A stretch of DNA of 64,000 nt from Candidatus Latescibacterota bacterium (lineage in GTDB: Bacteria; Latescibacterota; UBA2968; UBA8231), in assembly GCA_965203355.1 (NCBI GenBank), contig OZ241889.1, forward strand, positions 1,440,001-1,504,000, written 5' to 3'. Made by a program: the position numbers and the translations under genes. Positions 1 through 64,000 of this stretch are shown piece by piece; the stretch's first letter is position 1; each line of letters starts with the position of its first letter. The notes below the pieces were generated by a model, which searched no databases, was not told the DNA's origin, and saw only the letters and a list, made by a program, of their open reading frames with translations.

Positions 1-1024
1 GCATCGCCAAAAACGCGCCGAGCAGCGCTGAGTTGAAGAGCGTGCCGGCTTCTTTGAGCACGGCCTCGGCGCGATTGCGGTCGATGAAAACTCCGAGCTG
101 GCCGTCGTATTCGTCCTCAATCGCCTGCAACTCAGCGACGACAGCCTCGCCGACGTCGATGACATTGGCGGTGGAGGCTTTGAAAATTTCTAGCTCTAAC
201 GCCTCGACGCCGTTGAGCCGCTCGTAGCGGCGCTTTTCCGGGTAGCCGTAGTTGATTTCGCCGATGTCGCTAAGGCGGAACGGACCGCCGATAAGCGGCA
301 TGTTGGCGATGTCCTCGGCGCGGGTGAACTCGCCAACGGCGCGGGCCATATAGCGCTGGCCGCCGTCCATGACGCGGCCCAGCGAGAGGTTGGTGTTGTT
401 CTCGTTGAGCTGCCAGCCGAGCGAGGGCAGCGAGAGGTTGTGGGCTTGCAAGCGCTCTTGATCGAGTTCGACGATGAGCTGTTTCTCTTCAAAGTCGTCG
501 ATGGCCACATTGACGACGCCGTTGAGCCGCAACAGCCGTGGCTCAATGACCTTTTGGATTACGTCGAGTAGGCGGTCGCCGTCGCCGCGCCACGCCAGAT
601 TGGCGTCCACAATGGGGCGCTGGTCCGACTGCCAGCGGCGCAGGCTGACGCGATCGACATCCGGGGGCAGGAGGGCGCGGGCTTGGTCGAGTTTTTCGCG
701 CATCTCCATGTTGGCCAAATCCATGTCGGTGCCGGCCTTGAAGTCAACGCGCACCTCGCCCCGATTGCGCCCGGAACTCGAACTAATGCGGTCGATGTTG
801 TTGAGTGTGCCCAGCGTCTGCTCCAGCGGCAAGATCACCAAGCGCTCGATTTCTTCGGGGGAGTTGTTGTTGTACTGGACGCTGGCCGTGATCCCCGAAG
901 AGGAAATGCTCGGCAACTGCTCCATGGGCAAGCGATCTAAGGCGACCACGCCCACCACCAAGGCGCAAATGGTGAGCATCAGGGTGGTCACGGGCCGTTT
1001 GAGCGAAAGTTCCGACAGGGTCAT
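1..1024 (-). CDS. RND efflux permease (AcrB/AcrD/AcrF family), 5' part; runs off the window
   Basis: Minus-strand frame from ATG at 1024: MTLSELSLKRPVTTLMLTICALVVGVVALDRLPMEQLP...SPEEIERLVILPLEQTLG, a typical AcrB N-terminus; GGAG RBS after the upstream RND stop. Confidence 0.88.
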   Translation of the reverse strand, partial: MTLSELSLKRPVTTLMLTICALVVGVVALDRLPMEQLPSISSSGITASVQYNNNSPEEIERLVILPLEQTLGTLNNIDRISSSSGRNRGEVRVDFKAGTDMDLANMEMREKLDQARALLPPDVDRVSLRRWQSDQRPIVDANLAWRGDGDRLLDVIQKVIEPRLLRLNGVVNVAIDDFEEKQLIVELDQERLQAHNLSLPSLGWQLNENNTNLSLGRVMDGGQRYMARAVGEFTRAEDIANMPLIGGPFRLSDIGEINYGYPEKRRYERLNGVEALELEIFKASTANVIDVGEAVVAELQAIEDEYDGQLGVFIDRNRAEAVLKEAGTLFNSALLGAFLAM

Positions 1025-1034
1025 AACCAATCTC

Positions 1035-4000
1035 CTAAGCGCTGCGATCCATCAGGGTATAGACCACGGGAATGAGCACCAAGGTCAGCAGGGTGGATAC
1101 CAACAGTCCGCCGATGACGGTAATGGCCATGGGCGTGCGGATCTCGGCCCCCTCGCCCAGCCCCAAGGCCATGGGCAACAGCCCGAGAACGGTAGTTGAG
1201 GTCGTCATGAGAATGGGCCGGAAGCGCACCGTGCCGGCGCGCAGCACCGCGGCGAATTTTTCCAGGCCCTCGTCGCGGCGCAGACGGTTGATATAATCGA
1301 CGAGCACGATGGCGTTGTTGACGACAATGCCAGCGAGCATGATCAGGCCAATGAGCACGACCACGCTGATGGTGGTGCCGGTCGCGAGCAGGCCGAGGGC
1401 GCTGCCGACCAGCCCGAGGGGAATGGTGAACATGATGACCAGCGGGTGCAAAAGCGATTCAAATTGCGAGGCCATCACCAAATAGACCAAGAACACGGCC
1501 AACAGCAGGGCGAATTGCATGCTGGCAAAGGAGCGGACCATTTCCTCGTTCTGGCCGCCGATCGATACGGTGAAGCCCTCGGGCAAAGGCAAGTCGGCGA
1601 GGGTGGTTTCGATCGCGGCTACCACGCCGCCCAGATCGCGTCCGTCGAGGTTGGCCGAGATGACCGCGACGCGCTCTTGATCGAGGCGGCGGATCTCGGC
1701 GGGGCCATCCACGGCCCGCACGTCGGCGACCGATGCGAGCGCGACCGGCACGGGGTAGGAGGCCGGGCTGACGATCATTTGCTTGAGGTCCGCGACGGTC
1801 TGGCGTTCCTCGTCGAGTGCGCGGACCCGGATATCGACCTTGCGGTCGCGGCGCGCCAACTCGGTGGCGACGTCGCCTTGCAGCTTGTTGCGCAACAGCT
1901 CGCCGATATTCTGCACGGTGGTGCCCAATTCGGCGACCCGCCGGCGGTCGAAGAAAATCTGGACTTCGGGTTGGCCGCCGGCCGTGCTCGAACGGATGTC
2001 GGTCAGCCCAGCAATGGTGTGCATGCGCTCGACCGCTTCGCTGGCCAACAGGTCGAGGGTGTTCAGACTGTAGCCGCGGATTTCCACCTCTACCGGGGTT
2101 CGGAACGAAAAATAAGCGGGCCGCGAGAATTTGAACTTCAGCTCGGGAATGTCCCGGAGCAGGCCGCGCACGGCTTCGATGGCCGCCTCTTCGCCGACTG
2201 CGGGTGCGAGCCGCACGTGGAGATGGGCGGTGTGCTCCTTTTTGTCTGCGGCCGTGCCGCCCGCTTGGGCGCTGCTGCCGACGAGCGCAAAGACCGAGGC
2301 GATGCCGTTGAGACGGCGCACCCGCTGGTCAATGGCGGCGACTTGGGCGGCGGTCTGCTCGAGGGGCGTACCGGCGCGCCAGGCTAAATCGACGAGGAAT
2401 TCGCCTTGGCTCATCTCCGGGATTAGCTCCAGCCCTAGGCCGCGCGACCGCTCGAGGACCAAAGCCCCGATCGCGATAAAGAGGACGAGGACGATCAGCC
2501 GCCGCCGCAGTGCCCAGCTCAAAAGGCGTGGATACGCTTTGTTGAGCGCGTTGAAGGCGAGGTCAAAGAGCCAGTACAGCGGGAAGAGCAGGATGGAGCA
2601 GACGCGGCCAGCACCGCGGGCTGTGGCGCGGATTAGGCGAATGAGTAGGGCGGGGCCTTGGAGGCCGCGCTTGGGGCCGATCGCTTCCTTTTCGGCAATC
2701 ATGCTTTCGAGGCTCAGCGACGAGAGCATGGGAATCAGCATTAAGGCGACCACTAGCGAGGCGACCAGCGAATAGGTGACGGTCAGGGCTTGATCGCGGA
2801 AGAGCTGGCCCGCGACGCCCTCGACGAAGACGATGGGCAAAAACACGCAGATAGTGGTGGCGGTGGCGGCGATGACGGCGCGACCGACCTCGCTGGCACC
2901 GCGCACGGCGGCCGCTAAGACGTTGAGTCCTTGGTCGCGGTAGCGCTGTACGCTTTCTAAGACCACAATGGAGTTGTCGACCAGCATCCCGACGCCCAAC
3001 GCCAGCCCGCCCAGCGACATGATGTTGAGGCTTACGTCCGAGCCGAACATTAGGAAAAAGGTCGCTATCACCGAGAGGGGAATCGAGAGGCTGATGATGG
3101 CTGTGCTCTTGAGGTCGCGGAGGAAGAGAAAGAGCACGATGACGGCGAGTATGCCGCCGATGATGGCGGTGTTGAGCACCTCGTCGACGGCCTGCTGGAT
3201 AAAGGTCGCTTGGTTGAAGACCACTTCCATGCCGCTGCCTTGGAGCAGCGTGACATGCTCGGCGAGAAACTCGTCTAGGCGCGCTTGGACGGCCGCGCTG
3301 ACTTGGACGGTGTTGGCGTCGCCTTCCTTGAAGACCGAGACTTCGACGCCCTCTCGGCCATTGATGCGGGTTACGAGGTCGCGCTCGCGGTGGCCGCGGA
3401 AGACGCGGCCTACATCCTTGAGTTTGATCGGTGCGCGTTCGATCTGACCGATGACGATCTCGCCGATCTCGTCGATGCCTTGGAACTCGTTGAGGGTGCG
3501 GACGAGGAACTCGGCCTCGCCGTCCTTGAGCACTCCGCCGGTCAGGTTGACGTTTTCTGCGGCGAGGCGACTGGTAACTTGATTGATGGAGATGCCGAGG
3601 TGGGCGAGGCGTTGGGCTTCGACCTCGACCTGAATTTCTTCTTCGAGGCCGCCGTTGATTCGGACGGCGGCTACGCCTTCGAGGCTTTCGAGGTCGGGAC
3701 GCAGCCGCTCTTCGGCGACGCGCCGCATCTCCATCAGGCTCAAGTTGCCGTAAAACGCCAAGCGCATTATGGGGTCGAGCGAGGGATCAAAGCGCAAGAG
3801 TATGGGCTTGCTGGCGTCGCGTGGCAGGTTGGACAGATCGAGCTTTTCGCGGATGTCGAGCGAGGCAAAGTCCATGTTGGTGCCCCAGCCGAATTCGACG
3901 ACCACATCGGAGATGCCCGGCCGCGAAATCGACGAGACGCGGACGACGTTGCTGACCACGCCGACCAACCCTTCGACCGGCTCGGAAATAAGGCGCTCAA

Positions 4001-4175
4001 TTTCGAGGGGAGCCACGCCTTCGTATTCGGTGCGGACGGTGATGGTGGGATACGTGATGTCCGGGAGGAGGTTGACGGCTAGGCGCGAAAAACCCACGCC
4101 GCCGAAGGCGATGATCGCCACCATCAACATCGCCACGGTGACGCGGCGGCGCGTGGAAAATTCGACTAGTTTCAC
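1035..4175 (-). CDS. RND efflux permease (AcrB/AcrD/AcrF family), 1046 aa
   Basis: Full-length ORF with GMLVDNSIVVLE, GIVVNNAIVLVD and RFRPILMT motifs and a two-repeat TM architecture. Confidence 0.95.
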   Translation of the reverse strand: MKLVEFSTRRRVTVAMLMVAIIAFGGVGFSRLAVNLLPDITYPTITVRTEYEGVAPLEIERLISEPVEGLVGVVSNVVRVSSISRPGISDVVVEFGWGTNMDFASLDIREKLDLSNLPRDASKPILLRFDPSLDPIMRLAFYGNLSLMEMRRVAEERLRPDLESLEGVAAVRINGGLEEEIQVEVEAQRLAHLGISINQVTSRLAAENVNLTGGVLKDGEAEFLVRTLNEFQGIDEIGEIVIGQIERAPIKLKDVGRVFRGHRERDLVTRINGREGVEVSVFKEGDANTVQVSAAVQARLDEFLAEHVTLLQGSGMEVVFNQATFIQQAVDEVLNTAIIGGILAVIVLFLFLRDLKSTAIISLSIPLSVIATFFLMFGSDVSLNIMSLGGLALGVGMLVDNSIVVLESVQRYRDQGLNVLAAAVRGASEVGRAVIAATATTICVFLPIVFVEGVAGQLFRDQALTVTYSLVASLVVALMLIPMLSSLSLESMIAEKEAIGPKRGLQGPALLIRLIRATARGAGRVCSILLFPLYWLFDLAFNALNKAYPRLLSWALRRRLIVLVLFIAIGALVLERSRGLGLELIPEMSQGEFLVDLAWRAGTPLEQTAAQVAAIDQRVRRLNGIASVFALVGSSAQAGGTAADKKEHTAHLHVRLAPAVGEEAAIEAVRGLLRDIPELKFKFSRPAYFSFRTPVEVEIRGYSLNTLDLLASEAVERMHTIAGLTDIRSSTAGGQPEVQIFFDRRRVAELGTTVQNIGELLRNKLQGDVATELARRDRKVDIRVRALDEERQTVADLKQMIVSPASYPVPVALASVADVRAVDGPAEIRRLDQERVAVISANLDGRDLGGVVAAIETTLADLPLPEGFTVSIGGQNEEMVRSFASMQFALLLAVFLVYLVMASQFESLLHPLVIMFTIPLGLVGSALGLLATGTTISVVVLIGLIMLAGIVVNNAIVLVDYINRLRRDEGLEKFAAVLRAGTVRFRPILMTTSTTVLGLLPMALGLGEGAEIRTPMAITVIGGLLVSTLLTLVLIPVVYTLMDRSA

Positions 4176-5410
4176 TGGCCCCTACCTTGCCAGCGCCCGC
4201 CGCCCTGCTCGCGCATTGCGCGCAGCACTTGGCGCAAGCTGTCGGGCAAAGGCTTGCCTTGGCGGCGGTACTCGGCGATGACTTGGCGCAAGCTGTCGGA
4301 CAGGCTGGGCGTACCGGGTGAGGGGGCCTGTTCTTCCGCGGTCGGCAGGCCCTCGCCAGCCAGCCGCACGGCTGCGCCGTCCTTGAGGCCCTCGTGACCG
4401 ACGGTTACTACTTGGTCGCCTTCTTTGAGGCCGGAGACGACCTCGACTTGATCGCCCTCGACAAAGCCCAATTCGACCGCGACCCGCCGCACTGTGCTGT
4501 CCTCGATGAGAAAGACGTCGTCCTCGTCGGTTTCGAGGATTAGGGCCTTTTTGGGGACGATTAGGGTCTGGGGCCTCCGCTCGGTAATAATGCGGACCGT
4601 GGCGAACATCCCCGGTTTGAGGACGCCCGCGCTGGCGACTTCGAGGGTGACCTTGACGGTGCCGCTGGCCGGATCGACCTCTGGACTCATCATGCGGATG
4701 CGGCCGCGAAAACTCGTGTCGGGCAGGGCTTCGACTGCGATAGTGGCCTCTTGGCCGGGGTGCAACTGGTACATGCGCTGCTCAGGCGCGAAGATGCGCA
4801 CCAACAGCGGGTCGCGATCGGCGACGACGAAAACTTCTTGATTGCCGCGCACTAGGTCGCCCACTTCGACCAATCGCTGGGTGACGACACCAGCAATGGG
4901 CGCAGTAACATCGGCGTACGCGAGATTGAGCTGGGCTTCTTCGAGGGCGATCTGGGCGTTGTCCCAGCGAAGTTGGGCTGCGTCGTGTTCGGATTGGCTG
5001 ACCATGTTGCGCTCGTATAGCGCCTTGATGCGCGCGCGATTGGTGCTGGCGTCGTCAAAAGCCTGTTGGGCTTGGCGCGAGTTCAGGCTCAGTTCATCCT
5101 TGTTGAGGCGCACCATTACTTGGCCTTGGCGCACTAGGTCGCCCTCTTCGGCGGCCAGCTTCTCGACTAGGCCGGTCGTGCGTGCCAAGACGCTGACTCG
5201 GCGCTCGGCTTCGAGGCGGGAGTACGTTTCAATGTAGGCGTTCATGTCGCCGCGCGTGACCGGCTCGCCTTTGACCGGAATGGCGGCTGCTTCGCGCCCG
5301 CCCCAACCGCCACCGCCGCGTCGGGCCTCCGGTGCTGCTTCCTCCTCGCCGCAGCCTAGTGCGGAGAGCAAGACGCTGCCGATGTACAGGGCAAATTGGC
5401 GGGTTGTCAT
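4172..5410 (-). CDS. RND periplasmic adaptor (membrane fusion protein), probable lipoprotein
   Basis: Lipobox-like SALGC; lipoyl/hairpin motifs EEGDLVRQGQ, APIAGVV, LKPGMFA, GLKEGDQVV; 4-bp overlap with the RND gene. Confidence 0.92.
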   Translation of the reverse strand: MTTRQFALYIGSVLLSALGCGEEEAAPEARRGGGGWGGREAAAIPVKGEPVTRGDMNAYIETYSRLEAERRVSVLARTTGLVEKLAAEEGDLVRQGQVMVRLNKDELSLNSRQAQQAFDDASTNRARIKALYERNMVSQSEHDAAQLRWDNAQIALEEAQLNLAYADVTAPIAGVVTQRLVEVGDLVRGNQEVFVVADRDPLLVRIFAPEQRMYQLHPGQEATIAVEALPDTSFRGRIRMMSPEVDPASGTVKVTLEVASAGVLKPGMFATVRIITERRPQTLIVPKKALILETDEDDVFLIEDSTVRRVAVELGFVEGDQVEVVSGLKEGDQVVTVGHEGLKDGAAVRLAGEGLPTAEEQAPSPGTPSLSDSLRQVIAEYRRQGKPLPDSLRQVLRAMREQGGGRWQGRGQ

Positions 5411-5622
5411 CTGGAACAGCCCCTAGTTGTGTGTGCGTTGTTCACGGGATTCCTTTCTTTGGCGTGTGTCGCCGAAGTATAGATGAGGCTGAGATGTTTG
5501 TCAACAAAACTGACTGGTCAGTTCTGTCGAGCTATGCCATTACATTAGACCAGCCATTCATTCCATTCATTCCCATGCGTTTTAATTTTTTGCTGCGGCC
5601 GCGTGATGACCGGGTGCGCGAC

Positions 5623-7002
5623 TCAGGCTCTAATCGGGAATTCGCTTAGCGGAGCGCACTCTATCGGTTGGTGCTGGTTTGGTGCGTCCAAGGCCGCCAA
5701 CCGCTCGGCCAGGTCCGTAGGGGCCGCGAATATCATGGGCCGGCCCTTTTTGACCATTTCAAGGACGCCGCGCTCTGAGAGGTCCAAAAAATCGGTTCGC
5801 GCTGTCTGATAGGCGACGGCATGGCTGCGTTGGTGGCCGGCGATGGTATAACGTTGCCTTGGATTGCTCAGGGCGTGGCGGATGAGTGCGATCTGCCGGT
5901 GATTGAACAGCGCGAGTGCTTGAATGTCCTGCTCTGCTTGGCGCAGTTGGGTCGCTTTTCGCTCGATATAGCGGTGTAACTCGCCGATGGCCTGAGAGAT
6001 TACCTCAGTCTGAGCAACCAAAAAGTAGGTCAGGTCGTTGTCGTCTGTCTCGGTGTACAAAAATGAACGGCCATATTGCACCGGTGCCTTTCGCAAAATG
6101 GTCGAAATCGAAATAAAATCGAAAATCCAATAGCCGCTCCGCAGCATGGACCAGTAGAAAAGTGCCCTTGCGGTCCGCCCATTGCCATCGACAAATGGAT
6201 GATCGTAAGACAACCAGAAGTGCAAAATTATGGCGCGCACAACCGGATGAATGAAGTGGGTTGGCGTTTCGCCATTGGCAAAAGCACACATGGCGTTCAT
6301 CCGGTCGGCTAGTTCACTAGCGTGTGGCGGGTCGTGAAAGACTTGGCCGAAATCATCGCTGACGACGCAGTGCTCATCGAGCCTGCGGAAGCGACCTGTC
6401 GCGGTTGGATCCGCTAGGGTATCGGCGGTGATTAGACGGTGGATATCCAAGACTAGTTCCGGCGAGAGGGCCGAGGATTTTTCCCGGATGCGCTGCATGG
6501 TCAGATAGTTGTTCAAGATCATCTGCTCGTTTGTATCGCACGGGCGGCGGCCGGTGCGGAGCATATTTTTAGCGGCCTCACGCGTAGTTGCTGCGCCTTC
6601 GAGTTGACTAGAGGTAATGGCTTCCTCCATCAGCGAGCGCACCAAATAGCGGTCGCGGGTTTGAGGATTGACAATGGGTTCCGGTACGCTCACTAGCCCG
6701 CCCGTACCCAAATCAATCTTGTGTAACCCCTGCAAGACCCTCTCTGGCACGGCAAACTGGAACGGCTTTCCTTCTTTGTCTTTGAGGTCAATCGGTTGTA
6801 GTGCGTTGGTACGGGCGAATTTCAATGTCAGCCACCATTCGCGGTGGGAAAGGCCCTCGGGTGGTGGGCGATGCCGGATTTCATCCCAATGCAGGTAGTG
6901 TTCCGCGCCAGTTCGCATATGGCTGGCAAGCTGCATTAGCCGACCCGGCGCGACTTCGGCTATCAGGTCTGCGAACTTGGGAGGGGACTGAGGGAGATTC
7001 AT
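5623..7002 (-). CDS. Fic family protein (class II-like) with C-terminal winged-helix region
   Basis: Canonical HPFVDGNGRTAR Fic motif; (S/T)xxxEG inhibitory motif SSQLEG; C-terminal YQTARTDFLDL HTH-like segment. Confidence 0.92.
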   Translation of the reverse strand: MNLPQSPPKFADLIAEVAPGRLMQLASHMRTGAEHYLHWDEIRHRPPPEGLSHREWWLTLKFARTNALQPIDLKDKEGKPFQFAVPERVLQGLHKIDLGTGGLVSVPEPIVNPQTRDRYLVRSLMEEAITSSQLEGAATTREAAKNMLRTGRRPCDTNEQMILNNYLTMQRIREKSSALSPELVLDIHRLITADTLADPTATGRFRRLDEHCVVSDDFGQVFHDPPHASELADRMNAMCAFANGETPTHFIHPVVRAIILHFWLSYDHPFVDGNGRTARALFYWSMLRSGYWIFDFISISTILRKAPVQYGRSFLYTETDDNDLTYFLVAQTEVISQAIGELHRYIERKATQLRQAEQDIQALALFNHRQIALIRHALSNPRQRYTIAGHQRSHAVAYQTARTDFLDLSERGVLEMVKKGRPMIFAAPTDLAERLAALDAPNQHQPIECAPLSEFPIRA

Positions 7003-7013
7003 AGAAATTAAGA

Positions 7014-7104
7014 TAATGTCAATGAATTACTAACTAATACTAAATTAGTAATTGACAGAAACTAATGTCAATGAATTACTAATTAATACTAAATTAGTAA
7101 TTGA
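7014..7104. repeat. Two 42-bp AT-rich direct repeats, each with internal dyad symmetry; probable operator/promoter array
   Basis: 7014-7055 and 7063-7104 both read taatgtcaatgaattactaa(c/t)taatactaaattagtaattga (1 mismatch); aattactaa/ttagtaatt and tgtcaat/attgaca inverted pairs. Confidence 0.9.
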
Positions 7105-7196
7105 AGGCCCCAACCTACTTTTGCAGGTCGCTGCCACAGCCCCTATAATTGGGCCGTGTGCAAAAAAACAAAACACCGCTAAACAGGATCAATGTG

Positions 7197-7667
7197 ATGC
7201 AAAAGCTCCTCGTGGCCTTGGCGGCCCTTGCGCTGGTAGCCTGTGGCCGAGAGCCCCCTGCTGCGGACCTCATTCCCGCCCGCATTGTCGATGTGCGCGA
7301 CTTTGGTGCCGATGGGGTGGCTGTCGTGCTCAAAGGCGACGAAGTGCCGCCGTTGCCCATCGTCATCGGCCACTGCGAGGCGCGGGCGTTAGTCAGGGCC
7401 ATGCAGGACGAGGACTTCCCGCGCCCACTGGCGTACGATTTGTTGGAAGCGATGCTGGAGAAGCTGCAAGGCGAGGTGCGGCATCTCGTCGTCCACAGCA
7501 TTGAGGACGACACCTTTCACGCCAATTTGCACATTGAAACCGAGGCTGGCGAGTGGGTGCTCGATTGTCGGCCCAGCGACGGCATGGTGCTGGCGACGCG
7601 CCTCGGGGTGCCCATCTACCTGCGGCCGCAGCTTTTTGAACCCAAAGACCTAAGCCCACAGATATAA
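7197..7667 (+). CDS. DUF151 / bifunctional nuclease (DNase-RNase) family protein with lipoprotein-like signal peptide
   Basis: LPIVIGHCEA, RPLAYDL, TFHANL and DCRPSDGMVLA match DUF151 motifs; N-terminus MQKLLVALAALALVAC. Confidence 0.82.
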   Translation: MQKLLVALAALALVACGREPPAADLIPARIVDVRDFGADGVAVVLKGDEVPPLPIVIGHCEARALVRAMQDEDFPRPLAYDLLEAMLEKLQGEVRHLVVHSIEDDTFHANLHIETEAGEWVLDCRPSDGMVLATRLGVPIYLRPQLFEPKDLSPQI

Positions 7668-7686
7668 CCATCGCAAGGAGCGTGCC

Positions 7687-8697
7687 GTGGCCTATCGCGT
7701 TGGCCTCGTGGGGACGGGTGGTATCGCCCGCGCTCACGGCACGGCCTGCCAGCAGATTGCCGAAGCCGAACTCGTCGCCATTTGCGACGTTTCTGCTGAG
7801 CAGCTAGCGCGCTGCGGCGAGGAATTTGGCGTTGCAGCGCGCTATACCGAACTCGACGTCATGCTCCGCGAGGCCGAGCTGGACATTGCCATCATCTGCA
7901 CTTGGGGTGCTTTTCACGCGGAGACCGGGATTAAGATCTGCGATTCCGGGCGGGTAAAAGCCGTGCTCTGCGAAAAGCCCTTCACCCAAAATGCGGATGA
8001 AGCAGCGGCCTTTGTCGCGGCTGGCAGGAAGAGCCGCGTCCTCGTGGCCGAGGCGTTTAAGTTTCGCCATCATCCCATGCACTTGCGGGCCAAGGCCATG
8101 CTCGACGCCGGCGCAATCGGCGACTTGGTCGGCGTGCGGAGCGCGTTTTGCACCAGTTCGGGAGGCGTGCTCCGCGAGCGTACACCTGAGTCGAATTGGC
8201 GCTTCAACAAGGCCAAAGGCGGCGGTAGCCTCTACGACTTGGCCTGTTACAACATTCACCATGCGCGGTTTGTGTTTGGCGGGGAGCCGGAGCGGGTGTT
8301 TGCCGCACAGCAGTTGGGCTTGGAGACCGACGATGCCGCGTCGATTGTGCTGGTCTTTGCCGGGGGCCGCACCGCGCAGATTTCCGTGGGTTTTAATACG
8401 TTCAGCGCGCAGTACGCCGAGATTGCCGGGCATCGCGGGATGCTGCGGCTAGATCCGGTGTGGAACAACGAGAATAGGGCCGCGACCATCGAGCATCGCA
8501 TGCCGAGCGGAGTGGAGGTCGTCGAATTTCCGCCGTGCTTTCAGTTTGCATTGCAGTTGCAGCACTTGTGCGAATGCTTGGCCGAGGGGCGGGAGCACCG
8601 GATCTCGCCGGAGCACAGCGTCGCGCAGATGCGGGTGCTGGACGCGGTGAAGGAGTCTATGGAGACCGGGCGGGCGGTGGAATTGTCCAATGGCTAG
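7687..8697 (+). CDS. Gfo/Idh/MocA family oxidoreductase
   Basis: VGLVGTGGIA Rossmann motif, LCEKP, GGGSLYDLACYNIH. Confidence 0.92.
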   Translation: MAYRVGLVGTGGIARAHGTACQQIAEAELVAICDVSAEQLARCGEEFGVAARYTELDVMLREAELDIAIICTWGAFHAETGIKICDSGRVKAVLCEKPFTQNADEAAAFVAAGRKSRVLVAEAFKFRHHPMHLRAKAMLDAGAIGDLVGVRSAFCTSSGGVLRERTPESNWRFNKAKGGGSLYDLACYNIHHARFVFGGEPERVFAAQQLGLETDDAASIVLVFAGGRTAQISVGFNTFSAQYAEIAGHRGMLRLDPVWNNENRAATIEHRMPSGVEVVEFPPCFQFALQLQHLCECLAEGREHRISPEHSVAQMRVLDAVKESMETGRAVELSNG

Positions 8698-8800
8698 CGA
8701 GTGGCGGGTACGCGGACCGAAGTAAAAGGGGCTTGGCCGATTGGATTTGTGGGGAGGGCCGCGCCCGGCAAATCCGCTCGACGACTGGAAATAGCCGGCC

Positions 8801-9229
8801 TCAATCCCCGTTACGTGCGTACCAGTGGCGCTGCATTTCGAGGTAGGTGAAGGACGCCGACCACGCAATCAGCCCCAGCCCGAGCAGCGATTCAATACCC
8901 GCCAACAGCCGCGCCGGTCCCAACGGCGCGATGTCGCCGTACCCCAGCGAGGTGTACGTGACCAGCGAGAAATACAAGATGTCGAGCGGCCCGGATACCG
9001 CGCCAGAGAGGGCGGCCATGTCGGTGGCCAGTAGGTAGTACCAGCCGACGGCAAACAGCACGACCTCGACGAAGTGGGCGCAGAGAGAGAGGAACACGGC
9101 GAACAACACTCGAATGCGCGGGGAAACCGGCAGCTTTCCCAGCCAGCGCGAGCCAAAGGCAAGGGCCTCGTAGTGGACGCCGATGGTGATCAGAATGAGT
9201 GCGATTGAAACAGGTAGGATGGTCGCCAT
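8801..9229 (-). CDS. Two-TM potassium channel family protein (Ion_trans_2)
   Basis: Pore helix/filter LYFSLVTYTSLGYGDIAP flanked by hydrophobic helices; start set at MATILP. Confidence 0.85.
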   Translation of the reverse strand: MATILPVSIALILITIGVHYEALAFGSRWLGKLPVSPRIRVLFAVFLSLCAHFVEVVLFAVGWYYLLATDMAALSGAVSGPLDILYFSLVTYTSLGYGDIAPLGPARLLAGIESLLGLGLIAWSASFTYLEMQRHWYARNGD

Positions 9230-9234
9230 CGCAA

Positions 9235-10659
9235 CTAGGGTTTGCCCTCGACCAACCACTCTACCGCCGCTACCTGACCTTGGCGGGCGTAGTCGGCCGC
9301 TTCGCCGAGAATGCGGGCGGCCTCCTGCGGAGCGTGAAAGCCCATGGAATTTTCTGCGGCCACGAAATCGAGCCGCCACTGCGCCTTGCGCTGCAAGGAC
9401 CGGGCCGCTGCTAGGTCGTCGTCTTTGGCGCCGGCCGCGCGCGCGGCCGCTATGGCGTCGAGTTGGTCCATGAGCGCGGCACCGGCTCGTTGCAGGAGGT
9501 CGAAGTTGCGCTGCTGAATCGCGCTGGCCCGGGCGGCGAGTTCGGCCTCGGAAAAAGAGTGGCAGACCTGACAGGCGCGGTTGATGTTCAGCAGTGGGCT
9601 GCGCACCCAGTGATCGGAGATTTTGGCGGCTCCGTCGCGCATATAGGGCATGTGGCAGTCGGCGCAGGAGACGCCGCTGCGCGCGTGGATGCCTTGGCTC
9701 CAGAGTTCAAATTCCGGGTGTTGCGCCTTGAGGACTTTCGCGCCGGTTTCTTGGTGGACGTAGTCGTAAAACGCGCGGCCGTCGTCTAAGGTCATGGCGT
9801 CCCAAAACGCTTCCATTTCCTCGGCTTTAAGCCCGTTGCCCCAAGGAAAAGTCAGTTTTGCTCCGCTGCCGCAGTAGTATTCGACGTGGCATTGGCCGCA
9901 AGTGAATGAGCGCATCTCGTTGCGGCTCGCGCTCTCGTTAGGGTCGTAGGGGCGGTCGCGGCTTCCCTGCCGCCAGCGTTCTAGCGATGGCAGGTGCGGT
10001 ACTGGGGCGTCGGACGCGGCCAACATTTGGATGCCTTGGATAAATCCGGGCCGGGTGACGCGCAACTGCATGGTCGCTGGGTCGTGGCAATCGACGCACG
10101 ATACCGGATGGGCGTGTCCGGCGTCGTGCAACATCTGGTTTAGCTCGCGATAGGAATAGGCGTAAGATTGCTCAAAGCCCGCGGTGGCGTCGCCATCGCC
10201 AAGCTGCCGGTAGAGCGGCATGATGGAGGCGTGGCAGTGCAGGCAGGAGCCGGACTGAGGCTTGGATTGCCGCTTGGTTTGCTCTTGGTCGTAGAGCATG
10301 TAGGCGTGGCCGCGCCGATCTCGGTAGTCGAGCGAGAACGCGTACCCGAGAAACATCCGCCGCAGCCAAGGGTCGCGTTCGATCCGCTGCTCGGGCAGGG
10401 CCTCACTGCCGCCGTGTCCGCCGAAGCGCGTGCGAGTCGCCTCGGCCGTGCGCTTATAGCTGTCGTATTGTCGCGGCCAATTAATGCCCCAGTGAGCGGG
10501 GTCCGTGTCGTCCTCCCCCACTTCTACTAGGAGCACTGGGCCGCGCCGCCCTTCGGACTTGCGTTCGTATATGTTGACCAACAGCCCGGTGATGAGTGCG
10601 CTGGCGAGGGCCACTAAGGTCAAAAGGCCGATGACTTTATAAGGCGTATGGCGAGACAT
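9235..10659 (-). CDS. nrfA: Ammonia-forming cytochrome c nitrite reductase catalytic subunit (CxxCH-type)
   Basis: Five heme motifs CLHCH, CVDCH, CGQCH, CADCH, CQVCH; diagnostic [27 protein letters not shown]. Confidence 0.93.
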
Positions 10660-10662
10660 AAG

Positions 10663-11142
10663 CTACTCCTCATGCGCGGTCGCTGGGCCTCCCAAGCCCA
10701 CCCATTCCCCGTGCCCAACCGTGCGGTGGCAATGGACGCAGCGCACGGCTTCGGTATCGACGATTTGGTGGACGAAGGCCCGGTGGCAAGCGAGACAGTT
10801 TTGCTGTAGGATGCGGCTGTTTTTCTCTTTGATAAAGATCGGCTCGGGAAAGTTTTGGAAGGTAAAGGCCGTGGAGTGATTCCAGCCGTTTTCGGCCTTG
10901 GCCAGATACTTGCTAAAGAAGCTACGCGGCAGATGGCAATCGACGCAAGTGGCCGCGGCATGGTGACTGGATTTGCGATAGGAGTCTAGCTGGGGCTGCA
11001 TGATGTGGCAGTTGGCACACGCTGCCGGGTTCGCGCTGAAATAGGACAATCCCTCTCCGTAGTGGAAGGTAAAAGCTCCCACCCCGATTAGGGTGGCTAG
11101 GCACAACAGGCCGAGCCACAGGTAAGGGCTTGTTGAGCGCAT
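10663..11142 (-). CDS. nrfH: Cytochrome c nitrite reductase small subunit (NapC/NirT family tetraheme)
   Basis: N-terminal TM, then CANCH, CVDCH, CLACH, CVHCH; directly upstream of nrfA. Confidence 0.92.
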
Positions 11143-11249
11143 GGATGCCTTTTCTGTTGCCTAGTAGGTCGCTTGCCGAGTCGGTATCGTATCCAAAGAG
11201 GCATGGCCGCGACTCGGATTCCGTCTGAGTACACGACGACAACCTAAGC

Positions 11250-11327
11250 TGCGGTACAGCCCTGATTTAGGTTTATTTTGAATCGCTAAAATGGCATCTA
11301 AAACCTAAACAATAGGGCTGTACCACA
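11250..11327. repeat. Long imperfect inverted repeat (MITE-like remnant or large stem-loop) upstream of nrfH
   Basis: tgcggtacagccct (11250-11263) pairs with agggctgtaccaca (11314-11327) with 1 mismatch; inner tttaggttt/aaacctaaa also pair. Confidence 0.7.
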
Positions 11328-11451
11328 TTTATTCATACATACGCTAAAGAAAGCCCTTATGCAAGGGCCTCTATCTCGGCCCGCAACCAACGCATCCTGC
11401 GGCTCGCCAATCGAACCGACTTCCAACAGGTACTGGTGCTCTATGGCCAGC

Positions 11452-11793
11452 CTAAACGCGCCCGACCATACCAACCCATCTCAAAGCCGAGGATGGGTTC
11501 CAGACTATCGGTCCCGTAAACGTCCCGGTGGTACTGCTTGCTGGGCCTTGTCCCGCTGCGTTTACGGCTCGTACCTCAAAGGTGTATTTCTTCGATGGCG
11601 TGGCTTGATTGGGGAATCGGCGGTCCTCGGTCAATGAAATCGTCGTCCTTGTGTCTGCCACCGCCGTCCATCCGCTGCCGCCCGGACGATACTGATACTC
11701 GTAGCGAGTGAGCGGCCATCCTGATGACGAGGGGGCATCCCAAGTCAGTATCACTTGGAAGTAGATTTTCCGTAGGTCGGGGCGCGGGTACAA
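11452..11793 (-). pseudogene. Isolated fibronectin type III domain fragment
   Basis: VILTWDAPSSSG..LTRYEYQYR..W..YTFEVRAVNAAGQGPAS is an FN3 consensus; no signal peptide or credible start. Confidence 0.65.
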
Positions 11794-11809
11794 GCGTGGC
11801 CGAAAGATT

Positions 11810-11938
11810 GTCTACCGCGCCTACAAGCCTTTCTTCGCCGGGCTGATCGCCGGGCAGCTTTTAGGGGCGGCACTGTGGATGGTGATTGACTTTTGCTTGG
11901 GCGAGGTGGGAAATGTGGTGTACGTGGGGGTGCGATGA
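11810..11938 (+). pseudogene. Orphan 3' end of a DUF6785/DUF6784-type membrane protein gene
   Basis: Translates VYRAYKPFFAGLIAGQLLGAALWMVIDFCLGEVGNVVYVGVR*, similar to the C-terminus of the 32589-34535 protein (RLKPFFLGLILGEAVVAGTWVLID); upstream in-frame stop at 11762. Confidence 0.7.
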
Positions 11939-11949
11939 ACGGCCGCGAC

Positions 11950-12636
11950 TCAGAGGATTTGGATGCCCCATTCAGCACACCGCGCTTTCACACGCGCCGC
12001 CGGTTCTAAACTGATGAGGGCCCCTTCGACCGCTTTGTCGGGCTGCTCTCGCCGCACCAGTTCCACCTTGTCGGCGAATCGATCCACCTCCTCGACCTTG
12101 CAGGCGGCCGACTTCACCTCAAAGACCAGCAGCGAACCGTTATCGATCAGAATATCGACTTCGTAGGTTCGTCCGGCCGGCCCGACTACCCCCTCCTCAT
12201 CCGCTAGCTTCTGCCGCAGCCGTATGTTGTCGGCGGATAGGTCTTGCCGCTTCAGCCCAAAGCGCAAGGCCCCGGCCACCACGTCCTCCAACTTTCGGCC
12301 GGCCCGCCGCTGGAATCCCCCGACCGTCAGATCGAGTTTATCGGTTCTATCTTTTATTTCGGCCGTCTGCTGTTTCATCTGCTCAAGCTGCTCATCGACT
12401 TTTTCAAACCGCTCATCGACTTTTTCAAATCGCTCGTTGACCTCCGAGCGGAATTGACCCAATTCGCCGCGGAGGGCATGCAACTCCGCGAGCACGGCGG
12501 CTACTTCCTTTTTGGTGGCAAACGCTTCAATGAACGCCGTATAAGCGCGCTGCTCCAACGCCGGGTGCCGTTTGAGCAGGCCCGGCAATTGCTTTTCGAG
12601 CGTCTCCAATAATTCTTCATCCGTTAAAAGAGCCAT
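11950..12636 (-). CDS. Coiled-coil + PD-(D/E)XK nuclease-fold protein (DUF3782-like)
   Basis: Heptad repeats ERFEKVDERFEKVDEQ followed by YEVDILI...VFEVKS; GAGG RBS before MALLTD. Confidence 0.75.
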   Translation of the reverse strand: MALLTDEELLETLEKQLPGLLKRHPALEQRAYTAFIEAFATKKEVAAVLAELHALRGELGQFRSEVNERFEKVDERFEKVDEQLEQMKQQTAEIKDRTDKLDLTVGGFQRRAGRKLEDVVAGALRFGLKRQDLSADNIRLRQKLADEEGVVGPAGRTYEVDILIDNGSLLVFEVKSAACKVEEVDRFADKVELVRREQPDKAVEGALISLEPAARVKARCAEWGIQIL

Positions 12637-13060
12637 GTTCTTCCTCCTCATAACAGTATTTACGAATAGCATATAACCCGTGCAAGAGTTTGACGCCCAT
12701 TATGTATCCACGATTGACGCATCCCGCGGATAGTTTCCATATATCTCAATATCCCACAGCAAAACCAATGCAAAGGAATACAACGCTTGTGAGTTGGGGA
12801 CGCGCGACGCGGCGTGGATGACCGCGCACGTCGCGCGCGAAGGGTGTGCGCTAAAAATCGAAGATGTGCGCGAGGCGACCGAGCCGGTGGGACCGGTCGC
12901 CGGCGATTGCATCAACAGCTATTTCGCCTTTCGAGGCCATAACGGTGGTGGCCGAGGCACCGCGGGTCGAGTGCTCGCTGACGACGAGCCGGGCGACCAG
13001 CGGCCGCTGGCTTATCAAAACTTATGGACCAATGCGCTGGATTAGGTATTGGATGGCGGG

Positions 13061-14347
13061 TTAGACGGCGGCCAGTTCTTTCATGGCTGCGACGAACGCA
13101 TCCAGTTCACAAAGCGTCGTGTATAGGTTCGGACAAATGCGAACCGCTCCGGGATAACCCGGCGGCACGGTGAAGATCTTGTATTTGTCGTACAGGGCGT
13201 TGGTAACGTCCGCGGGATCTTGCCCCTTGATGCCAACGGTGGAAATGGCACACGAGCGGTGGGCTTCGCGGGGCGTGTGGACGACGATGTTGGGCACGTC
13301 GATCAGGCGATCGACCCAGTAGTTTTTGATGTAGCGCAAGCGTGCTTCTTTGCGCTCCAAGCCGATGGTTTGGTTAAAGCGAATGGCCTCGGCCAAGGCC
13401 AGTTGCAAGTAGGCTGGATACGTGCCGATGTGAGCGAACTTGTGGATAGAGTCCGAGGCGTACCCAGCGTCGCCGAACAGCGGCCACACCTTTTCGATGT
13501 TTTCTTTTTGGATGTACAGGAGGCCCGTGCCTAGCGGAGCCAACATCCACTTGTGCAAGCTGGCTCCATAGTAATCGCAGTGTAGGTCGGGGATTTTGTC
13601 GGCCAGATGAGCAAAGGAGTGCGCGCCATCGACGATGACTTCTACCCCCTGCGCGTGCGCCATGTCGCAGATGGCGCGCACGGGCAGCACTTGGCCGGTT
13701 AAATAGACGATATGGGAGACGAGGATTACTTTGGTGCGCGGCGTAATGGCCTTTTGGTAGGCCGCGACGATCTCGTCGTTGTCCATAGAAGTGATGGGCA
13801 GGTCGAGGACCTTGTTGACGATGCCTTCGCGGGCGGCGCGCTGCTCAAACGCGACCTTCATGCTGCCGTATTCGTAGGTTCCCCACAAAGCCTCATCTCC
13901 GGGTTGCAGCTTCAGCCCCATAATGACGATGTTGAGCGATTCGGTCGTGTTGCGCGTCAGGAGGATTTCTTCGTCCGAGCAACCGGCAAAGTGCGCTAGC
14001 AGTTGATGCATCTCGCGGGTGTCGTCTGCTAGTTTGCGCCGCATGTAAAACGAGGGAGCCTCGTTGATGGTGCGGGCGTTTTTGCACACCTCATCGATCC
14101 CGGCTTCCGGCTGCGGACTGAAATATCCGTTCTCGAAGTTGATAAAATGGGGCGACAAATTAAACGCCCCGCGCACGCTGTACCAGAATTGTTCGTCCAA
14201 TGCACTGGCCTCGGGCGCGGCGTGGCCGAGGCGTTCAGTGGCCGCGTGGACCTTTTGCAGGCTGTCGGATGCCCAGATAGACGCAGCCGCTGCGCCGAGC
14301 GTGAGGTTGCCGGCCTTTCTAAAAAAATCCCTTCTCGAATCTACCAT
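13061..14347 (-). CDS. Class V PLP-dependent enzyme (isopenicillin-N epimerase/cysteine desulfurase-like) with Tat signal
   Basis: SRRDFF twin-arginine motif; TRNTTE, VDGAH, SLHKW PLP-lysine motif. Confidence 0.88.
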   Translation of the reverse strand: MVDSRRDFFRKAGNLTLGAAAASIWASDSLQKVHAATERLGHAAPEASALDEQFWYSVRGAFNLSPHFINFENGYFSPQPEAGIDEVCKNARTINEAPSFYMRRKLADDTREMHQLLAHFAGCSDEEILLTRNTTESLNIVIMGLKLQPGDEALWGTYEYGSMKVAFEQRAAREGIVNKVLDLPITSMDNDEIVAAYQKAITPRTKVILVSHIVYLTGQVLPVRAICDMAHAQGVEVIVDGAHSFAHLADKIPDLHCDYYGASLHKWMLAPLGTGLLYIQKENIEKVWPLFGDAGYASDSIHKFAHIGTYPAYLQLALAEAIRFNQTIGLERKEARLRYIKNYWVDRLIDVPNIVVHTPREAHRSCAISTVGIKGQDPADVTNALYDKYKIFTVPPGYPGAVRICPNLYTTLCELDAFVAAMKELAAV

Positions 14348-14413
14348 TTCCGTTCTCTGCGTGTTGTGGTTGGTGGTTGGTGCTAGCCGGCCAAAAGTCG
14401 CGTGGCCGCATCT

Positions 14414-14698
14414 TCAGGGCTGAGGTGGGGGATGGAGCGGTTGAGGAAGGTGTGGAAGCCGCCAGCGGTGCAGCAAGCGCACGTGATAGACGATCTGGAA
14501 CCGCTGAAAGCGCTCCTTGATGGCCGGCAGCATGGCCAGCATGGCTAGCTGCTCCTCGTCGCTGAGATGATAGGCGTCGGGCATGGTAAAATGGTCGTCG
14601 AGATGGTGGCTGATTCCGCGACTCAGCCCCCATTGATGCACCTGATCGATGAGGGTGCTGACGCCTGAGTATTCGCAGCCGACGGCCATGACGCGCAT
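14414..14698 (-). pseudogene. Short, probably truncated protein with degenerate P-loop-like N-terminus
   Basis: MRVMAVGCEYSGVSTL resembles GxxxxGK[ST]; good AAGGA RBS; ends in a Pro-rich non-coding-like tail. Confidence 0.45.
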
Positions 14699-14849
14699 GA
14701 ATTATGTCCTTTGAAATGTCGCGAAGCGAGTGGAAACACTATACTGGCCTTACAATCCCCTGTCAAATTTATCGACGGAGAACGGGCATAGCAGGACGCA
14801 GCACCGTATATTGACGATTATTTTTTGGACTTTTTGGAAGGGAAATCCC

Positions 14850-15800
14850 ATGGCAGATTTGCAAGTAGCGGTCATTGGCTGCGGCGGCCACGCCCAGTCG
14901 CACTTCCGCATGATTGCCGCCGAGCCGCGCCTGCGCTTGGTGGGCATTGCCGAGCTAGACGAGGAGCGACGGCGCAAAAATCAGGCCGAATGGGGGCCGC
15001 AACGCGCTTTTGCCGACTATCGGGAGATGCTCGATGTCTGTCGGCCAGACGTAGTGCATGTGGTCACCATGCCCGGCCACTTGCTGCCCATTGTGATCGA
15101 TTGCTTGGAGCGCGGGCTGCACACCTCGGTGGAGAAAGCGCCGGGCATGACCGCGGCCGAGACCGCGCAAATGGCGCAGGCGGCCCAGCAGAGCCAAGGC
15201 AAGGCGCTGGTGTCTTTCAACCGACGTTACTTTCCCCAAGTGCTGGCCGTGCGGCAGCGCATCCAGGCGGCGGGCGGCGCGGTACATTGCGCTGCCACGT
15301 ACAATAAGCCGGTGACGCTGTTGGGGCCGGCGGCTCCTGATCCGGTGATATGCGACGCCATCCACCACGTCGATCTGCTGCGCTGGCTGGCTGGCCGGAG
15401 TGCCGAGGAAGCGGCTATTCCAGTGGAAGTGCAGGGGATGGTGCAAGATGGCGCGCGGCCCGGGTGCCATCGCCACAACGCTGTGGTGCGCTTTGATACG
15501 GGCACCTTTGGTGCCATGATGAGCCACTACGGCGTCGGCTACCGCATTCAGCGGGCCGAAGTACACGGCGAGGATTTGTCGGTCTATTTCGATATGACCC
15601 GAGGGCCGCAGGTGGAGGGCTATGACAAGGGCCGGGCCTTTACCGTCGAGGCCGATGCGGGCGGGGCCGGCTTCAACGAGGTCGTCCACTTTGTCGATTG
15701 CATTCTGGCCGATCGCACCCCTTGGTCGAACTTGGACGACGCCGTGCATACCATGCGCTTGTGCGAGGCCATTCGCCGGGGGCATCGGGGGGCGTTATAG
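14850..15800 (+). CDS. Gfo/Idh/MocA family oxidoreductase
   Basis: VAVIGCGGHA, VEKAPG, SFNRRY, DAIHHVD. Confidence 0.9.
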   Translation: MADLQVAVIGCGGHAQSHFRMIAAEPRLRLVGIAELDEERRRKNQAEWGPQRAFADYREMLDVCRPDVVHVVTMPGHLLPIVIDCLERGLHTSVEKAPGMTAAETAQMAQAAQQSQGKALVSFNRRYFPQVLAVRQRIQAAGGAVHCAATYNKPVTLLGPAAPDPVICDAIHHVDLLRWLAGRSAEEAAIPVEVQGMVQDGARPGCHRHNAVVRFDTGTFGAMMSHYGVGYRIQRAEVHGEDLSVYFDMTRGPQVEGYDKGRAFTVEADAGGAGFNEVVHFVDCILADRTPWSNLDDAVHTMRLCEAIRRGHRGAL

Positions 15801-15823
15801 GGCCTGACAATCGGGTGCCGAAG

Positions 15824-15857
15824 TGGACACGGCGATGGCTAAAAGGCATACTTAAAC
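15824..15857 (+). promoter_or_regulatory. Putative sigma70-type promoter, copy A of a 34-bp repeat
   Basis: TGGACA-N17-CATACT upstream of the TPR-CRTAC1-PPIase operon; 28/34 identical to 31926-31959. Confidence 0.55.
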
Positions 15858-16024
15858 GCTATTGAGACCTTAGAAGCCTTTTTAAAATTCTCGTCGGACT
15901 CCTTCAACAGGCCGTCGAGCGGTTCCTGGAACGGGCGTTTTCCGCGGGCGAGACTCCATTGCTACTAGGTTCTTTTTTAACGCAAAGGGCCATAAGAGGA
16001 ATTTTAAAAACGCTTCTTAACATT

Positions 16025-17215
16025 ATGTCCCCAATCTGCTGCTTATTGATCGTAGCCCTAGTCGCCTGTCAGGAACCTCCCAACGACCGCCAACCGCGCC
16101 CGCCCGCTGCGGTGCTGCACCAAGGGCCCTACGCCGCTGCCATAGAAGCTGCCAAACGCGCCGTAGAGCGCGAGCCGAACTCTGCGGTGGCCCACCGCAA
16201 CCTCGCTGACGCCTATGTACGCGACAACAAGATGACCGAGGCCCTCGCAGCCTACGAACAGGCCATCGCGCTGCAACCTGATTACGCTAAGGCGCAAACC
16301 GAACAGGCCATTGTGCTGACTCGCCTCAATCGCCACGCCGAGGCCCTCACCCTGTTAGAGGAGGTCACGCGTGCGACCCCGGATTACGCTTGGGCGCAGA
16401 TGGCGCTCGGGCTGCTGTACTTTCGCCAAGCCCAGTACGAGCAGGCCGTTGCCGCGCATGGCCGCGCCGTCGCCCGGCAAGACGACTACGCCGAGGCATG
16501 GTACAACCTCGGCGAGGCCCATCTCAAGCTCAACGACTACGCTGCGGCCGAAGTGGCGTATGCCCGCGCTCTGGCCGCCGATTCGACCGTGGCTAAGTAC
16601 CATCACGGCCTCGGCACGGCCTTGTACAAGCGCGGCGACTGCGCCGCGGCTATCGTTGAATTGCAGCGCGCCGTGGTGCTTGATTCGCTCTTTGCGCGGG
16701 CCCGCTTTAGCCTCGGCAATGCCCTGTTGCGCTGTAGCCAGCAGGAAGAGGGCCGCCGCCAGTTGGCCCTGTACAAAGAACTAGAAAAGCAGGAAAAACT
16801 CCTCGCGGGTCTGCGCACTACCCTGATCCGCACGCCGGACAAGGCCGAGCTGTACCACAAGGTGGGTGCGCTATACGGCCAGCGCGGCCAGTACGAAGAA
16901 GCGCGCCGGTACTATTTACAGGCCCTAGATCGCAATCCCAATTTCGCGCCCTCGTACCACAACTTGGGCAACCTGTATTTGCGCCGCCGCCAAGTGGCCG
17001 AAGCCATGTCCCTGTTCCGCCAAGCCCTGCGCGCCGATTCCACGTATGTGCTCGCGCATCTCGCGCTCGGCCATGCGCTGATGATGCAAGAAGCATTTGC
17101 CCAGGCACGGGCGAGCTACGAGCGGGGGTTGCGCTTTGAGCCCGACAATGCTCGCTTACAGCGCGGCGCGGCTATGGCCCGCAAGTTCGGCGCGGCAAGC
17201 CCAACGCAGGACTAG
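16025..17215 (+). CDS. Tetratricopeptide repeat lipoprotein (module copy 1)
   Basis: Lipobox LVAC; about 9-10 TPR-like repeats (AHRNLA, AWYNLG, SYHNLG). Confidence 0.9.
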   Translation: MSPICCLLIVALVACQEPPNDRQPRPPAAVLHQGPYAAAIEAAKRAVEREPNSAVAHRNLADAYVRDNKMTEALAAYEQAIALQPDYAKAQTEQAIVLTRLNRHAEALTLLEEVTRATPDYAWAQMALGLLYFRQAQYEQAVAAHGRAVARQDDYAEAWYNLGEAHLKLNDYAAAEVAYARALAADSTVAKYHHGLGTALYKRGDCAAAIVELQRAVVLDSLFARARFSLGNALLRCSQQEEGRRQLALYKELEKQEKLLAGLRTTLIRTPDKAELYHKVGALYGQRGQYEEARRYYLQALDRNPNFAPSYHNLGNLYLRRRQVAEAMSLFRQALRADSTYVLAHLALGHALMMQEAFAQARASYERGLRFEPDNARLQRGAAMARKFGAASPTQD

Positions 17216-17217
17216 CT

Positions 17218-18849
17218 GTGGTCTTGCTACTCCTCGCATTGGTGGCAGCCAGCGTCGGTGCCCAGCCCACCCCCCACTTCGTTGAGGTGACCCGCGCCGC
17301 TGGCCTTGACTTTCGCTATGTAAACGGTGCGAGCGGCCGGAAGTACGTACCCGAAGCCATCGGCTCGGGTGCGGCGTTCTTCGACGCCGATGGCGACGGT
17401 TTCCTCGACCTGTACATCGTCAACGGCACGGCTCTACCAGGTTATGACGGTCCGCCCGGCACCAATGCCCACTACCGCAACGATGGCGACGGCACCTTCG
17501 CGGATGTCACGGAGGCGGTGCGCACGGGCGACTCAGGGTACGGCATGGGCGCTGCGGTCGGCGACGTAGACAACGACGGCCATCCCGATCTATACGTGAC
17601 CAACTACGGACCCAACGTCTTCTACCACAACGAAGGGCACGGCGGTACCTTTGCCGACGTGACGGATCGGACCCGCCTCGGCGACCCGGGTTGGGGCACT
17701 CATGCGGCCTTTGCCGACTACGACCGCGATGGCGATTTGGATCTGTACGTGGCCAATTACATGGAGTTCGATTTGGATGCGAACAAGGAGTGCTTCACGG
17801 GCACGGCGCACTCCATCTGTGGCCCCCTCGCGTACCCCGGCCAGTCTGGAGTGCTCTACCGCAACGACGGCGACCTCGCGTTCGCCAATGCGACGGACGC
17901 GGCCGGCTTGTTCAACAACGAGGGCCGGCAACTGGCCGCGGTGTTTGGCGACTGCGATGACGATGGCGACCCGGATCTATTTGTTGCCAACGACCGGCAG
18001 CCCAATTTCCTCTTCCTCAACAACGGCGACGGTACTTTCGCCGAGCACGGCATCGTCGCCGGGGTCGCGTATAACGAAGAGGGGTACGCGGAGTCGGCGA
18101 TGGGCGCGGATTTTGGCGACTACGACAACGACGGTCGGCTCGACATCATCCTCGCCACTTTTCAGTGGCTACCCAACACGCTCTACCACAACGATGGCGG
18201 CGGCTTTTTCAGCGATCGGACGTTTGCCGCTCATCTCGGTGCGCCGAGCGTGCCTTACTTGGGCATGGCCGCGGCCTTTTTCGACAGCGACAACGACGGT
18301 TTTCTCGACGTCTTGGTCACCAACGGCCATCTCGATGAAAACGTGCGCGAGTTCGACCCAGACACGACTTATCCGCAGCAGAACCAGTTATTCCACAATC
18401 AGGGCGATGGAACCTTTGCCGACGTGAGCAACCATAGCGGTCCTGGGATGCTCGTCGAGCGCGTCAGCCACGGTGCCGCTTTGGGCGATTACGACAACGA
18501 CGGCGACGTCGACATCTTCATCTCGGATTCGGCCGCGCCTCATTGTACGCTGTTGCGCAACGACCACAGCGGCCACAATTATCTGACGGTTGAAGCCGTA
18601 GGCACTCGGAGCAATCGCGACGCGCTCGGTGCCAAAATTCGCGCTGTGGCGGGCGATCTCGTGCAAAAGCGCGAAGTTCGCCGCAGCTACGGATACATGA
18701 GCAGCAGCGACGTGCGCCTGACGCTGGGCTTGGGCCGCCATACCCAAGTTGATTCACTGCAAGTTTTTTGGCCCAGCGGCGCTGTACAGACCCTCTTAAA
18801 CGTGGCGGCGAATCAACACATGGTCCTTGAGGAAACTAGTAAAAGATAA
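17218..18849 (+). CDS. CRTAC1/ASPIC-UnbV family protein with FG-GAP/VCBS repeats (module copy 1)
   Basis: Repeated DxDxDGxxDL motifs; C-terminal SNRDALGA...GLG...VFWPSG UnbV domain; signal peptide. Confidence 0.92.
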   Translation: MVLLLLALVAASVGAQPTPHFVEVTRAAGLDFRYVNGASGRKYVPEAIGSGAAFFDADGDGFLDLYIVNGTALPGYDGPPGTNAHYRNDGDGTFADVTEAVRTGDSGYGMGAAVGDVDNDGHPDLYVTNYGPNVFYHNEGHGGTFADVTDRTRLGDPGWGTHAAFADYDRDGDLDLYVANYMEFDLDANKECFTGTAHSICGPLAYPGQSGVLYRNDGDLAFANATDAAGLFNNEGRQLAAVFGDCDDDGDPDLFVANDRQPNFLFLNNGDGTFAEHGIVAGVAYNEEGYAESAMGADFGDYDNDGRLDIILATFQWLPNTLYHNDGGGFFSDRTFAAHLGAPSVPYLGMAAAFFDSDNDGFLDVLVTNGHLDENVREFDPDTTYPQQNQLFHNQGDGTFADVSNHSGPGMLVERVSHGAALGDYDNDGDVDIFISDSAAPHCTLLRNDHSGHNYLTVEAVGTRSNRDALGAKIRAVAGDLVQKREVRRSYGYMSSSDVRLTLGLGRHTQVDSLQVFWPSGAVQTLLNVAANQHMVLEETSKR

Positions 18850-18865
18850 CGGAGAGATTTGTCGT

Positions 18866-20209
18866 ATGAAGTTGAGAATAATTGCTCTATTCGCGCTCGC
18901 GGCTTGTGGAACAGAACTTGAGCCTACCTACGTTGCCCGCATCGGCGAAACCATCCTATCAAAGGAAGACTTTAGCGCGCGAGCACAAAAGCTAATGCAA
19001 ACGGGCTACAAGCACCTCGCGGCGATGAATGCGGATGCCAAACTGGAGCTGCTCAACGGCGTGATCGCGGGCGAACTGTTGGTGCGCGAGGGGCTGGGCC
19101 GCGGCCTCGACCGCGAGCCGAGCATTGCCCGCGAAGTTGAGCGCACTGAGCAAAGGGCCGTGATGAACAAACTATACGAGGAAGAGGCCCTGCACGGCGA
19201 TTACACGTCCACCGAAGAAGAGTTGCGGGCTTTCGCCAAAGAGCGCGAGTACGATGTGGAGGTATTGAGCCAGCAGATAGTCTGCGCCAGCGAAGAAGAG
19301 GCGTTGGAAGTACTGACGGCGCTACAAGAGGGTACGCCGTTTGAGTCGCTGGTGCCCATCTATTCAACCGACACCATCCAGCGGCGCTTTGGCCCGGCCG
19401 GCCAGTTGGGGTGGTTCAAGATGGGCCATATGCTGCCCGAGTTGATGGAGCCGCTGCGGACCCTGGACGAGGGCGAACTCTATCCGCATCCGGTGAAGAC
19501 CCAAATAGGCTATCACGTCTTCCGGATCGACAAAAGGCGGCCAGTGGATTTTGCGTCCCAGCGCGCGTGGTTGCAAGAAAAAGCGCGCGTACAAAAGCGG
19601 GCCGACGACATGGAACAATACGTCCACCGCCTGCGCCGTATATACGAGTTAGCGGCCCACGACGAGGGCTTAAACGCCTTGAGCGCGCCCGATGGTGCCG
19701 AGCAAGTGCTCTTTAGCTGGCGCGGCGGCCAACTGACTACGGCCGCGTACTGGGCCAACCTAGCAGCGAACCACAGCCGGCTCGACAGTGCCGCGCGCTA
19801 CAAGGCGGCTGAGAACTTGGCCGGGATGCAGATTATGATGGCGGAAGGCCGCAAGCTGCAATACGACCGCGACCCGGCGGTGCGCGCGCAAGTGGAGCAC
19901 AAGCGCGACGCGCTCATCGTCGAGTGGCTCTATCGCACCGAGGGCCGGGAGGTGGCGCGCCAACAACCCATCACCGAAGAGGACATTCGCGCCTACTACG
20001 ATGCCAACGTCGAGATGTTTACCCGCAGTGACGGGAAAGTTGCGGATCTATCTTTGGTCTATAACAGCATCAAAACCTTGCTGAGGCAGCAGGCGGCGAC
20101 TAGGGCTATGGACGCCTTCATCGCGCGGCTGCGCGAGCAATACAGCGCGGATATTGAGATCAATACGGAAGCACTTGCCGAGGTTAGTTTGCCATTCGAC
20201 AGGCCGTAA
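18866..20209 (+). CDS. PpiC/SurA/PrsA-like peptidyl-prolyl isomerase lipoprotein (module copy 1)
   Basis: Lipobox ALAAC; rotamase-like QIVCASEEEA..GQLGWF..PVKTQIGYHVFRI. Confidence 0.82.
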   Translation: MKLRIIALFALAACGTELEPTYVARIGETILSKEDFSARAQKLMQTGYKHLAAMNADAKLELLNGVIAGELLVREGLGRGLDREPSIAREVERTEQRAVMNKLYEEEALHGDYTSTEEELRAFAKEREYDVEVLSQQIVCASEEEALEVLTALQEGTPFESLVPIYSTDTIQRRFGPAGQLGWFKMGHMLPELMEPLRTLDEGELYPHPVKTQIGYHVFRIDKRRPVDFASQRAWLQEKARVQKRADDMEQYVHRLRRIYELAAHDEGLNALSAPDGAEQVLFSWRGGQLTTAAYWANLAANHSRLDSAARYKAAENLAGMQIMMAEGRKLQYDRDPAVRAQVEHKRDALIVEWLYRTEGREVARQQPITEEDIRAYYDANVEMFTRSDGKVADLSLVYNSIKTLLRQQAATRAMDAFIARLREQYSADIEINTEALAEVSLPFDRP

Positions 20210-20228
20210 AGCCTCTACCCCTGTCGAT

Positions 20229-20303
20229 TCAAAGTTCTTCTCTCTCCTTTTTGCGGAATGGAATGCCTAATTTCCGCAGGCGGCTGCGCAACGTATTGGG
20301 GTG
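20229..20303 (-). pseudogene. Remnant C-terminal Fis-type HTH of a sigma54-dependent (NtrC-family) regulator
   Basis: Translates HPNTLRSRLRKLGIPFRKKEREEL*; no intact upstream reading frame. Confidence 0.6.
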
Positions 20304-20555
20304 GCTGCGTGTGGGCCGTAAATGACTCCGCTGGTATTGGCGCAGGTGATCATCCTATTAGCAACGAGACTGGCCTACCGCGTTTTGAAGTGCATAGTAG
20401 CGGGTATTGGGGTGTGTTGGTTTTCGTCCGTTGAGCACAGCAAGTGTATCGCTAGCGGATAGTGATCGGGAGGAGAGTTCGGCTTCGAGCGACGAAATGG
20501 CCGAGCGCGTGTTAATGCTCGATCTTCATCCCTTGAGCAGTGCGTCGCGAGAGAA

Positions 20556-23189
20556 TCACAGGTCCTTGCCCAGCCCGGCGAAGACGCTGATGAAGGTGAA
20601 TAGCTTGGCCGACGAAGGGGCTGAGTCGAGGTCTTCGCGGGTCCAGCGCAGCCCGACGTTGGTCGTCAGCGCATACCCCTGATAGGCCGATTGGTTGGCG
20701 ATTTGGCCGGCCAACACCAGCGTAGTGCCGTCGGCTAAAAATCCCTCGGGCTGCTCGCCCAAATTGTTGGCAATCTCGTATTCGACACCTGCGGTAAAGC
20801 GCATGTTGCGGTTGATCTCGCGGTCGGCCAGCAGCGAGAAAATCTCCGTTAGATCGGACGTTTGCAACGCGCCCCGGTCCGCCGGTACTCGATTGCTGTA
20901 TAGCTGTTTCCAATTCAGGGTCAAATCCCAAGAGCGCAGGTGGAGCGGGTACTGGGCCTTGTTGATCACGCCGAGGAAGCGCAGGTTATTCAGTTCTTCA
21001 CTTGCCGTCCCCAACTGCGCGTATTGTTCGTACTTGACCTTGGTGGTAAACGAGATGTAGCGATCGTAGCGCACGTCTAAATACGTGGTGTTGACGAACG
21101 CATTGCGTGCCACGAGTTGGTCGCGGATAAAGCGCGCTTCACCGAATGTGCCGGGCGTATCAACCCACAAAAAGACGTCCTCGGGAATGTCGTCTGAAAC
21201 CTTGCGCGGATTGACGATCAGCCGCAGCTGTAGATTGTAGCGGGGGAATTTTTCGCTCGCCGTCAAGAGCAGATACGTGGTCGCGTTTTCGCGGGCGGTT
21301 TTCAGCAGGCGCTCATCGAGCCGACCGGCCATGAGGCTTATGTCCGGCGCGATTTCAACGCCGACATAAGCGTTGTATCCTCGGTGTCCGCGCTTGTAGG
21401 GATAGTCCGCTTCGGCGTCGTCTTCAAAGCGGTCGATGATCCCGTTGTTGTTCATGTCCATGCCAAAGAGAAAGTCGGGCGGATCAATCGCAAAGCGCAG
21501 GAAAGGCTCGGCGTAGTCGGGTAGGCGGTTGAAGTTGCGGTTGAAGTCCGAGAGATCGTCGTTGTTTTCGTCGATGCCGGGAAAGACCGCGCTGTCGGTT
21601 AGTAACCCCGCTCCTTGGCGCGTGTTGACGCGCGGGCCGTGATAGCGCCGGGTCCAGTCGGGCAATTCGTCTTGGTCGTCGTTGTCATCGACAAACTCGT
21701 ACGCGCTTTGTTGCTCGTTGCCGTAGTACACTTCGCCCTCTGAGTTCGGGATAAAGGCTTGGGTCGAGTATTCCGCGTCCATGCTAAAGGCTTCGGCGAA
21801 AACCGTCCACGGGTAATGTCGCTTCTGGGCTGTCAGGTAAAAGGCCTCAGCCGTGTTGGTGGCGAGGGCTTGCTCGCGGATGAAGTTTTCGTTGGGGAAG
21901 CGGCGGTACTGGAAGTTCCGCACGTATTCTCCCCGCAGATCGAAACCGGCCACGTCGTTGACCGACAGGTCAAAGCCGAGCAGCCGATTGCCGGTCGGCA
22001 GGCCGTAGCGAAAGGTGTGAAAGGCTTGGTTGGCACCGTCCTTGACGTTGCCCGGTGCGCGCAGCACAGTCAGGAACACCGGTGCGCCGAGTTGGTTGGT
22101 CTGTTTGTTAGAAGAGACCTCCACCTTGTAGTCGTTGGCCAGTACTAGGCCGATCTCCACGTGCTCAATTTCGCGGAAGTCGTCGATTTTGTCGTCGACG
22201 GTGGGCGCGAAGTCCTCGATGTTGAACGTGAGGGTTATTACGTCGGTGCCGCTCGCTTCGATCACACCGCGGCGGCGGAAGCCACCTTCTACCACGGGCG
22301 CGATGTCGTCGGTGTGCTCGACGCCATTGGCGAAGACGCGCCAGCGCGACAGCAGGGCCCCACCGTGGCCGTCTTCGGGCGAGTCGTCGGAAATCCGCAC
22401 GATGATCGAGCGGACAAAGTCGGTGTTCATGGGCCCACTGAGCTGGCCTTTGAGCGAATTGTCGCCAAAGGGAATGTTGGAGTTCATATGGGCGGCGTTG
22501 ACAAATGTTAGGCCGATGTTGGAAAAGTCGCCGATGCTAACTTGGCCTTTGGCAGCCCACATATTAGTGAATGTGCTGAACTTTACGCCGGCCTCGCCCG
22601 CGACGCCCGCGACTACGCCGGTGTTGTTGATGCGCGAAGTGAGCAGGGTCAGGGCGTATTTGTCCGACATCATGTCCCACTGTACGCCGTCGAAGCGCGG
22701 CTTGGAAAAGGTGAGCGGCGTCAGGGTCGTGCGGATGCCGTCGCCCACCATCAGCGCGGAGTGAAACTGGCCGGAGTGGCTGGAGGAGATGAGGACATTG
22801 CTGAACCACGAGCTAAAGCGCGGGCTTTTGAAGATGCTGCTGCCGCTGGCCGTGGGATAGTCCTCAGTCCAGTTGTACACCCGCCAACCTTGGCTGATAT
22901 AAGCGCCGTAGATGTCGTAAAAAGGCGACCCCTCCAAGAATACGTCGTTGTAGCGTTGATAGGGGTTGCGCGCGTAGTTGGAGTACTGGTCTTGCCGCCA
23001 GTCGTAGAGTTCGTACAGGCGCTGCGGCTGGTACCACTTGCGGACCGAAGGGACGAGGGTTGCCGGCGCGACTTCAGTGGCTGAAGTGTAATAGGGATTG
23101 TCAAATCCAGTGGCACGCTGGGCCGCGGATGGCTGTGGCGTTCCGAGGAACAAACCACAATACAGAAGTGCTATCGTTAGACGTCTCAC
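20556..23189 (-). CDS. Large secreted hypothetical protein, putative outer-membrane beta-rich protein with Asp-rich Ca-binding-like loops (module copy 1)
   Basis: GTG start with GGAGG RBS; signal peptide; DDNDDQDELPDW, DENNDDLSD and DMNNNGIIDRFEDD loops; amphipathic strand-like C-terminal third. Confidence 0.8.
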   Translation of the reverse strand: MRRLTIALLYCGLFLGTPQPSAAQRATGFDNPYYTSATEVAPATLVPSVRKWYQPQRLYELYDWRQDQYSNYARNPYQRYNDVFLEGSPFYDIYGAYISQGWRVYNWTEDYPTASGSSIFKSPRFSSWFSNVLISSSHSGQFHSALMVGDGIRTTLTPLTFSKPRFDGVQWDMMSDKYALTLLTSRINNTGVVAGVAGEAGVKFSTFTNMWAAKGQVSIGDFSNIGLTFVNAAHMNSNIPFGDNSLKGQLSGPMNTDFVRSIIVRISDDSPEDGHGGALLSRWRVFANGVEHTDDIAPVVEGGFRRRGVIEASGTDVITLTFNIEDFAPTVDDKIDDFREIEHVEIGLVLANDYKVEVSSNKQTNQLGAPVFLTVLRAPGNVKDGANQAFHTFRYGLPTGNRLLGFDLSVNDVAGFDLRGEYVRNFQYRRFPNENFIREQALATNTAEAFYLTAQKRHYPWTVFAEAFSMDAEYSTQAFIPNSEGEVYYGNEQQSAYEFVDDNDDQDELPDWTRRYHGPRVNTRQGAGLLTDSAVFPGIDENNDDLSDFNRNFNRLPDYAEPFLRFAIDPPDFLFGMDMNNNGIIDRFEDDAEADYPYKRGHRGYNAYVGVEIAPDISLMAGRLDERLLKTARENATTYLLLTASEKFPRYNLQLRLIVNPRKVSDDIPEDVFLWVDTPGTFGEARFIRDQLVARNAFVNTTYLDVRYDRYISFTTKVKYEQYAQLGTASEELNNLRFLGVINKAQYPLHLRSWDLTLNWKQLYSNRVPADRGALQTSDLTEIFSLLADREINRNMRFTAGVEYEIANNLGEQPEGFLADGTTLVLAGQIANQSAYQGYALTTNVGLRWTREDLDSAPSSAKLFTFISVFAGLGKDL

Positions 23190-23225
23190 GTCTTTCCCTC
23201 CCACAGGTTGGTGACGTGTTGGTGG

Positions 23226-23432
23226 TTACGCGGTCTCGTTTGGTCGACGTTCAAATGTGAACTCTAAGATGTTGGCGCTCGTCTTGGCGTGATCGATTTT
23301 CATGGAGACCAACCTGCCTTGCTGGTCGAGGTCGATGTGGATGTTTTCGCACAACTCGCGGGTCTCGGCGACGCATTCAGAAGAGAAGTTGATAAATGCG
23401 GTGTCCGTGTCTTCAAGGTATTTGATCTTCAT
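23226..23432 (-). CDS. DUF2283 family small protein (orphan antitoxin-like)
   Basis: MKIKYLEDTDTAFINF...IHIDLDQQGRLVSMKI matches the DUF2283 pattern. Confidence 0.75.
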   Translation of the reverse strand: MKIKYLEDTDTAFINFSSECVAETRELCENIHIDLDQQGRLVSMKIDHAKTSANILEFTFERRPNETA

Positions 23433-23450
23433 GTTCTTCCAATTCGTTTG

Positions 23451-25901
23451 TCAATATACGACGTGAACGCACTGCTGGACGACTTCGTCCTTGGGATCCG
23501 TTTGCAACTCGATATGCAGTATGTAGAGGCCCGGCGGCACGAGTTCGCCGTTGCGCTGGCCGTCCCAAGCGTACGTGGCCCGCGCACCGCGCGGAGAGGC
23601 GTTTTTCAATTCGGCGATTCGGCGACCGTCGAGGGAAAAGACACTCACCTGGGGCTGCTTGTCCGTCTTGACGACGGTAAAACTCAGCTCGTATAGGTCG
23701 TTGACCGCGTCGCCATTGGGCGTGAACAACTCGGAGTGGCGCAAGTTGCGGATTAGCGATGCGCCCTGCACCACTTCGGGCACAAACACCTGATCGGCGC
23801 CCAATTCCGCTGGCACGACTCCTTGGCCGTTGTCCTCTTGGCCGGAGTTAAAGACCAAGGTTTCAAAAACTGTCGGGCTGGCAAAAACCCGCGTTGCAAA
23901 CGCTATGTTGACGGAGTCGCGCTTTACCACTGGCGGCGGCAACTGCACCCACAACGAGTCGCCGCGCAACGCACTGCTCGCCTCCACCGGCTGGCCTCCC
24001 ACCCACGCCGCGCGCAATGCGGCATCCGCACTGCCGGCCGGCAAGGCGATCGACACTTGGTCGAACCCGGGGTCGCGGCTGTTGAACGCCTGCGGCTTAA
24101 TGGTGTAGCGAAACTCGGTCAGCGAATCAAGGGCCGCTTCACGCGGCCACACCGAGCCGCTCAGTCCAGCAAAAATGACCGGATCGTTGGCTGCAACCCG
24201 CAGCGAGCGCAGCACGGGCGACACGTCTAGGGCATCGCTATACAGACGAATGCGCGTGCGCAAGTAGCGTCGCGGCGAAGGCGACTGAAAGCTCTGCCCG
24301 GAAAAGCGGTGCGGCTGGCTCCACGCGCTCCAAGTTGCGTCGCGCACTCTTTCTTGCACAATGTCGCCGCGATAGCGCTTGCGCGACGCTTCATAGGCTT
24401 CCTTGGTGACTTCATTGCCATTGGCGAGAAAGTAGCGCGTAACTTCGGTAAAGCCGTTGCCCGTCTGAGTTTGCACTTCTAGTCGCGTCCCCGGCGGCAG
24501 GTCGGCATCCCACTCAATGCGCCGAATGCTGCGCGCGGCCCCCAAGTCGAGGTCGTTGGACTCCAGCTCGACGCGCTTGGGATAGCCCTCGCGGTGAAAG
24601 GCAAAAAGCTGCAAGGCATTGGCGTCGCGCCCGTAGAAGCCGATCACGCGCCAGAGGATGAGGCGCGTGTCGCGGGTGGGAAATTGGAAATCGTTGAAGG
24701 GATAGGTGGTTCGCACTTCGGACAGCAACTCGTATTCAAAGGGTCCTTCGGCCTGCGGGTCGGCCGTGTTGCTCGGACTGCCATCGGAGGTGAGGATGTC
24801 GAACATGGGCCAACTGCCCACCGCGCCCTGCTGGTAGCCGTAGAGCCACGGGCTGCGGCCGCCGATGAGCGGCACGAAGATGATCCGGTCGATGCGGAAC
24901 ACATTGCCAAAGTCGATCACCGACCAGACGCCATCGTCGCGCCAATCGCGATCGCCAGAAGAGGCTTGGATGCTCCACAGCCGGCGGCCCAAGTCCGCAT
25001 CCACGAGGAATTCCGCGCCGCTGGCCTTACCGCAGCCATCGCACTCGCGGGCCCTTGAGGTCCACGTCCTGCCACCCCAGATAGGCTCGCCTTTTTCCGC
25101 CCGCTCTTCGGTGAATACCCGAGTCGAGAGGTTAAAGCCAATGCCATCTACCTCGATTTCGGCGAGGGCGGCCCCAGCGGTTTGACCGGCCGCTTCAAAG
25201 CGCACAAAGCGGAGGATAGAAAAATCCAAGCTATCGCTTTTTACCAAGAACTCCCCGCTGGGCGTTCCGCTGGGCGGCGGCTTATTGGCGGTTTTGAGCG
25301 CGAACTCCACCACCTGCTTGGTGTTGTTGTTGACCGGGCGACCGACGCGCTCAAACGCAATGTGCTTGCCCGTTGTGCCTACGACCTGAATGCCCGGGCT
25401 GATGTGTAGTGAAAAGAACTCAAAGGGACGGGCGTCCTCGGTTTGGGGAAAAATCACGCGAATTTTGCGGGCGATGACCGCGCGTTGCAAATCGACTTCG
25501 ATCCACCACTGCTGGAGCGGATCGGCGGAATCGGGCTGCCAATAGGTGTTGTGATCTTGGTCCGCCACTAGGCTGGCTTGGCTCTGATTAGAAGGGGTAC
25601 GCAATGGTAAGCGGCCGTAGTTGCCAATGGTAACGGAGGAAAATTCGCTGGCATTGGCGACCGCGTTAAACGTCGTGCCAAAGCGCTTAACGGTGATTCC
25701 GGTGGAGCCGATTTGGACCAGCCCGGTCGGATGATTCCACGCGGCAAAGTCGGTCCCCTCAAAGACAATGTCTTGGGCGTCTAGGGCGGAGTAAAAGGCG
25801 AGCAAGAGCAGTAAGGGCAGGTTTTTAGCCGTGATTTTGCTCGATTGCTGCCGCGCAGAAGCGATTGCGAGGCTGATGTGAATGAGACCGCGTCTAAGCA
25901 T
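23451..25901 (-). CDS. Secreted protein with discoidin-like domains and C-terminal FlgD-Ig/CHU_C-like domain
   Basis: WIEVDLQRAVIARKIRV; C-terminal FTPNGDAVND...WDG...VPPGLY...VVY; exact start uncertain. Confidence 0.8.
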   Translation of the reverse strand: MLRRGLIHISLAIASARQQSSKITAKNLPLLLLLAFYSALDAQDIVFEGTDFAAWNHPTGLVQIGSTGITVKRFGTTFNAVANASEFSSVTIGNYGRLPLRTPSNQSQASLVADQDHNTYWQPDSADPLQQWWIEVDLQRAVIARKIRVIFPQTEDARPFEFFSLHISPGIQVVGTTGKHIAFERVGRPVNNNTKQVVEFALKTANKPPPSGTPSGEFLVKSDSLDFSILRFVRFEAAGQTAGAALAEIEVDGIGFNLSTRVFTEERAEKGEPIWGGRTWTSRARECDGCGKASGAEFLVDADLGRRLWSIQASSGDRDWRDDGVWSVIDFGNVFRIDRIIFVPLIGGRSPWLYGYQQGAVGSWPMFDILTSDGSPSNTADPQAEGPFEYELLSEVRTTYPFNDFQFPTRDTRLILWRVIGFYGRDANALQLFAFHREGYPKRVELESNDLDLGAARSIRRIEWDADLPPGTRLEVQTQTGNGFTEVTRYFLANGNEVTKEAYEASRKRYRGDIVQERVRDATWSAWSQPHRFSGQSFQSPSPRRYLRTRIRLYSDALDVSPVLRSLRVAANDPVIFAGLSGSVWPREAALDSLTEFRYTIKPQAFNSRDPGFDQVSIALPAGSADAALRAAWVGGQPVEASSALRGDSLWVQLPPPVVKRDSVNIAFATRVFASPTVFETLVFNSGQEDNGQGVVPAELGADQVFVPEVVQGASLIRNLRHSELFTPNGDAVNDLYELSFTVVKTDKQPQVSVFSLDGRRIAELKNASPRGARATYAWDGQRNGELVPPGLYILHIELQTDPKDEVVQQCVHVVY

Positions 25902-25926
25902 CGGTTGTTCTCCGCAAGGGGCGCAT

Positions 25927-27945
25927 TCAATAGGCGACGGTGATCGCGTGTGCGCGGGTGCGCGTGCCCAAGTCGATCTCGACCGCTAGCTGCACCAAGT
26001 AGAGGCCGGGCGGTACCAACTGCCCACCCGCGTCCCGGCCGTCCCAAGCCTGCGCGTGGGAGCCGGCTTGGGACGGGGTGCTGAGTAGGGTGGCGACGCG
26101 GCGGCCGGCGAGATCGCGCACGGCCAGGGTGGTCGGTGCGCCGTTGACGCCAAACAGATCAAAGGCTGCGACGACGATGTCGTTGGCTCCGTCGCCGTTA
26201 GGCGTTAAGACGGGCGAAGACAACCGCAGCGCACCCAAGACGCTCAGCGCTTCCTCGGTGGCCACCACTTGGATGCTGTTGCTGGCGACATCTGCGCGCG
26301 CATCGCCCGATTCAATCGACTGGGGCAGGAGGACGGCCTGTGGATCGCGGTTGATCAACTGCCCCTCTAAAAAGAGCGACGCTTGGTAGATCGCGCTGCG
26401 GTAGCGCACTCGAAACGACGCGTCCTCGGCGAAGGTGCGCGGAAACGCGAAGCTGAATTTGTTGGGCGTGGCGACAAAGGAAAAATCCACGCCTTCTTGC
26501 GCGGGCACTTGGTCGATTTCCAAGTCGAGAAAGCGCGCGCCCGGCGGCACGGTTAATTCGATCGCGTCAAACCCCACGCGGTCGCTGGTGGCAAAAACGG
26601 TGCGAATATCATAGACAAAGGTAGTATCCACGCCCAGCGGTACCTTGGGGGCGGCGTGCGGCCCGGCGAGCGAGATCTCGGCCAGTACGCTGTCGGCCAA
26701 CAGAGGGGAGACCTCAAAGGCCACGCTGTCTAGCACGCCAAAGGCAAAGGGATGCTCGGTCGCGATTTCAAAGCGAAACTGGAAGAACGCCCCGCCATCG
26801 GCCGAGCGCACCTCGTCGCCCGATTCCACGTAGGCAATGGACCAAGGCGTCCAATGCTCGGTGTCTTCTCCTCGGCGCGCTTGGAACCCCGGGGCGTGCT
26901 CGTTGCTGGCGTGTACCACGCGCGGCGCGTCTTGGTAGGTTGGGCGATCCACTTTGAGAAGGCGGCTGAGTTCGTCGTAAATAAAGTGGTCTGTTGGATC
27001 GCTGTCCGTACCGGAGCGCGTCTGGATGACGAGTTGCACTGGGGCGGTCGGGTCTTCGACGATGCGGCCGGAACGGGTCTGCCGGTAGCGAGTGAAGTGC
27101 CAAGTAATCCGGCCGAGGCTCACTGGTTCGCCAAAGGACTTGACTTGCGACAAGTAGCGTGCCACTTGGGGATAGCCGCGGCCAAAGGCCTGTAGCTCGG
27201 CGAGGATGCCCAGCGATGTGACGCCGCCGAACTTGAAGCGCAAAAAGCGCGTGAAGCGCAGGGGCGGTCGCAGCGACACAATGCTTTGGTTGTTGGAAAA
27301 GGTGCTGCCGACGAGCTCGTCGAGCGGGTGGTAGCCGGGCGACCCGAGCGCGATGGCCTCATCCGCGAAAATGAGCCAGTCGGCGGGCGTGTTGGTGCGC
27401 GTCACTTCGTAGCCCACGGGGAAGACGTTGCGCTGGCGTCTGTTGTCATCGGTGAAGCCGCTTTGGGGCGGAAAGAAGACGAGGCTATCGAGGGCGATGG
27501 GCACGCCTAAGTCGAGCGTGAAGAAGATCTCGGCATTGGGCCGTCCGTCGATGTTCGGTGGATGGACGAAAGAAGCGGTCAACTCGTCGCCATCTATGAG
27601 GCCGCGCATCACCGATCCATTGCCGCCCCACATGCGTGGATGCCAGCCTACATATTGGTTTTCGGTCGCTAGCCGAGCGGGGTCTTTGGTAAAGGCCCAC
27701 GGATAGTCAAAGATGTTGACCTGAGCGGCCACACCCGTTGCGCGCACCAAGCCGCGCAGCACGTTGCGCCCCGGCGGCACGGCCCGAGGCTGGACGGCTC
27801 CGAGGCGCACGGAATCGTCGAGGGCGATCCAGCGCTCGGCTCCTGCGGCCCAAGGTTCGCCACTTGAGCCGACAACCCATGCCGACGCTTGTCCCCAAGC
27901 CGCCCCAGCCCACAATAGCAGCGACATCAGCGAGAAAGCGGTCAA
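25927..27945 (-). CDS. Secreted protein with C-terminal FlgD-Ig/CHU_C-like domain (paralog 2)
   Basis: TTG start overlapping the upstream stop, with AGGAG RBS; FTLDLGVPIALD; LTPNGDGAND...WDGRD...VPPGLY...VAY. Confidence 0.8.
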   Translation of the reverse strand: MTAFSLMSLLLWAGAAWGQASAWVVGSSGEPWAAGAERWIALDDSVRLGAVQPRAVPPGRNVLRGLVRATGVAAQVNIFDYPWAFTKDPARLATENQYVGWHPRMWGGNGSVMRGLIDGDELTASFVHPPNIDGRPNAEIFFTLDLGVPIALDSLVFFPPQSGFTDDNRRQRNVFPVGYEVTRTNTPADWLIFADEAIALGSPGYHPLDELVGSTFSNNQSIVSLRPPLRFTRFLRFKFGGVTSLGILAELQAFGRGYPQVARYLSQVKSFGEPVSLGRITWHFTRYRQTRSGRIVEDPTAPVQLVIQTRSGTDSDPTDHFIYDELSRLLKVDRPTYQDAPRVVHASNEHAPGFQARRGEDTEHWTPWSIAYVESGDEVRSADGGAFFQFRFEIATEHPFAFGVLDSVAFEVSPLLADSVLAEISLAGPHAAPKVPLGVDTTFVYDIRTVFATSDRVGFDAIELTVPPGARFLDLEIDQVPAQEGVDFSFVATPNKFSFAFPRTFAEDASFRVRYRSAIYQASLFLEGQLINRDPQAVLLPQSIESGDARADVASNSIQVVATEEALSVLGALRLSSPVLTPNGDGANDIVVAAFDLFGVNGAPTTLAVRDLAGRRVATLLSTPSQAGSHAQAWDGRDAGGQLVPPGLYLVQLAVEIDLGTRTRAHAITVAY

Positions 27946-29951
27946 TACGCCACTCCTATAAGTTGCGTCGCGGTGGTCGAGGCGATATCCGAGCGTACCC
28001 CAATCCGACATAGGTATAGACCGGGCGCGACCCTTGTGCCGGTTCCATCCCGACCGTCCCACGTTTCGCGATAGGCTCCCGCGGCCTGGGGCGCGGCAAT
28101 CAGCGCCCGCACCCGGTGGCCGGAAAGGTCAAAAATTTCGATGACCAGCGGCACCTCGCCGGCAAATTGCGCCAGCACCGCAGCGATTTCGACTGCGTCG
28201 TTGACTCCATCGCCGTTGGGCGTGAGTACCGAGGTTGAGAGATGGGCTGCAACCGAGGGCGTGGTGCTGGCGGCGAAAATGTGGATGGTCCCCGTACCCA
28301 CCGCGGCACTGGCATTGCCGGCCGCGATCGGATGCGGCGGCCCGTCGTCGTCGCCGAGCAAAAAGGCGTTTAGCGGTGTATGGTACTCCAGCACCCGCAG
28401 CCTAAAGGTCAGTCGCATAGGCTGGTTGTTTTGGCGCGTCACTGGCGGAAAAAAGACGTGGAAGCCCTCGGCGACAGGCTCGACCTCGACGGCAGCTACC
28501 TCGACGAGCGGATCGCCCATTTGCAGCCGCTCAAAGACGGGTGGCGGAAAGGCAGTGAGCTTGAGCCCGCGAAAGCCCGCTAGATCGTCTTCGGCGAAGT
28601 GGGTGAGGATGTCGCAGACAAAGGAAGTATCGACCCCGCTCGGAACGGCCAAGACGCCGCTGGCGGGACTGAGATCAGTGGCCAGCGCGACTTCGCCGAC
28701 GGCCGTGCTGACCAGTTCGGGAGAAAACTCCACCACCAAGCTATCGAGGCGCATGGTGCTCGCGGCATGTCCGTTAAAAAAGACGCGGAACTGCAAGAAT
28801 TCGTGCGGGCTTGGCAGTTCCAACGGCATGACGACCGTAGCCGACGAATCGAGTTGCAGCGGTGGAGTCCAAGCACTCCAATTCTCCACGTCTGCGCGGA
28901 TGTCGGCCTGCACAAAATCGCGCGCTGGCCCGACCTCGGCCAACGGTAGCGAGAGATATTCGGTCCGCGTCACTTCTCCTAGCACCGCGCCCGTGATTGG
29001 ATCGCGGCGGTACAGGGCGCGTCTGGGGAGATTGTTGTACTCGGACAGAGACACTTCTTCGCGGACCCCCGTGTCGCGGTCGCGGCGAAAGTAGGCGATG
29101 GGCGTGTCGTCCATGCCGCTGCGTAGCTGCAAGCGCATTTTCGCGGTGGCACCTGCTGCGCCACGGCCCAACCGCTCAGCCCGCACCACGAGCCGCCCGA
29201 AGTTCACGGGCCGTCCAAAGGAGTGGAGCTGCGAGACATAGCTGGACACCGGCACGAATCCCTCGCCGTACACCGCAAATTCCGCGAGGTTGAAGGGATT
29301 GCGCGAGAGCACCTTGAGCCGGAGAAAGCGGCCCTGTACTCCGTTGAAGGAAAGCTCGACCACTGGGTCTTTGTTGTCCTCGACGCGGCTCAGCAGGCGA
29401 TAGACTGGCCGCTTGACCTCGTCGAACTGCTCGCCGTCGCTCACCCGCAGTTCAAATGCCTTGATGAACCAATCGCGGTCGCCGGGTGCTGGCGCAAAGC
29501 GCACGCGTTCTATGGGAAAAGGAGCGCCGAGATCCCAGAAAAACGTGGCCCCCGCTTGGTTGCGCGCCGTTCTGAATGCGGCTTCGGACGAGCTCGCAGG
29601 GTCGCCGTCAACGAGCCGCAAGGGGCCGTTGACTTGGTTGAAGGGGCCGTCGTTAGACCACGTGCGCGGTTGGCCCGGCTTGGTGAAGTCGCTGGGGCTG
29701 CCATTGAGCCAAGTCTGACCTGCGGCCCGCAGCAACTCCATTAGGTTTTGGCCGCGGCGCAGTTCGAGCGGTTGTAGCTCACCCGCTACCCCAACGGTTC
29801 CGTTCTGGATGTCCGCTTGAGAAGCCCACGATAAGCCGCCGCGGCCGATGTGGTATGTTTCCACCTCGGCTAGCCCGGGCCGCACCCCCAGCCCTAATAA
29901 CATGCAGACAGCGGCGAATCGGCCAAGCGGAAGGCAGCAGGGGGACCGCAT
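27942..29951 (-). CDS. Secreted protein with C-terminal FlgD-Ig/CHU_C-like domain (paralog 3)
   Basis: Signal peptide; FWDLGAPFPIERVRF; LTPNGDGVND...WDGRD...VAPGLY...VAY. Confidence 0.8.
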   Translation of the reverse strand: MRSPCCLPLGRFAAVCMLLGLGVRPGLAEVETYHIGRGGLSWASQADIQNGTVGVAGELQPLELRRGQNLMELLRAAGQTWLNGSPSDFTKPGQPRTWSNDGPFNQVNGPLRLVDGDPASSSEAAFRTARNQAGATFFWDLGAPFPIERVRFAPAPGDRDWFIKAFELRVSDGEQFDEVKRPVYRLLSRVEDNKDPVVELSFNGVQGRFLRLKVLSRNPFNLAEFAVYGEGFVPVSSYVSQLHSFGRPVNFGRLVVRAERLGRGAAGATAKMRLQLRSGMDDTPIAYFRRDRDTGVREEVSLSEYNNLPRRALYRRDPITGAVLGEVTRTEYLSLPLAEVGPARDFVQADIRADVENWSAWTPPLQLDSSATVVMPLELPSPHEFLQFRVFFNGHAASTMRLDSLVVEFSPELVSTAVGEVALATDLSPASGVLAVPSGVDTSFVCDILTHFAEDDLAGFRGLKLTAFPPPVFERLQMGDPLVEVAAVEVEPVAEGFHVFFPPVTRQNNQPMRLTFRLRVLEYHTPLNAFLLGDDDGPPHPIAAGNASAAVGTGTIHIFAASTTPSVAAHLSTSVLTPNGDGVNDAVEIAAVLAQFAGEVPLVIEIFDLSGHRVRALIAAPQAAGAYRETWDGRDGTGTRVAPGLYLCRIGVRSDIASTTATQLIGVAY

Positions 29952-29956
29952 GATTA

Positions 29957-30676
29957 TCAGTTCAATGGAACCGCGCTATGGGGCGCGTTTCCCTTGAGTA
30001 CCTCGCGCTCGAAAGAGACGCTGAGGTCAATGGTCTCCACGGGTTCGTTGTCGAAATTGAAGCGGATGGCAATATCGGCGATTTCCACTTGGATGCGCTG
30101 TATTTCATCGTCCAAGCGAGGAAAGACGATGTACCCTTCCTCGGCGCGGCCGCTGAAGATGAAGGCATTGGTGAACATGGTTTGCTTGAGAATGTCGGTG
30201 CGCGTTCTGAATTCGATGCGGCCTTGGCCGGAGTTGGCCTGCCAATACGCTTGGTAGTATTCGTACAGCTCGGCGTAGCTCAAGGCGCGGTAGATTTGAT
30301 TGTTGGCCGCTTTGATCGTGGCCTTGAGCGGGTCGATGACGACTTTGGGGAACTGGTAGTTGGCAACGCCGAGCTTCATCACCATAAAGCGGGAAGGCGT
30401 CCAGTCGTCGCCGGGTGGGACCCAATCGCCAAAGGTATAGGGATTGACCGCGGCTGCGCCGCCGGTTGAGGCTTGGGGAAATTGCCGGTTGAGTTCGGCG
30501 TCGGTCATGGGCTTGAGCGTGATGGCCAGCCGCTCGAGTTCGTAGGTGACGGAGCCATCGTCGTTGACGGCCAGGCCCTCGGCCTGTTGGAGCGCGGGCC
30601 GCAGGGGTTGGGGGAAATAGCGTCCACAGCCGCTGACGAGAAAGATGAGCACCGCGACCCATAAGCATCCGCGCAT
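29957..30676 (-). CDS. Hypothetical lipoprotein
   Basis: MRGCLWVAVLIFLVSGC lipobox; GGAGAG RBS; co-oriented with the FlgD-tail genes. Confidence 0.78.
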   Translation of the reverse strand: MRGCLWVAVLIFLVSGCGRYFPQPLRPALQQAEGLAVNDDGSVTYELERLAITLKPMTDAELNRQFPQASTGGAAAVNPYTFGDWVPPGDDWTPSRFMVMKLGVANYQFPKVVIDPLKATIKAANNQIYRALSYAELYEYYQAYWQANSGQGRIEFRTRTDILKQTMFTNAFIFSGRAEEGYIVFPRLDDEIQRIQVEIADIAIRFNFDNEPVETIDLSVSFEREVLKGNAPHSAVPLN

Positions 30677-30733
30677 AGTACGTTCTCTCTCCCTAAGACA
30701 GTTTAGATCGCTTGGCGTCGTCGGCAAAGATGC

Positions 30734-30768
30734 AAAAGTGGGCGGGTGCCTGATACGCGCACCCGCCC
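30734..30768 (-). terminator. Intrinsic terminator/attenuator-like hairpin after the CBM9-like gene
   Basis: gggcgggtgc (30740-30749) pairs with gcacccgccc (30759-30768), followed by ACTTTT on the minus strand; second stem ggagcggct/agccgctcc at 30794-30833. Confidence 0.55.
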
Positions 30769-30840
30769 GGAAGAGCATGCTCGAGGTGAGGTGGGAGCGG
30801 CTCCACGACGGCGTTTTGCCGCGAAGCCGCTCCGAGGGGT

Positions 30841-31782
30841 TTAGCGGTGGAAGGAGTCTTTGATCTGCGCCCAAGTGGACTCTTCCACGGCCGTTACGTC
30901 GGCGGCGGCGTACTCGCCGATGCGCAGCAACAGGGCGTGAGCATAGTACTGCCGCGCTGAGGCTTCGGGGCCGCGCGTGGTCATGTCGTTGACCACCGAA
31001 GAGACGCGGTCGCCGTCGTCGCCTGTTGGCTCGCTGTCCTCAGCCCACAGGTTGAAGCCGATGCCCGCGCCGTCTTCCCCGGCGACAGAATCCAACTGGA
31101 AGGTCTCGCTGACCGACGGCCCGCCGTCTTCCATGAACCGCTTGACCTCGTAGTTCCACTCGTAATACGTGGTTCCACCAGCGTCCCAAACGTCAGCGGC
31201 CCAGGCTTCGGGTGGATCAACGCGGACGGCAAACTCAATGACCTCGTTGTTTTCCTGCCAGGCTGGGGGCTTATCGTCTTGAGTCCAGCGATAGCGCACG
31301 TTCTGCGGCGGGACCATGTCGCCCGGGCGGGCGATGTATTCCATGACCCAACCGGTGCCAAATTCGCGGCCGTGATCCGTTGGATCGAGGGCAAACTCGA
31401 TCATGTCGGCGTTCCACTGCTCGACGTTGGTGCCCCAATGGCAGAGGATGTCATCGACAATTTCCATGTGTACGTACCAGCGGTTGACATCGCCGCCTTT
31501 CCAGCCCATGAGGGTGGTGACGTTGTAATCGTCGCGTTCGGGCAGGGGACGATCGGCTTCGTCGCGCCACTCATCCATGGTGAGGGTGTACTCGGGATCG
31601 AACCAGCCCCAGTCGCTGGCGTCGGCATCGGCCATCATGGCGCTGGGATCCGGGACTTCGAGCATGTAAAACTCAAAGCCGAGCCGGCCATTGCGATTCT
31701 CGAGGGCCGGCGGATCGTCGAATTGAGCGTTTGCGGCTCCGATTAAGGCTAGGCCAAAACCGCAGGCGATCAATAACCTCAT
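30841..31782 (-). CDS. Secreted acidic protein, CBM9/DOMON-like, with C-terminal TAVEESTWAQIK tail
   Basis: Strong GAAAGGAG RBS, signal peptide, DADASDW..YVHMEIVDD..DMIEFALD pattern; fold call is tentative. Confidence 0.65.
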   Translation of the reverse strand: MRLLIACGFGLALIGAANAQFDDPPALENRNGRLGFEFYMLEVPDPSAMMADADASDWGWFDPEYTLTMDEWRDEADRPLPERDDYNVTTLMGWKGGDVNRWYVHMEIVDDILCHWGTNVEQWNADMIEFALDPTDHGREFGTGWVMEYIARPGDMVPPQNVRYRWTQDDKPPAWQENNEVIEFAVRVDPPEAWAADVWDAGGTTYYEWNYEVKRFMEDGGPSVSETFQLDSVAGEDGAGIGFNLWAEDSEPTGDDGDRVSSVVNDMTTRGPEASARQYYAHALLLRIGEYAAADVTAVEESTWAQIKDSFHR

Positions 31783-31925
31783 GATTGCTCTCCTTTCGTG
31801 GTTTGAGCAAACTTGCAGCCTTTGCAAGCTGTGATATGCGGAATAGCGATCAAATCGCGGCGGGTAATAATACAACTGCAAAAAATAAAGCGCAATGTAA
31901 AATTGTCTCGATTTGGGCCCGAAAA

Positions 31926-31959
31926 TGGACGTGGCGGCGGCCAAGAGGCATACTTAAAC
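31926..31959 (+). promoter_or_regulatory. Putative promoter, copy B of the 34-bp repeat
   Basis: TGGACG-N17-CATACT upstream of the ThuA-like remnant; 28/34 identical to 15824-15857. Confidence 0.55.
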
Positions 31960-32001
31960 AGCCGTCAGAATCGGACGGATAGGACCGGGAATAGGCTTCG
32001 G

Positions 32002-32505
32002 ATGTTTATGTTTTTGAAGATCGTACGTTGGCTTATCGCGCTGGTGCTCGGCGTCTTTAGTGGGGCTCCGCAAGCCCTGGCGGCGGCTTTGACCGTCTTG
32101 GTCTTTACCAAAACCGCTGGTTTTCGCCACGATTCCATTCCCGACGGTATTGCCGCTATCCAGACCTTGGGGCGGCAAAATGGTTTTGCCGTTGAGGTCG
32201 CGGAAGACGCCGGGCATTTTACCGACGAGGGCTTGGCCCGGTATCGGGCGGTGATTTTTCTCAATACGACCGGCGATGTACTGGCCGCGGACCAAGAGCG
32301 GGCCTTTGAGCACTAATATCCTCGGTGGCATCGAGTACGCCGCTGGCGTGACAGCGGCTGATTGCGGGGCCACGTTGGATGCCAATTTTGCAAGGGGCGT
32401 CCTCGATGACGAGGCTGAAAATCCCATTGACTTGGCCGTGGCTCCCGACGGGCGCGTGTTCTTCATCATCGAGCGCAAGGGGGAACTGAAGGTATATCGA
32501 CCGGG
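32002..32505 (+). pseudogene. Deleted/frameshifted ThuA-domain + PQQ-type sugar dehydrogenase (GSDH) gene
   Basis: VLVFTKTAGFRHDSIPDG...IFLNTTGDVL..QERAFE then stop; another frame resumes at ILGGIEYAAG (ThuA end) and PIDLAVAPDGRVFFIIERKG (GSDH start), then is lost. Confidence 0.8.
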
Positions 32506-32588
32506 ACGCCGGGCGGGGTTTTGGTGCAGCGGATGGTGTTGTTGCGCTAATGCTCAGATTGGGCGCGGAGAAGCCGTTTAAGTGCCGC

Positions 32589-34535
32589 TCACTGGAACAC
32601 AATCCCGCCTAGATAATTGTTTTGCATGCCGATTATAGAGTCGATGAGTACCCAAGTCCCAGCCACTACGGCTTCACCTAAGATCAATCCCAAGAAGAAG
32701 GGCTTGAGGCGGTTCAACAGCGTCAGCCCGCCGTATTTGAGTATGGTGCTCTTGAGCAGCCAAGCGACAAACACGCTGAACCACATCGAGCCAAAGACGC
32801 AGCTAATCGGGAAGCCGAGCGCGTGGAAAGGCCACCACAGGAATCGATGCTGGGCGGCCATCAGCCCGCTCATAATCGCCGCGCCAACGCCGATGTGCAT
32901 CCAGGTGCTGGGCCGCGGCGCGAATGGATTGAGGATGCTTTTCTCCATAAAGCGATAGGGATATTGCGCGACATTATCAAAGTAAAACCGCGACAGATTG
33001 ATGGCTCCGTACTCGTAGCCCAGATAGAGGGTCAAGACCACGACGCTGCTCAGAGTCAGGACGATTACCGCGACCGTGGCCCCGAACAGGCGACGGCGCT
33101 GGGGCAGGCTGACTTCGGTGACTAGCTTCAGGCCATTGGCGCACGCGCTCATCAGCAAGATCAAGGTGTCCACGCTCCAGGCATAGCTCAGGGCCATGCC
33201 GGCCATGCCCTTAGTGCCCAATACGGTGCCTCCGACATTGGCGACGACGAAGTCCGGCCCATTCGTCGGCGGAAACATGGACGCGACGCCACCTTGCGCG
33301 ACGACGCGGGCAATGGTCATAAATCCGACAAATGCGCCGAATAGTAGCAGGGGAACAAAGGGCAGCGGAATGCCGGATTGCCACAGCCAGACACCCATCG
33401 CTAGGAAGCTGGCTACGGCGCCCCACACGGCCATGCCGTAGGAGGTAATTTCATCGGCGTCTTCGACCGCTGGCGCACGGCCTATGGCTTTGCGCAGCAC
33501 GTTTCCTAGGTGGTGCCGACCCACCCACAAGGACCCGGCGACCAAGACGATCATGCCTCCCATGGCTTGGTGAATGATGATCGGGTCGGTGTACTGGCTG
33601 TACGCGCCCATGGTCTCGTCCTTACTGCCCCAAGCCAGCATCCCCAACAACCCGCGCTGCACTACATTTACGATGTAAAAAAAGACCAAGCCCAAGGCGA
33701 TGTTCTGCGGGATGAAATAGGAGAAGCCAACCATCGACAGGTTTAGGTTCAAGCCCAGCGACACCGCACCGCGAAACATCGACAAGCCGCCGAGCGAGGT
33801 GCTGACCGTCGGGACGATCTCGAAGTAGTTGTGCAAGGCGTTGATCGAGGCTAGCACAAAGGGGATGGCAAATCCCATCCACATCAACCCACTGCGCACG
33901 AGCCGCTGGCGGCCATGGTCGGCGATCATGGCTAAGGGCAGCTGGACCATGGGATAGGCCAAACGCTCGTGCTCTACCCATTGCCTCCGCACGATCACCA
34001 TTAGGCACACCATGGCGAGAAAGAGGGCTAAGCCGAACACGGCCCAGTACAACAGAGGAGCCGCCCAAATTGCCCACGGCACGGCCCCGGTTGGGTCGCC
34101 CTCGTAAAAGCCCCAAATGGCGTCGCGGCTTTGGGGCACCGGCCAATCGGGCATATAGGGCTGGACGATCTCGGCCCAACCGTTTTCTGGCGTGGCGTAA
34201 TAATAGGCCCCAGTGATTACCGGCAGGAGTTGGGCGGGCAGGCCGCGGCCCGACAAGGTGTTGGCCAACAGAATCAGGAAGAAGACCACGGCCAACTCGC
34301 CGCGCTGCAAGGGCAGGCGTGGATGCAGCCGCTTTAAGAGCGGGTTCAAGAGGACGACCAGCACAAAGAAGAGAAAGATCGCGGCCGGGGTCAGGTTCCA
34401 CACGGCCAGCCCGGAGCCTTTGACGATCATATCGTTGTAGGTCGAGCCGATGCCGATGCAAAGGGCACCGAGCAGCCCGACGATCAGCGCCTTGGGCGTG
34501 CATCCCTTTACCGTTGGTGGCGAACTTTTTAGCAA
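32589..34535 (-). CDS. Polytopic membrane protein, DUF6785/DUF6784-like (OPT-like putative transporter)
   Basis: Many TM helices; RRQWVEHERLAYPMVQLP, WWPFHALGF, ILKYGG..KPFFLGLILG; TTG start with GAGAGG RBS. Confidence 0.78.
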   Translation of the reverse strand: MLKSSPPTVKGCTPKALIVGLLGALCIGIGSTYNDMIVKGSGLAVWNLTPAAIFLFFVLVVLLNPLLKRLHPRLPLQRGELAVVFFLILLANTLSGRGLPAQLLPVITGAYYYATPENGWAEIVQPYMPDWPVPQSRDAIWGFYEGDPTGAVPWAIWAAPLLYWAVFGLALFLAMVCLMVIVRRQWVEHERLAYPMVQLPLAMIADHGRQRLVRSGLMWMGFAIPFVLASINALHNYFEIVPTVSTSLGGLSMFRGAVSLGLNLNLSMVGFSYFIPQNIALGLVFFYIVNVVQRGLLGMLAWGSKDETMGAYSQYTDPIIIHQAMGGMIVLVAGSLWVGRHHLGNVLRKAIGRAPAVEDADEITSYGMAVWGAVASFLAMGVWLWQSGIPLPFVPLLLFGAFVGFMTIARVVAQGGVASMFPPTNGPDFVVANVGGTVLGTKGMAGMALSYAWSVDTLILLMSACANGLKLVTEVSLPQRRRLFGATVAVIVLTLSSVVVLTLYLGYEYGAINLSRFYFDNVAQYPYRFMEKSILNPFAPRPSTWMHIGVGAAIMSGLMAAQHRFLWWPFHALGFPISCVFGSMWFSVFVAWLLKSTILKYGGLTLLNRLKPFFLGLILGEAVVAGTWVLIDSIIGMQNNYLGGIVFQ

Positions 34536-34618
34536 AGTGTTCCTCTCGCGTTTTGCCTTCCCTTGACAAGGCCCGCCGCCGCGTCCGACCTTCCGCAGAT
34601 ACAACAGGAGCGTCTCTC

Positions 34619-35875
34619 ATGGAAAAAGTACCGATTTGCGTCGTCGGTTGCGGCGGCATGGGCCATCGCCACATCCTAGCTTACAAGGTGCTGGAAGAAA
34701 GCGGCATTGGCAATGTCGAACTGGTGGCTGTCTGCGACGTGCGCCGGGAGCATGCCGAGTTCGCCGCCCGCGAGGTGCAGCGCTTGTTCGGGCGCACGCC
34801 GCTGATTTTCACGGATATGGACTCGATGCTCAAGCGCGATGATATCTTGGCTGTCGATGTGGTCACCGACGGTTCAACGCACCACCAAGTGGCTGTGCCG
34901 GCTCTGTTGGCCGGCAAGCACGCGCTGGTGGAAAAGCCCCTCGGCATTACCGTGCGTGCCTGCCAAGCCATGATCGACGCCGCCCGCACCGGCAATGTTG
35001 TGCTGGCCACAGCCGAAAACTACCGCCGCGACCCGCCCAACCGCTTGGCGCGTGCCATCGTCGAGGCCGGCCTACTCGGGGATCCTTTTTTAATGATCCA
35101 GACATCGGCCGGCGGCAGCGACCGCATAACCATCACGCCTTGGCGCCATCTCAAGGAGAAGGGGGCCATTGGCTTGGACATGGGCGTCCACTACGGCGAC
35201 ATCATTCAATATTATATGGGGGATTTCGCGCACGTCTTCGGCGGTGGCTTCATCGTCGAGCCGGTGCGGCGCAGGCCAGAAGGCTACGACGATCACCCCC
35301 TTGAATCCTACCGCGAGCGGGCCAAGACCTATCCCGAGCGGGTAGAGGCCACCGGCGAGGACTCGGTCGTCGCGCTGTATAGGATGCGGTCTGGAGCGCT
35401 GGCGCAGCTCGTGTTGGTGGCGGGCCGGGGCGGGCGGGGCTGGGAGCGCAGCGTTCACGGCCGCTGGGGGGCACTTTACGCGCCCGGCGACCGCAATGGC
35501 CGGCCGGCGGTGCTGCGCTTGGAGGGCAAGGAGCTAAAGGGCCGCGCAATCCTCTCGCTCCTGCCGGATTTTCAGCTCGACGAGATCACCGAGCGCCTCT
35601 TTGGTGCCGACGGCGTAGAGTACGATCCGTCCGCAACGTCTTTCTACGAAATCGACGCCCGGCACTTGGCCATCGAGTACCACGACTTTGCCCAAGCTAT
35701 CCTCACTGGCGGCCAACCTGAAGTGGATGGATCCGGCGGGATGCAGGCTGTCGCGGCGATTGTGGGGGCCTATGAGTCGGCGCTCGCCGGGCGTTCGCTG
35801 TCCATGGAGGAGATTACGAGCGGGGCCGTGCGGGACTATCAGCGGGACATTGACGAAGCCCTCGGGCTAGCTTAA
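34619..35875 (+). CDS. Gfo/Idh/MocA family oxidoreductase
   Basis: ICVVGCGGMG, LVEKPL, AENYRR, DMGVHYGD; AGGAG RBS. Confidence 0.9.
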   Translation: MEKVPICVVGCGGMGHRHILAYKVLEESGIGNVELVAVCDVRREHAEFAAREVQRLFGRTPLIFTDMDSMLKRDDILAVDVVTDGSTHHQVAVPALLAGKHALVEKPLGITVRACQAMIDAARTGNVVLATAENYRRDPPNRLARAIVEAGLLGDPFLMIQTSAGGSDRITITPWRHLKEKGAIGLDMGVHYGDIIQYYMGDFAHVFGGGFIVEPVRRRPEGYDDHPLESYRERAKTYPERVEATGEDSVVALYRMRSGALAQLVLVAGRGGRGWERSVHGRWGALYAPGDRNGRPAVLRLEGKELKGRAILSLLPDFQLDEITERLFGADGVEYDPSATSFYEIDARHLAIEYHDFAQAILTGGQPEVDGSGGMQAVAAIVGAYESALAGRSLSMEEITSGAVRDYQRDIDEALGLA

Positions 35876-36894
35876 AGGGTCGCCACCATGACCCAAAACG
35901 GCTGCTTGCCCACTGCGCAATCCGCGATGGGCTGTAATGCGCCGTTGGTCGCATCCACCCGATAACAGGTCATGCGGTCGGCCGCTTCTCCGGCGCAGTA
36001 CAGGTACGCGCCGCTCGGATCGATGTTGAACGAGCGCGGGCTGGCTGGCACTGGGTAGTGCCCAAACGGGCTGAGTGCGCCCGCGGGGTCGATGTTATAG
36101 CCGACGATGCTGTCGTGGCCGCGATTGGATGCGTAGCACCACTGGCCGTTGGGATGGACTTCGACGTGGGCGGTGTACCCGCCGTCGGCATAGCCCGCCG
36201 GCAGGGTCGAAATGTCTTGGAAAATAGCGAGTGTGCCGCGCTCGGGGTCGAAGCGATGAGCGGTGACTGTGTTGCCCTGTTCGTTGACAATGTACGCGAC
36301 GTCGCCGCGCGGGCGGAAGCAGATGTGCCGAGGGCCGGAATCGCTGGCCGGCGGGGTTAGGACGGGCGGATCGTTGGGCGAGAGTTGGCCGGTGTTGGCG
36401 TCGAAGCGGAACTGGCTGGTCTTGTTGTTGGGGCAGACGTGCGGCACCAAGACAAAGCGTTCGTCCGCGGTCAGCAGGACGGCGTGGGCTTTGGGGCCCG
36501 TGTCGATGCGTTGGACGAGATCGCCGATGGCTCCGTCGTCGTCTAAGCGGTGGACTGTGACGCCGCCCCCGGTATAATAAGCGGTGAGGAGAAAGCGCCC
36601 GGCGCGGTCGGTAATCAGGTGGGCGGGGGTGTCGAGGTCGGTATCTATCTTGTTGATCAGCGTCAACTCCCCGGATGCGGTGTCGAGGTGGAAGCTGGCG
36701 AGAGTCGAGGACTCGACGTGGGCGTCGTAGAGCACCGGACGCGACGGATGCAAAAAGAGCGCGCCCGACGGACCGTGCGCTGGGCTTGTGGTGCGCAACG
36801 CCAGGGCGCCCGATTGGGGGTCGAGGTCGTAGAGCTTGATGGCTTGGTCGCCGGTGAGCGAGACGAAGACGACGGGTTGGTCTTGTGCGGTCAT
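35872..36894 (-). CDS. Lactonase family beta-propeller (6-phosphogluconolactonase-like)
   Basis: AHAVLL, GPRHICF, YASNRGHDSI, PRSFNID. Confidence 0.9.
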   Translation of the reverse strand: MTAQDQPVVFVSLTGDQAIKLYDLDPQSGALALRTTSPAHGPSGALFLHPSRPVLYDAHVESSTLASFHLDTASGELTLINKIDTDLDTPAHLITDRAGRFLLTAYYTGGGVTVHRLDDDGAIGDLVQRIDTGPKAHAVLLTADERFVLVPHVCPNNKTSQFRFDANTGQLSPNDPPVLTPPASDSGPRHICFRPRGDVAYIVNEQGNTVTAHRFDPERGTLAIFQDISTLPAGYADGGYTAHVEVHPNGQWCYASNRGHDSIVGYNIDPAGALSPFGHYPVPASPRSFNIDPSGAYLYCAGEAADRMTCYRVDATNGALQPIADCAVGKQPFWVMVATL

Positions 36895-36950
36895 TGCGAT
36901 TGGCTCCTTGGATAAGTTGCGATGGGATCGAGTAGAGTTTTGCCGGTCTA

Positions 36951-37300
36951 TCAGACTGCTTGGATGGGTCTGGAATAAGAGGCTACTTTGTCATCCGTGG
37001 TAAGCAGCGTAACGTTTTCGACTTGTGCTTGCGCGATGAGTATGCGGTCAAAAGGGTCCTTGTGAAGCGGTGGCAAGCGACCGACAGCGAGCGCGTGTTC
37101 GGATCGAACCACAAGTTCGCTGTAGCCGTTTTGTATCAGACCGTCCCGCAACAGTCGCTTCTGCCGAGTGCGCTTTTGATGACGATCTCCCAAATGCTTG
37201 CGGTGCTGAACATCAGTTCCGTGGCGGGGTCGCCGAGAAGGTCTTGGGATTCTGATGACAATCGTCCGGGATTGCCCGCCGCCCACAGCAATAAAGTCAT
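36951..37300 (-). pseudogene. vapC: VapC/PIN toxin pseudogene (short deletions, frameshift)
   Basis: 5' frame MTLLLWAAG..FSTASIWEIVIKSALGRSD stops early; 3' frame LLRDGL..HKDPFDRILIAQAQVE..LLTTD; N-terminal LLDTH motif missing. Confidence 0.85.
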
Positions 37301-37548
37301 GCGTTTCCCTCGAACATCTTTTCGATCGCCGGCCCGCCCATGCTGTCGAAGTCGTCGGGAACTTCGGTCTGTCCGGCCATAAAACCCAACCGACGAGACG
37401 CCGCTGTTTTGTCAGCTCGCTCGCTGGCGAGGGTTTTGAGGTAGCCCCGGATGAGTGCCGACACGGATGTGCCCAACTCCGCCGCCCGAACGCGAGCAAG
37501 CCGATGGGTTTCTTCATCTACAGATACGGTAATGTTTTTCACGTTCAT
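37297..37548 (-). CDS. Antitoxin-like protein (RHH N-terminus, VapB-type C-terminal tail)
   Basis: KNITVSVDEETHRLARVRAAELGTSVSALIRGYL ribbon-helix-helix; RRLGFMAGQTEVPDDFD tail; ATGA overlap with vapC; AAGGAG RBS. Confidence 0.75.
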   Translation of the reverse strand: MNVKNITVSVDEETHRLARVRAAELGTSVSALIRGYLKTLASERADKTAASRRLGFMAGQTEVPDDFDSMGGPAIEKMFEGNA

Positions 37549-37827
37549 CTCCTTGCAGATGCTGTGCTTTACAATGTATGGAATGGCGATTGGTGTGCAA
37601 CGTCCCGACACCTGCCCAGCGGCCGTATCACATCGGCGATCTTTACTAGTAAGAACGTCGGGTGCATCGGGTGCTAATAGACGACTTAGCCAAGCGCGAC
37701 AAGAAGCCGACGATCATCTTGCTCTTTCTTTAGTGACGGGGGCCTGCGGCCAAACGGTGCCGTCGTCTTCGCGCTTGCGGAGTGCCGTACCAGCCGAGAA
37801 AGGACGTGGGTTGGGCGGCATGGCGAT

Positions 37828-38859
37828 TCAACCTTGAATGGCTGCACCCATCCGATCGCTGAGGCGGATCAACTCGCCGCCGCTTTCGGCCGAGGCATTG
37901 GCTGCCAAAACGGCGGCGAGGCTGTTGAGGGACGGGACGTACGGGCTGCGCGGCATGGCTGGATCGCCGGCTTGGACGGCGGCGATAAAGGCGCGAGCTT
38001 GGGCGAAGAAAGCCCCGCGCGGTTGCGGCTCTTGTTGCGCTTCCCACACCACCTCGCCGTTTTCCATCACTTTTCGTGGGGTCCATTCGATGATTGAGTC
38101 GTCGCTGACGACGAGGATTTCGCGCTTGGAGTACGAGACGTTGCTCAGGACCCGCGAGACGCTGGCGTTGGCGGTTACGCGCCCTTTGAAACGGTAGTTG
38201 ACGTTGTACACGTGGGGCAGGTTCATCGGCTCAATGCGTTCGCCGGGCAGCGATTCGACGTAAAAGGCCGAGACGGCCTCAATGTCGCCGAGGAAGTAGC
38301 GCAACAGATCGACGCTGTGAATGGTGTTTTCGACGAAGGAGCCGCCGCAGAGTTCGTAGCGGCTGGTCCAGTAGCGGATTGGTTGGCCGCTGTAGAAGTT
38401 TTGGATTTGGGCGTGGCGCGGTGTGCGCTGCTGCAATAGCGCCAAGGTCGGCGCAGAAGAAGGCTCGTAGCGATAGACAAAGCCGACTTGGGATACGATG
38501 CCGGCCTTTTCGACGGCGGCGTTGAACTCGGCGACCTGGGCCAGATCGAGGGTCTGCGGTTTTTCGACGAACAGGGCGACGCCTTGGTCGGCGGCGATGA
38601 GCACCTCGTCGGTGTGGGCGGTCGGCGGAATGCACAAGTAAACCGCGTCGAGTTCCTGCTCGGCGAACATCTGGTGGTGATCCGCATAGGTCGCGCGAGG
38701 CTTGTAGATGGCCGCTTGTTGTTGGAGGGTTTCGTCGCTTTTGTCGCAGAAGGCCTGGAAAACGACTTGGCCTTCCTCGGCGAGGGCCGCTAACGCCGGG
38801 AGGTGCGCCTTTTGGGTGATCCAGCCGAGGCCGATGCAGCCGACGCGGACCGGTTTCAT
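37828..38859 (-). CDS. Gfo/Idh/MocA family oxidoreductase
   Basis: VGCIGLGWI, FVEKP, GFVYRY, ENTIHSVD. Confidence 0.9.
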   Translation of the reverse strand: MKPVRVGCIGLGWITQKAHLPALAALAEEGQVVFQAFCDKSDETLQQQAAIYKPRATYADHHQMFAEQELDAVYLCIPPTAHTDEVLIAADQGVALFVEKPQTLDLAQVAEFNAAVEKAGIVSQVGFVYRYEPSSAPTLALLQQRTPRHAQIQNFYSGQPIRYWTSRYELCGGSFVENTIHSVDLLRYFLGDIEAVSAFYVESLPGERIEPMNLPHVYNVNYRFKGRVTANASVSRVLSNVSYSKREILVVSDDSIIEWTPRKVMENGEVVWEAQQEPQPRGAFFAQARAFIAAVQAGDPAMPRSPYVPSLNSLAAVLAANASAESGGELIRLSDRMGAAIQG

Positions 38860-38877
38860 GGGCCATTCCTTTCCTTT

Positions 38878-39780
38878 TTAAGCGGTGAGTGCTTCAATGC
38901 GGGCGATGAGTTCGGGCGACAAGTAGCGGCCGTCGGAAACAGCCGCCGAGACTTCGAGTTCGTCCAGCGTTGCCGCGCCCGTGAGCAGCACGGCGACTTG
39001 GGGGTCTGACAGCAGGTAGCGCAGCCCGTGGTCGGGCATGTCGCCGGGTTCGTCGGCGAGCAGGGCTTCGACTTTTTCGAGTTTGGGATACAGTTCGGCA
39101 AAGCGGCCAGCCTCCGGCCAGACGTCGCGCTTGGAGCCGAGCAGGCCGGCGTGTAGCGGCGAGGCGAGGATGATGGCGATGTCGCGGGCGGCCGCTGTAG
39201 GCAGGAGGATCTCCTTGGCCGTTTGCACCAGCAGGTCGTATTTGAGAAAGGTGATCACCGAGACGAAATCGTCGCACTCGGCGAGCACATCGCGCATCAG
39301 TACGAGGTCTGAGCCGGTGAGGCCGATGTGTTGTGCGAGTCCCTGCGCGCGGATTTCGAGCAAGGTCTCGAGGGCGCGTTCTCGGCCGAAGATGCCCTCC
39401 CAGCCCGCCTGCTCGGCCTCGTGGAGTTGCAACAGATCGACCGAATCGCGCTGCAAGCGCCGGAGGCTGGCCGCAAATCCCCGCCAGATGGTATCGCGGG
39501 TGTAGTCGAAGGGCGCGGGATAGTAGCCTATCTTGGTCGCCAGATAATAGGGCGCATCCACGCCTTTGAGGGCGTGGCCGAGGACCTTTTCGCTGCGGCC
39601 TTGGCCGTAGAGCGGGGCCGTGTCAAAGTAGTTGATGCCCAATTCGAGGGCGCGCTCGACCATGGCGACCCCGTGTGCTACGGGCCGGAGGCCGTATTCC
39701 GGGCGTCCGTAAAACCAAGACCCGCCCAGGGCGATTTCGCTGACTTGCCAGTTCGTTTTGCCGAATCGTCGGTATCGCAC
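38878..39780 (-). CDS. Aldo/keto reductase
   Basis: RYRRFGKT..VSEIALG, FDTAPLYG, ATKIG, SLRRLQRDSVDLLQLH. Confidence 0.92.
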   Translation of the reverse strand: MRYRRFGKTNWQVSEIALGGSWFYGRPEYGLRPVAHGVAMVERALELGINYFDTAPLYGQGRSEKVLGHALKGVDAPYYLATKIGYYPAPFDYTRDTIWRGFAASLRRLQRDSVDLLQLHEAEQAGWEGIFGRERALETLLEIRAQGLAQHIGLTGSDLVLMRDVLAECDDFVSVITFLKYDLLVQTAKEILLPTAAARDIAIILASPLHAGLLGSKRDVWPEAGRFAELYPKLEKVEALLADEPGDMPDHGLRYLLSDPQVAVLLTGAATLDELEVSAAVSDGRYLSPELIARIEALTA

Positions 39781-39868
39781 CCCTACACTCCGTTGTTGGG
39801 GCTAATAAGGAATGGAGTAACTTAGACATAGTGGCGGCTGATTTCAATCTTGCGCGAAGCCGCGCTGG

Positions 39869-39908
39869 CAGTGGTCGGTGACCGGTGACCAGTGACCACT
39901 GACCACTA
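39869..39908. repeat. Short heptamer tandem repeat with hairpin potential
   Basis: gtggtcg gtgaccg gtgacca gtgacca ctgacca cta in the divergent intergenic region. Confidence 0.6.
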
Positions 39909-39928
39909 ATTTGACAAAGGAGAGATAG

Positions 39929-41233
39929 ATGATGGGCCAACGTAGCGCACTTTCGCGGTTTATCGGCATTCCGTTGCACTGGCAGATCGCCATTGCCCTC
40001 GTTCTCGCCGCATTAGTAGGGTGGCTGGGCGACGAGCACACGACGCTTTTTGGCGCGTCGTTGCTGGAAATTCTCGATTTCTTTGGCGGTTTGTTCCTCA
40101 ACGCGCTGAAGATGATCGTGGTGCCGCTGATTCTGTCGTCGATCATCGTCGGCGTCCGCAACATGGCGAGCCAGAACGCCTTTGGACGCATTGGCGGGAA
40201 GACGGTGGCGTTTTACGTGGCGACGGGATGGCTGTCGGTTTGCACGGGGCTCGTTTGCGTGAATCTCATAGCACCCGGCGAGACGGCGGCGGCGCGGGCG
40301 CTGGGTGCTGCGCTGCCAGACCCGTCGCAAGTCATGGCCAAGGTCGAGGGGCGCGGCATCCAAGATCTGATTCAGGTTCTCAAGCGCGCCATACCGTCCA
40401 ACATCTTCGCGGCCGCGCTAGAGGTGCAACTGCTGGCGTTGGTGTTTGTCGGAGTTGTGTTTGGGTATTTCATGTCGCGGCTGAACGGGCCGTCCGGCGA
40501 TGTTCTACAGCAGTTCTGGGCCGGCCTGCACGACCTCATGATCCTGATCACGATGTGGATCATGCGGTTTGCTCCCATCGGCGCGTTTGCGCTGGTGGGC
40601 AAGACGTTGCTCGTCTCGGGTTTTGCCGCGCTTGAAGCGTTGGGCCTGTTTTTCCTGACCGTATTGCTGGCCCTGGCCGTGCATTTTGCCGTCTGGTTGC
40701 CGCTGCTGCTGCGCTTGGTTGCCGGCATCAGCCCGTATGCCTACTACGCCAAAATCGCGCCAGCGCAATTGACCGCGTTTTCTACGGCGTCGTCTTCGGC
40801 TACCTTGCCGGTGACCATCAACAGCGCCGAACGGGCGGGCATCTCCAACCGCGTGACCAGCTTTGTCCTGCCGTTGGGCGCGACGGTGAACATGGACGGC
40901 ACGGCGCTCTACGAGTGCGTGGTGGTGGTGTTCATCGCCCAAGTGTACGCGTTTACGTCTGGCATAGATTTTGGCGTGGCCGAGCAGATGATCGTCGTAT
41001 TGCTCGCCTTGCTCACGTCGATCGGCGTGGCGGGCATCCCGGCGGCCAGCTTGGTCGCCATCGCGCTGATCTTACCGGCGGTTGGCCTGCCGGTGGAAGC
41101 TATCGCCATCGTCTTGGCCGTTGATCGCCTGCTCGATATGTGCCGAACAGCCGTCAACGTGACCAGCGATTTGGCGATCACAGCGCTGGTAGCGCGCACC
41201 GAAGGCGAAGATTTGCCGGATGTCGCGGCTTGA
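39929..41233 (+). CDS. Dicarboxylate/amino acid:cation symporter (DAACS, GltP-like)
   Basis: AFSTASSSATLP, PLGATVNMDGTALY, AVDRLLDMCRTAVNV. Confidence 0.95.
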   Translation: MMGQRSALSRFIGIPLHWQIAIALVLAALVGWLGDEHTTLFGASLLEILDFFGGLFLNALKMIVVPLILSSIIVGVRNMASQNAFGRIGGKTVAFYVATGWLSVCTGLVCVNLIAPGETAAARALGAALPDPSQVMAKVEGRGIQDLIQVLKRAIPSNIFAAALEVQLLALVFVGVVFGYFMSRLNGPSGDVLQQFWAGLHDLMILITMWIMRFAPIGAFALVGKTLLVSGFAALEALGLFFLTVLLALAVHFAVWLPLLLRLVAGISPYAYYAKIAPAQLTAFSTASSSATLPVTINSAERAGISNRVTSFVLPLGATVNMDGTALYECVVVVFIAQVYAFTSGIDFGVAEQMIVVLLALLTSIGVAGIPAASLVAIALILPAVGLPVEAIAIVLAVDRLLDMCRTAVNVTSDLAITALVARTEGEDLPDVAA

Positions 41234-41237
41234 TGGG

Positions 41238-42746
41238 CTACAAGATACCCACGCGGGTGCTGCTGGCGTCTTCTAACAGGCCATCGGCTGCCACGAGATT
41301 GAGCTGGCCTACTTCCGCGGGCGTCAGGTTTGGCAATCGGTCCACTAGCCGCAGAAAACGCTCGTTCTCGGCCGGGGCTACGAGTCCCTCGGTCAACACG
41401 GCTAGCTTGTCGACGTAGTCTGGCCGCGCAAAGGGCCGTGCGCCGAGGTAGTGGGCGTTGGGGTTGTCGAGGTGCTCGGCGAGTTGGGTGCCGTCGGCGA
41501 GGCGGACCACGACTTGGGCACCAAACTTTTTGTGGTCGGGATCGGGATGGTGATAGGCTTGAGTCCACTCGGCGACTTCTTCGGTGCGGATCTTGTGCCA
41601 CAGCGCGACGGTCGAAGGGCGGTGGGCGCGTTCCGAGGTATAGGAATGCACGTGGTGCCAAGCGCCGTCCTCCCAAGCGACGGCGAGGATGTACATGGCG
41701 CTGTGGTCCAGGGTCTCGCGCGAGGCGTCTGGGTCCATTTTCTGCGGATCGTTGGCCCCGGTGCCGATCACGTAGTGCGTGTGGTGGCTGGTGCGGATTG
41801 CGACGTCTGCCACTTGGTCGAGATCTATATTGCGGGCGTGGAGCCTGAAGCCGAGGTCGATCAGCGCTTGGGCTTGGTATTCGGCGGAGTGTTCCTTGGT
41901 GTAGGAGCGCAGGATAGCGCGCATCCGTTCACCGGGGTCGGGCAGGGGGACGCGGTATGTGGCGTCCGGCCCGGACAGCATGTAGGCGATGACGGCGTCG
42001 CGGCCCTCGTAGATGGGCGATGGTGCCCGCTCGCCCAGCCGCGCCCGGCCCACGGCTTCAATGGCGATCTTGTTGGCTTGGGCCGGGGCATAGGCCTTCC
42101 ACGAGGTGATGTCTCCTTTGCGCGACTGGCGGGTGGCGCAGGCTAGGTGCAGGCTCTGATTGATCGCTTGGTAAATTTGCGCGGTCGGCATCTGGAGCAT
42201 AGTCCCCAACCCGGCCGCTACGGCTGGGGCGAGGTGGGCGACGTGATCGATCTTGTGCTCGTGCAAGCAAATGCCCGTCACCAGTGCCATCTGTATCTCA
42301 TAGGCCGTGAGAATGCCCAGGGTCAGTGCGCGGCCATCGGCACCTGTTTGCTGGGCGGCGGCGAGCAAGCCGGGGATGGTGTCGCCGGGGTGAGAGTAGT
42401 CGGCCGCGAGGTAGGTGTCGTGCATGTCGAGTTCGCGCACGGCCACGCCGTTGGCGAGGGCCGCCCACTCGCAGTGGAAACGGCGGTTGTTGACCACGCC
42501 GAAGAGGCGGGCGCCGCTGTTGTGGGGGTAGCCCAAGGCGAGGAGGCGGGCGTTGCGCACGGGCGTGCGGTTGATCGCGGCGAGGGCGACTGCGGCATTG
42601 TCGATGACGCGATTGCCGATCATCTCGACGACATCCACGTCGGCTGCTTGGTTGTGGGCGGCGAGTTGGGCCAGTTTCCAGGCCAACTGCTCTTCGCGTG
42701 GGAGGACGGTACCGTCTGGGTGGGTTTTGACGATGTGGTTTTGCAT
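41238..42746 (-). CDS. prpD: MmgE/PrpD family protein (2-methylcitrate dehydratase)
   Basis: VRELDMHDTYLAADYSHPGD, KIDHVAH, TKEHSAEYQAQA, SRETLDHS. Confidence 0.88.
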   Translation of the reverse strand: MQNHIVKTHPDGTVLPREEQLAWKLAQLAAHNQAADVDVVEMIGNRVIDNAAVALAAINRTPVRNARLLALGYPHNSGARLFGVVNNRRFHCEWAALANGVAVRELDMHDTYLAADYSHPGDTIPGLLAAAQQTGADGRALTLGILTAYEIQMALVTGICLHEHKIDHVAHLAPAVAAGLGTMLQMPTAQIYQAINQSLHLACATRQSRKGDITSWKAYAPAQANKIAIEAVGRARLGERAPSPIYEGRDAVIAYMLSGPDATYRVPLPDPGERMRAILRSYTKEHSAEYQAQALIDLGFRLHARNIDLDQVADVAIRTSHHTHYVIGTGANDPQKMDPDASRETLDHSAMYILAVAWEDGAWHHVHSYTSERAHRPSTVALWHKIRTEEVAEWTQAYHHPDPDHKKFGAQVVVRLADGTQLAEHLDNPNAHYLGARPFARPDYVDKLAVLTEGLVAPAENERFLRLVDRLPNLTPAEVGQLNLVAADGLLEDASSTRVGIL

Positions 42747-43013
42747 GGCCTGTTTCCGCGATTGGTGGAGTTATAAAGAAAGAAATAATAGGGCCTGTTG
42801 TCTGTAATTGACAGATCATGGCCCCGCAATAGCTTTCACTTTTGATCGGCCTTGGCGGCGGCAGCGCAATCGGTGCGTAAAGTAAGCCTTTGGAAAAATG
42901 GAGAGTATGAACATGGCGAGCATCGCTGACCTCGCATCTGCGCTAGCCGCCAGATTTTTCCTGAGCGACCCGCAACCGTGGGTGGACGACGAACCAGAAA
43001 GAGAAGACCACAT

Positions 43014-45191
43014 ATGAACATTCAGGCGCACGAAGTGCTTAAAGCCAAGATCTGGGAAATCGCCAATCGGCTCCGGGGGCCGTACCGCCCCCCTCAATAT
43101 CGGCTGGTCATGCTTCCCATGGTCGTCTTGCGTCGGCTCGATTGTGTCTTGGAGCCGACTAAAGATGCCGTTCTCAAGAAGTGCGAAGAGCTTGAGGCGC
43201 AGCAGATGCCCGAAACGGCCATGGAGCGCGTGCTCGGCAAGGCCGCCGACCCGAACCGCAAACACCCCCTCTACAACACCAGCCCCTACACCTTTCCCCG
43301 GCTGCTCGGCGATGCCGAGAACATCGCGCCGAACTTCGCGTCGTACATCAACGGCTTTTCTCCGACGGCGCGGCGCATCTTCGAGCTTTTCAAGTTCGAC
43401 GACCAGATCGAGAAGCTCGACGCCAGCAACCGTCTCTTCACCATCGTCAAGGCGATGGCCGATGTCGATCTTCACCCGGCTCGGATCGACAACCTTCAGA
43501 TGGGCTATCTGTTCGAGCATCTGGTGATGCGCTTCAACGAGCAGGCCAACGAGGAAGCTGGGGATTACTTCACGCCGCGCGAGGTCATTCGCCTCATGGC
43601 GAACCTCATCTATACCGGCGAGCAGGAGGTCTATAAGCCTGGCATCTACCGCACGATTTACGATCCGGCGTGTGGAACGGGCGGTATGCTCGCCGAATCT
43701 GCGAAACTGATCCTCGCGCAAAACAAGCGGGCGCAGCTCGCGCTCTATGGCCAAGATTACAACGATGAGTCTTGGGCGATCTGTTGCTCGGATATGCTGA
43801 TCAAGGACGCGGAAACGGCCAACATCGTCCTCGGCGACACCCTCGGCGATGGCAAGACCGGCGACGGCTCCGAAGGCCAACGATTCCACTACCTCATGGC
43901 CAACCCGCCTTTTGGCGTCGAATGGAAAGATCAGAAAAACAAGGTCGAACACGAGCACAGGACCATGGGGTTTTCGGGGCGGTTCGGTGCTGGGCTTCCG
44001 GCCATTAGTGACGGCTCGCTGCTGTTCCTCCAGCACATGATTTCCAAGATGTATCCATTTAAGGAAGGGGACGAGGATCAGCCCGGCTCGAAGATCGCCA
44101 TTGTCTTCAACGGCTCGCCGCTGTTCTCGGGCGACGCTGGATCGGGGCCATCGAACATTCGCCGCTGGGTTATCGAGAATGACTGGCTCGACGCCATTGT
44201 GGCACTGCCGGACCAGCTTTTCTACAACACGGGCATCTTCACGTATGTTTGGCTGGTGACGAACCGCAAGCCGCTGGAACGGCGCGGCAAGGTGCAGCTC
44301 ATTGACGGCACCCGCTTCTTCGAGAAGATGAAGAAAAGCCTCAACAACAAGCGCAACGAGATCACCGAAGACCAAATCCGCGACTTGACCCGCGTCTATG
44401 GCAACTTCCGGGATGGCGAGACCGCAGCAGTGCCGACCAACGGCGATACCGAGACGTGCGTCATTTCTCGCATATTCGAGAATCGGGAGTTCGGTTTTCT
44501 CAAGGTGACGGTCGAGCGCCCGCTGCGGATGAATTTCGAGGTGACGGCGGAGCGGATTGCGAAGCTCGACGGGCAGACCGCCTTTGCGAATCTGGCGAAA
44601 TCGAAGAAGCGGAAGGATGCGGCCGCGGTTGAGCGCGAGGTCGCGGAGGGGCGGAAGCAGCAGGAGGCTATTCGCGTCGCGCTCGCAACGCTTGAAGGCA
44701 ATGGGCGTTACATGGACCGGGAGGCGTTTGAAGCGGATGTGATGAACGCTGCTAAACGGGCCGGTCTCAAGATTTCCGCTCCGATCAAGAAGGCGATTTT
44801 CGCGGCACTCGGCGAGCGCGATGCGGATGCCGAGATTTGTCGCGATGGCAAGGGACGGCCGGAGCCTGATGGCGAGTTGCGGGACACCGAGAACATTCCC
44901 TTGCCACCCGGAACGGAATTGCCGCTGCCGATGGATTTTGGGCCGGACAAACCCAACGACCGTTTGGTTGAAGCGTTTCGGGGCGAAATTGACGCTTACA
45001 TTGCGCGCGAGGTTTTGCCTCATGTGCCCGATGCTTGGGTGGACTACGACAAGACCAAGGTCGGCTACGAGATTCCGATCAACCGATATTTCTACGTCTA
45101 TAAGCCGCCGCGGCCGCTTGATGAGATCGAGGTGGATATTGTCGAGATTGAAAGGGATATTGCCGGGCTGTTGAAGGGGTTGGCGGTATGA
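43014..45191 (+). CDS. hsdM: Type I restriction-modification methyltransferase subunit M (m6A)
   Basis: YFTPREV, YDPACGTGG (motif I), ANPPFG (motif IV), LFYNTGI. Confidence 0.95.
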   Translation: MNIQAHEVLKAKIWEIANRLRGPYRPPQYRLVMLPMVVLRRLDCVLEPTKDAVLKKCEELEAQQMPETAMERVLGKAADPNRKHPLYNTSPYTFPRLLGDAENIAPNFASYINGFSPTARRIFELFKFDDQIEKLDASNRLFTIVKAMADVDLHPARIDNLQMGYLFEHLVMRFNEQANEEAGDYFTPREVIRLMANLIYTGEQEVYKPGIYRTIYDPACGTGGMLAESAKLILAQNKRAQLALYGQDYNDESWAICCSDMLIKDAETANIVLGDTLGDGKTGDGSEGQRFHYLMANPPFGVEWKDQKNKVEHEHRTMGFSGRFGAGLPAISDGSLLFLQHMISKMYPFKEGDEDQPGSKIAIVFNGSPLFSGDAGSGPSNIRRWVIENDWLDAIVALPDQLFYNTGIFTYVWLVTNRKPLERRGKVQLIDGTRFFEKMKKSLNNKRNEITEDQIRDLTRVYGNFRDGETAAVPTNGDTETCVISRIFENREFGFLKVTVERPLRMNFEVTAERIAKLDGQTAFANLAKSKKRKDAAAVEREVAEGRKQQEAIRVALATLEGNGRYMDREAFEADVMNAAKRAGLKISAPIKKAIFAALGERDADAEICRDGKGRPEPDGELRDTENIPLPPGTELPLPMDFGPDKPNDRLVEAFRGEIDAYIAREVLPHVPDAWVDYDKTKVGYEIPINRYFYVYKPPRPLDEIEVDIVEIERDIAGLLKGLAV

Positions 45192-46465
45192 GCTACTTCG
45201 CACGGAGTGATGAACTGCCTGAATGGGCGGCACAGGTCCCGGAAGGTTGGGATAGCAACTGGCTGAAGTGGTCGGTTGATCTATCCACGAAGCGCCCAAC
45301 TGAAGAGGAGCAAGAGATGCTTCCATATATCGCTAACGAGCATATTGCGTCATGGACAGGAAAACTCTTGATCGAGGAGCCGAAGTCGGCTGAGGCAGAC
45401 AGTCGGACATTTCAGAGAAACGATGTACTTTTCAACAAACTCCGTCCGTACCTTGCCAAGGTCTACCACGCGACATTCAACGGCGTTAGTTCAGGAGAAT
45501 TGCTTTGCTTGCGGCCAACACATGTCGTCGAGCCGCGTTTCCTCTTTTACGTACTCATGTCTAAAGGCTTCATCGACACAGTTAATGCGGAAACGTTCGG
45601 GGCTAAGATGCCTCGTGCGGATTGGGAAATTGTCGGCCATCAACCGCTACCCCTTCCCCCCCTCGACACACAGCGTCAAATCGCGCGGTTTCTGGACGAG
45701 CAGACGGCGCGGATCGACACACTGATCGAGAAGAAGCGGGTGCTTCTGGACCGGCTGGCCGAGAAACGCCAAGCCCTTATTACTCGCGCCGTAACGAAGG
45801 GACTCGATCTGGACGCTGCGATGAAACCCTCCGGGATCGAATGGCTCGGCGACATTCCCGCGCATTGGGAAGTGCTGCCCCTGCGTCGGGTCACACTCCG
45901 TGTAGCCACAGGTAGAACCCCGCCATCTAACGACGTGGACTACTTTACTGGCGGTCTTGTAAATTGGTTCACACCTGGTGATTTCTCGACGATCATTGAG
46001 CTTCGCGAATCCGCCCGAAAGGTGACCCCAGAAGCTATCGAGGACGGTGTCTGCACTCTCTTTCCTGCGGGAACCGTGTTCCTCGTCGGTATCGGTGCCA
46101 CTTTGGGTAAGGTTGCCGTGAGCGCGACGAGAGGATCGGCGAACCAGCAAGTCAATGCCATTCTGCCTGACAAGAACAACGATCCATACTTTATGGCGTA
46201 TTTCCTTCATGCTTTCAGGACAGAGGTGCGTGTCACATCCAATGGCAATACACTTGGAATACTCAACCAAGAAGGAACCAAGTCTCTTTTGATGCCCGTT
46301 CCTCCGCTCTCTGAGCAGAAAGCAATAGCATCCAAAGTGAGGAGTCACGATTCACGTGAAGCCGAGGTTATTCGGCGGATTGAGGAGAGTATTGGAGTAC
46401 TCTCGGAATACCGATCCGCACTCATCACAGCCGCTGTCACGGGACAACTGGAGGAACTGCAATGA
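45188..46465 (+). CDS. hsdS: Type I RM specificity subunit S
   Basis: Two TRDs with conserved PLPPLDTQRQIARFLD / VPPLSEQKAI and ALITRAVT / ALITAAVTG; KPSGIEWLGDIP linker. Confidence 0.95.
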   Translation: MSYFARSDELPEWAAQVPEGWDSNWLKWSVDLSTKRPTEEEQEMLPYIANEHIASWTGKLLIEEPKSAEADSRTFQRNDVLFNKLRPYLAKVYHATFNGVSSGELLCLRPTHVVEPRFLFYVLMSKGFIDTVNAETFGAKMPRADWEIVGHQPLPLPPLDTQRQIARFLDEQTARIDTLIEKKRVLLDRLAEKRQALITRAVTKGLDLDAAMKPSGIEWLGDIPAHWEVLPLRRVTLRVATGRTPPSNDVDYFTGGLVNWFTPGDFSTIIELRESARKVTPEAIEDGVCTLFPAGTVFLVGIGATLGKVAVSATRGSANQQVNAILPDKNNDPYFMAYFLHAFRTEVRVTSNGNTLGILNQEGTKSLLMPVPPLSEQKAIASKVRSHDSREAEVIRRIEESIGVLSEYRSALITAAVTGQLEELQ

Positions 46466-47073
46466 CCCTTGCTGCGCCGACATATTTCCAGCATCTCAGG
46501 GCCTATGTGAACAACCGCTATGTGATGCACGATGGTGCCGGGGGCGAAGTGATTCTCCGAGAAAAGTACTTCCCGGCGACAGGCACACGGGCCAAGACCC
46601 GTAAGATACGTCTGTTATTGCCGGGGCCGGGGCTCGCTTTCAAGCTTGACCATGATCAGATCGAACTGCTACGGAAGAAGAGCAAGCCGCCGCTCTTCCA
46701 TTTCCTTGACGACATCGCGAAGCCGTGGTCGAAGCGGTGCGATTTCGTGATCTTCTACGTCAATGGTCGCGCCTTCCACGCAGATTGCATCGAGTTCAAG
46801 TCGAAGAGCCTGAATACTGACAAAATCGTGCCCCAACTCAAGGCAGGGGTATGCTGGGTGAACACGCTGAAGCGGACCATAGAGCACTACACCGGCGATA
46901 AGCGTAGGGTTCGCATCCGCAAATTCGTTTTCGCAGAGAACGAGAATCCCGATCCGTATATTGACGGGAATCGGCAACTGAATGCCGATCCATCCATTCG
47001 CTACTATCACTTTGACGAGGTACAGGGGCAGCCCTTGGTTGATCTTCAGAACACTTCAGTACAGGAAGCGTGA
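46462..47073 (+). CDS. Hypothetical protein with PD-(D/E)XK-like motif inside the RM operon
   Basis: KRCDFVIF...CIEFKS; ATGA-coupled to hsdS. Confidence 0.65.
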   Translation: MTLAAPTYFQHLRAYVNNRYVMHDGAGGEVILREKYFPATGTRAKTRKIRLLLPGPGLAFKLDHDQIELLRKKSKPPLFHFLDDIAKPWSKRCDFVIFYVNGRAFHADCIEFKSKSLNTDKIVPQLKAGVCWVNTLKRTIEHYTGDKRRVRIRKFVFAENENPDPYIDGNRQLNADPSIRYYHFDEVQGQPLVDLQNTSVQEA

Positions 47074-47184
47074 ACCATGCCCGCCGCACCGAATGCTCTT
47101 TCGGAACCGCTGTTCCAATTGTGCAGCCTTCTCGCGAATTCACACAGAAGTCCATATGGTGACAATATCCGTGATGAGTGACAC

Positions 47185-48348
47185 ATGAGAATTACCCGAG
47201 TAGCAGTCAGTCCAGAAGTCCTTTGCTGGGCACGGGAACGCGCCGGGTTCGAGTTGGCCGACCTGCAAGGCAGGTTCCCAAGGTTGGCGGAATGGGAAAG
47301 CGCGTCCAGCCAGCCCACGCTGAAACAGTTGCAAGACTTCGCCAAAGCGACGCGGGTGCCGTACGGATTTCTTTTTTTGCCAGAACCGCCAGCGATGCCG
47401 TTGCCGTTTACAGACTTCCGTGCGGTCGAAAGTCGACGACCCCAAGGCATCAGCCCAGAACTGATGGACACCGTCTACCTCATGCGGCGGCGGCAGGCTT
47501 GGCTGCGGGAAGAGCGGATGGAAGCGGAAGCGGGGCCGGTGGGCTTCGTCGGCCGCGCGTCGCTTGCGGACAACCCGGCGGAGATCGGCCAGAAAATGCG
47601 GCGAGTGCTCGGGCTGGTTGATGGCTGGGCGACGCGGGTGCCGACTTGGACGGCTGCCGTGGGCGAACTGCGCCAAGCCATTGAAGCACTCGGCGTCATG
47701 GCGGTGGTCAACGGCATCGTCGGTAACAATACCCGTCGCAAGCTGGATGTGAACGAGTTCCGCGGATTTGCCCTGAGCGATCCCCATGCCCCGCTGATCT
47801 TCGTCAACGGATCGGACGCCAAGTCCGCCCAGATGTTCACCCTCGCGCACGAATTGGCGCATTTGTGGCTGGGCGATGTGGGCGAGGGCTTGTCCGGCTT
47901 CAAGGAACTGCAACCGGGCGACGGAGAGGTGGAGCGATTTTGCGACCGGGCGGCGGCCGAATTCCTCGTGCCTGCCGCCGAGATTCGGGTCGCTTGGCAT
48001 TCGGTTGCCGAGGGCGGAGCACCCTTGGAGAGTTTGGCTCGGCACTTCAAGGTCAGCCCGGTGGTGATCGGGCGTCGGGCAATGGACCTGGATTTGATGG
48101 AATGCGACGAGTTTTTCGCTTTCTACCGCGATTACACTCAAAGAGAATACCAAAAAAAGCAGAAAGGACTGGGCGGTGGGGACTTCTACAGCAATCAGAA
48201 CTACCGCGTTGGCCGGCTGTTTGCTTCCCATGTGATCCGGGCGGCCAAGGAAGGGCGCATCGGCTTCAAGGAAGCCTATGACCTGACCGGACTGAAGGGT
48301 GGCACGTTCCAGCGGTATGCCAGCAAACTCGAAGTCGCGCCACCATGA
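47185..48348 (+). CDS. XRE-HTH + ImmA/IrrE Zn-metallopeptidase
   Basis: N-terminal WARERAG..WES..QPTLKQL HTH; FTLAHELAHLWL (HExxH); ERFCDRAAAEFL. Confidence 0.92.
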   Translation: MRITRVAVSPEVLCWARERAGFELADLQGRFPRLAEWESASSQPTLKQLQDFAKATRVPYGFLFLPEPPAMPLPFTDFRAVESRRPQGISPELMDTVYLMRRRQAWLREERMEAEAGPVGFVGRASLADNPAEIGQKMRRVLGLVDGWATRVPTWTAAVGELRQAIEALGVMAVVNGIVGNNTRRKLDVNEFRGFALSDPHAPLIFVNGSDAKSAQMFTLAHELAHLWLGDVGEGLSGFKELQPGDGEVERFCDRAAAEFLVPAAEIRVAWHSVAEGGAPLESLARHFKVSPVVIGRRAMDLDLMECDEFFAFYRDYTQREYQKKQKGLGGGDFYSNQNYRVGRLFASHVIRAAKEGRIGFKEAYDLTGLKGGTFQRYASKLEVAPP

Positions 48349-48869
48349 ATTCAACACCCGGCTATCTCATTGATTCCGACGTGCTGATCACGGCAAAGAA
48401 TCGATACTATGCGTTTGCGATATGTCCGGGATTTTGGGACAGCATGTTGCACGGTCATTCGCTTGGGCGCGTCCACAGCATCGATCAAGTCAGACAGGAA
48501 TTGCTCCTTGGCCGCGATGACGATGACTTGGTGCAGTGGGTTGGTGGGTCCGTACCCGCAGACTTTTTCCTCGACAGTGACGCTGAAGAAGTTGTCGATG
48601 CCTTCACTCGGGTCATGCGCTGGGTGACGCGCCGTGCGCAGTATCACGACGAGGCTAAGGCCAAGTTCGCCACCGGCGCGGATGGCTGGCTGGTCGCTCA
48701 TGGCGTGGTGAGCGGAAAGACCGTCGTTACCAACGAGCAGCCGCGCCCGGAGTCGCGCAACCAAATCAAACTGCCCGATGTCTGTAATGCCTTCTCCGTT
48801 GATTTCGAAGATACCTTCGCCATGCTGCATAAGCTCGGCGTCCAATATCGCTTTCAACCAAACTTGTGA
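48345..48869 (+). CDS. DUF4411 family PIN-like protein
   Basis: YLIDSDVLITAKNRYY..CPGFW, ADGWLVA, VVTNE, IKLPDVC; coupled to the ImmA gene. Confidence 0.88.
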   Translation: MNSTPGYLIDSDVLITAKNRYYAFAICPGFWDSMLHGHSLGRVHSIDQVRQELLLGRDDDDLVQWVGGSVPADFFLDSDAEEVVDAFTRVMRWVTRRAQYHDEAKAKFATGADGWLVAHGVVSGKTVVTNEQPRPESRNQIKLPDVCNAFSVDFEDTFAMLHKLGVQYRFQPNL

Positions 48870-48872
48870 CCG

Positions 48873-51800
48873 ATGGCCGCGCACACCGAACGCGATTTCG
48901 AGGAGGCGATTGAAGCCGGGCTGACCGGCTCCGGCGGCTACGAGACGCGAAGCTCGAAAGCCTACGACGAAACGCTCGCCCTATTTCCCGGCGATGTTGC
49001 CGATTTCTTGAAGGAAAGCCAGCCCGCCAAATGGCAGGTGCTGGAAACGCTTCTTGGGCCGAAAACCGCGGCGACGGTGCTGGCCAGCCTGTCGAAGGAA
49101 TTGGAGATCAAAGGTACGCTCCACGTTCTGCGCCACGGCTTCAAATGCTACGGCAAAACCTTCCGCATGGCCTATTTCCGGCCCAACACCAACATGAACC
49201 CCGAGGCCGCGGCGAACTACGCCAAAAATCGGCTGACCATCACGCGCCAAGTGGCTTTCACCTCGGCTATGAAGAAGGCCGACGGCAAAAACCGCCGCTG
49301 CATCATTGACGTGACGCTTGCGGTCAACGGCATTCCGGTCGTTACCGCCGAACTCAAGAACCCGCTGACCGGACAATGCGCCGCTCATGCGATTCGCCAG
49401 TATGAGGACGAGCGGGACGAGCGCGATCTCCTCTTCGCTTTCAAGAAACGCGCACTGGTCCACTTTGCCGTGGACCCAGACGAGGCGTGGATGACGACGC
49501 GGCTCAGGGGCAAGGAAACTCGCTTCCTGCCTTTTAATCGAGGCAACGACCACGGGGCGGGCAATCCGCCGGTCGCCGGCAACTGGAAGGCCCATTACCT
49601 GTGGGACGAGGTGCTACAAGCCGACAGTCTGCTGGAAATCTTGCAACGCTTCATGCACCTCGAAGCAAAGGAGACGCGGGTCAAGACCAACAAGGGTGTG
49701 CGCACCGTGCGGCAAGAGACGATGATCTTTCCGCGCTATCACCAACTTGATTCGGTCCGAAAACTCGTCGCCCACGCCAAAGCTAATGGCGCGGGCCGGA
49801 ACTACCTGATCCAGCATTCGGCCGGTTCCGGCAAGTCGAACTCGATTGCGTGGCTCGCGCACCGGCTGGCCAGCCTGCACGACGAACGCGACGACAAGGT
49901 GTTTCATTCCGTCGTGGTCGTGACCGATCGGCGCGTACTCGATCGGCAGTTGCAGGAGACGATCTATCAGTTCGAGCACAAGACTGGCGTAGTCGAGAAA
50001 ATCGACGAGGACACCCAGCAACTGGCAAAAGCGCTGTCGCAGGGTACGCCCATCGTCATCACGACGATCCAGAAATTCCCCTTCATCTCGCAGGCACTCG
50101 CGACGCTTGAGCAGAAGGGTTCCGGTGTGCAGATCGACACGGCGGGAAAGCACTTCGCCGTCATTGTCGATGAAGCGCATTCGTCCCAGAGCGGCGCGAC
50201 CGCGACCGCTCTCAAGGGCATGCTGAACAAGGAAGGAATCGAAGCGGCCATTGCCGCGCAGCTTTCCGAAGAAGAGGACGACGATCTGTCGGACGAGGCG
50301 AAAGCGGCCGTGTTGCGCGATGCGCTGCGACGCACCAAGCAGCCGAACCTCAGTTTCTTCGCCTTTACGGCCACGCCGAAATTCAAGACGAAGGCCCTGT
50401 TCGACGAGCCCGGCTCGTCCGGCGCGTCACCCTTCCACGAGTACACCATGCGGCAAGCCATTGAGGAAGGCTTCATCATGGATGTGCTCGAGAACTACAC
50501 GACCTACAAGCGTTTCTTCGGCTTGGTCAAACAGGTCGAGGACGATCCCGACGTGCCGCGCAGGAAAGCCGCGAAGGCCCTGACGCGCTATCTGGAGCTT
50601 CATCCCGTCAATATTGAGCAAGTCGTTTCCGTCATCGTCGAACATTTCCGACTTCATGTGATGCACGAGCTCGGCGGACGCGCAAAGGCGATGGTTGTCA
50701 CGGGATCTCGCCTTGCCGCCGTGAGATACAAGCTCGCCTTTGACCGCTACATTGAAGAGCAAGGCTACACTGGCATCCGTTCGCTGGTGGCCTTCTCGGG
50801 TACAGTTGACGACCCGGATGACCCGGGATCGTCGTACACTGAAGTGGCGATGAACGACGGACTTGCTGAAAGCGAACTCCCGGAAGCCTTCGGACGCGAC
50901 GATTACCGGGTGCTGCTGGTCGCGGAGAAGTATCAGACCGGCTTCGATCAGCCGTTGTTACAGACGATGTATGTGGTGAAGCGGCTGGCTGGCGTTCAGG
51001 CGGTTCAGACCCTCTCTAGGCTCAACCGCATCGCGCCCGGTAAATCGCGGACCTTCGTGCTCGATTTCGCCAACGAGGAAGATGAGATCTACCAAGCGTT
51101 CAAACCCTATTACGAAACCACGCCTGTTGGCGAGAACGCCGATCCGCAGCGCCTGTCGGAACTGCAACACCGCCTACTGGAATGGAAGATATTTACGCCG
51201 GCCGATGTAACCGATTTCGCCCGAGTCTGGTATCGCCGCAAACGCGACCTGTCCGCAAATGATCACCGCATTATGAACGCCGTTCTTGATCTCGTTGTGC
51301 GGTGCTTTGAGGATCGCCGGGAGGAAGAACGAGAGGAGTTTCGCGGCCAGTTGAAAGCCTATCGAAACCTCTACGCCTTTTTGTCGCAGATCATTCCGTA
51401 TCAGGACAGCGATCTTGAACGGCTCTACGCTTTCGCAAGGAATCTCTTGGCGAAACTCCCGCCGCCGGGTGATGGCCAAGCCTTCGTTCTCGACGATGAG
51501 GTGGCACTCCAGTTCTTTCGGCTTCAGCAGATGACCGAAGGCTCTATTGACCTCTCGGAAGGCTACACTCGTCCCCTGAAGGGGCCGACCGATGTCGGCA
51601 CCGCGGGCGTCAAAGACAAAGCGGTGACGCTTTCGAGCTTGATCGACCGCCTCAACGAGCGGTTCGGCACCGATTTCACCGAGGCGGATCAGTTGTTCTT
51701 CGACCAGATACGTGCTTCGGCAGAGAACGACGAGAGCGTTTCGGAGGCCGTACGCGCCAATAATTTCGCAAACTTCGCCGCTTATCTGGATCGCCTGCTG

Positions 51801-51932
51801 GACGAACTGTTCATCGCGCGCATGGAAGGCAACGAAGAAATCTTCAAGAGGGTGATGACGGATACTGAGTTCCGTTCAGCCGCACATGAGCACTTGGCCC
51901 GCGAGATTTTCCAACGGGTGCGCGAAGCATAG
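48873..51932 (+). CDS. hsdR: Type I restriction endonuclease subunit R
   Basis: D..NGIP..ELKN nuclease motif, HSAGSGKS Walker A, DEAH, FTATP, TGFDQP. Confidence 0.95.
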   Translation: MAAHTERDFEEAIEAGLTGSGGYETRSSKAYDETLALFPGDVADFLKESQPAKWQVLETLLGPKTAATVLASLSKELEIKGTLHVLRHGFKCYGKTFRMAYFRPNTNMNPEAAANYAKNRLTITRQVAFTSAMKKADGKNRRCIIDVTLAVNGIPVVTAELKNPLTGQCAAHAIRQYEDERDERDLLFAFKKRALVHFAVDPDEAWMTTRLRGKETRFLPFNRGNDHGAGNPPVAGNWKAHYLWDEVLQADSLLEILQRFMHLEAKETRVKTNKGVRTVRQETMIFPRYHQLDSVRKLVAHAKANGAGRNYLIQHSAGSGKSNSIAWLAHRLASLHDERDDKVFHSVVVVTDRRVLDRQLQETIYQFEHKTGVVEKIDEDTQQLAKALSQGTPIVITTIQKFPFISQALATLEQKGSGVQIDTAGKHFAVIVDEAHSSQSGATATALKGMLNKEGIEAAIAAQLSEEEDDDLSDEAKAAVLRDALRRTKQPNLSFFAFTATPKFKTKALFDEPGSSGASPFHEYTMRQAIEEGFIMDVLENYTTYKRFFGLVKQVEDDPDVPRRKAAKALTRYLELHPVNIEQVVSVIVEHFRLHVMHELGGRAKAMVVTGSRLAAVRYKLAFDRYIEEQGYTGIRSLVAFSGTVDDPDDPGSSYTEVAMNDGLAESELPEAFGRDDYRVLLVAEKYQTGFDQPLLQTMYVVKRLAGVQAVQTLSRLNRIAPGKSRTFVLDFANEEDEIYQAFKPYYETTPVGENADPQRLSELQHRLLEWKIFTPADVTDFARVWYRRKRDLSANDHRIMNAVLDLVVRCFEDRREEEREEFRGQLKAYRNLYAFLSQIIPYQDSDLERLYAFARNLLAKLPPPGDGQAFVLDDEVALQFFRLQQMTEGSIDLSEGYTRPLKGPTDVGTAGVKDKAVTLSSLIDRLNERFGTDFTEADQLFFDQIRASAENDESVSEAVRANNFANFAAYLDRLLDELFIARMEGNEEIFKRVMTDTEFRSAAHEHLAREIFQRVREA

Positions 51933-52334
51933 AGAACCAACGAGAGCAAGTACGAACAGAATTTCTATGCCGTAAAAAATGACTAACGTCACCGAGCGAA
52001 ATGTTGCGGGCCAACTGTGTTTCGGCTTGTCCTTATGCTGCCCTGGATTCATGGCAAAGTCGGTCTCGTCCTGCTGGCGGACGCGGTCGTACTCGGCGCG
52101 AAACAATCGCTCCTGCCACAAGAAGTACGCATCCAGCACCCAGAATCCGAAAACGGGCACGAGAAGCGTCAGTGCTAATTGAGGCTGGTCTGGCTGAAGT
52201 CGCACGATCAACAAGGCTCCGGCGATGAGGACGGTCATGCTCCAACCCTTGAGCAGAAAAGCGTTGCTACCCAAGCGATTTACGATGCCCTGAATAAACT
52301 CCAAGTGTTTTACAACACGTTCACCGTTGTTCAT
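51876..52334 (-). CDS. Small conserved-looking membrane protein (3 TM), unknown function
   Basis: KHLEFIQGIVNRLGSNAFLLKGWS..FWVLDAYFLWQERLFR; GGAGG RBS; overlaps the hsdR 3' end convergently. Confidence 0.7.
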   Translation of the reverse strand: MNNGERVVKHLEFIQGIVNRLGSNAFLLKGWSMTVLIAGALLIVRLQPDQPQLALTLLVPVFGFWVLDAYFLWQERLFRAEYDRVRQQDETDFAMNPGQHKDKPKHSWPATFRSVTLVIFYGIEILFVLALVGSLCFAHPLENLAGQVLMCG

Positions 52335-52402
52335 TGGATGCTACCTCCGTATCGTCTTTTCGGCTCAGTTGCTGTTCCATTCTCTTGGTCAGCGGCAGTA
52401 AA

Positions 52403-52795
52403 TCAGAAATAGAGCAGAATGAGAAGACCCAACGATAGGGTCTTGACGATTATTAAGGCGATGACCCACTTAAACATACGGGACATCTTGGCTTCGATCT
52501 GGTCGAGTCCTTCTGACACATTTTTTTCAAATTCGTCAAAAGACTGCTTCACTTGACCAAGGGCTTGCTCTATATCCTCAAACTGCTCCAACAACTCATC
52601 CAGATCGGAGCTCTCTTGTCCCGTCAGCAAGCGATAGGCATGAGCACCCTTCTTAAACGCCTCTTCGGCAACCGGGTTGTCCGGGTTGCGGTCCGGGTGG
52701 TGCTTGAGGGCGTAGCGGCGAAACGCCGCCTTTATCGTCTCTGTGGTGGCGTCCTCATCTACACCCAAAATGAGGTGGGCTTCTCGTCGTCTCAT
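52403..52795 (-). CDS. J-domain (DnaJ-like) protein with C-terminal TM anchor
   Basis: ILGV..IKAAFRRYALKHHPDRN (HPD); coiled coil; hydrophobic C-terminus. Confidence 0.82.
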   Translation of the reverse strand: MRRREAHLILGVDEDATTETIKAAFRRYALKHHPDRNPDNPVAEEAFKKGAHAYRLLTGQESSDLDELLEQFEDIEQALGQVKQSFDEFEKNVSEGLDQIEAKMSRMFKWVIALIIVKTLSLGLLILLYF

Positions 52796-53200
52796 GCACT
52801 TATCCTCATCTCTCTTGTTTTATCTGCCTCATCTGCGGATTTTCCAATTGCTCTATCTCAAGCTGCACCGCGTCAGATTGCGGTCGCTGGTTTTGCCGAG
52901 ATTGGCCTCGCTGCGGAAAACCTCTTCCATTTCTCTTTGTTCTTCGTTTCCATCGCCTCCAGCGAGTTGGCCAACATTGGCTTCCGAGTGCCGTTCATAG
53001 AGGTCGTTTTGGGCCGGACAAAACGCTCGTCTTTCAAGCGGCAGAGCAGACGATCGCTTGGTCAATAAAAAAACACAGTAACAGCGTTATTTCAAAATAA
53101 AAAGGTACTGGCCCGAACCGCAGCGGCAATCCGTGCCGGTTGTCGCCACCGGGCCTTTTGAACTTATTAACAGGCTACAACCCGAACGAGGAGATACCTT

Positions 53201-53659
53201 ATGAAAAGCTGTATCCGCGCCGCGCTCGCGTGTGCGCTCGCCGTCGCGTCGGTCTTTGCCCAAGAGGCCGTGCCGCTCAAGACCCTGCCCTTTAGCCCGG
53301 CCCGCCAAGTCGGCGACTTTCTCTTCATCAGTGGCCAGATCGCCCGCACGGCCGATGGGGCCGACGTCAAGGAATCGGTCGCGGCCGAGACGCATCAAAT
53401 CATGGAAAACATTGGGCGCATACTCGAAGAGCACGGGTATGCGTATGACGACCTCGTCAGCGCGACCGTCTGGCTCTCGGACATTGAAGATTACCACGAG
53501 ATGAACAAGGCATACGCTTCGTACTTTGAGGAGCAGTTTCCAGCGCGGGCCTGCACGGGCGGAGCGCAGATTGTCTTTGACTTTCGCGTCGAGATCGCCG
53601 CCATCGCCTATAAGGGCACGGATGATGAGGCCGACCCCGACCGGGCCGACGAGGAATAG
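53201..53659 (+). CDS. RidA/YjgF family protein with Sec-type signal peptide
   Basis: PFSPA..LFISGQI..MNKAYASYF..PARAC..VEI; N-terminus MKSCIRAALACALAVASVFA. Confidence 0.88.
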   Translation: MKSCIRAALACALAVASVFAQEAVPLKTLPFSPARQVGDFLFISGQIARTADGADVKESVAAETHQIMENIGRILEEHGYAYDDLVSATVWLSDIEDYHEMNKAYASYFEEQFPARACTGGAQIVFDFRVEIAAIAYKGTDDEADPDRADEE

Positions 53660-53662
53660 GCT

Positions 53663-54661
53663 ATGCCGTTGAGCCGTCGTCGCTTCATGCGCGAGGCCGC
53701 GTTAGCCGCTGGCGGTCTCGCCCTCGCCAGAACAGCACGCGCAGAAAAGGACATCCCCATGAGTGCCGATCGCCCGCTCTTTGTCTCCACTTGGCCCTTT
53801 GGCAAAGCCGCCAACGAACAATCGCTGCGGATCGCCCAACAAGGCGGCTCGGTTCTCGACGCGGTCGAGCGCGGCATCCACGTGGCCGAGGCTGACGCCT
53901 CTAACGCATCCGTGGGATTGGGGGGCATACCCAACGCCGAGGGCGTGGTGCAGCTCGACGCCTGCATCATGGATGGCGAGGGGCAACGCGCTGGCAGCGT
54001 CGCCGCTATCGAGGGAATCCTGCATCCGATCTCGGTGGCGCGCCGAGTGATGGACGAGACCAAGCACGTCATGCTCGTCGGCGAAGGGGCGCGGCAGTTT
54101 GCGCTGGAGCAGGGTTTTGCCCGCGTTGATTTGCTCACCGAAGAGAGGCGCGAGGCGTGGGAGGCGTGGCGGGAAAAGCAGGGCGCGGCTGACAATCACG
54201 ACACCATCGCTCTGCTTGGAATCGACGGTGCAGGGCGGATCGCGGGCGGCTGCTCGACTAGCGGCTGGGGGTACAAGCTGCCGGGCCGCGTTGGGGATTC
54301 GCCGATTATTGGCAGCGGCTTGTACGTCGATGGGGGCGTGGGCGCGGCTGGTGCGACGGGCTTGGGCGAGAATGTCATGCGCTACTGCGCCACCTTCCTC
54401 GCGGTCGAGTACATGCGTCAGGGGCTGCACCCGGAGGAAGCCTGCGTCGAGACCATCCGCCGCATCGTCGCGCTCGACCCGCGTCCGGTCGAGGAATTGC
54501 ACCTCAACTTCGTCGCGCTCGACAAGCAGGGCCGCTTTGGCGCGGCCGGCACCAACGAGGGCTTCCAATACGCCGTTACCTATCCCGGGTACAGCGAGGT
54601 GCTCACGGGCGTTGGGGTGGGCACGGGCGAGATCGGCCCCGAGGGGGGCAATCGGCGCTGA
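53663..54661 (+). CDS. N(4)-(beta-N-acetylglucosaminyl)-L-asparaginase / isoaspartyl peptidase (Ntn hydrolase) with Tat signal
   Basis: SRRRFM Tat motif; STWPFG, QLDACIMD, HDT autocleavage site, GRVGDSPIIG. Confidence 0.9.
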   Translation: MPLSRRRFMREAALAAGGLALARTARAEKDIPMSADRPLFVSTWPFGKAANEQSLRIAQQGGSVLDAVERGIHVAEADASNASVGLGGIPNAEGVVQLDACIMDGEGQRAGSVAAIEGILHPISVARRVMDETKHVMLVGEGARQFALEQGFARVDLLTEERREAWEAWREKQGAADNHDTIALLGIDGAGRIAGGCSTSGWGYKLPGRVGDSPIIGSGLYVDGGVGAAGATGLGENVMRYCATFLAVEYMRQGLHPEEACVETIRRIVALDPRPVEELHLNFVALDKQGRFGAAGTNEGFQYAVTYPGYSEVLTGVGVGTGEIGPEGGNRR

Positions 54662-54718
54662 GTGGCGCAGATGCGATTGGCTTCCCATTGCACGCCCCTT
54701 GTGGGCATCCTTGGGCAC

Positions 54719-55621
54719 CTACAGGCTATTGTCTTTATTTTCGCGCACTAGCAAATAGACGACCAAGGCGATTACATTGCCCAAGAAACCGAACAGGCCC
54801 CAAATTGTGGCTCTTTCTCGTTTCTTTTGGGCGTCTAGGGTCATCCACGCCGGGATGGAGAGCCAGAAGAGGATTAGGCCGATTAAGGTCACGAGCGTGA
54901 ATATGTTCATCCACAGTCTGAGCCTTTCCTTTTTCTCCCAATACTGCCCTAGCGACTGAGTTCCAGGCATCAATCGGGGGGGTGCCACGGCGATGGCGAC
55001 TAAGCCGTCTTTGACGCGGGTCATTGCCACGGGCCTAGGGGATGTGACTAGGTGCTTTGGGATTAGGTCTCGGTCTTGGCTGGAAAGGTCTCTACCACCA
55101 ATTACCGCAGGCAATAGGATAGCGGTCCGCTGTATGGGCTGAAGCAGACCTTCGGGCACGGTCTCCAATAGTTCAATTTTCGCCGTCTCTTCTTGCGAGT
55201 AATCGTGCAGGACGCGGACGACGACGACAGCGCGCAAGTGGGGTGGTAGGGCTGCGAGCAGTTGGTGGGCGGCGGCTTCGTCGTCGCGCTTGAGCAAGTG
55301 GTCGTGGGGGCTGCGAGTTGGCGGCTCGGCCATTTGCTCGGCTGGAATGCTCGTGCTTTGGCGGCGCAACTCGTCCATGCACAGGTTGTGGGCTATGGTA
55401 TAGAGCCAAGTTGAAAATTTGCCCCGCGGCTTGAAGCGGTCGGCGTTTTCCAATACGCGCATGTACGTCTCCTGAAACACGTCTTCTGCCAAGGCCGCGT
55501 CCTGCACGATCCGCAAGATAAAATTGAAAAGGGCCTGGCGATGGCGCGTGTAAAGCGGGTCAAACGCCTGCATATCTCCTTGGCGGAGATTGCCCATCAA
55601 TGCTTCGTCGCTCCATCCCAT
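54719..55621 (-). CDS. ECF sigma factor truncated in region 4 and fused in frame to a membrane-protein C-terminus (probable deletion chimera)
   Basis: AEDVFQETY..FSTWLYTIAHNLCMDELRR (region 2), LPPHLRAVVV..YSQEETAKI, then unrelated sequence ending in TM helices; no GTVKSRL-type recognition helix. Confidence 0.72.
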   Translation of the reverse strand: MGWSDEALMGNLRQGDMQAFDPLYTRHRQALFNFILRIVQDAALAEDVFQETYMRVLENADRFKPRGKFSTWLYTIAHNLCMDELRRQSTSIPAEQMAEPPTRSPHDHLLKRDDEAAAHQLLAALPPHLRAVVVVRVLHDYSQEETAKIELLETVPEGLLQPIQRTAILLPAVIGGRDLSSQDRDLIPKHLVTSPRPVAMTRVKDGLVAIAVAPPRLMPGTQSLGQYWEKKERLRLWMNIFTLVTLIGLILFWLSIPAWMTLDAQKKRERATIWGLFGFLGNVIALVVYLLVRENKDNSL

Positions 55622-55852
55622 AGGAGAATCCAGACGAGTCGAGGCTTAAACATCACGTACTTAACTGACGTTGCGCGTCGATATCCGTTTTTGGTAAAAA
55701 TGATGCCATCCTCAACGACGATCGCCTACCGAATGTAGGGGCGTAACGTTTGTTGTTTATACGGATGGGGCCGCTGTTTCGTTCACGGTGGCGGTGCGTT
55801 TGTGGGCTTGCGATCGCTCAAGGGACGAATCTAACGGCTCTGTTCTGCTTGG

Positions 55853-57145
55853 CTAGCGGGCTATCGCTAGCTGCAACGCCTCAACGGCGCGGTCAATGTC
55901 GGTCTCGTCGTTGAAGATGTGCGTGGAGATGCGGATGGCGTTGTAGTTTTCCTTGGGTACGCCCGCGTCTTCCACAAAGGCGTACGTGCCTTGGGCTGGT
56001 TTGAGGAAGATGTCGCGCTTTTTCACGGCCGCGACGACTTCGCTGTGGTTGCCGCTGGTGAGCGAGAAGCTGACGATGCCAGCGGACAACGCGCGCTGGG
56101 GTGGGGTGATCGGGGTGAGTTGGGGGATTTCCGCGAGGTGCTGGCGGGCGTAGGCGCAGAGTTGGCGGCAGCGTGCTTCAATGCGCGGGCGGCCGATGGT
56201 GTTGTGAAAATCCATCGCCACCCCGTGCGCGACAATCTGCGGTACATTGCGGGTGCCAGACGAGGCCGAATAGGTGCTGTAACCGGAATACGTGAACACG
56301 GGCCGGACGCGATCTTGCACTTCCCGGCGGATGTAGAGCAGGCCCGTGCCCTTGGGTGCGAGCATCCACTTGTGGCTGCTGGAGGCATAGGTATCCACGC
56401 CGAGTGCTTTGACGTCGACGTCGATCATGCCCGGGGCTTGCGCTCCGTCGCAGACCAGCAGGATGTCGCGGGGGCGGGTGAGGGCGGCGATGGCGGCGAG
56501 TGGCATTTGCAGCCCGGTGATGGTGTCGATGTGGCTGAAGCTGCACACGCGGGTGCGCGGCGTTAGGTGATCCTCCACTAGTTGCAGGATCTGGGCGGCA
56601 TCGCGCACGGGATTGGGCATTTTGATGTAGCGAACCACGACGCCGCGGGTGTGCGCCAAGTGCTGCCAGCAGACCATGCCGCCGCCGTGCTCGTGATTGG
56701 TCGTCAGCACCTCGTCGCCCGGCTGGAGATCGAGGCCGCTGGCTACGTGATTCATGCCTTCGGTCGTGTTGCGCGTCAGCGCGACTTCTTCCAGTGCGGC
56801 CCCAATGAACTCGGCCCCTTTAGCGCGCACCACTTCCATCTCATGGCCGAGGCCCCCCCAGGTGTTGGCCAGCGGATTGCCCTCCAACTCGGCGAGATAC
56901 GCTGTCAGGGCGTCCGTCACCACGCGGGGCGTCGCGCCAATGCTGCCGCAGTTGAGATGCACGAGCCCCGGGTGCAGGCGAAACTCTCGCCGGACGCGCT
57001 GCCACAGGGCGCGTGCGCTGCTGGCGCCCGCCACGTCTCGATTGAGGGAGCCGAGCCGCTCGGCCAGCCCGGCCGCGGCGTTGGGAAGGAATGGGGTTGC
57101 GGCCGCGGCCGCGGCGATTCCTTTGAAGAATGCTCTGCGTTCCAT
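55853..57145 (-). CDS. Class V PLP-dependent enzyme with Tat signal
   Basis: ERRAFF Tat motif; TRNTTEG, CDGAQ, SSHKW. Confidence 0.88.
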   Translation of the reverse strand: MERRAFFKGIAAAAAATPFLPNAAAGLAERLGSLNRDVAGASSARALWQRVRREFRLHPGLVHLNCGSIGATPRVVTDALTAYLAELEGNPLANTWGGLGHEMEVVRAKGAEFIGAALEEVALTRNTTEGMNHVASGLDLQPGDEVLTTNHEHGGGMVCWQHLAHTRGVVVRYIKMPNPVRDAAQILQLVEDHLTPRTRVCSFSHIDTITGLQMPLAAIAALTRPRDILLVCDGAQAPGMIDVDVKALGVDTYASSSHKWMLAPKGTGLLYIRREVQDRVRPVFTYSGYSTYSASSGTRNVPQIVAHGVAMDFHNTIGRPRIEARCRQLCAYARQHLAEIPQLTPITPPQRALSAGIVSFSLTSGNHSEVVAAVKKRDIFLKPAQGTYAFVEDAGVPKENYNAIRISTHIFNDETDIDRAVEALQLAIAR

Positions 57146-57196
57146 GAATTATCCTGTGCGTTTGTGGGTAGTACTAGCTCAGTCTATACTTTTTGT

Positions 57197-58384
57197 ATGT
57201 CTTGGTGCAAATCCTCTCTGCTCTTGTTGGCAATTGTCGGCTGGGCGGAAGCAACCGAATCAGCGCACGAAGCGCAGGGCGACCGCTCGATGCGCGCTGG
57301 CCATTACGGCCAAGCCGCCAGCCACTACCAGCGCGCCGTTGATCAGGGCGCGAGATCGGCGGTGCTCTACCGCAAGTTGGCCGCGGCCGCGGCGAAAAAC
57401 GAAGCCCTGCCCGCGGCCGTCCGCGCGTACGAGCAGGCCATGGCCCTAGCGCCGAGCCATGCCAAGACGCGGACCGAATTGGCTATTCTGTTTACGCGCC
57501 TCGACCGCTACGACGATGCTTGGGCCTTGCTCAAACAGACCGTACGGGAGCAGCCCGACCACGCCCGAGCGCACCTGGTGCTGGGCTTGCTACACGCTCG
57601 CGAGGGGCGCTATCCAGCCGCGATGGCCGCCTATCAGCGTGCGATTGCGGCCGTGCCTAGCTACGGAGAGGCGTGGTTCAATCTCGGCGAAGCCTATCTC
57701 AAGCAAAACGACTATGCGGCCGCTGAGCAAGCCTTTAGGCGGGCCGTAGCGGCGGACGCGACCTCGGCCCAATTTCGCAATGGTTTGGGGCGCAGCTATT
57801 ATCTCCGGCGCGACTATGCGGTGGCCGCGGCCGAATTTAGCCGCGCCGTGCGGCTGGATTCGCTGTTTGCCCAAGCCCGCTTCAACCTCGGCAATGCGTT
57901 GCTGCGCGCTGGGCAGAAGGAAGCAGGGCGACGCCAGCTCGCGCTGTACAAGCGGCTCGACGACGAAGAAGAGCGAATCGCCATGCTAAAAAACACCTTG
58001 GCGACGCATCCAGACGACGCGGGCGCGTACCACGACTTGGCTGTGGTGTACGGGCAGCGCGGCCAATACCAAGAAGCGCGCATCCGCTACCTCCAGGCTC
58101 TCGACCGCGACCCGACGTTCGCGCCCGCGCACCACAACCTCGGCAACATCCACTTCCGCCGCGGGGAAATGGCGGCGGCCGAGCAGCGATTTCGCCAAGC
58201 ATTGCAAGCCGATTCCACGTATGCCCTCGCGCACTTGGGTTTGGGCAATGTCCAGATGTTGCGCAAGCAGTACGAGCGCGCCATGGCCTCCTTCCGCTGC
58301 GGCCTGAGCTACCTGCCCGACCACCCCAAGCTCCGCCGCAATCTCGCGGTCGCCGAGCAAATCGCCGCGCAGGTGGGCCCATGA
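57197..58384 (+). CDS. Tetratricopeptide repeat protein (module copy 2)
   Basis: Signal peptide; TPRs; shares LDSLFA(R/Q)ARF.LGNALLR, GRRQLALYK, YGQRGQY.EAR and ADSTY.LAHL with copy 1. Confidence 0.9.
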   Translation: MSWCKSSLLLLAIVGWAEATESAHEAQGDRSMRAGHYGQAASHYQRAVDQGARSAVLYRKLAAAAAKNEALPAAVRAYEQAMALAPSHAKTRTELAILFTRLDRYDDAWALLKQTVREQPDHARAHLVLGLLHAREGRYPAAMAAYQRAIAAVPSYGEAWFNLGEAYLKQNDYAAAEQAFRRAVAADATSAQFRNGLGRSYYLRRDYAVAAAEFSRAVRLDSLFAQARFNLGNALLRAGQKEAGRRQLALYKRLDDEEERIAMLKNTLATHPDDAGAYHDLAVVYGQRGQYQEARIRYLQALDRDPTFAPAHHNLGNIHFRRGEMAAAEQRFRQALQADSTYALAHLGLGNVQMLRKQYERAMASFRCGLSYLPDHPKLRRNLAVAEQIAAQVGP

Positions 58385-60018
58385 TGCCGCGCATTATGGT
58401 GTGGGCCAGCGTTGTGTGCGCCGCGCTCGCGGCCGCCGATCCAACCCCGCAATTTGTCGAGATCACCGAGGAGGCGGGCCTAGATTTTCGCTATGTCAAC
58501 GGGGCCAGCGGCCACAAGTACATGGTGGAAGCCGTCGGCTCGGGCGCGGCTTTTTTCGACAGCGATGGCGATGGGTGGCTCGACCTGTACATTGTCAATG
58601 GTGCGCCCATGCCCGGTTATCGCGGCCCGACTAGTCCCAACGCGCACTATCGCAACCAACGAGATGGGACCTTTGCCAATGTCACAGCCGCGGCTGGCAC
58701 GGGCGACGCGGGCTTTGGCATGGGCGCGGCGGTCGGCGACTACGACAACGATGGCGATGCGGATTTATACTTGACCAACTACGGGCCGAATGTGTTGTAC
58801 CGAAATGAAGGGGTCGGGGTTTTCGCGGACGTCACAACGGCCGCGGCGGTCGGGGATGCAGGGTGGGGTACGCACGCGGCTTTTGTCGATTACGATCGCG
58901 ATGGCGATTTGGATTTATACGCGGCCAATTACATGGAGTTCGACCCGGCTCAAAACGAGGAATGCTTTGCTGGCACGGTGAGGATTTACTGCGGCCCCAA
59001 TACATACCCCGGGCAAGCGGGCGTGTTCTACCGCAACGACGAGGGGAGCCGCTTTGCCGATGTGACGGCACAAGTCGGCCTCGCCGACGATTCGGGCCGC
59101 CAGCTCGCGGCGGTATTTGGCGATTGCGACAACGACGGAGACGCCGATCTGTTCGTCGCCAACGACAAGCGGCCCAACTTTCTCTTCTACAACAACGGCG
59201 ATGGAACGTTTAGCGAAAAAGGCGCTGAGGCCGGCGTGGCGTACAACGAGGAAGGGTTGGCCGAGTCGGCGATGGGGGCCGATTGGGGCGACTACGACAA
59301 CGACGGCTTGCTCGACATTATTGTGGCGACCTTCCAGTGGCTACCCAACACGCTCTACCACAACGATGGCGATGGGTTCTTCACGGATGTCACGTTTGCG
59401 GCCAACTTAGGCGTGTCCAGCGTGCCGTATCTCGGCATGACGTCCGCCTTTTTCGACTACGACAACGACGGGTTCCTCGATGTGTTCGTCAGCAACGGGC
59501 ACCTCGACGAGAACGTGGAAGAATACGACCCGGCTACCACGTATCCACAGCGCAACCAGCTCTTCCGCAACCAAGGCGACGGTTCGTTTGCCGAGGTGAC
59601 CGAGCACAGCGGGCCGGGGATGTTGGTCGAGCGCGTCAGCCACGGCGCGGTGTTCGGCGACTGCGACAACGACGGAGACGTGGATATATTCGTCTCGGAC
59701 TCGGCTGCTCCTCACTGCACCCTGCTGCGCAATGATGGCGGCAATGCCAATCGCTATCTGACGGTTGAGGTCGTTGGCACCGCGAGCAATCGGGATGGCA
59801 TCGGCGCGCGCGTCCGCGCCGTGGCCGGCGATTTGGTGCAAATGCGAGAGATCCGCCGCAGCTATGGCTATATGGGTTCTAACGACGTGCGTCTGACAAT
59901 CGGCTTGGGCGACCGAACGCAAGTCGATACATTGCAAGTCCATTGGCCTAGCGGCGCGATGCAGACGCTGGTGGGGGTGGAGGCTGATCAGCGTATTGTG
60001 ATTCGGGAGGATCGCTGA
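58381..60018 (+). CDS. CRTAC1/ASPIC-UnbV family protein (module copy 2)
   Basis: FG-GAP DxDxDG repeats and UnbV C-terminus; clearly paralogous to 17218-18849. Confidence 0.92.
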   Translation: MMPRIMVWASVVCAALAAADPTPQFVEITEEAGLDFRYVNGASGHKYMVEAVGSGAAFFDSDGDGWLDLYIVNGAPMPGYRGPTSPNAHYRNQRDGTFANVTAAAGTGDAGFGMGAAVGDYDNDGDADLYLTNYGPNVLYRNEGVGVFADVTTAAAVGDAGWGTHAAFVDYDRDGDLDLYAANYMEFDPAQNEECFAGTVRIYCGPNTYPGQAGVFYRNDEGSRFADVTAQVGLADDSGRQLAAVFGDCDNDGDADLFVANDKRPNFLFYNNGDGTFSEKGAEAGVAYNEEGLAESAMGADWGDYDNDGLLDIIVATFQWLPNTLYHNDGDGFFTDVTFAANLGVSSVPYLGMTSAFFDYDNDGFLDVFVSNGHLDENVEEYDPATTYPQRNQLFRNQGDGSFAEVTEHSGPGMLVERVSHGAVFGDCDNDGDVDIFVSDSAAPHCTLLRNDGGNANRYLTVEVVGTASNRDGIGARVRAVAGDLVQMREIRRSYGYMGSNDVRLTIGLGDRTQVDTLQVHWPSGAMQTLVGVEADQRIVIREDR

Positions 60019-60130
60019 GGCGGTTTGACGATAGGGAGGTCTTGGGCGATAATTTGAATTGTGGTTGGTCGGCGGTTCAGTTTATCCACTCGACGCTGAT
60101 GTGTGCTATGACTAAAAAAGGAAAAAGGCC

Positions 60131-60427
60131 ATGCACTTTATAGTATCGTGGGATATTAATGCCGAAGGCGAGGAGTGGGATGCGCTCAACGCTCAGTTAA
60201 AAGAGTGCATAGAAGACTATTCTTGGGTGCGCCCACTGAGCACTTTTTACGTCGTTAGGGTATCCGCTCCGCAAGAATGGCAAGAAATCAAGAAAAGCCT
60301 CATAGAAGTAGCTGAGGATTCTTCAATTAGGATACATCTCGTCATTGGTCCTTTAATGTCTGGGGGGCAATACGAAGGCTATCTTCCCCAGGATTTTTGG
60401 CCAGAATTGGAAAAGAGAATAGCCTAA
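60131..60427 (+). CDS. Small hypothetical protein, possible Cas2/VapD-like ferredoxin fold
   Basis: MHFIVSWDI N-terminal strand ending in Asp; AAGG RBS; lower GC. Confidence 0.6.
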   Translation: MHFIVSWDINAEGEEWDALNAQLKECIEDYSWVRPLSTFYVVRVSAPQEWQEIKKSLIEVAEDSSIRIHLVIGPLMSGGQYEGYLPQDFWPELEKRIA

Positions 60428-60963
60428 TGAGAGAGTCTGGCCAAGACACGGAATCTGCAAAGCACTTCGAGACTGACTTCGACTCGCCTACGCCACTTGC
60501 TAGAACAACCGTGGTAGTCTCCGTGCCGCAGAACCTTAAATGGGTGGACAAGCATATTGAAAGTTCGAAAGCACTTTTTGGCTCTAAAGAAGATGCGCTG
60601 AATAGGCTTTATGACCTACGGATGGAGTGCGCCGAACCTGACTGGGATGGCTATGGTGCCGAGGCCATTAGCCCAATCGCGTTTGAGCGCAGCGAACAGT
60701 TCATCCGTCGGTTGCCGGAGGGCTTGCCGTTACCGGAAATATCCGTGGAGCCGGATGGCGAAATTGCTCTCGACTGGTCTCCGACTCCGACGCAGACATT
60801 TTCTGTAAGTATAGGTACTGGGGCTCGAATGGCTTGTGCTTGGGTTAATGGGACAGAGCACGGACACGTAGTGGTGTCCAGCAATAATGGTGAGATTCCT
60901 CTGCGCATCCTTCAAGAGATTCAATACATAACCAATAATGATTCTGTCTTCAGGACTACCTGA
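60427..60963 (+). CDS. Hypothetical protein with WDGYGA motif
   Basis: PDWDGYGAEAIS..LPEISVEPDGEIALDW; TAATG coupling to the upstream ORF. Confidence 0.65.
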   Translation: MRESGQDTESAKHFETDFDSPTPLARTTVVVSVPQNLKWVDKHIESSKALFGSKEDALNRLYDLRMECAEPDWDGYGAEAISPIAFERSEQFIRRLPEGLPLPEISVEPDGEIALDWSPTPTQTFSVSIGTGARMACAWVNGTEHGHVVVSSNNGEIPLRILQEIQYITNNDSVFRTT

Positions 60964-61150
60964 AGAAGTTGCCGATGGCGAGCCGCTTGCTCGTTTTCTC
61001 ACTTCTTCTGGGCAATTCAATAGGTCGGCGGTTAAACAAGCTGCTTTTTTGCCAAAGAAACAGCCATATTGCTCGCGCAAAAGGCTGAACTCGTCCTATT
61101 TCCGGCGACCTAAAAAAATCCTATTACCACGTGCAATACCCACTAGCTAG
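60938..61150 (+). pseudogene. Probably truncated small ORF (toxin-like N-terminus)
   Basis: LPEEVADGEPLARFL..FNRSAVKQAAFLP, then the sequence degrades into the PPIase upstream region. Confidence 0.4.
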
Positions 61151-62489
61151 CATCTTCGCGCTCCTCGTCTTGAGCAGCGCAGCGCTAGGCGCGGAGGAAA
61201 CAGTCCTGCGCATCGGCGATAAGAGCATATCCGTAGAGGAGTTCGCGCAAACAGCGCAAAAGCTCCGAGAGACCGGCTACAGCCACGTTGAGGCGTTAGA
61301 TCGGCCGGGCAAGCAGGAATTGCTCGATGGCGTCATCGCGCGGGAATTGCTCATTGCCGAAAGCCTCCGGCGCGGATACGACCGCGATTCGGCTATCGCC
61401 CAAGCCGTGGCTAAGAGCGAGCGCCAAGCACTGATGAACAAGCTCTACGAGCAGGAAGCCGTGCAGGCGTCGTATTCGTTTACCGAGGAAGAGTTGCGGG
61501 CGTTTTTTGCCGGGCGGCAATACGACATTGAAGTGTTCAGTCAGCACATTGTCTGCGCCACCGAAGAAGAGGCCCGGCTCGTCCTTGAACTGCTCGAGGA
61601 AGGGACGCCTTTTGAATCGCTGATCAGACCCTATTCGCTGCCGAACATCCAGCAGCGCTTTGGTCCCGGCGGTTGGGTCGGCTGGTTCAAGGTTGGGGAA
61701 GTGTTCGACGAGCTGAAAGAGCCGCTGGGGACGATGCGCCCCGGCAGCACGTACCCCGAACCCGTGCGGACGTCCATCGGCTACCACGTCTTTCGGCTCA
61801 AGGAACGGCGTCCGGTTGACTTCGCGGCCGTGCGCGAGTGGGTCGAGGGACAAGCGCGGCTCCAAAGCCGCGCCGACGACATGGAGCGCTACGTCGTTGC
61901 GCTGCGCGAGCGGTATGAGTTGGCGCTGGACGCGGAGGTTTTTGCCGAGTTGCTCGCCCTTCCGCCGCAAGCGACGCAGTGGAAGGGAGGGGAGGCGCCG
62001 CTGCTCACTTGGCGCGGAGGCCAGCTCATAGCGCAGGAGTACCTCGCCTTAGTCGAGCGGGGCCGTGCGCCGCACCCGGCCGAACTCGACAGTGCGCGTC
62101 TGTACAAGGCCGTGGACAATCTCGCCGGCAAGCAGATCATGGTGGCGGAAGCCCGCAAGCTGGGGATCGCCGATGATGCGGATATCCGCGCCAGCGTCGA
62201 GCGGGAACGAGACGCCCTGTTGGTCAAGCGGCTCTACCAAGCCGAGGCCGAGCGGGCCGGGGAAATCGGCGACGAAGCCGTGCGGGCCTTTTACGATCAG
62301 CACCTCGATCAGTTTACGCGCCCGGATGGTCAAGTAGTGGATTTTGCTTTTGTGCGCGAGAGCATTCGCGCGGCTCTGCGAATGCAGGCCGAGACCGAGG
62401 TCATGGACGCGCTATTGGCCGAGTTGCGCGAGGCGTATGCCGGCCAAATACAGGTGTTCCCAGCGGCGTTGGAAAAAGCGTTTGAATGA
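61131..62489 (+). CDS. PpiC/SurA-like peptidyl-prolyl isomerase (module copy 2)
   Basis: HIVCATEEEA, QRFGPGG.VGWFK, GYHVFRL; paralog of 18866-20209. Confidence 0.82.
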   Translation: MQYPLASIFALLVLSSAALGAEETVLRIGDKSISVEEFAQTAQKLRETGYSHVEALDRPGKQELLDGVIARELLIAESLRRGYDRDSAIAQAVAKSERQALMNKLYEQEAVQASYSFTEEELRAFFAGRQYDIEVFSQHIVCATEEEARLVLELLEEGTPFESLIRPYSLPNIQQRFGPGGWVGWFKVGEVFDELKEPLGTMRPGSTYPEPVRTSIGYHVFRLKERRPVDFAAVREWVEGQARLQSRADDMERYVVALRERYELALDAEVFAELLALPPQATQWKGGEAPLLTWRGGQLIAQEYLALVERGRAPHPAELDSARLYKAVDNLAGKQIMVAEARKLGIADDADIRASVERERDALLVKRLYQAEAERAGEIGDEAVRAFYDQHLDQFTRPDGQVVDFAFVRESIRAALRMQAETEVMDALLAELREAYAGQIQVFPAALEKAFE

Positions 62490-62490
62490 T

Positions 62491-64000
62491 CTAGCGATCC
62501 GTGCCCAAGCCCGCGTACACCGTGATGAAGGAGAGCAGTTCGGACGAAGCCGGCGATCCGTCAAAGCTGTTGCGGATCCAGCGGGCGCCGACGTTGGTCG
62601 TCAAGGCGTAGCCCAAGTACGCGGAGTTGTTGGCGACTTGGGCGGCGAGCACCCACGTGGTGCCGTCGAGCAGGTAGCCCGAGGGCAGGGGATTTGGGGC
62701 GGGGCGGAGATTGTTGAACAGCTCGCACTCGGCTCCGGCGATGAAGCTCATGTTGCGGTTGATGCTGCGCACGGCTTGCAGCGAGAAAATTTCCGTTAGC
62801 TCGCGGATTTTGAGTGCGTTGGGCTGGGCTGGCACTCGGCTGTTGTAAAGCTGTTTCCACTTGGGCACCAGAGTCCATCCGCGAATGTGGGTAGAGTACT
62901 CGCCTTTGACCACAATGCCCAAGAAGTGCTGGTCGCGCAACTTGTTTTCCCAATCCCCTAATTGCCGATAGAATTCGTGTTTGACCTTGACCGTCAAAGG
63001 CAGGTAGCGGTCGTAGTGTACTTCGAGATATGTGGTGTTGATGAAGGCGTTGCGCGCCAGCAAGAGGTCGCGGGTAAAGACCGAGCGGCCGCGCGTGCCG
63101 GGCAGGTCGCGCCACAGCAGCACATCGTCGGGAATGTCGTCTTTGACCCGGCGCGGATTGGCGATCAGCCACGCGCTGAAATCCTTTGCCGGGAGCTCCT
63201 TTTTTGCGGTCAGCAGCAGGTAGGCGGCTTGGTTTTCCCGGGCCGTTTCCAGCAAGCTCTGGTCGAGATAGCCGACCATGAGGTTCATGCGCGGCAAAAT
63301 CTCGATGGCGGCATAGGTGTTGAATCCTCGGCGGCCCAGTTTGTAGGGATAATCGGCTTCTCCGTCGTCCTCAAAGCGGTCGATGACGCCATTGCTGTTC
63401 ATGTCCATGCCGAACAAAAACTCCGGCGGATCCACGTCAAAGCGCAGAAACGGCTCCTCGTAGTCGGGCTGGGTGTTGAAGTTGCGGTTGAAATCCGAGA
63501 TGTCGTCGTTGTCTTCGTCAATGCCCGGAAAGACCGCGGCGTCGGTCAGCAACTGCTGCCCCTGTCGCGTGTTGACGCGGCTGCCGAACGTGCGCCGCGT
63601 CCAATCCGGTAACTCGTCTTGATCGTCGTTGTCATCGACGAATTCGTACAGGTGCCGTTGCTCGTTGTCGTAAAACACCTCTCCCTCGGCGTTGGGGATG
63701 AAGGCGCGGGTGGAGTAATCGGCGTCGATGCTGAAAACCTCGGCGAAAAAGGTGTAGGGATAGCTGCGCTTCTGCGCGGTCGCGTACATGGCTTGGGCCG
63801 CATGGGTCGCCAGCGTCTGGTTTGTGGCCATGTTCTCGTTGGGAAAGCGGCGGTACTGAAAGTTGCGGACAAACTCGCCCCGGAAGTCAAAGCCTTGCAG
63901 GTCGGCAATGGCGAGGTCAAAGCCCAACATGCGGGTCCCGGTCGGCAGGCCGTAGCTGAACCGGTGGAATGCCTGATTTGAGCCGTCCTTGACGTTGCCG
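62491..64000 (-). CDS. Large Asp-rich putative outer-membrane protein (module copy 2), 3' part; 5' end outside the window
   Basis: Frame is open to the window edge (GNVKDGSNQAFHRF..); shares FVDDNDDQDELPDWTRR, LRGE.VRNFQYRRFPNEN and GYALTTNVG.RW with 20556-23189. Confidence 0.85.
   Translation of the reverse strand, partial: GNVKDGSNQAFHRFSYGLPTGTRMLGFDLAIADLQGFDFRGEFVRNFQYRRFPNENMATNQTLATHAAQAMYATAQKRSYPYTFFAEVFSIDADYSTRAFIPNAEGEVFYDNEQRHLYEFVDDNDDQDELPDWTRRTFGSRVNTRQGQQLLTDAAVFPGIDEDNDDISDFNRNFNTQPDYEEPFLRFDVDPPEFLFGMDMNSNGVIDRFEDDGEADYPYKLGRRGFNTYAAIEILPRMNLMVGYLDQSLLETARENQAAYLLLTAKKELPAKDFSAWLIANPRRVKDDIPDDVLLWRDLPGTRGRSVFTRDLLLARNAFINTTYLEVHYDRYLPLTVKVKHEFYRQLGDWENKLRDQHFLGIVVKGEYSTHIRGWTLVPKWKQLYNSRVPAQPNALKIRELTEIFSLQAVRSINRNMSFIAGAECELFNNLRPAPNPLPSGYLLDGTTWVLAAQVANNSAYLGYALTTNVGARWIRNSFDGSPASSELLSFITVYAGLGTDR

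Follow-up and report, generated by a model that had tools for sequence, protein, structure and literature searches.

Positions 57197-64000 of the 64,000-nucleotide stretch analysed here (the window) carry genes for a TPR protein, a CRTAC1-like propeller and a parvulin-type PPIase on the forward strand, which converge on a reverse-strand gene for a large outer-membrane barrel protein. The features of this region (copy 2) and of a related region further upstream (copy 1) are listed below.

55853-57145, reverse strand: class-V PLP enzyme, PvdN-like, flank of copy 2 (Pfam Aminotran_5, 214.8 bits)
57197-58384, forward strand: TPR protein of copy 2, TPR2 (many TPR Pfam families)
58381-60018, forward strand: CRTAC1-like FG-GAP propeller with UnbV_ASPIC domain, copy 2 (Pfam)
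about 60026-61150, no strand assigned: variable 1.1-kb insert with two small ORFs, outside the cassette and absent from copy 1
61131-62489, forward strand: parvulin-type PPIase, copy 2 (Rotamase_2, 60.2 bits)
62491-64000, reverse strand: large outer-membrane barrel protein, copy 2, C-terminal 502 codons, cut by the window end
13061-14347, reverse strand: Tat-signal PvdN-like PLP enzyme, flank of copy 1 (profile match, RR N-terminus)
16025-17215, forward strand: TPR lipoprotein, copy 1 (lipobox LVAC)
17218-18849, forward strand: CRTAC1-like propeller, copy 1 (FG-GAP_3 176.6 bits, UnbV_ASPIC 74.1 bits)
18827-20209, forward strand: parvulin PPIase lipoprotein, copy 1 (lipobox LAAC; likely start 18866)
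20556-23204, reverse strand: 882-aa outer-membrane barrel protein, copy 1 (AlphaFold model and structural matches)
23451-25901, 25927-28062 and 27942-29951, reverse strand: three paralogous F5/8-type-C proteins with CHU_C / FlgD_ig C-terminal tails, copy 1
29957-30874, reverse strand: lipoprotein U305, copy 1 (lipobox SGC)
30841-31944, reverse strand: TW..IK protein U367, copy 1
32589-34604, reverse strand: DUF6785/DUF6784 membrane protein, head of the copy 1 operon (Pfam 382.6 and 93.8 bits)

Copy 1 and copy 2 are sister copies of a single cassette type, and the region examined here is the second. BLASTP paired each gene of 57197-64000 with a paralogue in 16025-23204, in the conserved order and orientation that a sequence-only reading had described. 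The CRTAC1-like proteins are 73% identical (393/540, E 0), the PPIases 51% (227/444, E 2e-145) and the TPR proteins 48% (195/404, E 4e-119); the copy 2 part of the large protein aligns with residues 385-881 of copy 1 at 65% identity (325/501, E 0). All three peptide blocks quoted in that reading as shared were found in both copies in these alignments. The copies are saturated for synonymous changes (NG86 dS 1.07-1.55, with dN 0.20-0.46), and copy 2 is therefore not an assembly duplicate, as had been argued. The label "Asp-rich" given to the large protein fits mainly the insert spanning residues 500-605 (18% Asp); over its full length the protein has 7.6-8.2% Asp.

The duplication took in an entire cassette and long predates the split of the present species, with both copies still functional. 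In IQ-TREE phylogenies of all four genes, copy 1 and copy 2 form separate clades with 100% SH-aLRT, which are joined to each other at 99% (outer-membrane protein, OM), 95% (PPIase), 99% (propeller) and 99% (TPR). The gene trees thus agree on an old duplication in which the four genes were copied together. In the closest complete relative, G001, whose outer-membrane proteins are 97% and 96% identical to those of the window, the two copies are reciprocal nearest paralogues for OM, PPIase, propeller, TPR, U305 and U367. Ortholog dN/dS for copy 1/copy 2 was 0.18/0.19 (TPR), 0.13/0.14 (propeller), 0.14/0.17 (PPIase) and 0.08/0.10 (OM), indicating purifying selection on both copies. The further claim that joint retention marks them as cognate sets is not borne out, because joint retention and congruent trees are to be expected of any neighbours copied in one segmental duplication, regardless of whether their products bind, and are no proof of binding. 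For older within-genome duplications, congruence is modest (Mantel r 0.27-0.56), with nearest-paralogue agreement of 8/17 (PPIase), 4/10 (propeller) and 2/9 (TPR).

In G001 the two copies are separated by 50 kb. Its copy 2 barrel gene (locus L021) is preceded by FlgD/CHU_C-tailed genes and by the genes for the lipoprotein and the TW..IK protein, all predicted to follow beyond the window end, and the same genes lie upstream of the barrel in the other copy-2-type loci with enough flank. Compared with copy 1, the L021 products are 60% (U367), 55% (U305), 55-58% (three tailed genes) and 69% (OM) identical; after OM come the genes that converge on it, for the PPIase, propeller and TPR protein (92%, 94% and 91% identical to the copy 2 proteins of the window), and, in the same place as in the window, a 93% ortholog of the PLP enzyme. 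Rather than forming a module of their own, the four genes mark the point where two convergent operons of a cassette of ~11 genes meet, and the "module" is a slice, at one end, of this larger cell-surface cassette. To our knowledge, it has never been studied at the bench. The 816-aa tailed protein of copy 1 matched CHU_C at 29.6 bits (cut-off 27) and TIGR04131 at 30.5 bits (cut-off 35), and the other two matched FlgD_ig at 35.1 and 33.8 bits (cut-off 27). The copy 2 tails in L021 gave 34.6 bits for FlgD_ig in one protein; the others, CHU_C 21.8 and FlgD_ig 19.7 bits, were both below cut-off.

The AlphaFold model of the copy 1 barrel protein (pLDDT 82.8) has 26 strands of at least 8 residues, and its best structural matches are all outer-membrane barrels. 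The full-length protein is ~880-890 aa; the copy 2 fragment is 96% identical to the full-length L021 protein and 90% to P0030 (890 aa). Neither copy matched a Pfam family at E <= 0.01 or an NCBIfam family. Two candidate assignments were rejected: PorP/SprF (PF11751), with no Pfam match and 882 aa against a 273-position model, and TonB-dependent transporter/SusC, with no receptor or plug domain at E <= 0.01 (Pfam). None of the 30 nearest ESM Atlas clusters carries a family; the nearest cluster with one is DUF6029 (score 0.89), which we take as a lead only.

Both propellers carry the CRTAC1 / ASPIC-UnbV domain pair above cut-offs (FG-GAP_3 176.6 / 170.8 bits and UnbV_ASPIC 74.1 / 74.8 bits for copy 1 / copy 2). 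The parvulin domain is likewise above cut-offs in both PPIases (Rotamase_2 43.6 / 60.2 bits, Rotamase 40.9 / 27.6 bits), and a weak SurA_N_3 match was detected in the copy 2 PPIase only (21.6 bits, cut-off 27.2). A lipobox is present in 41/50 members of the TPR family; in TPR2 its Cys is replaced by Trp, in the window and in L021. A natural TPR-propeller fusion occurs once (L089), with the domain order of PorE.

The 1.1-kb insert and the flanking PLP enzymes had escaped the sequence-only reading. Between CRTAC1-like 2 and PPIase 2 the insert holds ORFs at 60131-60427 (98 aa) and 60397-60963 (188 aa), where the copy 1 ORFs overlap instead. It is also absent from locus L019, and a contig of run X5 joins 60025 straight to 61151; at the same site G001 has the NsnA/B/C defence genes (L021). 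The PLP enzymes flanking the two copies are 31% identical to each other. They match NCBIfam PvdN NF051467 over the full length at 147.5 and 180.9 bits (the latter in copy 2; cut-off 650), and RR (Tat-type) motifs are visible by eye in both N-termini, that of copy 2 beginning MERRAFFKG.

The cassette belongs to a cell-surface family with about two dozen members per Latescibacterota genome. A genome-wide count gave 23 full-length barrel genes in G001, which bears out the proposal of an expanded paralogous system. Among 47 loci flanked by at least 9 kb on either side, tailed genes were found in all 47, the TPR gene in 39, the PPIase in 35 and the propeller in 29; the last three occur together in 27/47 and at least one of them in 44/47, in rearranged gene orders that include cassette types with every gene on one strand. 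Of the 14 PPIase paralogues of G001, 12 have a barrel gene no more than 15 kb away, against a mean of 1.8 and a maximum of 6 in 2000 random draws; for its 23 propellers the figure is 13 (chance mean 2.9, maximum 10). The G001 cassette loci contain a PPIase in 17/20 and a propeller in 12/20 cases. T9SS core genes are present in G001, with SprA at 629 bits (cut-off 200) and PorU at 621 bits (cut-off 420); an adjacent PorV-like gene reached 151 bits, below the cut-off of 250. GldM was not found in G001, and control genomes were equally silent.

PorE of Bacteroidota is described as a lipoprotein associated with the outer membrane that combines TPR, beta-propeller, CRD and OmpA_C domains and forms one complex with PorP and type-B cargo; in F. 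johnsoniae six porP-like genes adjoin porE-like genes (PMC9143113). The cassette resembles such systems (PG1035/PorP/PorE; SprB/SprF) in encoding cargo with a putative C-terminal sorting domain beside a barrel, in having TPR lipoprotein and beta-propeller genes alongside, in its many sets per genome and in the T9SS core genes of the genome, here that of the closest relative G001. It differs in a barrel about three times larger than PorP and outside PF11751, in TPR and propeller domains that form two proteins, with a propeller of FG-GAP/CRTAC1 type, in three paralogous cargo genes per barrel with a parvulin PPIase in most sets, and in belonging to Latescibacterota. The domain set is not that of PorE, since Pfam scans found no OmpA_C domain in any cassette protein.

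By analogy with these complexes, we lean slightly toward a model in which T9SS cargo would be held by the giant barrel, aided by a PorE-like TPR lipoprotein plus propeller and by a private chaperone. The parts are the TW..IK protein, the lipoprotein, three lectin-like proteins with putative T9SS tails and the giant outer-membrane barrel, together with the TPR lipoprotein, CRTAC1-like propeller and parvulin PPIase, which form the converging operon in copies 1 and 2. The tailed proteins would cross the outer membrane via the T9SS and then be retained at the surface by the barrel of their own cassette, comparable to type-B cargo and PorP/SprF-like barrels. Acting as a pair, the TPR lipoprotein and the propeller translationally coupled to it may play the part of PorE, which binds PorP from the periplasmic side, and the PPIase may serve either barrel or cargo as a private chaperone in the periplasm. 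On this model, the four genes of the sequence-only reading would serve anchoring and assembly at one end of the cassette. Counting against it are the barrel's lack of PorP/SprF membership, the absence of OmpA_C, tail scores that pass their cut-offs only in part, the failure to find GldM in G001, the weak congruence of deeper within-genome duplications and the many cassettes that lack propeller or TPR genes.

PULs (SusC/SusD) of Bacteroidota are multi-copy surface sets in which surface binding proteins accompany a large outer-membrane barrel. A similar role in capture and uptake, in which the lectin-like proteins bind a polymer and the giant barrel is its entry channel, is compatible with anchoring; we consider it rather unlikely. 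Equally doubtful is its extension to the other genes, with the propeller and PPIase handling the polymer or the machinery in the periplasm, DUF6785/6784 serving as inner-membrane importer and the many copies matching many substrates. The F5/8-type-C (discoidin) domains of the tailed proteins and the PUL-like number of about two dozen copies per genome are consistent with uptake, as are a possible ECF-type sigma factor adjoining copy 2 and the sugar-type oxidoreductases, lactonase, aldo-keto reductase and symporter around copy 1. DUF6785/6784, at the head of copy 1, is present in only 19/47 full-flank loci, and in G001 the next 12 kb upstream of copy 2 contained none. Unlike PULs, the cassettes mapped contain no TonB-dependent receptor or plug domain (the barrel included), no SusD-like gene and no glycoside hydrolase or lyase.

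The TPR-propeller-PPIase operon might instead be a passenger of the segmental duplication with no functional tie to the barrel and tailed proteins. The trio is convergent to the barrel operon in both copies, unrelated genes lie between the two in relatives (an 820-aa MacB/FtsX ORF in L001, NsnABC in L021), and congruent trees would result in any case; but the linkage persists in the rearranged cassette types, including the one-strand types, and the proximity of PPIase paralogues to barrel genes in G001 far exceeds chance, which makes mere co-copying improbable. We give as little credence to a symbiont role, in which TPR, discoidin and CRTAC1-like "eukaryote-like" proteins were expanded to bind animal matrix. 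The window stretch or its relatives occur in runs labelled sponge metagenome, and a study of sponge Latescibacterota names TPR as the commonest eukaryote-like protein (PMC12993501). However, barrel loci with the same neighbours are found in records titled as groundwater, lake (DeepCast) and other non-host MAGs (for example L031, L061 and L032), and the TPR proteins are lipoproteins adjoining barrels rather than secreted effectors.

The cassette PPIase shares with SurA and PrsA a parvulin domain over Pfam cut-offs; copy 1 is a lipoprotein like PrsA, and the weak SurA N-terminal match of copy 2 stays below cut-off. Unlike SurA/PrsA, each a single housekeeping gene, the PPIases of G001 number 14, with all but two linked to cassettes, and they score far under every NCBIfam equivalog cut-off (49 bits against 361 for PrsA). 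Dedicated, multiplied chaperones of this kind would be unusual, if true. More speculatively, the parvulin, TPR lipoprotein and propeller could form a periplasmic assembly line in each cassette, matched to its own barrel and three cargo proteins, with ~two dozen parallel sets sharing one T9SS; such a system for display and capture at the surface, based on a PorP-unrelated barrel family, is a tentative possibility and might be the phylum's counterpart of PULs.

Latescibacterota are uncultured and little-known, and most cassette proteins are without a family name. By a rough estimate, two dozen copies of about 15 kb each would fill several percent of a genome of 4.5 Mb; the cassette is therefore likely to be central to the way the cells meet their surroundings. 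The PorE-like reading ties it to an experimentally studied complex and predicts that the barrel, the TPR/propeller pair and the tailed cargo would co-purify. The "eukaryote-like" TPR genes of sponge Latescibacterota may partly be cassette lipoproteins.

Copy 2 of the module (57197-64000) comprises the following genes, whose order and orientation are the same in copy 1 (16025-23204).

Genes of the two copies
57197-58384, plus strand: TPR protein of copy 2 (TPR2; ORF listing, Pfam scan)
58381-60018, plus strand: CRTAC1-like propeller of copy 2 (FG-GAP_3 170.8 bits, UnbV_ASPIC 74.8 bits)
61131-62489, plus strand: parvulin PPIase of copy 2 (ORF listing, Pfam scan)
62491-64000, minus strand: large predicted barrel protein of copy 2, last 502 codons, cut at the window end (no Pfam family)
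16025-17215: TPR protein of copy 1
17218-18849: propeller of copy 1
18827-20209: PPIase of copy 1
20556-23204: large protein of copy 1

BLASTP confirmed the second, diverged copy proposed in the sequence-only reading as four paralogue pairs, with identities of 48% (TPR), 73% (propeller), 51% (PPIase) and 65% (large protein) at E values of 4e-119 to 0. All three long peptide blocks named there were found in both copies. The dS between copies was 1.07-1.55; synonymous sites are saturated, and the pair therefore reflects an ancient duplication rather than an assembly artefact, as had been claimed. To estimate selection, window genes were compared by the NG86 method with their orthologs in G001, the closest complete relative chromosome. 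The dN/dS for copy 1 and copy 2 was 0.18 and 0.19 for TPR, 0.13 and 0.14 for the propeller, 0.14 and 0.17 for PPIase, and 0.084 and 0.096 for the large protein. Each of the eight genes is intact and under constraint, which bears out the proposal that the set was retained whole after the duplication.

The TPR and propeller genes are separated by a 2-base gap in copy 1 and overlap by 4 bases in copy 2. The PPIase and barrel genes converge: their ends are one base apart in copy 2 (62489-62491), whereas in copy 1 a 346-base spacer (20209-20556) lies between them. In G001 the copy 1 spacer is occupied by an 820-aa MacB/FtsX-like ORF (locus L001, 12812-15274). The Cys of the TPR lipobox (AIVGC in cassette loci L016, L019 and L023) is a Trp (AIVGW) in window TPR2 (57245-57247) and in its closest relative, the G001 copy 2 locus L021. 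Given this substitution, the copy 2 TPR protein may no longer be anchored by a lipid.

The four genes form only part of a larger cassette. The copy 1 barrel gene is preceded on its own strand by three genes for F5/8-type-C proteins, paralogous to one another and with a CHU_C or FlgD_ig tail at the C-terminus (tailed genes), and by genes for lipoprotein U305, the 367-aa protein U367 ending in TW..IK, and a DUF6785/DUF6784 membrane protein; the TPR-propeller-PPIase operon converges on this barrel operon. The FlgD-tail genes, the lipoprotein and the TW..IK protein had been predicted to recur next to copy 2, past the window end. The last 60 bases of the window had no exact match in the genome or metagenome contig collections, and relatives were therefore used for the region past 64 kb. 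A contig from sequencing run X1 extends ~13 kb beyond position 64000. The 4.52-Mb G001 chromosome was the closest relative among the best 80 of 496; its large proteins were 97% (copy 1, L001) and 96% (copy 2, L021, over 502 residues) identical to those of the window. The predicted genes were present in L021, where the barrel gene is preceded by U367 (60% identical to the copy 1 protein, C-terminus STWGKIKNSF), U305 (55%, with lipobox) and three tailed genes (55-58%), and is followed by the converging PPIase, propeller, TPR and PLP enzyme genes (92, 94, 91 and 93% identical to copy 2 of the window). The same upstream genes were found in other copy-2-type loci wherever the flank suffices. The exception to the shared upstream set was the DUF6785 gene, which was not found within 12 kb further upstream of G001 copy 2. 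The two copies are 50 kb apart in G001 vs. about 42 kb in the window, and nine genomes among the best 80 loci carried both, separated by 50 kb to about 1 Mb.

We performed a profile scan of genome contigs, which gave 496 relatives, and retained the best 80 loci. A barrel ORF was present in 78 of the 80, and the 47 with at least 9 kb on each flank were used for component counts.

Cassette components in the 47 loci, which include orthologs from related genomes and hence are non-independent
Tailed genes: 47
U305: 39
TPR: 39
U367: 38
PPIase: 35
Propeller: 29
DUF6785: 19
PPIase, propeller and TPR together: 27
At least one of these three: 44

The proposed expansion into a paralogous system was borne out by the copy count in G001. 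Its 31 barrel-profile matches included 23 covering nearly the whole profile, two more that were split and one divergent; the CRTAC1-like genes of nearly full length numbered 23 and the PPIase paralogues 14. A barrel gene lay no more than 15 kb from 12 of the 14 PPIases (random placement, 2000 draws: mean 1.8, maximum 6) and from 13 of the 23 propellers (mean 2.9, maximum 10). HMM mapping of 20 cassette loci in G001 detected PPIase in 17, propeller in 12 and a TPR match, weak in some cases, in 14; two adjacent or nearby barrel genes occurred in seven (L084, L085, L086, L090, L091, L092 and L096). Gene order varies between cassette types and some types are entirely one-stranded, which argues that the linkage of PPIase, propeller and TPR to the barrel reflects function rather than mere inheritance of one arrangement.

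FastTree trees were built from all extracted proteins (80 OM, i.e., large protein, 47 PPIase, 40 propeller and 50 TPR; 2 of 82 possible cassettes had no qualifying barrel ORF), and identical cassette types appeared as clades in all four. IQ-TREE was run on 30 of the 80 cassettes (7 copy 1, 7 copy 2, L012, L013, L024, L025 and 12 other types), with 29 OM, 27 PPIase, 23 propeller and 23 TPR rows present. Copy 1 and copy 2 each formed a clade with 100% SH-aLRT support, and the two were joined at 99% (OM), 95% (PPIase), 99% (propeller) and 99% (TPR). L012 and L013 fell on the copy 2 side in the OM tree and were also included in the PPIase join. The stems beneath the copy 1 and copy 2 clades were several times longer than the within-clade divergence, so the duplication is far older than these species. 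In G001 the two copies were reciprocal nearest paralogues in six of six families tested. Joint duplication of all four genes is thus well supported for this pair. Across all G001 cassettes, the correlation of barrel and partner distances was positive and modest.

Correlation of partner with barrel distances across G001 cassettes (Mantel r; permutations reaching r; nearest-paralogue agreement)
PPIase: 0.27; 26 of 5000; 8 of 17
Propeller: 0.44; 82 of 5000; 4 of 10
TPR: 0.41; 129 of 5000; 2 of 9
U305: 0.56; 12 of 5000; 6 of 9
U367: 0.31; 422 of 5000; 2 of 8

The congruence of gene trees proposed as a check thus held for the copy 1/copy 2 pair (joins of 95-99%); strict co-divergence across the whole cassette family (r of 0.27-0.56) is not well supported.

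The large protein had 308 homologues at E ≤ 1e-5, each of ~880 aa and none with a Pfam domain; where a source was named, it was Latescibacterota or a bin carrying the label Gemmatimonadetes. In a set of 1.84 billion cluster representatives, the family numbered 1111 at E ≤ 1e-3 and 392 at 1e-30. An AlphaFold model from 118 sequences reached pLDDT 82.8 and pTM 0.79 and contained 26 strands, each 8 residues or longer; an earlier model from 15 sequences (pLDDT 59) was discarded. Foldseek and VIA-align matched it to outer-membrane barrels only (SlpA, MtrB, FimD/PapC, LptD and porins), and neither search gave a specific structural relative (TM ≤ 0.27, Z 10-12.5, no match standing out). We regard the protein as probably an outer-membrane barrel of very large size, with putative closure and strand number; its family is uncatalogued. 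Residues ~30-100 (22905-23115, minus strand) are strongly conserved and aromatic-rich, with many invariant aromatics (W57, Y58, Y64, Y67, W69, Y74, Y77, Y82 and Y85), and stay below pLDDT 50 even in the 118-sequence model. A periplasmic partner may dock at this segment; complex prediction of TPR1 residues 16-396 with barrel residues 30-112 scored 0.00, which is neutral on binding. An insert at residues 500-605 contains 18% Asp, and both copies retain its single canonical EF-hand-like loop.

Genes for SprA, PorU and an adjacent PorV-like protein were found in G001, so a type IX secretion system (T9SS) is present in that genome to export the tailed proteins. PorP_SprF (PF11751) and GldM (TIGR03517) had no match in G001; control genomes were equally silent, so absence is not demonstrated. 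T9SS cargo folds before export, and the PPIase could be a dedicated periplasmic chaperone for barrel or cargo. According to one paper, in Bacteroidota a PorP/SprF-like barrel encoded by a neighbouring gene holds type-B cargo at the surface; PorE, a lipoprotein of TPR, beta-propeller, CRD and OmpA_C domains, binds PorP from the periplasm; and F. johnsoniae has six porP-like genes beside porE-like genes (PMC9143113). The cassette likewise combines tailed cargo with an adjoining barrel. Like PorE, its TPR protein is a lipoprotein (lipobox in 41 of 50 family members by a simple pattern), and the propeller gene lies directly downstream. A natural TPR-propeller fusion of 763 aa (G001 locus L089, 2886-5177; TPR residues 24-226, CRTAC1-like propeller 269-752) was the sole one among ORFs of 99 loci scanned. 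From these likenesses, we suggest that the TPR/propeller pair may be the analogue of PorE, split into two proteins, and the barrel that of PorP. This would be analogy and not family membership: the barrel is outside PF11751, the cassette has no OmpA_C domain, and its tails reach curated cut-offs in part. A PUL-like uptake system is also possible and is compatible with the anchoring of cargo by the barrel. Cargo/PorP/PorE sets are known; in the literature searched, we found no description of this giant barrel family, the split PorE-like pair, the private PPIase or the two-dozen-fold Latescibacterota expansion, and the supplements of a sponge-Latescibacterota paper may list the genes. What is added here is a well-documented pair of sister copies, with tests of their joint duplication.

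A 1.1-kb insert (60026-61150), overlooked in the sequence-only reading, separates the copy 2 propeller and PPIase genes. It contains two ORFs without a family (98 and 188 aa), with a weak PADLOC PDC-M32A match; its surroundings showed neither target-site duplication nor terminal repeats. G001 carries an NsnA/NsnB/NsnC defence system (386, 360 and 400 bits) at this site (L021, 14002-17352). The insert is absent in L019, and a run X5 contig joins 60025 to 61151. The propeller-PPIase gap of copy 2 is thus a variable site.

Just upstream of each TPR gene is another gene that had been overlooked.

Flanking enzyme genes
13061-14347, minus strand: Tat-signal, PvdN-like class-V PLP enzyme (copy 1)
55853-57145, minus strand: Tat-signal, PvdN-like class-V PLP enzyme (copy 2)

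The two enzymes are 31% identical, have a twin-arginine N-terminus and match PvdN (a periplasmic pyoverdine-tailoring enzyme) over the full length, below cut-off. The best G001 paralogue of the copy 2 enzyme was the copy 1 ortholog by a marginal 166 vs. 164 bits, and the enzyme may belong to the duplicated block. In RNA run X20, contigs 90-95% alike partly cover the genes for the PLP enzyme, propeller, PPIase and barrel, and stretches lacking cover are uninformative. These contigs were rejected as expression evidence, being derived from a relative with DNA carry-over possible.

Beyond the copy 2 PLP enzyme (53702-55621) are genes for a 300-aa ECF-like sigma-70 region 2/4 protein, kept in L021 at 90% identity, and a family-less 338-aa protein. 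Around copy 1 (7687-8697, 14730-15800, 34514-35875, 35872-36894, 37828-38859, 38878-39780 and 39929-41233) are four Gfo/Idh/MocA oxidoreductases, a 7-bladed lactonase, an aldo-keto reductase and a dicarboxylate symporter, a cluster that could point to sugar or sugar-acid use. Among the other neighbours in the window (2-12672 and 48873-51932), two genes of AcrB type and one of HlyD type encode an RND efflux pump. The same stretches carry a gene for a Fic protein, genes for cytochrome c nitrite reductase of NrfA/NrfH type (9235-11142) and an isolated gene for the R subunit of a type I restriction system.
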